The notes under the pieces are model-generated. The model was given only the letters and a program-made list of their open reading frames with translations, was not told the origin of the DNA and made no database searches. From positions 4,402,001 through 4,466,000 of the forward strand of contig CM102284.1 in assembly GCA_046563655.1 (NCBI GenBank): DNA of 64,000 nucleotides. Reading direction: 5' to 3'. The first letter of the stretch is position 1. Each line of letters opens with the position of its first letter. The stretch comes from Yuukianura sp. NJ FZ-2021 (Eukaryota). Below, in pieces: positions 1-64,000 of the stretch. The position numbers were made by a program, and so were the translations under genes.

Positions 1-30
1 TTAAGTATTTCGTAAATTATTTATTTTCAG

Positions 31-141
31 TTGTTTGCTACTGTTGAGCAGAATGGAACACACAGCATGTGCTGCGAAGCCAAGAAAATTTTAGGAGCGG
101 ATTCAGTTGTAAATGGAACTCCAAAAGAACAAGACGCTTAA
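31..141 (+). CDS. Probable terminal coding exon of a gene lying upstream of the window (LFATVEQNGTHSMCCEAKKILGADSVVNGTPKEQDA*)
   Basis: ttttcag acceptor ending at 30, open frame to TAA 139-141, AATAAA near 349. Identity unknown; may be the intact parent of the aminotransferase fragment at 5.9-6.5 kb. Confidence 0.5.
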   Translation: MFATVEQNGTHSMCCEAKKILGADSVVNGTPKEQDA

Positions 142-762
142 CTTAAAATTTTTTTGAAACAACACGTTCTCCTTGAACACGTTCTTAAAACTCCTACAGA
201 TTTAAGATGCATGACGACTTAACTTAATGCGAGATTTTTAGAATTCCGAATTTTGAGATTTTTAGAAATTCGAAACATGCCTTACTAACTTCAGCCAAAA
301 ATTCTCATGAAGAAAAGACAAAAAGCTGAAAAATAGTGGAATTTGACTAAATAAATCAATATTTTTTTTCTCTTCAAAATTTTCTACACAAATTCAAATG
401 TGCTAAATAATTTAATTTATTAACGTAAGCATGCACATTTTTAAAACCAAAATCACAAAATCTAACACGTTCTGTTTTATAGGATTCATGATTTTCAAAA
501 AATTAAAAAAAATTAGGAAAAGTGATTTAGCACAACCAAGAGATCGTTGGAGCCTTGAAGTCTCTTAAAGTCACAATGTAGTTTTATTGTAGAGCTTGTT
601 GAAGATTGGTGTTGCAGATTTATTAGAGAGGTTTATTAAGGTTGATTAGAGAGATTTATTAAGAGTGGTTATTGTAGAGTGGTTGAAGGCTTGAAAAAGT
701 ACGTAAAGTGCCATTATTGATGCGGTTTACTGCGTCAGGGTACTTAGGAAGTGACCTTGACA

Positions 763-3700
763 TCAGTCAAGTTTGGAATACATGTCAGCCAACTGTGGCT
801 TGAAATACTCTTTGAGTTGTGGCCGTTTCGATTTGAGTGTGGGCGTCAGAAGGCCATTTTTGACAGAGAATGGATCCGGATGGAGGTAGATGTCTTTTAC
901 CTATGAGTAACACAGGGATTAATTAACTTAACTTTTACTAATTAGTTTCATTCAATTAGTAAAATTCGGTGTTCTTACTTGTTCGAATGATTTAAGTCCT
1001 GCTTTCTTTCCATAGAGAATGAGTTCATCAAATATCATATTTTTGACTCTTTCGTCGTTACAGAGAACGGACAGCGTTCCAACGATTCCGTTGTCCACTG
1101 CCCACTCCTTGACTGCTTCCACATCAGGCACAACTATTGCTATGACGCAAGACTTTAGAGATTCACCATACAGGTAGATTTGAGACACGAATGGACTTCT
1201 GAGGTAAATGTTCTCAATTTTCTCCGGAGCGATGTACTCGCCTTGAGACAACTTGAAGATATGTTTCTTCCGGTCAATGATTTTCAGCGTTCCATTCTTC
1301 AAAAGAAAAATTTCAAAATTTCAATTTTTTTCAATTTATGAAAAGTATCACGTTTAACTGATGGAGGTGCTTACAGGCAGCCAAGATCCAATGTCACCCG
1401 TGTGCAAATATCCATCAGAATCGATGACTTCCTTTGTCCTTTCAGGATCCTTGAGGTAGCCCTTGAAAATTGTTGTCCCAGTGACACAAATTTCACCTGA
1501 AAGCCACAAATGACAAATTAAAATGTCAAAATTTTGAATACGGGCGACATTTTGCGTGTGCAGAGAAGTGTATGACACCTTTCACAACTTAATTTCGCCA
1601 AAATTTTGTGAAGGATTTTTTTTGAAGTTCACCTTGTCCTGCTGCTGCAAAGTATTCCATTTCAGGCACATCCACCTAGAATTTTGTCGGGATTTAAAAA
1701 TTTTTTGCCATGTATTCCTTCGAATGATTTTGATTCTTACGAGTTTGATTTTACAGCATGCCATAGGTGGTCCAACGTGGCCTGGAGTGCAGTCGCCTTG
1801 AATCGTTAAAGTACATGCCCCACCACATTCGGTTTGCCCATACGCTTCCACAACCTAAGAAAATACGTTGCGAAAAATTTGCAAAGAATATTTTTGTTTT
1901 ACCGCAACGCAATTTTCAAGTATTTTAAAACTTACGACACATCCAAGCGCTGCCCGAATAAAATTGAGAACATTTCCACTCAGGGGTGCCTGGAAAGCAA
2001 GAATTCAAACTTGGAATTACTCAGAGAATTGACCGTTCAGAAACTTCTGAATGCTAAAAACGACGTGGAAATGATAAAATTTTGTTTGCGCAACTTACAG
2101 ATGCAACAACTAGAAGCCGAAGCCTTCCGCCCATTCCTTCTTGAACTTTCCGAAATATCAGCATGTCCCAAATACTATTTCTGCGCAAGATTCCCTTCTG
2201 CATCTCTGCAACTTTACTGCTGAGTGCCATGTCCAGTAGCTTCTTCTTGATGAATGAGCCGTTCGTAGATGCCATGGCCTAAGTTCAAGGTCAAATTCAT
2301 TATCTTTAGGTTACCAGTTATGTCAATTCAATAATGCTGACCTTGTCGTATATTCTATTGAGCAATCGTGGAACGCTCGGTGACAATGTGGGTTTTAGAG
2401 CCTTGAAATCCTCTGGTAGTTTCTCGACGTCACCTCCGAAGAATCCTACACAGGCACCTTCCATATACATAAGAATCTATGACAACAAAGGGAAAGTTAA
2501 AAAAACTAGAAATTTTGAAAAATGTTGTTCAAAACGAACCTGACAGTTGTGTTCAAATGCGTGAGCAAGCGGAAGGAACGAGATGAAAACGTCAGTTTTA
2601 TTTGGACGATGTTCTCCCCACTGGAGACAGACTGCTGACACATCGGCTATTACATTCTCATGGCTGAGCATGACGCCCTTGGGAGTCCCGGTTGTTCCGG
2701 ACGTGTAGCATACAGTACATATGTCGTCAGGCCGCGGAGGCTATTTCAAAAAGAACAGCATTTTTTGAAATTTTGAAAAGCCTGTCAACACTTCTGAGCG
2801 TCAGTTTTCTAAGCAAAGTGAAAGTTCGGCGATTGCTTCCTTTTCAAAACTTTAATTCCAACCTGTTCAGGATATTCTGCCAGATGAGCCGCACCAAATT
2901 TTTCAACGTCTTCCAGCCGAAGGAGTTCAATTCCAAAGCGAACTGCTCTGTCAGCCGTAAGTGGTTTGACTTCCTTGATATGAATGATCCGTTTGAGACA
3001 AGATGGCGGTTTTCCACTTAGCAACATACTAATTTTAGCATCATCCTCACAGACAACCGTGGACATCTCAGCTAGAAGATTAGACAAAATTTCATAATGT
3101 AATAGTTTTCAATTTTGGAAAAAGTTTTTTTCAGGAAACTTACCTTGCTGAATTATGAATGCACAGGCTTCTTCTCCAAGCGTGTCATAAAGTGGAACGG
3201 TAACCATGGAATAACAGTAAAGGCCTTGTTCACACATGACCCATTCTGGACAATTCTTCGTGTAGACGCCAACGTAGGAGTAGGGCTTAAGACCTGTTCA
3301 AATTTTCGTTTTTGATCAAAATGTTCAGTTTTGCGATCTCTAAATTCATTCTTCACAAGAAAAGGATGACGAATTTTTTTTTTCAATAAATATTTTCACT
3401 TGTTTAAAGTTTTGTGGAAATGCTGACCTAAGTGAATGAGGCCACACCCAAAGTTTCGAGCTCGAAGTAGCGCTTCATTGTAGTGAAGCCACTGGTAAGG
3501 TCGATTCTGATTCTCTCTCCAGCCCAAACACTGTCCATTATCTAAAAAATTGTCAATCATTATTAAAATTAAACTGCAATTATAACCTCTGTTAATTGAA
3601 GTAAATTAAGTTTTAAATTGAAATTTCTCTTACTTGACTCACGAGCACCTCTTCGAAAAGCCTCATAAATAGTTTTCGCATCTTCATACAAAAACCGCAG

Positions 3701-5311
3701 AAGCTTTCCGTCTTTGGCATCTTTACAAAATCGGGAAGTTCGGATCATTTCTGGGCCCTTGAGTGGAACAAAGGAAAAAAAAATCAGGAACAAATTCGGC
3801 AAAACGGTGCTTCGATTTTTTACTATTAAAATCAAAGTTCGCCGAATCACACATACATAAACGAAACATACGTTTCAGACGTCGTTTTAAACGCCGAGGA
3901 ACAAGACGTACATCTTCTTTGTTGGTTTGAGGTAAATAGGCTACTATTCGAATATTTTGTATCATTGTCCACTTTTTTAGAGCAAAAATGACAGTTTCTC
4001 AACACTTTGCTCTGTTTTACCTTCAGGGAGTGGGTCCAGTATTCATTTTCACAGGTATATACCTAGTAAGTTAAATTGAAATTTAAAAATAGTTGAAAGC
4101 AAGATACCACAGGTGAATTTTTATCAATTCAGCCACGTCCAAAAGTTAGAATACAGATGAATTTTTATCATTTTATGTTTTGAAAAAAAACAAAACATTT
4201 TACAATTTTTCAAATTCTGCATAAATTAGGAAAATACAATTTTTCTCCAAAAGTTAAAAGCTAGAAAGTTTGGAGATATAATGACGTTGAAAAAACAACA
4301 ACGATGTTTTGGAATTTTTGATATTTAGCATAAATTAGGATTATACCTACACAACGTATAAAAGTTCGAGTAGCGTTGAATTTTTATGAATCCAAACATA
4401 ATTTAGATTCGATTCGGATGATCAGTGGTTGCAAATGATGTAGGTAGCCAGATTGTATTAATAAACCTAGCAAAATAATTCTGAAAAATACGGCAACAAC
4501 TAAAAAAGAGAAGATTTACTTAAACAAAGGGTTTTGCGTTTTTAGACAGACATTAGTTCAAGTCAAAAACAGCTTTTGAACAAACGAAATCCTTGGGAAA
4601 ATCATCGTAATTAACTAAATAACTGATCCTAACTAATTGCAATTCCTCGAATAATTACGAAAGTAGTAAACTGGAAAAATTTCATGGGATAACCCCAAGG
4701 TAAATAGAATAGTAATAGGTAAGGTCCTTTACGATTGTTTTTTCTAAAGCTGGTTGTTAGAATTCTTTGACTCCCCGTTCACTCGCAGTGAGGTCAGTTA
4801 CAATGCTGAGCTCAACATTTTCATCATTTTATAGCCAGAGTGAAAATTAGAGCCGTGTAGTTTGACTTATTAATTCGGGTTGTTGGATTTTTCCTCAAGC
4901 CTTACTAATTCACAAGTTAATTTTTAATTAAGTTTTCAACTCTGCTGTGGGAAATCAGAATCATACGTCCGTCATTAAAGGAGAAGGACATAGTGCTGCT
5001 GGCGCAAATAATCTTGTCATCTTCACCAAGCTACTCGTTTTACTTCTCACGGATTATTCTTGACTCGTGATTCTTACGAGCATTTTTTTAAGTTTCATAA
5101 ATGTTTAAGTACTATAAAAAAAAATTCTCGTTCTGTCGAATTTGAAATTACTTACGGGTTCAGTGAAGGCTTGTTCATCTAGTGGGAAAATTGGACGTTT
5201 GCCTTGCGGCCGAGTAATGATGTAGTAGGCTCCAGCAGCCGCCAAACTTCCAGCCACGACAACTATGGCCATGGGAACTCCTCCAGGCACCCATTCCAGA
5301 ACTTCATCCAT
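763..5311 (-). CDS. ACSL: Long-chain fatty acid-CoA ligase (ACSL1/5/6-like), copy A, 14 coding exons
   Basis: Spliced frame from MDEVLEW (ATG 5311) to MYSKLD* (763). N-terminal hydrophobic anchor, AMP-binding [68 protein letters not shown]. No stop or frameshift seen. Confidence 0.93.
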
Positions 5312-5859
5312 TTTGGTCACTACGGAAATATCACAAGAACAAAAAATATTTCAAAATTCAACTGAATTTTAATCGATTAGAAGTCGTTTCTACATGACAG
5401 GCTCAATCCAGCCAAAAATATTTCCAGAACAAACTTATTTATACTTGGTAGGATTGAAATGAAATGAAACCAAGATAGTTTGACCTTTAAAACCCCCCGA
5501 AACCTGAAATGAAGCAAGAGAAAAGATATTCGCGAGCAATGACACAATGCGAACACTTACACACCAGAACGAATACTGCAACTGACAAACCAAAATTCAA
5601 ACTTAAACAACGTTTTATATTCTACTCGTATATAAAAATGTCCGATTAAAAATGCACTACTGCTCGTACAAAGTTATAAAACTTACAATTAGTAAATAGC
5701 ACCGGTTTGTATTGAGCGTCATATCTCGTGTAATTAGGACTTTCCCAGGCGCAAGTCCCATCTGTATCTTTTTTCATCAGTACCATCTATAAAACTGCTT
5801 ACTCTTACTCTCACCATCTATAAATTCAATGCTGGTTTTCAGCAATTTATTTTCAAATG

Positions 5860-6522
5860 GTTCTAAGACTCCATGTCCTGATGTATATCGCGGGAAGTTC
5901 AGGGACAATGAAGGACTGACGCTGGAACAACTTGGACAACAGTATGCTGAACTGACGTAGTCAAAGACTTGATTACGAATGCTCACGGAAATGGAGGTGG
6001 AATGGCTTTTTATATTGCTGAAAGCTTCCAGAGCTGCGGAGGTCATATTGCCCCCCGGATACCTCCGAAGTGTTTGCCAATATGTGGGAAGCTGCGGTGG
6101 TGTTTGTATCGCTGACGAAGTTCAATGTTCAAGTCGGATTTGGTCGAGTTGGAACCAACTGGTGGGCATTTAAACTTCAAGGGTAAGCTCACAATTTGCA
6201 AAAGTTTACTTTTAATTGTCGAAATTATTAAAAAGGCTACTTTAGTCCACGGAAGTGACGTAATGATATCCTGTCCATCGGAAAACAAATGGGGAATGGC
6301 CATTCCATATCTGCTGTTGTGTAACTACTCCTGAGATTGCGCAAAGTTTTGCAAATACTGGAATGGAATACTTCAATACGTTAACATTCCTCGTTTTAGT
6401 AATTTTATTTTCCACGCAGCGTGAATTTGGACCAAGTGCCTGATAACTGCCAATATTGTTACACAGTGTGGAGGTAATCCAGTGTGCGCCATTGCCGTAA
6501 TGGATGCCATTGAGAGCGACTC
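5860..6522 (+). pseudogene. Degenerate internal fragment of a class III PLP aminotransferase-fold gene (ETNPPL/PHYKPL, AGXT2-like)
   Basis: Across frameshifts: PCPDVYRGKF, YIAESFQSCGG, VILPPGYL, GGVCIADEVQ / VGFGRVGTNWWAF (broken by a duplicated gttcaa at ~6120-6132), DILSIGKQMGNGH, TTPEIAQSFANTGMEYFNT, GGNPVC. Introns retained; no start or 3' exons. Confidence 0.85.
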
Positions 6523-7479
6523 TAAATAACGCGAGATTCAAGATTTTTAGAATTCAGAATTTTGAGATTTTTAGAAATTCGAAACATGCTTTACTACTTC
6601 AGCCAAAAATTTTCTCGAAGAAAAAACAAAAAACTGAAAACAGTGGAATTTGACTAAATAAATGAATATTTTATTTTTCGTTCTTCAAAATTTTCTACAC
6701 AAATTCAAATGTTCTAAATAATTCAATTTACTAACATAAGCATGCAAATTTTTAAAACCAAAATCACAAAATCTAACACGTTTGGTTCTAATTACTTTGA
6801 ATCAACAAAATCTAAGAGAGCAAGATGGCAAAAAATGACTCGATTGATTTTCTCTTTTCAGTTGTTTCGCTCATATCAGCTGCATGGTACATTTGGGTAA
6901 AATTCTTTCAACTAAATTTAAAATTATAACATTTTTAATTTTTTCGAATTTTAAAGCTACAATGTAGTAAAGACTAAATTCATCCCTGAAACCTAGAAAC
7001 AATTAATAAGTGTTTATATTAATTACAGGACTAAAATAAGGAAATATCACCACTTTTCCTTACAACTATATTCTAAAAATTCAAAATTTGACGTGGCCAT
7101 TGACTACCTTCAAGGGCAACAGAGACCTTCTTGGCTAGAATTCACTAGGTTTTAACTGAGCAGCAATTTAGTACGGAAAGTGCTATTAAACCTAAGGTCA
7201 ACCTAGGGTGAAAGTCATTTTCAAAACTGAATTTGAAGTGGGAATTTTTCTAACTTGGCCTAAATAACTTTTAATTAGGATTCATGATTTTCAAAAAAAT
7301 TAAAACGATTAGGAAAAGTGAGTTGTGCACAGCACAACCGAGGAGGATCGATGTGGCCTTGAAGTCTCTTAAAGTCACCATTTAGTTATTGTTAAGTGCT
7401 TGAAGGCTTGAAAAAGTACGTAAAGTGCCGTTATTGATGCGGTTTACTGCGTCTGAGTACTTAGGAAGTGACCTTGACA

Positions 7480-10400
7480 TCAGTCAAGTTTGGAATACAT
7501 GTCAGCCAACTGTGGCTTGAAATACTCTTTGAGTTGTGGTCGTTTCGATTTGAGTGTGGGCGTCAGAAGGCCATTTTTGACAGAGAATGGATCCGGATGG
7601 AGGTAGATGTCTTTTACCTATGAGTAACACAGGGATTAATTAACTTTTAGTAATTAGTTTCATTCAGTTAGTAAAATTCGGTGTTCTTACTTGTTCGAAT
7701 GATTTAAGTCCTGCTTTCTTTCCATAGAGAATGAGTTCATCAAATATCATAGTTTTGACTCTTTCGTCGTTACAGAGAACGGACAGCGTTCCAACGATTC
7801 CATTGTCCACTGCCCACTCCTTGACTGCTTCCACATCAGGCACAACTATTGCTATGACGCAAGACTTTAGAGATTCACCATACAGGTAGATTTGAGACAC
7901 AAATGGACTTCCGAGGTAAACGTTCTCAATTTTCTCGGGAGCTATGTACTCGCCTTGAGACAACTTGAAGATATGTTTCTTCCGGTCTATGATTTTGAGC
8001 GTTCCGTTCTTCAAAACAAAAGCAAAATTTAAAATTTCCCACAACTCTCCAAAAATCTTGTTTAACTGATTGAAAAGCTTACCGGCAGCCATGTCCCAAT
8101 GTCACCCGTGTGTAAGTATCCATCAGCATCGATGACTTCCTTTGTCCTTTCAGGGTCCTTGAGGTAGCCCTTGAAAATTGTTGTCCCAGTGACACAAATT
8201 TCACCTGAATGCCACAAATGTCAAATTAAAATGCAAAATTTTGAATACGGCCGACCTCCTATGTGAACGGAAAAGTTTGTGACACCTTTCACAACTTTTC
8301 GCAACACAACCTAACCTAATTTTTGTGAAGAATTTTTTTGTGCAGCTCACCTTGCCCTGCTGCTGCAAAGTATTCCATTTCAGGCACATCCACCTAGAGT
8401 TTTGTTAAGATTTAAAATTATTTGCCATCTTCACTGCTTGGAATAGTTTTGATTCTTACGAGTTTAATTTTACAGCAAGCTAAAGGTGGTCCAACGTGAT
8501 CTGGGGTACAGTCCCCTTGAATCGTGAAAGTACATGGCGCAACGCATTCGGTTTGTCCGTACCCTTCCACGACCTAGGAAAATACGGTACGATAAATTTG
8601 CAATTCCGAATAATTTGTTTAAACGTAATCCCACTGTTTTCCAGTATTTTAAAACTTACGACACATCCAAGCGCTGCCCGAATAAAAGTGAGAACATTTC
8701 CACTCAGGGGTGCCTTGAAAGCAAGAATTCGAACTTGGAATTAGGGAATTAACCGTTGAGAAACTTCTGAATCCTAAAAACGACGTGGAAGGGATAACAT
8801 TTTGTTTGCGCAACTTACAGATCCCACAACGAGAAGCCGAAGCCTTCCACCCATTCCTTCTTGAACTTTCCGAAATATCAGCATGTCCCAAATACTATTT
8901 CTGCGCATGATTCCCTTCTGCATCTCTGCAACTTTACTGCTGAGTGCCATGTCCAATAGCTTCTTCTTGATGAATGAGCCGTTCGTAGATGCCATGGCCT
9001 AAGCGCAAGGTCAAATCCATGTTGAGCTCAATATTATCAACTATCTCTATGCAGTAATGCTGACCTTGTCGTATATTCTATTGAGCAATCGTGGAACGGT
9101 CGGTGACACCGTGGGTTTGAGAGCCTTGAAATCCTCTGGTAGTTTCCGGATATCACCTCCGAAGAATCCTACACAGGCACCTTCCATATACATAGCAATC
9201 TAAAGCAAGCAAGAGAATGTTAAAAAACTTTTTTTTAAAAACGAAATTTTGAAAAAATGTTGTTCAAAACAAACCTGACAGTTGTGTTCAAACATGTGAG
9301 CAAGCGGAAGGAACGAGATCAGAACGTCAGTTTTATTTGGACGATGCTCTCCCAACTGGAGACAGACTGCTGACACATTGGCCATTACATTCTCATGGCT
9401 GAGCATGACGCCCTTGGGACTCCCGGTTGTTCCGGACGTATAGCATACAGTACATATGTCGTCAGGCCGCGGAGGCTATTTGAAAAAGAACAGCATTTTT
9501 TGAAATTTTGAAAAGCCTGTCAACACTTCTAAGCATCAGTTTTCTAAGCAAAGTGAAAGTTCGCGATTGCTTCCCTTTCGAAACTTTAATTCCAACCTGT
9601 TCAGGATATTCTGCCAGATGAGCCGCACCAACTTTTTCAACGTCTTCCAGCCGAAGGAGCTCAATTCCTAAGCGAACTGCTCTGTCAGTCGTAAGTGGTT
9701 TGACTTCCTTGATATGAATGATCCGTTTGAGACATGATGGCGGTTTTCCACTTAGCAACATACTAATTTTAGCATCATCCTCACAGACTACCGTGGACAT
9801 CTCAGCTAGAAGATAGAAAAAACTTCGTAATGTAATAGTTTTCAATTTTTGAAAAAGCTTTTTAAGGAAACTTACCTTGCTGAATTATGAATGCACAGGC
9901 TTCTTCTCCCAGCGTGTCATAAAGTGGAACGATGACCATGGAATAACAGTAAAGGCCTTGTTCACACATGACCCATTCTGGACAATTCTTCGTGTAGACT
10001 CCAACGTAGGAGTAGGGCTTAAGACCTGTTCAAATTTAATTTTCGTTTTTGATCAAAACGTTAAACATCACAAAATTCAGTTAAACTGGCAATTTCGCTT
10101 CAATTTTGACAAGGAAATGATGAAAAACATTATGTTTTAAAATGTTTTCATTTTTCGATTTTTCACTATTGAAATTTTGTAGAAATGCTGACCTAAGTGA
10201 ATGAGGCCACACCCAAAGTTTCGAGCTCGAAGCAGCGCTTCATTGTAGTGAAGCCACTGGTAAGGTCGATTCTGATTCTCTCTCCAGCCCAAACACTGTC
10301 CATTATCTAAAAAATTGTCAATCATTATTAAAATTAAACTGCAATTATAACCTCTGTTAATTGAAGTAAATTAAGTTTTAAATTGAAATTTCTCTTACTT

Positions 10401-12649
10401 GACTCACGAGCACCTCTTCGAAAAGCCTCATAAATAGTTTTCGCATCTTCGTACAAAAACCGCAGAAGCTTTCCGTCTTTGGCATCTTTACAAAATCGGG
10501 AAGTTCGGATCATTTCTGGGCCCTTGAGTGGAACAAAAGAGCAAAAGTTTAAAAAAAATCATTTCAAAAGTACCAGGAATTCTGATGTAACATACAAATC
10601 ATCAAAAAGGAAAATTGCGAAACATTGCGTGAGCTTGGCCAAAATTTCGAAAACAACAAAATTGCACAGATTAATTAGGCTACGAAGAGACCTCCGCGAC
10701 GACGCGGCGAACATAATTAGTTATACTGTTCGGGAGTTTCTAAAAAAAAATCTTGGTATTTTAGACTCATGACAATGGAAGGAGGTATGACTAAAATATG
10801 TGGGCAGAATATGAAGGTCACATAACTCAACAGCATTTTCTTTTCAATTTTTTTTGGACAAAATTCAACAAACTAGTTGTTAGTCCAAGTCAAAAAGAGC
10901 TTTTGAACAAAAGAAAACCTTGCAAAAGTCATCGAAATTAACTGATTCCAATTACTCGAATTACTACCAAAGTACATACAAAAGTACTTAATAAATGGGA
11001 AAGTTTTATGGAATCACAGAAGTTTCTTTTAGAAACAACAGATTTTGATAATTTAAAAACAAAATCCAACTTCAGATAAAACTGCAATCAAACTGTGTTA
11101 AATTATGAAAATATTAAATTATAGTATTAAAATTTTAATTACTTTTATAACTTCCGACTGATTTGCTAAACTTATGGGAGCACGAATAGGAACTGGAGGA
11201 GGACTTCCGAACCAACTCATTTTATAAATGTTTTTAACTTTCACTTTAAAGTTTAAGAGCTTTCACATTCACTTTTCTCTCCTTGCTTTTTTTGAACTTG
11301 AAATTTTGAAAATCTAAAGCTTTTTAAAGTTTCCAAAATGTTTTTGCCATCGCTAAATTTTTGAAAATTGTTCAAAAGGCCTGCTTGCGCTGATTGCGGA
11401 ACTAAGAATGAGCCCAATATGTAAAACTAAAAGAGAATTGAAAATTTGTGGATTTGTGTGCCAAATGGGAATCAGTGCCAAAAAGAATTTTTTCGCGAAG
11501 CTACTTCGACAGTCCAAGGGATCCACCTTGTTTTAAAAAGAAAAACAGGAGTTATGCAATTTTGTTCGCACCAGACGGAGGAAGTTCTTCATTTGATGTC
11601 ACTCGTTTAGCGTTTATGTTCTGAGGTTCATATAAAGTGAAGTTCTTATTTGATTTACTCTTTTATGCCTTTAAGCTTAAAAACCGAAGCGAAAAACACT
11701 TTTCTTAAAAAAAAGTTGAACAGCAGTGTTTGGAGTGTTTGGTTAGTGCTTGAAACATATGTTTCGTAATTACGAAAGTATGATGCCATGCACATGACCG
11801 GAGCAGCACGAAATATGCTGGCCGCCATTTCATGCCGCGTGCTTTCGAAATGCCATCACAGTAACAAAAAAATTTTTAATTGTTCTAAAAAAAAGTTGCT
11901 CACTTCAAATTCTTGTGACAAAGGTTTAGTAACTTTCTCTAGGAAAAGAAAATGTCAATCATTTGAAAATGGTTATGACAGGATGTGTCAATTTTGGACA
12001 TAACATGCCACCGGAAGGCCTTAGAAGATTTTCTCACAAGATTTGTTAACTTTGTAAAATAAAGTGTCATTATTGGTTAATTGAGAAAGTAAGAAGCTAA
12101 GACAATGCAAATAAGCTGAAGTCTTGCTAACTAAGAAGTTAATGTTTTAATTAAATTTTCAACTCTGCTGTGGGAAACCCGAATCAGGCGTCATTAATAG
12201 CAAAGGAAAAGGACTAAAAAGTTTCTTTTTTTCTGTTTTGTTTTTAACAAAATTACGAAATTTCTTTTGTTATCTTTCTAATTTCTTTTGCCAATTTGAG
12301 GTGTAATGAAACGCTGCGTGTTAAAGGCAAACCTTGTTTGTACAAAAGTACGAAGTATTGCGCAGGTTTTATTTCCCACGGATTTGTATCAATTCTCACA
12401 AGAATTTTCAGTTTTCATGAATTTTTGTTAGTAATAACTTGAAAAATATTCTAGTTTCGTCGAAATTTTAACTTCCAATTTGAAATTACTTACGGGTTCA
12501 TTGAAAGCTTGTTCATCTAATGGGAAAATGGGAGGTTTGCCTTGCGGTCGGGTACTGATGTAGTAGGCTCCAGCAGCCGCCAAACTTCCAGCCATAACAA
12601 CCGCGGCCATGGGAACTCCTCCAGGCACCCATTCCAGAACTTCATCCAT
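7480..12649 (-). CDS. ACSL: Long-chain fatty acid-CoA ligase (ACSL1/5/6-like), copy B, 14 coding exons
   Basis: Same exon structure and motifs as copy A ([24 protein letters not shown]); ATG 12649, TGA 7480. Confidence 0.93.
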
Positions 12650-15600
12650 CTTGGTCACTACGGAAATATCACAAGAACAAAAAATATTTCAAAATGCAAC
12701 TGAATTTTAATCGATTAGACTAGCCGTTTCTACATGACAGGCTCAACATGTGCACAATCCAGCCAGAACAAACTTATTTACTTGGTAGGATTGAAATGAA
12801 ATGAAACCAAGATAGTTTGACCTTTAGCACCCCCAAAATCTGAAATGAAGCAAGAAAAAAGATATTCGGTGTGCTAGCGTGGTGTGAATAGCAGTCCAAG
12901 GCTAGGGCACGAGGACATGACTTGGATAAAAGTAGACTAAATCTTGGCGTCCATATTATTGTTTACTTTACATTACATATGATGACGAATCATGTTAAAA
13001 GATGATTTCGACTTTAACTTGGCACCGATTAAAACTCAACACAAAATCTTCCATACATTGCTGCTACAAACAGTAAAGTTATTTAGTAATTCGTGTCAGC
13101 AAAAAGTTAACTGCAGCAAACTTTGAAAATTAGAGTCCAACTTACACGAAAGTTTAGTTTGGAAAATCTAAAATGAATACAATTTTTTAAATAGTTTGTT
13201 TACAACTCTGAGTTGAGAAGTTCTTATGTAGGTTAGGTTGACTTTTCAAAATTTTCAAAATTTTAATTTAAGAGCAGCTCACCGCTGAGGCTGGACGGAT
13301 GAACACTGTCGTCAACGCCGTGCTGCAGCAGTGACATCTATGTTTCTGGAGAAGTTGGGGAACAGAAATAAGGAAGTGACCAACTAAGCTTTTCAGTAGA
13401 AGACTATAAGTCACTGATTACTTTAGTAGTTTCAAAGAACTGTTTTCCTATTGTCTCAATTGACGATAAATTGTGGGCAATGTGGCCACTGACACATCAG
13501 AATGAATACTACGACTGACAAATGAAAATTCAAACTGAACAACGTGTGCCATAGACAGATTGTACACGTATACAAAAATGCCCGATGCAAAATACATGCT
13601 CGTACAACGTTATAAAACTTACTATTTAGTAAGTAGCACCGGTTTGCATTGAGCGTCATATCTCATGTGGTTGGACTTTCCCAGACGCAAGTCCAATCTA
13701 TTTCTAAATCAACATTTTCCATGAGTAGCATCTATAAAACTGTGTTACTCGGTCCACTTGCTGTATCAACAGCGTCACTACTACTGAATTACTGATGACT
13801 TGCCAAAACCGCAATACACCAACCGATTGATTTTTTGACGAATTAAGTTTCACGTAAACTGAGTTTTACTTAGAAGCAGAATCAGATTGAGGCCAAAACG
13901 AGCCTCAAATTAATATGTGAGTAGATTGGCAATTTTTTATGATTCAGTTCGAACTCAATTTCTACACTAAAAATTCCATGTCAGTTTCCCAATTTTTTGA
14001 CCTGCAAAGTTAAGTTGCGCCGTAAAATGGAAATACCAATGATGCTAATTAGCGTAACGCTGGCTAACTTAATGGATTTTTCCTTCTTCGGAAATTGGCA
14101 ATGTCTTATGATGCGGGATAACCGACCATGATAGGTAAAACATGAGGAACTAAAAAACTAAATTTCGAAATATCAAAAAGTCCAGTGCCAAAATTCACTG
14201 AAATTTTTTTTTGTGAAATTCTGGAAATAGCACAAAACCTCGTGTTCAAAGGACGTCAGCAACTATAGGAGTAAGCGTCAACCGAGTGAAAGTTATGTGT
14301 GCAGATGAAATGGCTAAGTTGAGACTAGCGATGCACGCAATTTTTGTTTGTGTTTAAGTACTAAATAGTAGGCAATGCCAAATGTCAACACTAAAAGTCA
14401 AAAACTGTCATAATTGTCAATTTAAAGGAATCATGGAAGGTTTTAGATCTAATCTAAATGGAAGCTCAAATGAGGAAATGACCTTTGCCCTTTAGTACTA
14501 TTATGATAGAAGATACAAAGCAGTAAATATTACATAACCTTCGAAAGTGGATGTTTCTTTTACAGCAAAATCATATAGAAATCGATATCATACACCCATA
14601 GAAATATGCACGCTGGAATATTGGATACTCAATTTCATCTGAATATCCAATATTTTAAATGTCAAGTTACCAAAAATAACCATTTTGAATTCGATTGCTC
14701 AGCTTTTACTTTCTATTATAAGAAGTAAAAATTAAACTTAGAAAGTTAAGCGTAGTCAAAACATCAAAAGTTTTGGATTTTGGTTCTCTTATTAAATAAT
14801 TTTGGAAATTTCAACGTGGTCATCCAGCAATGCTTGGTTATGGCACTGACATGCCGATATTTTGAACTGTAGTTAATGAATGTAGTTAACTAAAGTTACT
14901 GTTTTAAAATAAATATGACTTACCGGAAGTATGGAACTTGTAAGTAAATTTTAAAAAGTGAGATCAAAGGTCAACCTTAAAACAGTTTGACCTATTGGCA
15001 AGATTACTATAGATAATCACCGTTCCGTTCACTGTAATTATGTGCACAATACAGTGTCAATGCGGTGCCGTGTCAAACGGTGTGACGGTAGTCCAAAGTA
15101 AACATTTCCAGTGAAGCCTCGGCTTCAGTAGCACTTAAATGTCGATTAGCCCAAGCCAACAATCAAATTAACTTTAAACACTGTGATAAAACACAACGCT
15201 TTTAGCTTTCGCCAATTCAGAACATTCGTGAGATTCGGAATGGTCATAAAGGAGTTGAATTTGACTAAAAAGTTTGACTTGGTGACTCCGTTAAAACAAA
15301 ATAATAAATTAACCTAAGTATTAAACAACTAAAAGTAAAAGTTAATGCAAAATTAACATTGATTTGGGTTAGTTTTGTTATTAAATACTCGAAAGATTAC
15401 AGATGTACTTAGTAAACAGAAGAGAGGTGTTAAGTGCTAAAATGTTAGGCAACGTGCCGTAGGATTTAAATCTCAAATTCCTCCCGGAAACTGACAGATT
15501 ATACAACCGAAACCTCCCACTTGAGACACAACTCAAATTTCAACCTTATGCAAAACATACACTAGATGACACGAATTACTTCAAAATTACTATCGAATTA

Positions 15601-16458
15601 CTGAATTACTCAGTAATTACTTCTGAAATACCTTAATTACAGTAATTCTTACCTGGATTTTCAGGTGTATTGTTAGTTGAAGGTTCACAACATAAATGAA
15701 CTACCACACCTCACTTACACATGACTTTCTCCCCGCTTTCTCTTTAAGTATTTTGGTCCTGTATTTCAGTTATTTTGTAGCAAGAACAAATTCAGCACTG
15801 GAACTAACCCGAATTTTCATTCCAACTCCAGAAAATTTTGGATTTTGGAAACGTATAACACCGTGTGGACCAATCCAAAGTGGAACTGGAGTCAGACCAT
15901 GCTTACTCGCAGTTGCCTCTTGCCTTGCATGCGTATTTGGCTACTTTCGGATTTTTTTAGAGACTCCGGAGAGAAAGCGGGTAGTATCGATCTGTTGATG
16001 GGGTTAGGACACTGCGATACGACGACTCTCCAGGCCTAACCACCTCCTTTTTTTACCGGTTTCCGTCTTACAGGAAACAATTGGAAGGCGACACGGTGTC
16101 TTCCCGAAATAGTAGAATATTCTTTATAGTAACTCAGGTAGGACCAAAAGACAATGTATAAATTTGGAAAGTCAAGTAACTCATTGGTGTAGGTGACAGG
16201 AAGTCAATGAGACACGGCTTTCTCCAACCTACCGTGACGCTCCTGAAACACTAAATTGTGTGTGACCTTTCACTTTTTTTTTCTTTTTTGCTCTTTCTGA
16301 ACGCCAGCTAAAATATTTAATTCATTAACTTTGTTCCAGAATTTTTAAAAGCAGAGAAGATATTTATTTATTTTGAAGCGGCGTTTTACTTGTAGCAACA
16401 AAAATTTCGTTTGGATTTTTGATTTTTCCAAATCCTTGTGCAATATGCAAAAAATATG

Positions 16459-16562
16459 TACTGTTCTGTTCATTTAACAAATTTAAAAAAAGCCAAATTG
16501 CGACAAAGCTTATTCTCCCATGATTTGGCTTTTTTTGCATCTGTTAAATGAACAGAACAGTA
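16459..16562. mobile_element. ~100-bp foldback element (MITE-like) flanked by TA
   Basis: tactgttctgttcatttaaca ... tgttaaatgaacagaacagta is a perfect 21-bp inverted repeat, continued by aaaaaaagccaaat / atttggcttttttt. Confidence 0.65.
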
Positions 16563-17115
16563 AAGTTGCTTTTACTGTCGATTCGGTTTTGTAGCAAAAT
16601 AAAAACTTATTTACTGAAAGATCTATTACAAATTATTATTGGAGCATTAATGTACAAATTAAGTTTCGATATCATCCCGACCAATTCAAATTGATTAGGC
16701 ATTTCTGTTGTGCTAATCACAGGATACTGAAAATAGTAAGTCTTATAAGAATCGAAATGATCAAACGTTACATTAAATCACAAGAGAATTTAATTAGTTA
16801 CGAGGAAATGATTTTTCTTTGTTATGCTTATGATCAATTCGCAGATAGAGTGATTTATAACTTGCACAAAATTCATTAATTACATGTATATTATTACGTG
16901 TTCAAGAGTATCCGTAACTTGAGTGCCAAAAGTTTAGTCAAAAACCCGTTCACTGTGACCGCAAGTGAAATTAACAACTAAAATTAACAACAATAACAAT
17001 AAAATTGAGATAAATGTTGATAATCAACCGAGACTTGGCCAGCATAACTTCCTCATTTTTCAAAAATATTGTATCATTAACTAATTTGATCTTGAGAGTT
17101 GTGAACGCTTAAGGA

Positions 17116-19372
17116 ATGGCTTCGTATGTAGGAGTGTTGTTAAATGCTGCATTATTGAGCATTTCTACGTTAATTCTGGAGGATTACATGATTCACCAGA
17201 ATCTGAAAAATAAGCTTCCAGAATCAGGTGGCGAGTCCTACGACTACATCGTTATTGGAGGAGGTAAATCAAATGCTCAGAAAAAAAAGTTAAAATTAGC
17301 ACAAATTCTTGAAAAGAAAGTTGGATTAATGTGATTACAACTTAGGCACGGCTGGATCAGTGGTTGCTGGTCGACTCGCTGAAAACGGGCGCTTCAAAAT
17401 CCTTGTCTTGGAAGAAGGCGACGTACAACAAGTTACCAACGACATTCCAGCGATGGAAGCTCTGAATGTCTTCCAGCCCACAACACAGTTCAATGTTCAT
17501 ATGATAGTTCCACAGCAGCAAGCCATGCTTGGGTTTCCGAATAACCAAATAAATGTCGTTACCTCAAAAGTTCTTGGCGGTAATGCTGCAATGTTTTGAA
17601 TTTTCAAATCAAATTCTATCAACATTATAACTTTTTGGTTTAAAATTTTAGATTTAATTTGGGATTTGGTTTAAAAATAATGTTGGAACTTTGAATTTCT
17701 AGGTGGATCTACAATGAATGGAATGATGTTTAACCGCGGCGGTTCACAGGACTATGATGGCTGGGCGACTGACTACGGCATTAAAGGATGGTCGTTTGAG
17801 GATGTGCTGCCATTTTTTAGAAAAATGGAAAATCAAACAGATCCAGACTTAATGCGGGACACAGTTTACCATGGGACGAGTGGCCCAATGACCTTGACAA
17901 CTCCAGACATTGGCCAAACTACTGCTCCTTACCGACTCATGTCCGATTCTCTAATTAACGGAGCACAGGAACTGGGTTACTTTCCCACGGACATAAACGG
18001 ACCGAATCAAGTCGGAACAACTAGGATCCAACGTAACGTGCGGAATGGAAAACGACTAACAACTGCAACGGCATACTTGGAATCACAACAGCACAACAGA
18101 AATCTCGTCGTTTTAACCGGCGCACGCGCAAATAAAATTGTCTTCAACGGTAAACAGGCTATTGGAGTCGAGTATCAGCACAAAGGCAGTGACAGAATTG
18201 CCAAGGTCAAATCCAATGGAGAAATCATCGTGTCTGCTGGAGCGCTTAACTCTCCAAAACTCCTCCTACTTTCCGGAGTTGGGCCGCAGAATGACCTTGA
18301 AGAGCTTGGAATTCCAGTAGTCGCTGATCTTCCGGTTGGTCATAACTTGCAAGACCATCCACGCGTAGGCGGCGTAGACTTCGTTGTCAACACTACCATT
18401 TTTTCGCATTGGGAAGATCTACTTACAGTGAGAAACTTGGAACTTTTTTATGTCAACGGCACTGGACCACTAGCGTCTCAGTTCTACTTGCATCAAGCAG
18501 CAGCAATAAATTTCCAAACAAGAGTTCCAAGAGAGGGCGCCACTTTTGGTCCAGCGGATATGCTGATTATTCCGGGACTTCTTCCACCCGGCTTACAGCT
18601 CTACACCGTACTGGAACCGTATCTCAAAACAGAAATTATGGAAAAATACTTTGGACCTTACATTAATCAACCCATGATAAATTTATTTACTTCACTCAAC
18701 TACGTCCGAAGTCGAGGACAAGTTAAGTTGAGGTCAAGGAACCCAAATGACCCACCACTGGTTGATCCAAAGTACTTGACTCATCCAGCAGACGTGGCTC
18801 GACTAATAGATTCATACAAGTTTTCCATGCAACTGGTCACGACAGAAGCGTTTCGGAAAATTGGAGCCTCGGTTTTTGCTTATCCACTGCCAGGATGTGA
18901 GCGGCTTTTCAATTTCAGGAATCCAGCAGACCAGTCGGATGCTTACATTGAATGTAAAATTAGGCATTTGTGTGCCAGTGAATTGCATTTTTGTGGATCA
19001 TGTAAGATGGGGTCACCAAATGACCGTAGTGCTGTGGTTGACCCTAGGCTGAGAGTACTTGGTGGAATCAAGGGCCTCAGAGTAGCTGATGCATCGATTA
19101 CTCCATTTGCACCTACCGGTATTTCAAGCTTTCAAAATTCTGAAACGACTTTTTACAAAATCTTTAGACCGAAGAAAAAACTTTCTCTGGAAATTTTGAA
19201 ATTTGATGCAAAATTTAAACTTGGTTTCTGTTACACAGGAAACACAATGGCCCCGACAATTATGATTGGAGAGAAAGCAGCAGCGATGATTCTGGAAGAT
19301 CGTGGCCAAACACAGACAGTACTTCCAACATTTCCAAGTATTTTCCAAGGTTTTAATTTTTGGTTTAAATGA
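17116..19372 (+). CDS. GMC oxidoreductase (glucose dehydrogenase-like), ~643 aa
   Basis: Exons 17116-17263, 17346-17579, 17703-19118, 19239-19372. YDYIVIGGGTAGSVVAGRLAE (FAD binding), LGGGSTMNGMMFNRG, SAGALNSPKLLLLSGVG, VGHNLQDH, catalytic His (HFCGSCKMG) and Asn (GNTMAP). Confidence 0.93.
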
Positions 19373-19435
19373 ATTGTTAACTAAGTTCAAAACTTACTTC
19401 ACTTAAAATTGAATTTCAATGTTAAAGTATCGTAT

Positions 19436-20554
19436 CTATAGGAATCTGATTTTCATAGGGTCGATAAAATGATCGGTATTATATAAGGTTCGATTTTTTT
19501 TCCAAATCTGCTTATCTTTTTTCCAAATTTTCTTCATCTTTTTTCTAACCAATTTTTCCAACATCTTGGGAGTGCCCGTGTCAAAGTCGACTAGTCTATC
19601 TACCGTGTCAATCTTGAAAACATTCGTTCTAATTTCAGTAATGGTTGAATTTGTTAAAAAGTGGTAAACTCCGCCCTGTTCTTCCGCTTGAGTCTGTTCT
19701 GCGTCCAAACACGGTACAGCTCCGAGTCCATGCGCATGAACTAAAAGCGAACTATTGCCAATGGGGTCATTAATGGTAACATACAAACATCGTTGGAGCT
19801 GGGCTACAAGTGCCGGATCTTCAACCGTGCTGTAATTGGCGGCACATCCAAAAATGAGTGCTTCCATATTTGCAATTTTAAATGGTGGTTGGTCGTAGTA
19901 GCCTCCGTCTTCTATTGTTTCATTGTAAATTGGTGCTTTGGATACAGCAATGCCCTCCATCATGGCAAATTTGACGAGACCATAGTAACAGAATGGATTT
20001 GTGTCCATGGAGTTATAGACGTTAGTGAAAAAGTCAATCAGAGTGTAGGAGTCGTCGGACGGAGACTGTGATTGGTAGGTGGCGACACCATCACCAGCAT
20101 CTCCGTCGACGGCAAAAATGGCAAATGGTGATCTGAACTGTTGACCTCGAACGACCTTGTAGTAGTCTTCACTTGAATTGTCAGTAGAGCGGACATGGGC
20201 AAGACCATTGGCAAAGAATACTTCACCGGAGGCTTCGAGTACACCGACTGTCGCAGCTCCCAAACCTACGTACCCCGTGGCATCTATGAATGTTTCTTCT
20301 GTTTCTGGCGGAACTTGACCTTCCAGAACTACTCGGACGTCACCGTGGATGTAAACTACGCCGCCGCGTTTCTCATTTGGTACGTACGAATACCCCGGCA
20401 ATGTTGGTAAACTTGGAAAATCGGTTTCGTTGTAGCAGTACTGAGCTGTATCGTCATTTTGTGCCGAAACTGAGCCAAGTTCAATTGCGCAAATTAACAG
20501 AGCCAATGCAAGTATTGAGCCAAAACTAATCGAAGCGTTTAGCGAATGGCTCAT
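19436..20554 (-). CDS. Intronless secreted protein (372 aa) with alpha-acetolactate decarboxylase-like (AlsD/BudA) motif series
   Basis: Single ORF from MSHSLNAS; signal peptide (ILALALLICAIELGSVSA-Q); GYVGLG..SGEVFFANG..RST, RSPFAIF, QPPFKIANMEALIFGC, HAH and GGVYH in the same order as AlsD motifs. ORF is secure; family call is by eye. Confidence 0.7.
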   Translation of the reverse strand: MSHSLNASISFGSILALALLICAIELGSVSAQNDDTAQYCYNETDFPSLPTLPGYSYVPNEKRGGVVYIHGDVRVVLEGQVPPETEETFIDATGYVGLGAATVGVLEASGEVFFANGLAHVRSTDNSSEDYYKVVRGQQFRSPFAIFAVDGDAGDGVATYQSQSPSDDSYTLIDFFTNVYNSMDTNPFCYYGLVKFAMMEGIAVSKAPIYNETIEDGGYYDQPPFKIANMEALIFGCAANYSTVEDPALVAQLQRCLYVTINDPIGNSSLLVHAHGLGAVPCLDAEQTQAEEQGGVYHFLTNSTITEIRTNVFKIDTVDRLVDFDTGTPKMLEKLVRKKMKKIWKKDKQIWKKNRTLYNTDHFIDPMKIRFL

Positions 20555-20904
20555 TTTGGAAAATCCCGTTCTGTCAATTGTTTTGGAAAACTGAAAAATT
20601 AATAAATGCTTTGGTACGCTTTCACTTGTGTGTCTCAAAAGCAGTCAATTTTGAGAAAAATGTTTGTGTAGCAGGTGATTACTGTCAAATCAATTACTGT
20701 TCGATAGCAATTGCACAAATGAAGTTGCAGTTTTAAACGGATTTTGTATCTTATCTGGGTGTCCATAATTCTGTGAAAGATTAAGTTTAGCAATGCTTTT
20801 GCAGAACTATGACGGAATTCTTCTAAAATATCAAAATCAGTGACAAAAATTCGTACTAAACTGACAAAGGGTATGATTTAGTTAGAAAAAGAATTGGGTT
20901 ATCT

Positions 20905-21080
20905 CTTATTATGATTATTATTATGATTGTTTATATGAATTATGACTATAGTATTATTATGATTATAGTATATTATTATAGTAAAATACCAAAAATATTA
21001 TGATCATATTATAATTAATATAAAACTTTAATTATCAATTATATAATTAATATAATAATATAATCTAAAATTTATAGATA
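20905..21080. repeat. AT-rich low-complexity tract (degenerate TAT/ATA repeats)
   Basis: ttattatgattattattatgatt...ataattaatataataata visible directly. Confidence 0.75.
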
Positions 21081-21540
21081 TTACTTTTCCTTGTAGAAAA
21101 CTGTAGACTAAATGTATGAGGGAGTAGGGGCGTGGTTTTAATATTTTTTGCTTGAGATAAAGTTAAAATGTAGACAACAATCTTGTTACTTTAAATTTTG
21201 TTAGGAAGTTTGAGCTGTTTCATGGTCATTGCAATTGAAATAAATTGAGCACTTGACATTAATTGTTTCAAATTTTGTTCAAAATCTGTTTTAAACTGAC
21301 CTTGAATTGAGAGGAGTGTTTTTGCCGATTCAAAATTTCTAGACAAGACTCACGCACCGAAACCAAACACACCCTGCAAAAAATATACAAAAAATGGCAA
21401 ATTAAACTTAATTTATATCGCGTCTAAATTCATTTTGGCATGCAACAAACCTTCCCAGTTTCAAATTTTAGTTGAAGCGGTGTAGACGTAACAGAAGCAG
21501 AATTGCAATAACATTAAAAACCGTTTTTTGAAACTAAAAA

Positions 21541-23001
21541 ATGGTTCAAGTAAAATTTCAAACGCTTTTGGTATTGGTTTTATCCATATTTTGTTTACGC
21601 CAAGCTGTGTCCACCACACAGCATGCAAATCGGTCTCACCCAATCAAATTGTCCGAATTGGAAGCTTACATTGAAGAAATGGATAAAACCGATGGATGGA
21701 CAGCAGAATTTGAAAGTCTCCCGCCACCACAGAGGCAGTTGAAGGCATGGACGGAGGCAGCTCGAAAGGAAAATGTGGGGAAACACCGCTACCCGCCGCC
21801 AGACGATAACCTTTTGACCTACGACGAAACTAGAGTCATCCTAACTCGGAATCCGAACGAGCACTATTCGGACTTCATCAATGCAAACTGGGTTGATGGA
21901 GTACTGGAGACTAGGAGATACATTGGCACCCAGTGTCCAATGGCTTCTACTATTGCCGACTTTTACCGAATGGTAAGTGGTTTACTTAATTTTAATTAGT
22001 TCTAACTAATTCTTACATTTTGTTTTACATTTTAATCATATATTAATAAATTAACTATGTCTAAATGGTTGATACTTTAAAAAATATTTTTGAGAATTTT
22101 TTTTCCACTAATTTCCACTAAAATTCCACTAATTTCGAAAATTCATTTTGAAAAGGTTTGGCAGTACAATATCCATCAAGTCGTCATGCTTGCAAATCCG
22201 CACGACATTGAAAAGGTCAGACTCAATGCTAACTTTAAACGGTAATTTTAGTTCGGGCATGCCACTATTGAGGGATTTAGGTTAGGTTATAGCAACGTTA
22301 AAGGTCAAAGTTCACCATTGCCTTAAAAAAGCTGTCTATTTTCAAAAAATTTATTTAGAAAAAGTGCGAAAAATATTTTCCTGACGGAACTGCTACATAC
22401 GGTGAAATAGAAATTGTGCTCCAACGGCACTACGACCTCGGCGACGTCATTGTTCGGATTTATGCGCTGAAGAAGGTATGACCTTTGACCTAAACGTTAC
22501 CAAGTAATGTTAATTCGCGTTACTGAAAACATATTGTAGGGAGCAATCACTCGTGTCTTTGTTCACAACCACTTTGTCTCATGGCCAGACATGGGCGTGC
22601 CCAGCGATCCCAAGAAACTCCTCAACTTGATTCGTCAGTACCGGAGCTCTGACACATACACACGCGCATGGCCACTGCTCGTCCACTGCTCGGCAGGAGT
22701 TGGTCGCACCGGAACATTTCTACTGACAGACGCTATTTTTGAACAGGCCTTGACCCATGACTCGCTGGACTTCCTCAAGCATCTCTGGCACATTCGAAAT
22801 CAACGAATTTCATTGGTGGAGAAATCGGAGCAGTATGCTCTAGCACATCGCGTCGTTCTGCAAGCTTACAAGGAAGGGCTGTTTGACCCCTCCAAAAACC
22901 CATGGCAGGTCAACCCCAACCTATTGAGCCACGGAAGTTCAATGACCTTTGGCTCCCTCAGTCTCTTGCTAACAGCTATGGTTACACTGATTTCCTATTA
23001 A
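21541..23001 (+). CDS. Classical protein tyrosine phosphatase, single domain, with N-terminal signal peptide and hydrophobic C-terminus (~356 aa)
   Basis: Exons 21541-21972, 22156-22215, 22359-22475, 22540-23001 (all phase 0). KHRY, DETRV, DFINANWV, YIGTQCP, DFYRMVW, VVML, KCEKYFP, WPDMGVP, VHCSAGVGRTG, IRNQR, EQY. Confidence 0.92.
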
Positions 23002-24140
23002 AACTTATTTCCTATGCAACTGCTGACATAATCTAGCATTAATCTAACAATAAATGGCGTCTGGTGTAGAATTCCCGCTTTGTTTTAAAAAACAAATCAG
23101 TATTAAAGTTCACGGATAACATATGGAAATTCCAAAATTGTCACCGAAGTGTCAGATTCAAAAAACTGAAAATTTGAAATAAAAAAGCTGACTTTAATTT
23201 TGAAAAGACTAAAAACGTCATGTGTATGTCTGGATGGGGAATGATGACGAGTTAGGTTGTTGGGCATTTACTTGAGCTAAAAGTTTCAAAACGGAAACTT
23301 AAAACTCATTTAATTTTGAAAATTAACAAAATGAGTGATTCCGTCACCATCTATTTCTAAACAATTTTAAATAGCTTTATGTTTCTCACGGTTCTCAAGA
23401 AAATGTGAAAGCTTAACTGTAATTATGAATGATGAAGATGAAACTAATGACGAACTGGATGATTCACTGCATCGGGTACTTTTTCCAGGAAGTTGAAAAG
23501 CGGTAAACACGACAGAAATGCAATTTCGACCTTGGACCTGCCAAATTAAAACGATGGACTTTTTAATTCATTTAAGCGCTGACCTTCAAAATCTGAAAAG
23601 ATTTCTATCAATTGCAACTTTTTGGACAGGTAAATGAATGAAATGAGATTAAAACTCTGATCAAAAACACGAAACTGGAGTGGAAGGGGATGAATTAAAA
23701 ATTGCAAAAATAGAAAAAAATTGTTAAAGTAAACAAAATGGAGTAACCGTATTCGTCACGCCAATTTTTTCAGCCATTTTGAAACATCATAGTTCTGTTT
23801 CCTGTAATTTTTGAAGTGGTGACCACCCACCAACCCTTAAGTGAGTTGTGCTAATTTTGCTATTCCCAGAATTTGCGAATCCTTCCCTCTAATCTCGTCT
23901 GTCACCATTTCGATAACAGAGTTGCAATTATTGACGCGAAGGCATAAAATAAGCTCCTCAGCATCATAACGAAGGATGCGATCTTCAGAAGATCTTTTTC
24001 AAACGAAATTAGAATTTTCTCAAGCCTTTGCCTTTAGTTTAAAATTGTCAGCTAAACAATCCATTTTTAACGAATCAACCCTCCTAACTGTCACACAGGC
24101 AGAACATTTAAATTTTAACCCTGAAAACCATTTAACCAAA

Positions 24141-26084
24141 ATGGATTTTGAAATTTATTTGGTATTAATTTTTAGTGTTTGCTCGATTGTCGCATTTTGG
24201 TTGAACAACAGGAAAAAGCGAATGTCAATTCTAGAACGGTGTGGCATTCCGGGCCCAAAACCGAATTTGTTTACAGGGAATTTGGTTCAATACGAATCCA
24301 TGGCCAACGTTTTGTGGGATTCATATCTCATTCAAACGTGAGTTCCAAAATTCTGAATTTCAAAATCCTGAGTTTGAAATTTGCAAGTTGCAAACAATTT
24401 GTTTTTCAAGTTCAACTGTGAGAACGGAGCTCTGCTGTTCTTTTTCTAAATCTTCTGTGTAGAGCTGCGTTGAATTTTCAAAATCTCAATTTCTGAATCG
24501 AGCTCGGCTGAGTTTTTGATTTGTCTGAATCTCACACGGAGCTATTATCTGCTGAATTTTTTTAATTCTTAAATTTAAAATTCAAATTTATTTGCAAAAT
24601 TTCTTTGGTTTGAACTAGCTACGGCAAAATAGTTGGGTACTACTTGGGCACCAAACCGGTCGTTCTTGTTGCCGATCCGAAGTTACTTAAGAAGATTCAG
24701 CGCTCAGATGCTGACAAGTTTTTGGAACGTCCGCGTCGTGTCCCAGGCGGAATCAATCCAGATCCACATCGGGCTTTAATGCTCGGCAACGTTCCAGTTC
24801 CAAAATGGATTCAACTGCGCAAAACCTTGGCTCCAAGTTTCAATCCAATCAACCTCAAGGCCATGACCTCTGACATTTCTACTCTGGTTGACCGGATGCT
24901 CCTATGCATTAACACTGACGAATTGGATTTCTTTAGTTTGTTTCAGCGGTTGACGCTTGACATTATTGGTAAAACTGGTTTCGGAATTGACTCAAATATT
25001 TTGGAAAATCCGAATGATCCACTGCTAGCTGCAGTTGCAGCAGAATTTTTAAAATCTACAAACTCCCACTTGGTTCGTCTCTACTTATGTCTCCCGGAAT
25101 TGTCATTTCTGCTTCATCCGATTCGGATTTGGTGGGAACGATTGCGCACTTTGGTCAATTGGTCTTCTTCTGCACTTTGGGATCAGGGAAGATTTGCATT
25201 GATGAACAGAAATCTCAATGAAAGCAGAGCTGACTTGCTCCAGTCGCTGATTTCTGTTGACCCACCTTTGACCTGTGATCAAATCGTAGCCAATAGCGTT
25301 CTGTTCTTTGAGGCTGCACATGAAACGTTGTCCAGTGGCTTAGCATTTATGGTTCATTTGCTTGTACATCATCAAGATGTGCAGGAAAAGTTACGAGAGG
25401 AAGTCAGTCACCTGGAATCGCTGGATTTCGACAGTCTTAAACAAATGCATGAGACGGAGAAAGTCATCAAGGAATCGCTGCGGCTGTTCCCGCCACAAAC
25501 GACATTCATTGGACGGTAGTTTTTTCAAAAACGAAAGTTTTTGATTTTTTGAAATTTCTATACAACAAAATGTTTAAATCAACTTTTGTTAAATAATCAA
25601 TTTGGTGTAACTGTATACTTAGATCTCCTTCGGTTGACTATGCAGTTACGGATGAAACCGGTGAAGTTGTTTCAATCATTCCAAAAGGAACACACGTTCA
25701 AGTGGCATTGTTTCAAATTCAGCGTAGCGCAGAAGCATGGGAAAATCCGGAACAATTTGACCCGGATCGATTTGACAATCGAATGTCTCCAGATGATTCG
25801 TGGCAACCATTTGGAGTAGGTAGACGTGACTGCATTGGCAAAGGTCCGTTTTTATATAAAATTTACTGCAATACGTTATAAGTTACTCAATTTTCGCCAA
25901 TTCTCCGTACCTAGGATTTGCAAATGTGGTGATGAAAGTCGTGCTGGCTAAACTTCTTCGAGAATTTCAACTTGACGTGGGAGAAAAGACGGAAGATGAA
26001 GGAAGTATCCAAATTCATTTTAAAACTGCCACCATGACTCCAAAAAACGGCAGTTGGGCCAAGGTCACGCGGCTTCATCAGTGA
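24141..26084 (+). CDS. Cytochrome P450, probably CYP3 clan (~494 aa)
   Basis: Exons 24141-24337, 24619-25515, 25623-25843, 25915-26084. N-terminal anchor, GIPGPKP hinge, WIQLR, I-helix AAHET, ESLR, FDPDRF, heme motif FGVGRRDCIG. Confidence 0.93.
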
Positions 26085-27103
26085 CCACTGACCATGCGAG
26101 TAGAAGTTAGCGAACATCCCGTTCGTTGAGTTAAGCATTAAATTCACTTTATGCATGGTCCTTAGTCAATAACAAACTTCAAATCTTTAAAAACTTTCAA
26201 TTTCCTCTTTTTCAAGTTTTCGAATTCTATCTAATTCTCAGGAACTTTTGTTGAATTATAATCAAAAAATGGTGAAAGTCTGAGCTTTCACTACCATCCG
26301 CTTATCTGCTAACTATCAAAACTTTTTTCCCAAGCCCTTTTCTGCTTTAAGTCAATGAGAGTCCATAGCTCAACAATTTTGTTTTGGTGTTGGAAATCCT
26401 TTGTTTTATGCTGTTTCTTAAACTGCACTACTGTGATTCTTTTCTCATCTTTAGTTGAACGGTCCGTGATTTCCGACATTTCCGTGGTTGCACCTAATTT
26501 TTCTTCAAGAACATTAGGAATGTTTAAATTCCAATACTAAAGATGATAGTAATGCAAGTATTGCCTATTGCAAAAAAAAAATCAATTTGAAGTAGGTTCC
26601 AACGAGTTGGGTCGCTGTCTAACTTTGAAATTTTATTTTTGGTTTCAACTTCAATTTCCAATTAATTTGTGTATTAATTTTTTTTTGAATAAGAAAAAGC
26701 CACTTTACTAATCGATCTTGTCTGTATGAAGGAAAACATACAAAAATGCGTGAGCACAGCCAACATACAAAGTGGGTCGTGCGACACAAAATGCGAAATT
26801 GCTTAAATAAATTAATTGATCCCAGATTATCGGTACCGATTGAGTAACAAGTAATTACAGCGGAATAACAAAAATTACCACTTCCAAAACAATAAAATCC
26901 AGAAATATGATGGTGATTAGATTTTCAGTCTTATGTTTCAATACTTGACACTCAATTGGTACTTGATACAATAAAGTTTTGATAAGATCTGTTAGATAGA
27001 AGTATATTTGTTTGCACTATCCTTGAAAAGGTGGTCTCATTCGTGAAAGTCTTTGCAAGGATAACCATTTTGCAAACACTTTTTAAACCTTAAAATTTTG
27101 AAA

Positions 27104-28634
27104 ATGACGACAGCTTGGCTTGGTTTCTTGTTCGTAGCTGCTTTGATCAACGCAAGCGCAGCATCAATAGTTCCATCAATAGTTCCACCTCATGATGATC
27201 TGACGTCTACCAAATCACTGGAAGCTGTACACTTCGAAACGTTTCGGGGCGAAGAAGCGAATCTGAGCGAAGTGCATTTCTATTTACACACAAAGTAAGA
27301 GATTCCTGTTTTTGAGAAATTGGACAAAATTTGCTTCAATCTTCAAAAATTCAAAGAATCCAAATTATTTTGTAACTCTGATGCTTTTTAGTCAAAATCC
27401 AGTGGAAGCGGATGAACTATTTTTGGGTAATAGAGAGGCGTTACAGAATTCGCACTTTCATATTGGCGGTCCACTGTGGGTTTTGGTCCATGGATTTGGA
27501 GGTGGCATTGGAGGTACTTTTCCTTACGAAACTGGAATTGACCTCCTTGGAACCAATGAAATCGGAAATGTCATTCTGCTCGACTGGTCAACACTATCCG
27601 AGGGCCCCAACTACTTCAAGGCAGTTGACAACGTTAGACACAATACTCCACTTTCTCATTTGACCTCAATTGACCTTTGGCTTCAAATTTTTTGAATTTC
27701 AAATTTTCTTTCAGGGCTATGCAGTGTCGAATTATACTGCCGAATTTCTTCAATTTTTGGTCCAAGAACAAGTGGTGACCTCAGCTGAAATTCATATAAT
27801 CGGATTCAGTCTCGGAGGTCAAGTTGTTGGAATTCTTGGGAAACGATTTGAGTGGCTAACTGGGGAGAAAGTTGCTAGAATAACTGGTAAGTGTAACATT
27901 AAAGGTCAAAGGTCATACAGGTCAAGGTCAAAGGCTACTAAAAGCGAGGTCAATGTTGATTGTTGTTTCCTATCGAATTTTCCAGGATTGGATCCAGCTT
28001 GGCCATTGTTTTACCTGGAATCGGACGATGACAAGATCACTGCCGACGACGCTGTGTTTGTAGACGTTATTCACACAAACGGTGGAACCCAGGGGGTGGT
28101 AAGGTCAAAGGTCATTCCTATGTTAACTATTTCTACTAATGCCGTTCTCATTGCAGATTCAACCTGCAGGTCATGTTGATTTTTATCCAAATGGGGGTAT
28201 GCTTTTTTGATTGCAAAACCTATGTTTGAAAATAGCATATAAATCCATTTGAACATGTTCGAACAATAATTATTCATGTTTGAAGGAAAAAAACAGCCAG
28301 GTTGCGGCATTGACATTACCGGTTCCTGTTCGCATGCTCGTGCAGTTCACTACTTCAAGGAAACCATCACGAGCTCCAATGTATTTTGTGGCTGCAAATG
28401 CGAAAGCTGGGAGGAATTTGAGGCTGGAAATTGCGCATGCTCCGAAACTGCAAACCTGGGATACTTTGTTGACCAAACGTAAGTGACTGTATTGACGTCA
28501 GTGTTAGTTAATCTAATAAGTTGAGAACTTGAATGATTTTGTTTTTGTAACTTTGAAGGGCTACGGACAATCATTATCTGACTACATTCGAGGAAAGTCC
28601 GTATGCTCAAGGGCCCTGTATCACTCCAGCATAA
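27104..28634 (+). CDS. Secreted pancreatic-lipase-family lipase / phospholipase A1-like, 7 coding exons
   Basis: Signal peptide, VHGF, NVILLDW, GFSLG nucleophile, RITGLDPA, VDVIHT, GHVDFYPNGG, QPGC, CSHARA; S-D-H triad intact; TAA 28632-28634. Confidence 0.92.
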
Positions 28635-28739
28635 CCGAAAGAATACTTGGCATCATCCTGAAATAAACTCACGCAAATTACAAATAAATTGATATTATGT
28701 TGGAAAACACTTAAAGATGATTTGATAAAAATCATTCTA

Positions 28740-28836
28740 ATCTGAAATTATAAGCATAACATCAGCATATGACGCTGGCGGAAGGACGGACAGACGGAAT
28801 TGCGATGTCGTCATAAAGTAGCTTTCGCTACTTAAG
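28740..28836 (+). mobile_element. Possible 3' remnant of a DINE-1/HINE-like (Helentron-associated) element
   Basis: ggacggacagacgga short repeat followed by 7-bp stem-loop aagtagc-tttc-gctactt (28816-28833), the typical layout of such termini. Confidence 0.45.
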
Positions 28837-29324
28837 AAGAGTTGAATTCATATTGAGCAAAGTTAAAGCTACTTTTAGTTAAAGTTTATATAAAAAGCGT
28901 CCGCTTCAGCGTATTCTTAACTAAAACTGTTCTGTTATGGTATGCTACACTTGTAACATTCTGGCGCTTCCACTTTAGACTTCTGACCTTACGAAGATCA
29001 AGTTGACCTGACGTCACCCCCTCCTCTTAATCATGTTTCTGCTCCTTCTGGGCAGATAAAGCACTTTTTAATTCCAAATTGAAGCGTGAGCATTTATTTT
29101 GAACATTTGAACTCTGGCTTTGCTATGAATTGAACAAACCCCTCTATCATCTACCTCTTCTTGGCTCTTCTAGAAGAGCATATTGCCACATAATGATCAC
29201 AAGGAGCACAACTTGATAAAGTAGATCAAACTACGCTTTTGGTCACTTTCCACTGATATTTTGGTTCGTGACTTTGGTGAATTCTAAAGTTAGGAACTAC
29301 GGTCAAAGTGGCCAACGATTCAGG

Positions 29325-36657
<7,333 letters not shown>

Positions 36658-37148
36658 AAATTAGGATTCAAAATGGCAAAAAAGTGGTGACAATGGAAAA
36701 TGGAATCCTCTTGTGATAAATCGGACCAGATGAAGCTCAATATTTTGAAATAGTAGCCAGTAAGAATGTTTTAAACCCGTAACTTAAAAACTGACTTAAT
36801 TTTAATGTTGTAACAAAAACATGACAGTGGACGGCGTTATTATATGGAAAATCTGGAATAAAGTGGAATTGTGTTTAGTTTCTAAAATATTAATTAACTT
36901 TAGTTAAGTTATAAAAAGTATAACAGAGAGCTCATGATATGACAAGATGAGATTCATTGGACGGTATGAGATTTCGAAAAGAGCACTTCACATTATTTTG
37001 GTTTGGATTGCTTACGAATTTCTCTAATTAAGTTTTTACCAGTAATTAAACGGGAATGGAGATTTGAGAATGATTCTAAAAGTTTTCTAAAAGACCTGCT
37101 TTAGTTGATTTGTACTGATCTTGAAAGTGATTGATGAACAAGTGACTG

Positions 37149-39268
37149 CTACTGCTGCTGATCCAATTTGATGTATAGTGTAGGACGGGAAAAAAGTTTC
37201 ATCGCTTGTTCCAATTTGATCAACTCCTGCTCCAGATGCTGTTTGTACTCCCGGACGCGTATCGTGTCGATTCTGATGGGCACTCGGTTCAGTTCGTTTA
37301 CAAGGTTGTCATATGCTGAGGAATTCAAAAACAAAGGTTTAACAAAGTGACCAATGTACAAAAGTACTTGACAAATGTACTTACTGCTTTGCAACTTTGC
37401 CAAATTCTCTTGTCGTTCAGCTTCAGACATTACAACATGACCTGCTGGAATGGTGGCAGCTTTCTCGGCTTCTTTCCGTGCAATTTCTTCCTCCTTCCAC
37501 TGCTGTTGCCTCTTCTTCAAGTACCTAAATTGTAATAACGAAAAAAGTAAAAACTTTGTGAAAATGGTTGAGAGAGTACAGTAATAAAACATTACTTAGG
37601 AACTTCTCCAGCTCTGTGTGGAGATGTTACGGAATATCCACTGCTGCCTCTGTGCGGAGTTTGAGCAGATCCTTGACCACTGTTGTGGTTGACATAATCC
37701 GTCTGAGAATCGGTGTCGTAACGCTGTCGGAGTGACGGTGCTCCATTTAGTTGCATTGTAGACATGTTTTGTTTGATACGCTCCACAAATGGATCGCCTC
37801 CACCTCCGTTCATATCTCGATGGCCATTCCGAACGGTACCTCTCCCCTGTGCATGCTGGGGGTGGGAAGGTGCTTGATATCCATGAGATTCGTACTGCGA
37901 TTGTTTTTGCTGTTGCAGATTTTCCGTTTGTTGCGGAAACCGTGACGGATGCAAATGTAAATTCTGCAACGAATCTCCAATATCATCTTCGTTGAGACGT
38001 GACAAACTCTGAGAAGCGCGTAGACCACCGTTATTGAAATTATTGCTAAAGATTCTAGTTTCTTCTGTATTGATTCCCCTGGAAGATCTTCCAGAACCAC
38101 CATCTCCACTGCCGTTCTCACTAGTTCCGCCAACAGCAAGCTCATCAGCGCAGATTCCGTCGCAGGGTAGGTATTCTACGCGGTGAAAATGCAGATCCGA
38201 TGAATCTTTGAATTGCGGAAATCTTTCCGGATTACTCAATCTCTCTTGCTCTGAAAAACCCGGCGAAATGTTGTCAGCATCCTTAAAGTGCCAGTTATAC
38301 ACGGACTCTTGTTGTGGTTTCAAAACATTTGGTCTACGCCTTAGAACAGGAGTGTTTGAGTTTGCTAATTTCTTGAGGTCCGACGTGCTTTTAATCCGAC
38401 GAGCATTTGCAGCAGCGCTACCACCCCAAATCGGTTTCGTGTCATCAGCACCTTTGCTCAGTGATGTTGCAGAATTTGAATTTGTGAGCGAGTCTCTCGG
38501 TCCAAACTTCGTCGTTCCCTAAAGTTCAGTGATAGACAATGATTAGTTTATACGGAACACTTGTCTGTATACGTCAATTCGTTTGTTTGCTTTGGTGGAT
38601 AAGAAAAAATATTTCTTACTTTGATGAGTCCGGAAATTCGTGATTCGACATGGTCGTAGTTCGGATTCTTCGTTAGTCCAGGAATAAATTTCACTTTCAT
38701 CGGTTCCAGCTTCGTTTTACTTTTGGTTTTCTTTACCTCCGTACTGACTTGTCTTACATGCTTCATGTTCTCAACTATGTAGTCACGTTCAGGTCTTTCC
38801 GAGCCTGGCACTGGAATAAGAAAAAGATTGAATCAAAGAAAGCAGACACACAGGAGACAAATCCACAAACAAGGTTTCGTGTGGTGTCTTTGTATAATCA
38901 CAATCACGTCCCGGGTCAACAAAAAAAAACTACAAGCAAGGAAAATATCGATTTATAGGAAATTAATTAGATACAAATAGACGGGAGTCGGAGCAGAAAA
39001 GTACAGCAGCGACTTGAATATTTATTTAAGTCGCTGTGGTACTTTTTAAAGACAGGTTATACTTTAACGTTCTGGGATCCTAATCCTTAATCTCGCTAGC
39101 CATGATCGGCTCTATTTCTTTCTTGTGTTAAAGTAGTTCCTATTTCTAAACTACAATTGTGCGATATGCAAGTTTGGGTCAGCGATTTGGCTTACCCTTC
39201 CAGTACATTGGTGGTTGACAATGAAATCTCGTTCCCGACGATGGGGCGGAATTAGTTCCCCGGAACAT
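37149..39268 (-). CDS. ENKD1: Enkurin domain-containing protein (ENKD1-like, ~497 aa)
   Basis: Exons 39268-39196 (start uncertain, alternative ATG 39208), 38810-38620, 38518-37596, 37524-37385, 37315-37149. RDYIVEN near N-terminus; C-terminal GEVPKYL..IPAGHVVMSEAER..LEQELIKLEQAMKLFSRPTLYI. Confidence 0.8.
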
Positions 39269-39895
39269 AATATACGTTCAGTCAGTGGATTTCAAATTAA
39301 GTGTTCCAAAACGTAACACTAAATTGCTACGTACAGTTTGTTGAATATCTGCCACACGGAAGTCAGTTCAGTGGAAACCAAACTAAAAAGCAAAAGCAAA
39401 TGTAAATGTCGAATTTAAGTTGTTCTCGATGTCAAAGTTCAAGCCAAGTCAAACGTAGCGACGTACTGTTTATAATTCAAAGGAAGAGCATACATTTATA
39501 CCATACCTTACGTATTCACATCGCCCGCCGGTTGGATTAACCGGATTGCCAAAACGGACGATGAAGAATCAGGAACAATTTAAATAACTTCAGCCAGTAC
39601 TATCTACAAATTATAGACCTTATGAATTATTATTATGATGGCATATTTTTAGTATCGTTAGTTAGCAGACCTCGATTTTTAAGAGTCATACCTTTCAACA
39701 CACTTAGTTTAATATGTAGTTCGTGTGAATCATGTTTGTCGCCCCAAGGCCAGGTCATTTGAACACATGTTTAATCGATTAATGTCAATTACCGCTGAGG
39801 AAATGAAATGGACACAACATGCAATAAACTTCGAAGAAACACAAAACAAAAACAAAACAGAAAAAGAAATTGAAAATTAAAAGTTTTGAAATTGG

Positions 39896-39909
39896 GTTGC
39901 CCGGGTAAT
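39896..39909. promoter_or_regulatory. X-box-like (RFX) motif GTTGCCCGGGTAAT
   Basis: Near match to GYTRCC-N1-3-RGHAAC (last base differs), between two divergent cilium-type genes. Confidence 0.45.
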
Positions 39910-40121
39910 AATTTGAACGAAGAGCCAAACAGGCCAAGCTGAGACATTTCATTCAACGCTCTTATGCACATGAAATCTTCCGAAAATTTTCTCAGGTCGT
40001 CGGTCGCTCAGAGGTCAAGCAGTTGTCAGTGAATATTGGATCCAATCATTTAATTGATGTGCAAACTTCAATTAATTAGAATTTGTTGAAAAAGCCGACT
40101 AGCATTTGATCAAGCCTTAGG

Positions 40122-43100
40122 ATGGTTCGGTTTTCAAGTAAGTAGGATTACATCTATTTCATTTCCGTCATTTTCCAAACTTGCTTGACCTTGACCTTTT
40201 ATTGCCCTTCAGCTTTTGTTTCCCCTGCTGACCAAAAATCACGCAGTACAAGTCAGAAGGGAGGGGACACCAAAGGACATGGATTCGACGACCTGCTTAT
40301 GAATTTCATGGAACCTGGTAATGCAATGTACCCGCGATCAGTGTCGGGTGACTCCGGTGGTTCTGGTGACATAACCAGAAGGAGGTCAATTTACTTACAA
40401 CGCAGAAGAAAAGCATCCAGGCAGTCACTGTCTTCATCTGTAGACTTTGGATCAGTGAGCTCCGGTTCAGTATTTGACATCATAGATTCAGAATTGAAAG
40501 CAGCAGATCAGACTCAAGCCGATCCGGCTTCGCAAACGAATAACCAAGTCAAAAAACCTGCTTCTTGTAAGATACTTTAAATTTTTGGAATTTCAAAATG
40601 ACCTAGCATGTCACAATAGCGTAACCTAGCGGTTTTTGTCCAAAAGGTATTGAGATTCTTGAAACTGATGAATTGAGTGACAGTGATCCAGAAGAAACTT
40701 GCGATGGACATAAAACGGGCGAAGAAATTACAGAAGATTTGTTTGAAACTGCGTTTGAAATTTGTAGCGAACGATTTTATTATTCGAATGCTCCCAATGC
40801 CATTGCGCTTGAGCTCAGAAATACTTGGCTCAGAGTCATGGAAGTAAGTTTAGTGATTCCAGCAAAACCAAAAGTTAATTAAGTAATTAACACTCTTATG
40901 ATGTTGGTGATGTTTTCAGGCCGAATTGCTAGACGAATACAAACCGGAAATTGGGCATCTCGCAATCAATGTATTCCAGCCCGACAGCATTCCGCCACCT
41001 TTGCCCTTTGACACATGGAGTCGAGGGACCCTGGAAGTGCTGGATCTTGATCAACAAGGGTACGTCAACCAAATTCAAGATCAAGTTAAAGTTAGGCTAG
41101 TTTTGTTAGCTATAAGGTCAAGGAGACCTGCGGTGGCCGTTTGACTTAATCTTTCAACATTTACATAGCGTGACCTTAAGACCAGTTCCTAACCTAACCA
41201 TGACCTTAACTTATTGAAAGATTAGACAATTCAACATCAGTAGCATATTGTTTCATGGACTAGATACGCTTCATCGGCTAGTTTCGGTTTATCGGTTCCC
41301 GGGTCATCGTGATCCAGCATCCAATTTTCCAATTGATGCATTTGGCTCCAACATTTTAGATTTTGGAAATTAGATTTTGTTATTTTCATGCCTTGTTCCT
41401 CCAAGTCCTTAGTTAGTAGCATTGTTTCAGAAGAATTGTTTTAAAAGGCGGAGCCCTTGATATACATCTCTTCATATCCTGCTTCTGAATGGAATCTTCT
41501 AAAAATCCTTTGTTCACAAACTCCGTTGTTTCGGAAATCCTGTTACAGTCCAGTTCCTCTCTTGATAGTCTCTCACTTATGAGAACAGGATGATATGGTG
41601 TGTTGTTTTTCAAAAACTTTTTTCGAAATTACAATTACAAATTAGAAAATGGAACAATTTTAGGTAGACTTTCTTTCTTGGTGGCATACAACGATAATTA
41701 CACCTTCCCCTTATTCCCTTCCAGCGCTAAACAGATTTTCAAAATTTCTCACCGGGGTGACTATGTAGGTCACCATATCCGGTCAACGCTTTCATAATTG
41801 CAATAATTAAGTCCCATCTGCCTACATAAGTTCGACTTTTTGAAATGCAAGAGAGAGAGAGTTTAGAAGATAAATTTTAATTCAAAAATTAAATTTTGAA
41901 ATCCTGGAAATTTTGAAACTAGAAAGCACAAATTACGATTTCATTTACGTTTGTAATTTAAACTGTGCAAACCTAACGCCTGTGACTGTGAGTTGTTTTT
42001 TTTTTAAATAAATTCCCAGAATTTTCGTAACGCATTGTGCAGGCAAGTGAAGTGCTTCACACGAGGCCTGAAGTTACGTAGATGAAATTCATTTTTTCGT
42101 TTTTAAAATTCAAAGTTTCAATTTAAACGGCAAGTCGTTAATGAAAATGGAAATTTTAGAATTTTAACAATGGGGCGTGTGATTATTGTTGAGTGGATGA
42201 AGATGGTGATTAAGGGGAAGGATTAATTCCATGACAAGACAAGTGAAGGTTACCTTGGAATGGTTATGAAGGTTATGCTATAAGTGAGTACAGTTAAATT
42301 TTACCATGCGTTTGAATTTAATTGCTAGGAAAATACAATGTTTTTTCCTCGTACGATTACAAGAATCTGAATAGTAAAGCTACTGCATGCCAAAGTAGCA
42401 TTTTCTGTTTTTTTATAGTCCTGGAGGAATCGTAAATTAATTAAATTGTTTTTCTCAAGCTGAAATGAGCCTCGTAATGGAAACTTGGTAATCGTAAATA
42501 GAGCTGCGTTCTGATTGGTTGGCGAAATAGGATGGGCCCATATGCCAAACAGCTTTAGATAGAATCACAGAGGAAAACAATGGGTTTAGGCTTTCACATT
42601 TACGTAAGTACTTACTAAAAAAAACTACCATTAACTAACCCGCATTTTGGATAAGGTTAGGTTTCGAAAAAAACACAACACTTGCTTCGTGTTTTTATGG
42701 CTTGTTTTTCTCATTTCTTTTGTTAGTCTCTATGTTGTTTACTTCCTTCCCAAGAACACAGATCTCAATGGTTTTTGGACAGGCAAGTTTTAACAACAGA
42801 AAATCCTAGTAGTTTTTTTGCGTGTTAATTTTTTCCTCCCTATTTTTGTCACGAAGCTTGTGCCGATTTTACGCAATTGGAAATGGTGGTGTGAGGACCG
42901 AATGATGTTGTTTTCATTTTGGGGTGGGAATTGTAGTAAACTGTTTGGTTGGAAATCTCAAAAGATACTAAAATGTTGGTTACATCATTACGAACGTGTA
43001 ATAAATTCATGCTTCAGTGCTTTTTTGGCACATAAACCGTAAAAAATGGCACATAACTTATGTTATGTTCCAGGATTTTTTTCAATTCAATTTTTTTCGT

Positions 43101-46100
43101 GCTGAATACGCAAAACCCAAATGTATGAATTTTTCTCTTAGCCAAAACTTTGTTAATTAATCTTTCTGCGCTTAAATTTTTATTGTTCTAGTTCACTCAA
43201 CTAGAACATCAAGAATTTTAGTTTTCTGAAAACGTGTCGATGTATTCTACGCATTTCGTTGTTGTTTTTTTTTTCGAGGAAAATCATACGATCCGATGAT
43301 GCCAAATGGGCGTAGCCCTAAACTTTAGTTACGACGTTTTTTGCTGAATCGGGTTGCAACAATTTGGCATTTTAGCTAAGTACTTTGGACAATGCTAGGA
43401 ACAACTTTTGCTTAATTTATTTGAAAAATATTCAAATTCGTACTGCTGGAGATGCAAATGAAACCAAAATTTTGGTTTGTAGAATTGTAAATGAGCAGGG
43501 AAAACAGATTTGACCTTGGTACTACTAAATTCAAAGTGTTGCATACAAACACAAAGGAAGGTTTACAAATTACAATTGTGTAGAAAATGGGGGTCGAGGG
43601 TTGAATGTTTTTGCAAAAAGTGAAATTGGCTATAGAAATTGTGAGAAAGGAAAAAATTAAAATTGCGAACCGAATTAGTAATTGCACAAACAGAAAAATT
43701 CAACCTTAGCTTATGATTAACAGACGCTGTTAAATAGAAAAGTAACTAAAAATCTATGCTCAATTAACGTTTATCAAAACTCCTTGAATTCGTTCTCTAA
43801 ATATAAGTTTTCATGGCTGACCATTGTGGATCTAATTGAAATGCTTCGAAATTTCGAAATTTTAAGTTATTTGGCATATCGAAATGATGACTTTCTGAAA
43901 ACTGAGGCCATTTCACACCAGTATTTGTATTTCACAGCAGCACTTTCATAGCGTCGGTTGGTTTGCTTTGCAATTTGAAGCCCAAAAACGTTTAAAGTGT
44001 GGCCCTTTGCTTATGAATTTGGGAATTTCCAATTTTCCGGGTAACTTTGACATTGACTTTTTATGTCGTACGACAATCCACGTAAAATCCAGATTACAAG
44101 TTACGGTCGGATATTATACCAAGGAGGTGCAATCGCTTGAATAAACAGCTCTGTTGACGTGATAAAAACCATATTGTGAACCATACGTTATGATATTCTG
44201 GACAAAACTGGTTAGGTAATCTATTAATGGGATTTCTCCTCCTGCTGCAGATTTAGTAACCGCTTTGTAATATCTATCTGGATCCAAACATACAATTTCA
44301 TCTTTCAAAAACCTCAAATCTGCTATCCATTTGTCTATGGCTTTTAGGAACCCTTAAGGGCTCCACCTTAGCCACTTCTAATCAATGCCTTTAGCTCCAA
44401 GTACCCTAGGTTCATTTTTGAAATTACTTAAGTGCACTGCACCTTCCAGAAGAACTGAAAAGTGGTTAGCCACTTTCCGTAAGGGCTGCAAGAGTTTACA
44501 GCTTCCACTTTTAAAGCGATTTTGAGCTCTGATGCAAAAGTGGTAACTGTTTACTCTTATGAACAGTGCACTCAATTTCTATGGTTTATCGTCACTTTCC
44601 ATTGGATTAGCATAGGTTACTCAAATGTTTAAGTAAACAGAAGCTGTTCGAATCTTAGTAAATGGAAGTGTAAACATTAGGATTCGAACGTCTTCTGAGC
44701 CCTAGAAGTGTTTTCTTGGTTATCGTCTTCCTTGTTCAGCGTCTCGACAGTTTCCCAGTTTGTATTTGACGCTTTAAGTCTCAAAACGAGATGTTGGGGG
44801 ACACTTCCTTGGTTCAGATAGCAGTGATTGATGAACAGACAGAGATGATGTCAATGTCCAGCCGTTTTTTGGCTCTGGTCATTGGTCAGCACTCCCTCGG
44901 TTAGGTGACCTAGGCAGGGCTGACCTGTGACCTCCTCACAGCGTACAAAAGTACAGAAAGATTTTTAGTCTCTCTTTTTTACTTCTAAGACTTGCAATTT
45001 TGGTTTGAAAAAAACCAAAGTGGATCAAAAATTTTCAACTCTGAAGAAAACTGAGCTTTGAGAGCTAACGTTGTTGTTCACCTTTAAAAAGGACAGAAAC
45101 TCCGACAGCTTCCTCGAATGTCGAAAAAATGAAAATTATAAAACGATTTGAATACAAAGAAGGAGATTTTTTCAACGTTTATTATTTTCATTTTGAATTC
45201 AACTTTGTTTTTGAGTATAGTTTTCATTCATTTTGTGTTGGCCAAAGTTGCTTTTTAGAAGGTGAGCAGGATAGTCTTTGTTCATTAGCGACTAAATTTT
45301 GACAATGATTGATGAATGTTGACTTTGATTCGAATAGATCTGTGATTGTGATTGTAGGAACCTGTTGATTCTGGAGCTGGTTCTGACTGTTAACCAAAGG
45401 AAAAGGAAAGGATTAAATCCAATGACAAAATTACTGAAACAAGATTTTTTTCTAAAGTATAGTCAAGGGCCCACTCCTTCAAAGTGTTTTTTACTACTAA
45501 TCTTGCTTGGCTGGTTAGTAACTACAGTAAAGGAGTTGGATTTATGGTAATGTGTCTTAAGAAGCTTAAGGGTCCTGGGCACTTAAGAGTAAGATGTTGT
45601 TACCCTAAATCTTAAACTTGAAAACATTTGACTTTTCTTCTAAAAGCAATATTTTAGGATTGTTGTCACTTCACTGTGCGTAGGGCTTCTTCTTTTTTTG
45701 AGTCGTGTTGAATTGAAGCAGGTTTTTTGAGAAGAGATTCTGGAATTAAAACTACTTTTTGTAAAGAAGATAGAAATAACATAAAGAAACGAAAAATCTT
45801 GAATTTCAAGGGAAGATGCTGCCTTAAGTTTCCTTCGCTGCCAAGGCCTCTGCTGATCTTTGTCTCTAATGATCTTAGGAACCCTTTCCTTTGTTAAGAT
45901 GAAGCCCTTAAGTGCCTAGCAGCCAAACCACTTCCCTCAACTTGTAGTTTGACTCGACTGACTAGAGTTTTTTGGTTTGATCATGTTACTTTATTATTAT
46001 GGTTTTATTTTAAACTAATGATTTGAAATTTTGAAGCGCCTCTTCAAGTTAAGTTTTTTTTTAATGTCTTAAGCATTTTATTAATTTTCTTTTTTGAAAT

Positions 46101-47177
46101 CTTTTCAGACCAGCAAAATCGAAATCTGGGTTGTTATATGAGGCAAAAGACGTCGCTTCCACAGATAGTATAGATCCAGAAATAAAGCTCCCTCCACCAT
46201 CAGATGCAGCTTATTCAGAAAGGAGTTCCCTGTAAGCGTAAAATTGTTCAACACAATTTCTGAATTGCTTAACTGAACATAATTCGTCAAATGTTGAAAA
46301 ATCAAAAAATTTCACGTCAGGTTCGCAGAGGGCGAGGGCGGAGAGGGAGATATGTTACGCCCATCATCGCTTACAGTTTTGTTCAGGTGAAAAGAAACTA
46401 ATTAATTTCTACCTCTTATGCTCATTTTTGAATTTTTTTTTAATTCTCCTCACCATGAACTGAAATTTTGATACTACATAGGGGAAGAAAGTAAGTCCAA
46501 CAATCTATTGTTATTGACATTTACTTTTTGACTTCTTCAAAATTTAAATTTCAAAACTTCGTTATAAGCTACCGCAGGAAATTGCTTTCTACTTCGAAGC
46601 TTACACCGGAAGATGGATTCAACATTCCGACTGAACGTCAGTCACCGATGACTTCTGAATTGATGAAGCCTCCTCTTAGATACCGAAAAGGGTTCAATTT
46701 TATTTTTAAAATGACTTATATCAAATCAATTGAAAAGAATTTGATTTAGAAATTTAAAATTTGTTCTAACTTATTAGAGAAATAGATCAACGGGTACGCA
46801 GCGGAGGTTTGGCAATTGGAGAAGACGAGCTTGACATTCTTTTGCCTGTAGAAGAGAAAAAGAGAACTGTTTATGGAAGCATTTTGGTACCAAACACGGG
46901 GTAAACAAAATTATTATTATTAGTGTTGCGGATTTATTTTCGTTTTTTAAAAATCTGGTTTTTTAAAATGTGTTTACTTTTTTTTAGAAAAATGCCGGTT
47001 GCAGGATTGATGCCGGAGGATCCGCAAGTGCAGCCGTCAAATGCAATTCAGGCTCACGAGGTTCCTTCTCGTATCAAAATCCGAAACACAGAAACTGTTG
47101 CCAGGCAACGCGAGGCTGCCAAGGAACGCCTTCGTATGAGCAAAGTTGTGGATCCGGCGAAGAAGCAGCAGGCATAG
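40122..47177 (+). CDS. C2orf81/DUF4639-like protein (~443 aa), 10 exons
   Basis: Phase-consistent exons 40122-40137, 40213-40566, 40647-40843, 40920-41059, 46109-46231, 46321-46386, 46482-46490, 46578-46691, 46778-46900, 46988-47177. EEITEDLFETAFEIC..WLRVME..QPDSIPPPLPFDTWSRGTLEV resembles the C2orf81 core (D-x-W-x-x-G-x-V/L). The join across the 5-kb intron is inferred. Confidence 0.6.
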
Positions 47178-50100
47178 CCTTGATCAAAACTTGAAAATGC
47201 TGTTTACTAGTCCTTCGAATTCGAAAATGTCATCCCACGTGTAATAAAATATATTTGCCAATTTTAATTTTAGAAGATGAAGGACTTTCTTTCACACCGC
47301 TTTTTGCAAGTGTTGTCACAAGGGGAAAGTTGGCAAACGTTTTGACATTGACCTTGCCAGAATTCTAAAAAACAGTTGACATTTGACCTCCAAAATTTAT
47401 TGCGATTGAACTTGGAGAAACAAATTTATGTTGAGGTACGCCTCCGCAGAGTCCTTCTCCGACCATTGACATTTGCTTCCGGTTTTTCCAGTCGGTTTTC
47501 CGCGTCTCATTGATCATAATCTTTCTACTTCCGATGTGGAAGCATAAAGCCAGCTTACAATCGAATGACTAGGGAAAGGTTAGGCTAACCGGAACCTTAA
47601 CATTTTGGCATCTGTTTTTCAAAATTGCAGTTTTTAAAAAACTATGTTTTTTTCCCGGAGTCGTTCAGCTTGCCCTGACGTGTTACTTTTCAATAAACTT
47701 TGGAGAGCTCTTCTTCCTGTTTGAAAAACACGCCTGCATCTGGTTTTAGCTGCACCAAACTTTCGAAAGTTCCAGAGAGCACAAACACCTTTATGCCTTC
47801 AACAAAGATATGGATTTGTGCTGAGGGTGCCGCCTGTTCTTTCAAAAAGCAGCTTCTGAATAAATAGGCAACCAGAAGTACACAGACGTTGAAGCAAAAC
47901 AATTTCAAAACTGTTTTTCACTTTTCCATTCACTGGTGATGCCGCCCTGCTCGTGCATGTTTTTCACAAAAAATGCTCAGGTTTGCCGAAATTCGTGACA
48001 ATTCGATAATTGCTACAGCGCTCGAACTACAAATTTTCGTTTTTTAAGTAGGAACACAACCATCACGTTCCAATTTGAGTCTGCAAACGATTTGCAACTC
48101 TCCTTAAAAAACAAAAAGTGATTTTACCCTACCACAAAACTTTAACATTTCATTTTTTTTCCTATAACTCAAATTAACAAAATTTTGAACGGCGTCAGCG
48201 TCTATCAGCTTTTTAATTTCGGGTGCGTGTCCTTGGACAGCTTTCGGCTTCTTTATGGTCAAAAAAGATTAAAGATGGTCATGGACCACGATTTTTGCAA
48301 AACAACAAATTAAATTCTGAACCGTACAATATCTGCAATGATCTGCAAAACCACTTAACTTTTACGTTTACTACTATTTAATGGATTTTCGTCTTCACTT
48401 AAACACTAAGGTTTACTACCGCAATTAAACACGGTAGTAACAACGCCGCAATTGGAATTGAACATAACTTATAAGCAGTTTTAACAGTAAACACAGTTTC
48501 TATGTACAGTGCCATTAAACGTAACCTGGTTTTTCCTCAAAGATTGTAATTGCAAACATCCATCACTCCAACGACCTTCAGCCTTCTTTGACGCTCCTCA
48601 ACTTAAATCTTCAGCGTAGCAGATTCAGTTGGCGCCAGGATGACTTTCTAATCTCCAAGAACAACTCTACAGCACAGACGCCACTTCCATATCAGTCACA
48701 AACCCAAAACTACAAAATAAATGTGAAAAATTAAATGATTAACAAAAACCGTTAAAAACGTAAACAATAATTTCTCATCAATGGTAAAAAATACTACTCC
48801 TAAAAGTCTCAAGCATAGAAATGCAGCAAACAAGCGTCCCACCTTCGATCCCGAAACTAAACTTTGACATTGTATTTGAACATTGTATTAAACTGTATTT
48901 GAAAACTAGTTTTAAATGTTTTTGACGATATGGCTGATCCTGTAGTAAAGAGCTCAAGTATTTTTTATGTTTGCAAAGTTTTTCTACTCTTCTTTTTTTA
49001 AGTCGAGGACATATAGATTTTTAAGCCAAAATGACTAATCTAAAAAAGTAAGTTATCAATCGTGTGGTTAGTGTCTACGTGCTTAGGTTCTAGTATTTTG
49101 TTGTGGCATTGTGGCTGACTTTACTAAATGGTTTGAAGCTAGTTTAGAAAAAAACGAAGTCGAAGGATCATCTAGTTTCCTCTAGAATTGTTCATTTAAA
49201 AATAGATGAGCATAAATTAATCTACGCTGGAAGTGGCTTTAGAAGAACCACGCTAAACATGACCCCAAAACCCCAAGCCATCTGCCCAAATGCCACAAAT
49301 TTATCTTTAGCGTTAGTTCGCTTCTAAGCGTATTCCAACGACCAAAGTTTGGATAGTAAACTGCCAAATGAGGTCAGTGACCTCGAGAAATGTTGACCAG
49401 ATGAATGCTATTGCCAAAAGATCAGGTTCGGTTTGCAGGAGATCATTTTGAAACAGTTGAAATTTTGAAGCTAAACTAACATTTTTTTTTTTTTGGTTTT
49501 TGAAAAGTTTAATTTCCGGAGAGCTTCGACTCGACAGCCTGCGCAGAGCTGCAGAAGAAATATGACTCTCGACAGCCCTCCAAATTGGATGTTGCCTTGT
49601 TCCTATTTTTAAGGATTTTGGGGTTCTGGTAAAATTTTGACATGTTTATTGTTCGTTTTAAAACACCTTTTTTCGAAACACTGAAGACTCAAAGTTTGAA
49701 ATTTGGTAATTTTCCTGCAGGCTTTGTTGTTAAGTCTGCTGAGCTAAAGCTCTTTTACAAGTCAGAAGATTTGTGTGTAAAGTTACACCTTATTCATTGT
49801 TGTCCAACAATAAAATTGTTTATTGCAGTCTTTCCAAATGAATTTAGACACTTGAGGCGGATGCTCAGTGTATGCAGTACCCCCACTCCATGAGAGATGG
49901 GGAGTTCGTTTTTAGCAAAAAGGTACAAATTTTTGAGTACAATAGCACGCAACGTATGGGAATCTAAGACCAGTGATGAATATTTTAAATTCATAAAAAA
50001 ATATATTTATTGAAGATTTTCTAATTTTAAAAAATTCTTCATGTTTTCCAAGTTTGTCGTGAAGAGATTTGGTCAACAAAAATTTTTGAAACCTTCAATT

Positions 50101-53100
50101 CTTATTTTCAAAAACTGAGTGAACGCTGGAGCTGAAAAAAAATCGTTCAAATTAAGTAAAATAAAACTGAAACTTTTGTTGCTATAAACGGAAGCCATAC
50201 AAATAATAATTATTTTTCTTCTTGGTTGAGAAGCATTGGGTCGGTACATGGAAATAAATCCATTTTTAACTGGCTTCGAAATTGTTTTGGACAATGTTTG
50301 CACCAGGGTAAGTTAAATTATACAATCATACAATATAAGTATACATAGATAAGTAATATAAATTGATAGATTTAGTTATTTATGTACTCCAACTGCGGAT
50401 CTGTGGATCTTCATTTCCCATCATTTTAAAATTTTAAACAAACGAGAGTTCATTCTTCGTACTATTTTCTAAAAAGAAAAATGCATTTTCTAAATTGACT
50501 TCATCCTTACAGAGCTTTCCAGTGATGAATCAGTTCCAGTAGCACTTTTAAGATTTATGATTAACTAAACTGCGAAAGCAATTAAATCAATTAATTATTG
50601 GCAGAAGTGTTAATTATTTTGCTAAAAATATTTGGTACTGATCACTGGAACGACTTGAGGAGTTTTTATTGCTACAACTAGACGCCACATAAAAATTAAT
50701 TAATTTCATTCATGGTTTTCAAGCTGTACAAAAACTGAAAATTTGTTAAACAGCGTAAGAATATAGCAAGATAATTTTTAATGAAATTTAATTGTTCAGC
50801 AACAAAATAAACGCTGAAATGCAAGTATAAAGAGATCCTCACTGTTTGAATTTCAAAAATTTGATTCTGTGATGATTTAAACTTCAAAAACAATGAATTC
50901 TGTGAATTTTTTGAAAACACACTTTGAAACTGCGCTTTTTGCAAATTTTTTGCACCAAAGTATGCGAAATCCTGTTCTGCAACTTCAACCTGTCGACGAA
51001 GTCGAAGAAATTGCAAGAAAGTTGAAATTTTTGAAAAATTATGATTTAGGGAATTGCGAAGTGTCCGGAGTGAAATTTGACGATTTTAGATAGGGGATTG
51101 TACAAAGCCAAAAGGGCTTCCCCCTTTGTGGACTTTTTGTATGGGAAGGCCGCCAGCGGCAAAAAAAAATTGAAGAGGGAGAGGAGCCTTTTTGGTTCGC
51201 CTAATCTCCGCATAGCTCCGCACAGTTTTTCAGAGGACCCTCCAACCTCACCATGTAAAATCTCTTTCCAAAATCTCAAAAAATTAAAATACTTTAAAAA
51301 ATCATATCTCAAGAACAGATTCTGCTTGGGAGCTAATCTCTTCACACCTACACTCAGAATGATCTCTAGAATATTTTAAGCCCAAAAAACGGAAATCGAA
51401 ATTTTGACTCATTTCTACCAAAATTCCTTAACTTAAATAATCCACGGATTTTTAAAAAATAAATGTGATCACATTTTGACGATGCGTTTTTCGGAAACTT
51501 TATGAATCAAATTTTGTAATTTTATGAAAAAACCCGATACATTAAAACACTCACTAAGATCCAAGGTCAAGTTTGGATCCAGATTTAACGAGATCCCAAA
51601 TGCTTCACTTCCCGTGTCAAAAGTGTCACCTCCTTGTCACAAAATGACGTCGAACGCAGGAGTGGCAGTGCTCAAACTGACAAGCAAAATGTTGCAGTAT
51701 GACATGTTGCGTCATCACAGTTCAAGATCTTAGGAGGATCTCCATCATTTGCAGAGGTTTTAACACTGTTTTAATGGAACTTCAAATCAGATCCAGAGCA
51801 CCATCGTCCTTGGCGTTGTTTACGTAGTAGATCCTTGCTGTTGTTGACCTACCCAATTTATCATGGGGTGATACTTTAAGTTTTGGCAAAAACAGCACAT
51901 AGATATTCTTACGTCACATGAAACCGGTTCATGGCCCAGGCCCGGCCTCCAATCCATCACAAAAATCCAGTTTTTCAAAAAGACATTTAAAAAATATATG
52001 CAAACTCCATAACCTTCTGAACCCAAGCCAAATTTTTGTGGCTCCAATCCAGAATTTTCCATCCTTTCTTGACCTGGAACCTGAATCTTAAAAGCGCCAA
52101 AAATTAAAGCAGCTTGAGATAACTGGAGAAGATAGCCTACGACCTAACATTACGTTAGAGGAAAAAATATGTTAAGTTTAACAGACGCGTACATAGAGAA
52201 TTTTCAACTTTTGACCTTGTAGAGAAAACCTCTTCAACATTGGATTTGCGACTCAAATTTTTGCAACTTTACAAAAAATATTTTTCCCGTGAATCTATTG
52301 TCGGTTAGCAGTTGTGTTATGTATGTGATTTTGAAAAATATAGCTTTTGAAATTGCTGATTCAAAAAAAAAAGTTTTCTAAACATAGGGTGGATGTTCCA
52401 ATTTCGTAATTTCGTAAGATACTTCCGCATTTGATTACTTAACATTTAACCTCTCTAAGTACTAACTTACTGTGCGCAAAAGTTAGGGTTTTAACCTAAT
52501 CGTTGAATAAACCTAACCTAACTAAAATTCAAATAAACAAAACACTCCAGAAGACCATTCCAATTTGTTAATTTTTTATTTTTGAAATTGACAGATTTAC
52601 AGTTTCAAATTCTGAATTTTGCATTTTTTTCCTTACAGGTTAACAAATCCTTAGAAATATAATATTTCAACTTGGTTTGACCTTTGACCTTAGCTTAGCT
52701 TCAATTTTTGCCAAAAAGGTGTAAGGATTTCAAAAAATGAATCTGCAACTGAATTTCGAAATTGATGTTCTTGGACGAAAACGAAAAGATTCGAGAGAAA
52801 AGTCAACACAATTTTAACTTTTTTAAACTTTGGTACAAAATCTTAAACAAAATCGCTTAAATTTAAATATTTTTAGTACTGGGATCATCTGACTTGTAGT
52901 AAATGTAATTAGAAAAAAGGTTTTGTACAATTTTTTAAATAATATTAAAGTTAGTATTATGGTATATGAGAGCAATTACAGTACAATTACTTAGTAATTC
53001 GGAATTACTTCAAGTAATTAAAGTCCAAACAAAGATTTTAGTACCGTCTCCTCACTTTCCAAATCACTTTTTTTTTTAATTTTTTAAATTTGAACATTTA

Positions 53101-54962
53101 CCCGATCCATTAAATCCTAAATAATTTTTTACCACATTAATCTTTTCTCACTTTTTTTTTAACTTGCCGAAGTAACTTCCACCACTTAAATCATGCTTTG
53201 TAAGGTACTTAACTTTTTTTTAACAAGTTTTTTCGAAATTTTTGTAAACATTGATTTTTTTTTGGAATTTTCGAAAATTTTTGTGACTTGTAAAGGTTTT
53301 TTATACAACACCATTAGATTTCTTGTATCATCCGTAAGAATTACACGAGCCAAAAAAAAACCTTCTCTATTCACACAGATTTTTTTACCACAATTTTTTT
53401 GTTTGTAAGATTTCCGATTTCGAATCACACATTTTCCTTTCTCCGTTTGCCAATTTAATTAACTCTAATCAACAATAATTAATTCCGACAAATTAAAAAC
53501 TTTTGCGAACAAAACACGTTTGTTTTCGAATCTTAAATTTTTCTCGCTCAGATCACAGCTTCCAGTGATCAGTCTTTACTCTCGCGAATTAAAAAAAAAT
53601 TAAATTCGGTTCCCTCTCGATTTTTGATTTTAAAAATTTGTCGTTTTTTGTACAAAACACATCCGTTTGCCATTTTTGAAAATTTTCCTTTTAGAAGTTT
53701 TTGATGACTGAAAACTGGACTCTTTTTTCTTCGTTCCGTTTTTGTTTCATTTCATTGCAATTTTTCCCGAGCAGAAAATTGACTAAATGTACACATCAAT
53801 TTTGGTCTGTTCATTCCTTTTCCCGTTAATCCGTTAATTAACTAGCTCCTTCTTTAGCCCTTCCGCTTAATCCTAACCTTAAATGCTAAGAAAAACGTAG
53901 GTACAAATGTAAATGTATTCGGTGGATGATTTTTTTTTTTTGTAAATTTTTTAGCATTTTACGAGAAGAAAACTTGTATCACTGAAAGAAAGAACTAACC
54001 TTAACCTTATTAGTTAGGTTAGCCTAATCTAAATTCATGGACGCGAGGGCTGTGATTTTGGTATTTTGTAATTTCGAAATTCCGAAATTACGAAACATCA
54101 AACTCACAGTTTGATCTCCTCGTTGACAAGTTGCCAAAAAATCCACGAACTCCAACAAAATTGGATCTTACAAAATGCTAAGTAGAAAAGATGACAAACG
54201 GAGAGAAAGACTAGGTTTAACAATTCCCCAACAAATTAAACTTTTTTAAACAAATTGTTATCTGTGTAAACAAAATTAAACAACAAAAAAGAAATAACAA
54301 AATGATTATTATAGTTAAACTTTAACAAGAGTTAGTTTAAGTTTAACTATTATCTTTTCCATCTGTTGTTGGGTCTGATGACTGATAAATGCCAACTTTA
54401 AATCGAAAAACAAACAGAAAACCGCCCACCAGAAAAGTGATATTGGACCACCACACAAATTCTAAACTGTTTAGAGGCAGATGACCCCGGAATTATCAAC
54501 ATCCTTCGCAAAAACATTATCTTCTCTCTTCCATTTCTAGTCCAATCATTTAAAAAATAATAATTTCAATCCTGATCCTGCCAAAATTAAATGAAAAAAC
54601 TAAAATTTTCCCAGATTCAGTTAAATATTTAACAAAAATTAATTTATATTCAATGTAGAAAGGCCTTTAGGTTACAAGATGATGAGTTGGCGAAGTAAAC
54701 TGATTTTTACGTGTGTGACGTTGGTGTATGGTCCGATCAATTGAATTTAATGATGAGAAGATGAGAAAAAACCAGCATCTCTTGCTTTGCCTTTTGCAGA
54801 AAGTCGTTTGGTGGGATGATACAAAAAAACAACAACAATGAGGACGTCCCCAAATGCGCGGCTTCTCAGTTTTAGTAGTTTGAAAATGGCGACGACAGCG
54901 GCGGTAGTAAAGCACATGCGCAGTAGCAGCAGAATCAGTGGGAGATTTTTGGTAAGAAATTA

Positions 54963-57900
54963 CTAGTGAGACCGGTACAACTTTTTCTTGGCAATTGTGT
55001 AGGCTGGGCTGACGACAATTGTACCACCTTTGGCCAGATTCCTATTCAAGAACAAAAGAGAAAAAACGAGTTAGATCCCATGGTCATCAAATTCCCCAAT
55101 TATTTTGAGAGTTGATTTAATTTCAAAGGCGTTAAAAATTTTTAATCACGTTAGTCGTACTTTAACTCCCCAAAAAAGTGTTACTTCCACATCAATTTTC
55201 TTCGAAAAAAGAGAGCGATGAAAGGAAGGCGGTTGAAAATTAATGTTGGTCACAGTAAAAAAAAAAAGTAAGACAAGTTGCCCTTAATCATTTTCTTATT
55301 GGTGGGCGTGGTTTAAGGGCTAGGTTTAATTGAAGTTTTGAGAGAAAAGAAGTTGAAGTTACCTAAGGATTGCTGGCAGGCGAGAATACCATGGAGCGAG
55401 ATCTTCACGAAGGCTAAGATGCAATTCTGAAAATTAAAAAATAAATAAATTTAAAAACCTGAGTTTTCTAGATTTTTTTGTTAGTTTGGCTAGGCTACTG
55501 AGTTTGACTTTGTAAAAAACCGAAAACTTACCGAAAGTTGTAACCGTCTGCTGGTCACATTTGACTGTCCCGATTTTCCGGCTGTTAGCTGAAGCCAATT
55601 CGCTAGAAGCAGGATTTGGAGATGCCGAATTGTTATTGTTGTTGTTGCTAAGGGAGTTGTTATTTGTACTAGCAGGTTGGGCAGGAGGAGTCGTCGTAGA
55701 CGTTCCGCCGCTTTCAAAGTTCAGGATGATCAGACAGCCACGGAGGCCGCACGGTTCAGTCTCGGCCATCAACAAAATATCACGAGCGACACGCGTCAGG
55801 AGATCAGGCGGCAAAAGAACTTCGGATGTTTGAAGATGAGCTTTTTTGGCAGCACGTAGGGCACCTTCGAGTCGTAGCGTAATTGCTCGCACCATCGAAG
55901 TAGCTTCCGCCGTGTCTCCATCAATTTCAATTCCAAGACTTGCTCCGTTCTGACCCCAGTAGCCTTCTGTAACAAAGAAAACAAAAAAGAAACGTTCGTT
56001 AGCATACGATTTGTCATTTTTTCAAAAAGTTCAACTTTCCCATTAAGTGACTCAGCTTTCAAAGGGCTACCCTCTTTTATGTGAATCTATTTAAAGGAAC
56101 AAGGGGTCATGGGGGTCATTTGAGCCTTTTGAATAGGAATCACCTGTGCCTAGCTTTTTGAGGGCCCTTATTATGAGAAAGTGGTCCTTCAAAAGATGTT
56201 TTGGGAGGAACCTTAAACCCTCATCTTCTTTTCACTTCTTTAGTCTCACAAAAAACGTTTCTCTTCAGAACTGAAATTTGTCTTTTGAAAAAGAGGGCCC
56301 GATTTCCAACAAAGAAACAGGTTTAGACAAGATGTCAAGACGGGGACCCTTCGTCCTTTAAGGGCTTCTCTAAATAAAGTGGTTTCAGAATTACTCATCT
56401 TACAACGTTTAAGGGAACCCCTCATTCTAAACCCACCGAACTTTGAATCGAACCTGACACGTCGTCGTCCTTGTTCGACTGAGCGACGTCGCCAATATGT
56501 CGTTTCGTGGCCGAAGTAGCCGAAAGCCAAAACAGAATCGGAACCATTTTTGGGATAGTAGAGAGAAATCGGATGAAGCAAAATGAAAATTATGAAAAGA
56601 AATCAGTTGTCATTTCCTGCCAACACCAAGTTCGGTTTCCAACTGGAAGATCACTTCACCGATTTTTTCCTTTTTAAGAGATTTGAAATTGAAACGGAAA
56701 TTTGAAACAATGGAACTCTTATTTCGAATTACTATGAGACATTTTCAATTGTCTCTTCTTAAAATTTTATGACTACCGAGCTACGGAAAATTTCCGTTGA
56801 CATTCAATGCCTTTGTTTTACTGGCTAGCAACTAACTGTCATTTCAAATCACAAACTAAAAGTAGAATCCGAAAATTCGGAACGTTTTCTATTGTTCTTT
56901 CCGCCTTGAATCTGGGTGATGTTGAAAAGTATGAATCATCAAAGATAATTAAAAGTTCAACGTTGAATTAACGTTACCGCTGATTAACGTTAAAATTAAA
57001 GTCAACTTTTTCCTCATGAGGCCTCTTAAAATCAATTAAGCCTTAATTGATGAATTGCCTGGCCTCAACTAGAGTTAACTTTAAGATTTTTATTGCGGTT
57101 CAACATGCTACTTTTTTCTGCTAAAAAGACTCACGCGAGAACTGCATTATTTTGAGCAAACCTAATTTTAACTTCCAAGCTTAAAGTCCATACTTTAGTT
57201 AGTACCTCCCTTGCGAAAATTGCAAAAAGCATAGGTTTTCTGCATCATGAATTTTACATTGATTATAATCTTCAGTACGAGCCAAGGGAACAGGACTTGC
57301 TACCCCTTTAAACAATGACCGGCATCCCCTCTACTTCCAAAGTGCGTGTCCAAATCATTGTTCTATGCATTTTGTGCAACTAAAAGCTGCACAAAAGTAC
57401 CTAACTCCAAAAATTGCGTGCAACTTGCAAAAAAAGTATCCGCCTCCCACTCCTACAGCTTAAGCTCACTTCACACTAACTTTTCAACCGTGTCCACCCA
57501 CCTAACTCTGTACTGCATATTCCCAGTGTGCTAGGCCACTTTTGCACATCTGAATTTGCACTGAATCCCCCTCCCCTCGTGCAAAAGTGAGGCGCAGCTT
57601 CACACAAATGTGGTTTAGAAGGCTTTGAGAGGCGAGTTCGATGGCCTCAGATGAGAAAACTAGGCCGACTTGCCTCAAACTTAATCTATTAGATACAGCA
57701 AAGGCACAACCAGAGGCCAAATTTACGCCAATAATTCTCAAGAGTGCGTAGAATGCCGTAATGCAATATTGAACTATGAAGGATTCGAAGTTAGTGCCAA
57801 TTTTAATCCTTCATCCAAAGCCATGTTGGAGGTAACGACCACCGGTAGCACGGATTTTGCAAAAAATGTGCTCAACTTCGTCTAAACTCCTCTTGAAACA

Positions 57901-59860
57901 ATTTGCAAATCCCTAATCTGCCATCTAGTATAACCACTTTGCAAAAAAATTGGCCAAAAGTCTTCCGGATTAGTAAACCCGGAAGGCTCTTAATCCTTTG
58001 CTACAACACACGAGGTAAGTGACGTCCTTGTTTCATTTTCAATTGTGCAGCTGGGACGTAGAAAGGCGAGTTTCGTGTTTACATCTTTTTTTCGATTTTC
58101 ACTGGCCATTTTCGCGAATATTAAGGGTGGTGCACACAGTCAACACATGCGTGGAATCTAGCGCTAACAATATTGACCGCAGGTCGCGCACGCGAATTGG
58201 CTCATAATATTATATTTCATAATAATAAATAAATAATAATAATAATGATAATCGGTGAAAATCAAAGCTAAATTCTCACGTGAAACTTTAAACTGAATTC
58301 ACACGTCAAAATTGCAACTGAAATATCATGTGAAAAACGAATGTGAAATCGCAGCTGAATTCGCACGTAAAAGTTTCAACTGAATTCGCACGTCAAAATT
58401 GGAGCTGAATTCATACGTGAAAATCGACGCTCAATTCACACGTCAAATTTGAAACTGAAATCGCACGTGAAAAACGAATGTGAATTCACATGTGAAAAAC
58501 CTAAGTTCGCACGTGGAAATTGGTACTGAATTCGCACGTGAAATTTGAAACTGAAATCGCAAGGGAAAATCGCAGCTGATATCCAGTGGAAGAAATGGAT
58601 GAATCCAACGTCCAGCAACACAAGTGACCACTGAATTTCCACGTCACAATTGAAACTAGAATCGCACGCAAAAATCGCAATTGAAAATTGCATGTAGACA
58701 TCGCAGCTGAAATCGCACTTCAAAATTGAATTGCAGGTCAAAATCTCAGCTAAAATTCCACTTGAAAAATATGCACCGCCAAAACGATGTAATCGCATGC
58801 AAAAAGTAACAGCGTTGTACTTGCGCCCGCGTTATACGCGCTTTAATATTGCCAGAGTGCGATATTCTCACTTGCAAAGGTGATAGTTACGCCTGAGAAT
58901 TTTATATGCGTACTCTAACTCCAAATTCTCCGACCACCGCGACTGCGACGTCCGGGGATGGGAGTCATTTCACGTATCACGCGGCTGAAATTTTTCTCTT
59001 GTGTAAAAACCAACTGTACATTCGCTTGTGATTCCTGAAGTAATTTTTATGTGTGAATCATATCTGCGATTTTGCATTCGGCAGATGCGGGAGGGAAATT
59101 TTCACCTGTGATTACGCTTACGGGAGAGAGATTTTCTCGTGTTAATAAGTATCTGCATCTCTATCTGCGTATTTTTTTTCCCTTCCAATTTCGTAAAGAA
59201 TGCGCGTTAAAATTCAGTACGTACATTGTACATTTAAAAAAACTAACAAAACTGGTAATCGAAAAAAAAAACTGAGTACATAAAGGCAAAGTGTGGACAA
59301 GCCTTAACGAGATGAACTTTTGTTAAAATCGCCAAGGAGACTCGAAAATTTTGTAGTAAACACGAAAGTCGCCTTTCTACGTCCCAGCCGCATAATTCAT
59401 GACGAAAACAGTGACGAATTACATCTAATGTAAATTCAATTCAAAATTTCACTTGGAAAAAGCAAACTTAAAGACTGGTACTTCAAATTTCAATGACCCG
59501 ATTGTTCCCGAAATTTAAAATTCAGCAAAAAATTTTTTATCAAGTACATCAGGTGATAGAAAAAAATGCATGACAAATTAGGACACGTCACAATAATTCG
59601 ATTGAAATGAAATGAAACTTCGAATTTCAGAATTTCAGTTCAGAGAACACTACGTGCCGAATGTAAAAAATTCAAAAATGGAAAAATTCAAAAAAGAAAG
59701 TCAGGTTTTAGTTACAAAAATAAGGGAGTAACACTGAATTACAGAGAAACCTTGAGTTTGGTTTTAAAAATAGATTTTTTTCTTCGAAAAAATGAAAGTT
59801 TTCATTACCTTTGAAGACGTTGGAGTTGACGTCGACTGGACTTTTAAGTATGACTTCCAT
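54963..59860 (-). CDS. DDIT4: DDIT4/REDD1 (scylla/charybde) family protein (~209 aa)
   Basis: Exons 59860-59809, 55966-55532, 55426-55363, 55041-54963. LRAAKKAHL..EVLLPPDLL..EPCGLRGC, TVTTFELHLSL, SPAYTIAKKKLY. Confidence 0.92.
58015..59422. mobile_element. ~1.4-kb non-autonomous element bounded by inverted repeats, in DDIT4 intron 1
   Basis: gctgggacgtagaaaggcgagtttcgtgtttac (58050-58082) is the reverse complement of 59356-59388 with one mismatch; weaker complementarity extends ~35 bp outward. No transposase ORF; TSD not resolved. Confidence 0.65.
58260..58760. repeat. Degenerate minisatellite, unit ~24 bp (aactgaattcgcacgtgaaaatt-like)
   Basis: Repeated ctgaattc(g/a)cacgt(g/c)aaa units visible directly. 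Confidence 0.85.
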
Positions 59861-60249
59861 ATTTGATTGTTGCAATTGAATCATTTTCTTTTCTTTTATA
59901 GCGACAAGGTACTGTTTGAATTCACAGTTTAAACTTTTGAAAGAAAAGTTCGAAATTTCCACTAGTGACTTTTTCACAAATTCAAAAATCTTCTTTCTTC
60001 CTCCTCAATACTTGAAAGACATTTGGTATGAATTTTGGGCCTTGGACAGTATAAGTTGACTTTTAATCCTCTCGATTCTCGTCTTTTTCTTCAGACTAGT
60101 TATTTTTTCAATTTCAGAAAAACAGAAGTAATTTGCGACAGAAGACTTTTTGAAATTAAAAATAATTTGGCTCAAACTAAAAGCCGGCTAGGCTTCACTT
60201 TGGTGTTAAAGCAAGTTCTGGTTCCTACTCTGGCCCAAGTCGAGTGATC

Positions 60250-60287
60250 AACTGAAGTGCTAGTTCTGGACTGGACTTGGTTTTATA
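60250..60287 (-). promoter_or_regulatory. Candidate TATA + Inr core promoter of DDIT4
   Basis: Minus strand TATAAAA (60287-60281) about 34 nt before arthropod Inr TCAGTT (60255-60250), ~390 nt upstream of the ATG. Confidence 0.55.
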
Positions 60288-63200
60288 CTGTTTGGCTACG
60301 CTTTCAATTAATTCCTAATCGCACCGGCTTCAAAAATCCTTCCAGAACTTTTTTTTTCCTGCCCTCAGTGATAATCAACCCTCCTCTTTGTGAAAATTCT
60401 AATTTGTACTCGTAAGGTTATGAAAATGAAAAATTGTAAAAAGTGAAAATTAAAATTTTGAAAATTAGAAAAAATGACTCAAAAAATGAAATTGATTGCG
60501 TAGGGGGAGTTAAGACTTGACTAAATTTGTACGAAGGGCCCTTCCTAGATCCTAGCCTTCCCTCAAGCTCCCTGCGACGACGACAGTGAGTGACTGACTG
60601 GGGAGGCCCTAGCAACCCAACACTTTTATTTCTTCCCTCTTAAAACCAAAAATGCATCTCCTCATGCTGCTTTTTCCCCAGTGCTAAAACTAAAATCCAA
60701 ATCCCTACCAATTTCTAACACTGTTCTTATGGGTGGAAGCGGCTTCATCTCCCCTAAGCTCGCACAAAGCCCATTTTCATTGGCCCCAGGAAGGAGAAGG
60801 GGAATCAGAAAAACCACGTAGCAACAACATAGGGAAAAAGCCTTCAACTGGGCATCATCACATCTCCCCACTTTGTTTCATGCTGTTAGGAATATTCAAC
60901 TTCAAACGCTGTTTTCAGCTCTTAACGGAACTCTAGCGTCAGGTCAACAGTGATCAGCGTCTTTTAAAGCGTCAGAAACAGTTTAAAAGTTATTGAAATC
61001 CGTCCATTTAAGCTGAGCCGGGTCAGAGTAAGGTCATTCCAATTTGGGCAAAAATCAGTTCCAAGTTGTAGTTTTTGTAATTTTTTTAAATGAACAATGC
61101 CATATCACCAATGCAGTACAGAACGAGGCTTCACTCTACAATGAATTTGATGGAAACAAAGGAAATTATGAGAACATATGCCGTAGAACGTTTCAAAGTT
61201 TCTCATAAAAAGAATTAGTCATCCACGCTACTACCGAAAAGTACTAAACCAAAAAATAAAAATGTAATGCAATTCGTAGACCGGTAGACTACCGAAATTT
61301 TCCAATGTACTACTGCACGCTTTCTAAATTTCAAACTTTTAGCACAAAGTAAATGACTGTTTTAACCGGTTACTTGTATAATTCAAAAATGGAAAACCAA
61401 TTTGAAGTTGAAATTCAATTTCACGTCAAAATTGAATTCCATTTTCAACTTTCAAAATGAAATTCTGGCTGAAACTGTACTTAAGGAACCCACAGTTCCA
61501 CGATCATTCTCACACACAGAAATGATTCAAAAATCTTACAAAATTTTATGTTTTAAATTTCCAATTTCATTTTTCCATTTTCTGTTTCAAAAAATACGAC
61601 ATACACTCTGTGTGGGTCCTTGTAAGTTTCCTATTTGGTTTTGGTGGTGACGGTGGTGGTGGGGCTTGAAGTTGAAATGTTCACATTCACAATGCCGGTT
61701 TTCGTGTTTGAAAAGCATGCGTTCTTGTAGCAGCAGCCCCAGCAGTTTTGTTGCTATGCAATTCCCTTTGGTCTACGTGACCAAGCACCATCCATCCAAA
61801 TGCTTCCCGGTTCCTCTATTTTTGCCTTATAAAACTACATCTCCCTTTGGCATTATTTTTTATTTTCTGCTTTATTTCAAGGGAACCCACCACCCCACCC
61901 CTGCTTGCTACGTAATCAGTGCACAGAATCTCTCTCTTCCTAAAATCCATTGTTCTTCATCTTCTCCCTTTGCATCAATGCATCTCTAAAGTATATAGCA
62001 GCATCCAGCAGAGATTCTGTCATTTGACCTTCCTTCCAAGCCTTCAGTCATGAACTGGAGTCGGAACGGAGTGGTTACAATGGACTCCCCTCTGGCCCAC
62101 TTCAATCTTGCATCTTTAGCAATAAAGAGCCCCAATCCCAATCAATTCAAAACTTAATCTCTGAATAGGAATTGCATTTTGGAGGGATTGAGGGCGTCCC
62201 TTGAGAATAATCGAGAATCATTAAGATCAGGAATCAGGATTCAAGAACCTCTGAAGACAATGGCTCCTCACCATCTTCTCACCCGTACCAAGACATTTAT
62301 GCACGGACACTTACATGGCCATGCATACTAAACTATGAACCTAGCCTACACCTAACTTAAATGTTGATAAAATCAGCGTCCAACAGAGTCCTGGGATTCT
62401 TCTCACCTTCTGCAGTTCATCTCTTCAAATCTCATGGGACAACAGAATTCGACACTTAGCATCTCATTAGCTCCTTGACTTAAGGCTTAAGGTGCAGCTA
62501 ACGTTCTACCTCACAAAACACATTTCCCACAAAAGCCTTTAGCTTTTTTCAACTTATTTACACTCACCACACATGTTTTATTCATCTTCGGCAACTTAAC
62601 AAACCGGCTTTCTCATGTTCTCCTTCAGCCTTAGGTTCTCACTGTAGTTTAAAATTGTTAAGCTAAAAATAGCATGTCCACAGATCCTACACTTCTGGTT
62701 CTTTGTAACGTCCTTAACCATATCCTCCTATCGACAACCAAAAAAGTTTACAAAATGGGCGTTAAGCAGAACTTTCTAGAACAACGCTAAGTTTTAGAGA
62801 CGCTAACTAACCAAAAAGTAGCGTTAAATCAACAAAACTCAACTTAACCCGAGCGAGCATGGATCCTCCGCCGTCACAAAGCCTTCCCTCTTCCTGATCC
62901 TTCGCCCTCTCAACCCTTGACCCTTAGAAATGAAACCTAATGCTTCTATTTTGGTTTTTAGCAAAAAGGGAGAGTTGAAGAGCTAAAGGGCTCCCTGCAA
63001 CTCCAGTGAACAAAGGAAACGTAATTTCAGCAGCTCCGAAAAGTCTCCTGCAGCGCAAGGCCGAAGTCTTTTCACATGGAAATTTATATGCTACAGCTTA
63101 ACTAAAAGGAAACGTTCAAGCTCAGCATGCAGCAGAAGATGATACTGCTTCAGCAGCAGAATATAAATACAAAAAAGTTGATGAATCAAGAACTTGACTC

Positions 63201-63390
63201 GATCATAAATTTCCAATTGTCCAAAAAGATGATTTTGAATTTGGTAATTTCGAATTGCTCCATCATCATCATCAGTTTCTAGAATATGATTAGGGATAAT
63301 GGAAGCAGGGGAGCCCTTAGACTTTAAAATCAAAGTTTTAGCCCTTAGTTTCATCTTCTATGTCCTAAAAAACAACTCCTCACGGATTTG

Positions 63391-63418
63391 TGATGATGAT
63401 GATGATGATGAAGATGAT
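63391..63418. repeat. (GAT)n microsatellite
   Basis: tgatgatgatgatgatgatgaagatgat. Confidence 0.85.
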
Positions 63419-64000
63419 TATCTCCTGTCTCATGCTTCAGCTCTGTCCAAGTCCAACACTCCTTGGCCAACCTTTGCCGTTGAAGCCTCAAAGAATAATG
63501 AATTTGAAGTCTCTCTTTTTTACTTTTTCATCCCCTTTTGCCTAGACTGATGATGGGGATAAAGCCTGAAGCAGAACAACGAAAAGGCATCAAGAAAAAT
63601 GAAAAACTGAAAAAAATGAAATAAATGGGCATCATCCTCATCCCTGTGAGTATTAATGATCTCAAAGTTGCTTTAGATGAGCCAAGGGATGATGGGAAAA
63701 TGGTACTTTTCGTTATGCCTTAGCTACGAAGGGCTTCCTTCCTCCTCTGACAGTTTGACATGAAACATAAAGCAACCTCAGTCCAACTAATAAAAATAGT
63801 CACAAAAGCAAAGGCTAACATTCATAGCTTCCAATGGAAATGAAAAAATACAAATAGAAGACCAAACTAACAATGGATTTATTTTATCCAGTTTTTTTCA
63901 AGTTCTCAAACAACCATGTCAAGCATTCATTATTCAAAGGGCCCCTCAATTTTAAAAAAAAGCAAGGGAGAGCTCAGTAGACTTGAAACGAACCATAACC

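Follow-up and report, generated by a model that had tools for sequence, protein, structure and literature searches.

The window analysed here is a stretch of 64,000 nucleotides of Yuukianura sp. NJ FZ-2021 (assembly GCA_046563655.1, contig CM102284.1, positions 4,402,001 to 4,466,000 of the forward strand). At 21541-23001 it carries, on the forward strand, a gene for a protein with one classical protein tyrosine phosphatase (PTP) domain and two hydrophobic ends. When the DNA is read and joined at GT-AG sites, four exons, all in phase 0, total 1071 nt and give 356 amino acids with no internal stop, and the alignment to homologous proteins encoded without introns has no gaps at their junctions. 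The two long open reading frames of the initial annotation are 21541-21999 and 22591-23001; the four-part architecture claimed there (signal-like N-terminus, sequon, complete PTP domain, hydrophobic tail) is real, as confirmed by exon joining and motifs. The parts of the gene are as follows.

21535..21537, forward strand: in-frame TAA one codon 5' of the ATG, read from the sequence; the stop-to-stop open reading frame begins at 21538.
21541..21972, forward strand: exon 1, amino acids 1-144, with the signal-peptide-like segment, the sequon, the receptor-PTP-type lead-in and the first third of the PTP domain, ending at the donor GTAAGT; 54.4 bits on Pfam Y_phosphatase PF00102 (profile 8-61), aligning to the N-termini of receptor PTP (RPTP) D1 structures.
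21973..22155, forward strand: intron 1, 183 nt, GT..AG, with a gapless junction against homologues.
22156..22215, forward strand: exon 2, amino acids 145-164, from splice joining and homologue alignment.
22216..22358, forward strand: intron 2, 143 nt, GT..AG, from splice joining.
22359..22475, forward strand: exon 3, amino acids 165-203, holding KKCEKYFP, from splice joining and homologue alignment.
22476..22539, forward strand: intron 3, 64 nt, GT..AG, from splice joining.
22540..23001, forward strand: exon 4, amino acids 204-356 and the stop, with the WPD loop, catalytic loop, Q-loop and C-terminal tail; 96.1 bits on PF00102 (profile 132-233), and E 1.3e-40 against RPTP epsilon (2jjd).
23049..23054, forward strand: AATAAA polyadenylation-type hexamer, 48 nt past the stop, read from the sequence.

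Hidden 5' exons are unlikely, because the TAA directly precedes the ATG (context AAAAATGG) and because the signal Met is preceded by in-frame stops in the mRNA-like contigs of three homologues (L001-L003, with poly(A) at the end of L002). This makes it unlikely that further upstream exons turn the hydrophobic stretch into the transmembrane segment of a receptor, a check that had been called for at the outset. In a genomic homologue, L004, a stop lies five codons upstream and exon 1 ends where it does in the window gene. A tblastn search with the full signal-less paralogues (N-termini included) found no alternative 5' exon in 20600-21540, a region that holds only short open reading frames of 29-59 amino acids, and tblastn of the relatives P0001-P0004 against the window returned the four exons and chance-level matches only, with no hidden 3' exon. 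Weak tblastn matches at about 3.2 kb and 9.9 kb were rejected as PTP exons, since they are AMP-binding enzyme genes.

Exons 1 and 4 both exceed the Pfam cut-off of 20.9 bits; exons 2 and 3 are too short to score alone and align gaplessly to homologues. The catalytic motifs lie at these positions.

21781..21807, forward strand: phosphotyrosine (pTyr) recognition loop KHRYPPPDD, amino acids 81-89, with Tyr84 kept, Asn replaced by His and four residues inserted behind the Tyr (from a gapped alignment with solved RPTPs).
22582..22590, forward strand: WPD, amino acids 218-220, with the general-acid Asp220 (motif location).
22684..22713, forward strand: catalytic loop HCSAGVGRTG, amino acids 252-261, with Cys253 and Arg259 (motif location, alignment to PDB chains).
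22816..22836, forward strand: Q-loop VEKSEQY, amino acids 296-302, with Glu297 in place of the first conserved Gln and the second Gln kept (alignment to RPTP epsilon and alpha).

The WPD and HCSAGVGRTG motifs both align to RPTP epsilon and alpha, and the sequences DFINAN (amino acids 111-116) and TQCP (amino acids 130-133) complete the set. The Cys, the Arg, the Asp of WPD and the Tyr of the pTyr loop are kept in every family member that covers those positions. An AlphaFold2 model of one member, P0209, taken as a stand-in for the window protein (pLDDT 80.2, pTM 0.81), finds PTP10D, PTPRT and the PTP-epsilon D1 as top Foldseek matches, with target TM scores of 0.87-0.88, and in the ESM Atlas meets generic PTP clusters only, below 0.9.

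Two departures from the textbook enzyme deserve attention. The insertion in the pTyr loop, PPPD, is present in every family member covering the region and is modelled in P0209 with pLDDT below 50; among the other proteins of the PTP search (P0005-P0266, seven family members among them), 245 of 270 K-x-RY matches have the Asn that is His here. The Q-loop of the window protein holds one of the two conserved Gln. In the intact catalytic domains of P0005-P0266 its first position is Gln in 365/429 and Glu in 19/429, five of these 19 being family members, and Glu is also found there in the WPD-containing D1 of seven outgroup receptor-type or tandem PTP records. Because these related domains have it, Glu297 is inherited and probably compatible with catalysis. 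Activity or specificity may nevertheless differ from that of textbook PTPs, to judge from the Glu and from the low-confidence insertion. Neither the Glu nor the Cys for Gly of TQCP can serve as a mark of export, and both ideas were rejected: the Glu is shared by signal-less members and by outgroup receptor D1s, and TQCP by the signal-less P0231 and P0037.

Between the sequon and the domain proper lies the following stretch.

21637..21681, forward strand: lead-in HPIKLSELEAYIEEM, counterpart of the receptor-PTP juxtamembrane (wedge) region, aligning to residues 2-20 of the D1 crystal constructs of RPTP sigma, LAR, epsilon and alpha.

The likeness of this lead-in to the juxtamembrane or wedge region of receptor D1 domains, proposed in the initial annotation, is borne out by the alignment: residues 29-39 onward of the window protein align from chain residues 2-11 of RPTP sigma, LAR, epsilon and alpha, whose D1 domains are also the best solved relatives. 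Vertebrate RPTP epsilon and alpha (PDB 2JJD, 6D4D, 1YFO, 6UZT) are about 35-37% identical to the window protein. The nearest named relatives, which are the best-scoring proteins from outside the family, are without exception receptor PTPs of chelicerates, namely of mites, ticks and a scorpion. Their D1 domains, for instance those of Halotydeus destructor (KAI1295769.1) and Dermatophagoides farinae (KAH9517852.1) and of tick and scorpion RPTPs, have the same fold, all the catalytic motifs, a lead-in of the form SHP.P/K..EL..YIE... and the same Glu at the first Q-loop position; a stretch similar to our lead-in precedes the D1 of a mite receptor PTP. Judging from these alignments, the PTP domain of the window gene is a descendant of a receptor-PTP D1, juxtamembrane lead-in included. 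The ancestor was presumably a D1 of an arachnid-type receptor PTP, the arachnid link being drawn only from the nearest PTP outgroups. Unlike receptor PTPs, the window protein has a single PTP domain, without ectodomain, internal membrane segment (amino acids 28-334 are clear) or D2; its lead-in comes about 10 residues after the signal peptide; it ends in a hydrophobic tail; and it has four residues inserted after the Tyr of KNRY, His for the Asn of that motif, and TQCP for TQGP. The predicted topology of its catalytic domain is also the opposite of that of an RPTP.

The two ends of the protein were read with simple rules of our own and with background control sets, and the signal-peptide, topology and GPI calls that follow are unbenchmarked.

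21541..21612, forward strand: predicted signal peptide, amino acids 1-24, with Lys5, an apolar core of 12-14 residues and A-V-S before the proposed cleavage point (own rule-based reading).
21628..21636, forward strand: N-glycosylation sequon NRS, amino acids 30-32, just past the predicted cleavage site (NRT at the aligned position in L004).
22933..22998, forward strand: C-terminal signal-like tail, amino acids 335-356, with the small triplet G-S-S (amino acids 335-337), a short spacer and 14 apolar residues up to the stop (own omega/spacer/tail rule).

Hydropathy windows of 19 residues exceed 1.2 only at amino acids 1-27 and 335-356, so that there is no internal membrane segment. The signal-like design is found in six of the ten family members with an N-terminus (the window protein, L004, P0001, P0002, P0003 and P0209), in each of which a Lys occurs among residues 1-5, the apolar core spans 10-14 residues and positions -3/-1 are small. 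None of 112 cytosolic SRPK proteins reaches the N-terminal hydrophobicity threshold, whereas 574 of 20000 random 30-mers drawn with the composition of the domain do (2.9%). In exon 1, window against L004, the mature part has pN 0.169 and pS 0.842; the signal region has pN 0.495, with the hydrophobic pattern kept, and the sequon is conserved as NR[ST]. The gene is under purifying selection relative to L004, and the signal-like N-terminus, as these sequences indicate, characterises the family and did not arise by accident in one gene.

The tail has a mean hydropathy of 1.94 over the stretch from omega+8 to the end, and the home-made rule that it satisfies is passed by one of 385 background proteins; 36 of 20000 random 14-mers (0.18%) are as hydrophobic as its last 14 residues. 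P0209, which belongs to the other subclade, independently shows N-S-G, a spacer and an apolar tail, weakly hydrophobic (0.78) and with an Arg four residues from the end. P0001-P0004 and P0006 have soluble, N/T-rich tails, and the signal-less P0154, P0155, P0231 and P0037 stop directly behind the domain. P0001-P0004 and P0006 finish in C-A-A, which suggested CaaX-type lipidation; we dropped the idea because their Cys stands third from the C-terminus instead of fourth and because they carry signals.

These proteins form a family of 12 members, a clade with 100/100 support on a long stem, which score at least 325 bits with the family HMM, the next protein scoring at most 267; none of the 12 has an NCBI or UniRef name. 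As to the architecture of these relatives, the distant member P0209 repeats both signal and tail, five members have soluble tails and four (of the ten with an N-terminus) are without signal. Signal-bearing and signal-less members are interleaved on the tree, with a minimum of three changes of state, and monophyly of the signal-bearing members, a group defined once the tree had been inspected, is rejected (AU p 7.4e-5). The domain of this family clearly also works in the cytosol.

We think that the best reading of these data, and a fairly probable one, is a single-domain classical PTP of receptor-PTP D1 descent whose topology has been inverted, so that it faces the lumen or the cell surface. 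A short, cleavable N-terminal signal peptide would deliver the catalytic domain in its entirety to the lumen of the ER, and the C-terminal tail of small residues, spacer and apolar stretch would act as a GPI-attachment signal or, failing that, as a membrane anchor without cytosolic tail. Exported by the one and anchored by the other, the catalytically equipped PTP domain (Cys253, Arg259, Asp220, Tyr84) would be held either at the cell's outer surface or on the lumenal side of secretory compartments. There it might act on extracellular or lumenal substrates and hydrolyse their phosphotyrosine or other aryl phosphates. Sister genes elsewhere would supply soluble secreted versions, with N/T-rich tails, and signal-less ones. 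Two points count against an outside orientation: oxidation readily affects Cys-based phosphatases once they have left the cytosol, and the number of Cys in the mature window protein is odd, namely three.

The most serious rival, to which we give a rather small chance, is a doubly anchored cytosolic PTP, in which an uncleaved reverse signal anchor (N out, C in) and a PTP1B-style tail anchor would tether the domain to the ER or the plasma membrane, as in its receptor-PTP ancestors. Such a protein would agree with the descent from a cytosolic receptor D1 with the juxtamembrane lead-in kept, with the existence of signal-less, presumably cytosolic paralogues, with truncated RPTP alpha/epsilon-type database records that start directly with a membrane segment, and with the preference of a Cys-based active site for reducing surroundings; the difference in charge between the two sides of the window protein's hydrophobic segment, about zero, also speaks for it. 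The segment itself, however, does not resemble those of the receptor PTPs compared, which have an apolar length of 20-28 residues followed by a net charge of +2 to +5 and stand about 44 residues from the lead-in (in the two of six where this was located). The core is 12-14 residues long here and 10-13 in the homologues, a Lys precedes it in all six signal-bearing members with no positive cluster behind it, and only 7-14 residues separate it from the lead-in. Furthermore, small residues occupy -3/-1, the sequon right after the segment is conserved in the window protein and L004, and soluble relatives with the same N-terminus have N/T-rich tails and no second anchor. The export proposed in the initial annotation is supported as regards an N-terminus unlike receptor-PTP membrane segments (a shorter core, an early Lys, no trailing positive cluster), and is qualified by the four family members out of ten that have no signal and by the altered pTyr loop and Q-loop. 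PTP1B (PTPN1) is a tail-anchored ER phosphatase without N-terminal signal that faces the cytosol. It shares with the window protein a single classical PTP domain, chains of PTP1B being matched by exon 4 at E ~1e-18, and a C-terminal segment that is hydrophobic. Unlike PTP1B, the window protein has a conserved signal-like N-terminus, which sets it apart from this tail-anchored class, and a tail built from small residues and a spacer in the manner of a GPI signal.

It is conceivable, with a probability that we judge small, that the protein is indeed lumenal or at the surface and has changed its job, either into a slow or trapping enzyme (a pTyr binder) or into one acting on a non-protein phosphate ester. 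The Gln replaced by Glu in the Q-loop plays a role in phospho-enzyme hydrolysis in PTP1B, and the pTyr loop, with its 4-residue insertion and its Asn to His change, is modelled at low confidence in P0209. The retention of Cys, Arg, WPD Asp and pTyr-loop Tyr in the covering family members, the same Glu in the seven related WPD-containing D1s and the low pN/pS all argue against such a change.

We consider it unlikely that the protein is an exported effector, secreted in saliva, gut fluid or another secretion and acting on pTyr signalling in the cells of prey, host or microbe. The soluble-tailed P0001-P0004 and P0006 would suit such a role, a signal being present too in the three whose N-terminus is intact, as would the restriction of the family to an unsampled lineage that has mites, ticks and a scorpion as its nearest named relatives; secreted tyrosine phosphatases of bacteria that act in host cells are well known in the literature passages retrieved, and passages of a study of insect-pathogenic fungi predict secreted ones there (PMC9864599). 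A membrane-retention tail, as in the window protein and P0209, is nevertheless ill-suited to a delivered effector, and the retrieved passages on mite saliva name no secreted classical PTP. Finally, an artefact (a mis-joined model, a pseudogene or chance hydrophobic ends), for which the want of a named annotated orthologue might plead, is very improbable and largely refuted by the intact frame over four exons with canonical splice sites and gapless junctions, the purifying selection against L004, the expressed homologues (one with poly(A)), the recurrence of both end features in an independent subclade and the low chance rates given above for N-terminus and tail.

To our knowledge, classical PTP domains are regarded as strictly cytosolic enzymes. 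The layout that we predict, signal peptide, catalytic domain and C-terminal anchor signal, is that of GPI-anchored ecto-phosphatases such as tissue-nonspecific alkaline phosphatase, which likewise would make it an enzyme hydrolysing phosphate esters on the outside of cells. The extracellular phosphatases named in the passages seen of one source are alkaline phosphatase, TRAP and PTEN (PMC4427915). Alkaline phosphatase, TRAP and secreted PTEN are unrelated in fold or chemistry (metallo- or histidine enzymes, a lipid phosphatase), and none is a classical Cys-based, pTyr-specific PTP. Cell-surface activity on phosphotyrosine substrates has been described biochemically in protozoa and fungi, according to the portions available of two reports (PMC3095255, PMC3958851); as presented there, these are activities of intact microbial cells, as opposed to the gene-level prediction made here. 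The passages returned by our literature searches, full-text ones included, contain neither an account of an animal gene that joins a signal peptide to a classical PTP domain nor a dedicated Cys-based eraser of extracellular pTyr.

VLK/PKDCC is called, in the excerpts consulted, the only known secreted or extracellular tyrosine kinase (PMC10017657, PMC9016620). It offers a parallel, being a signalling enzyme of a cytosolic-type class likewise routed to the secretory pathway by a signal peptide, although a kinase and not a phosphatase, and would be the obvious enzyme to write the marks that such an eraser removes. A broader proposal, which we put forward as doubtful, is that the family is the first in animals of dedicated extracellular or lumenal classical pTyr phosphatases, arisen when a receptor-PTP D1 was turned inside out by fusion to a signal peptide, existing in GPI-tethered and soluble secreted forms, and acting as an extracellular-pTyr eraser in a chelicerate lineage. 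If the outside orientation is true, this conserved and expressed family would provide a concrete, clonable candidate for the missing extracellular pTyr-eraser activity, a test of whether a thiol-based phosphatase works in an oxidising compartment, and a clear case of a signalling domain whose topology was inverted in evolution. If the doubly anchored cytosolic alternative is true, the gene would be of modest interest, as one for a cytosolic PTP tethered to a membrane, in an arthropod lineage of which few members have been sampled.

As for the surroundings of the gene, Rfam gave no match at gathering scores over the whole window, and an ESM Atlas search with the unknown neighbour gene gave no usable match. 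The adjoining SRPK gene has its best named matches scattered over Metazoa, at 46-67% identity.

The gene at 21541-23001 (+) is, we think, best read from its sequence and those of its homologues as encoding a classical protein tyrosine phosphatase (PTP) domain whose topology is inverted and secretory, and as a member of a small family. The window is eukaryotic DNA: its introns are short and of GT-AG type, and its G+C content is about 37%. The two ORFs that the initial annotation had stitched together (21541-21999 and 22591-23001) become, once joined at canonical splice sites, a gene of four exons, all phase 0, with 1071 nt, 356 amino acids and no internal stop.

Exons of the window PTP gene (GT-AG joining)
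21541-21972, forward strand, exon 1
22156-22215, forward strand, exon 2
22359-22475, forward strand, exon 3
22540-23001, forward strand, exon 4

All three junctions are gapless when aligned with intron-free homologous proteins; a TAA lies one codon 5' of the ATG (context AAAAATGG) and an AATAAA hexamer 48 nt 3' of the stop. Pfam PF00102 matches exon 1 with 54.4 bits and exon 4 with 96.1 bits, and the only 19-residue hydrophobic windows fall in aa 1-27 and aa 335-356. Together with the motifs listed here, this means that every element of the original observation (hydrophobic segments at both ends, NRS, PTP domain, WPD, HCSAGVGR) is present at the coordinates given for it.

Motifs of the window product
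aa 30-32, NRS
aa 81-89, KHRYPPPDD
aa 111-116, DFINAN
aa 130-133, TQCP
aa 165-172, KKCEKYFP
aa 218-220, WPD
aa 252-261, HCSAGVGRTG
aa 296-302, VEKSEQY

The family is sharply delimited. A word-indexed search with exon 1 returned four proteins among 522 candidates, a near-length search 351 proteins with E <= 1e-40 among 6671 candidates (120 of the 351 listed), and a profile search run exhaustively over 1.84 billion representatives 16137 PTPs with E <= 0.001, with a steep fall in score past the query cluster, from 815 to 429 bits. When a family HMM was run on 267 PTP-domain proteins, 11 scored 325-775 bits (the window product, P0001-P0004, P0006, P0037, P0154, P0155, P0209 and P0231) and the next best 267; a scan of metagenome contigs added L004, a genomic exon-1 homologue. 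Beyond the window, the family sequences come from JGI, Logan or MetaClust only, none of them with an NCBI or UniRef name. An Ixodes scapularis protein (P0005, KAM7286676.1), which ranked second behind the query's own cluster in the exhaustive search, has long internal repeats, with its N-terminal and D1 segments (D1 being the membrane-proximal of the tandem domains of receptor PTPs) present twice, as if a tandem-domain PTP had been duplicated in assembly or annotation.

The signal-peptide-like N-terminus held up in silico, and a conserved export-type N-terminus in this family is, at the level of sequence, well supported. It is found in six of the 12 members (the window product, L004, P0001, P0002, P0003 and P0209), always with a Lys among residues 1-5, an apolar core 10-14 residues long and small side chains at positions -3/-1; four members have no such segment (P0154, P0155, P0231, P0037) and two are N-terminally truncated (P0004, P0006). 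As a control, none of 112 cytosolic SRPK proteins had an N-terminal 10-residue window above the hydrophobicity threshold; among 20000 random 30-mers with the same composition as the domain, 574 reached it. The contigs behind P0001, P0002 and P0003 are mRNA-like; in each, the signal Met is preceded by an in-frame stop, and one of them (L002) ends in poly(A). In L004 a stop lies five codons 5' of the Met, exon 1 ends as in the window, and an NRT is aligned with the window's NRS. Between these two sequences the mature part of exon 1 gives pN 0.169 vs pS 0.842; the signal region, at pN 0.495, has diverged with its hydrophobic pattern kept, as is usual for signal peptides.

Could this segment instead be a reverse signal anchor? 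In control receptor PTPs of the alpha/epsilon type, the membrane segment has 20-28 apolar residues, the next ten residues carry a net charge of +2 to +5, and the D1 lead-in (the stretch matching the receptor juxtamembrane, or wedge, region) follows about 44 residues later in the two of six records where the pattern located it. The family cores are half as long, have their positive charge before rather than after, and stand only 7-14 residues from the lead-in, so that our own rule-based reading favours a cleaved signal, with its N-terminus cytosolic and the remainder translocated.

A maximum-likelihood tree that includes 20 outgroup D1 domains places the family on a long stem, as a clade with 100/100 support. 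Within it, and against a simple history, signal-bearing and signal-less members are interleaved, with a minimum of three changes of state; forcing the signal-bearing rows into one clade (a group named after the tree was seen) costs 64.5 log-likelihood units (AU p 7.4e-5). This suggests that the signal was gained or lost repeatedly and that the domain probably works in the cytosol too; no loci were recovered for the signal-less members, whose N-termini may be incomplete.

At the C-terminus, a hydrophobic tail is found in two of 12 members from different subclades, the window product and P0209; four members stop directly after the PTP domain, and the C-terminus of L004 is cut by the contig end. 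The hydrophobicity of the window's last 14 residues was matched by 36 of 20000 random 14-mers, and its tail fits a simple, unbenchmarked omega/spacer/apolar-tail rule passed by one of 385 background proteins, with G-S-S at aa 335 and a tail hydropathy of 1.94. The match of P0209 is weaker: N-S-G, a hydropathy of 0.78 and an Arg at four residues from the C-terminus. GPI anchoring is a prediction; the alternative of a type-I anchor devoid of a cytosolic tail would leave the domain just as lumenal. Five members of soluble type (P0001-P0004 and P0006) have N/T-rich low-complexity tails, with a conserved ..IVIRIT/SKEPR.. before a terminal Cys-Ala-Ala or Cys-Gly-Ala; a CaaX box was rejected for these ends, the Cys being third from the end.

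The proposed receptor-PTP ancestry is likewise borne out, and an origin from a receptor D1 domain is well supported in silico. Among solved structures the best matches are RPTP epsilon, alpha, LAR and sigma, and the lead-in, which the initial annotation compared to the wedge region, aligns to the first residues of their D1 constructs. From the family alignment, AlphaFold2 modelled P0209 with pLDDT 80.2 and pTM 0.81, with signal and tail predicted helical and the inserted pTyr loop at low confidence; the model superposes on PTP10D, PTPRT and PTP-epsilon D1 with target TM 0.87-0.88. We looked up the eight best-scoring outgroup proteins and a ninth, P0063, from the list of those with Glu in the Q-loop. 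Five of the eight carry an organism name, and all five are chelicerate (Halotydeus destructor, Dermatophagoides farinae, Ixodes scapularis, Haemaphysalis longicornis, Centruroides vittatus); Ornithodoros turicata has a further relative with Glu at this position. The Halotydeus receptor begins with a signal and a single extracellular module, crosses the membrane with a 27-residue segment and continues with a lead-in that closely resembles the one in the window, D1 and D2. The affinities of the PTP point to an arachnid, probably a mite, and the neighbouring SRPK gene gave no closer taxon. From these relatives and this layout we infer that the family arose from such a chelicerate receptor, with loss of ectodomain, membrane segment and D2.

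No member that covers these positions has lost the catalytic Cys or Arg, the WPD Asp or the Tyr of the pTyr loop, which makes a working enzyme more likely than a pseudo-phosphatase. All members covering the region have a 4-residue insertion after the KNRY Tyr, most have His for the KNRY Asn, and TQGP has become TQCP in all six signal-bearing members and two signal-less ones. The first Q-loop Gln is Glu in the family (among 429 intact domains, Glu 19 and Gln 365); seven related PTP records, receptor-type or tandem, also have Glu here in their WPD-containing D1, so it is inherited and not tied to export. Speaking against a simple picture, the mature product has three Cys, an odd number, and an enzyme that relies on a thiol is vulnerable once it leaves the cytosol.

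On balance, the original interpretation is supported in part: the reading we prefer is a domain that faces the lumen or the outside, which is moderately probable, and extracellular phosphotyrosine erasing is a prediction. The full-text literature searched, subscription journals being outside its coverage, gave no classical PTP domain of an animal that is described as having a signal peptide together with a GPI or secreted topology (an earlier description is possible), and no occurrence of "GPI-anchored protein tyrosine phosphatase". VLK is presented as the one tyrosine kinase known to be secreted or extracellular (PMC10017657, PMC9016620), alkaline phosphatase, TRAP and PTEN are given as extracellular phosphatases (PMC4427915), and microbial ecto-phosphatase activities are reviewed (PMC3095255, PMC3958851).

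Several other genes of the window (17681-19372 (+), 23976-25519 (+), 27664-28179 (+), 29745-31491 (-), 33664-35702 (+), 55434-56021 (-)) are ordinary metazoan ones. Pfam identifies a GMC oxidoreductase, a cytochrome P450, a pancreatic-type lipase, a Vitellogenin_N-type lipid-transfer protein and an RTP801-like protein, and homologues an SRPK-type kinase; no functional link of these to the PTP gene was seen in the window. Divergent from the PTP gene is a single-exon 372-aa ORF (19436-20554 (-)) whose N-terminus resembles a signal peptide and whose C-terminus is rich in Lys; it has many NxS/T sequons, and for it neither a Pfam family nor a usable ESM Atlas match was found; the ~900-nt region between the two has AT-rich degenerate repeats of attatgattat type at 20900-21080. 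Finally, tandem, near-identical multi-exon copies of an AMP-binding, acyl-CoA synthetase-like enzyme gene lie at ~950-5350 and ~7660-12690 (-), with matching exon ORFs ~6.7-7.3 kb apart, PF00501 in both and, in the single copy that was tested for it, a weak PF13193 match (E 1.3e-4, just below cut-off).
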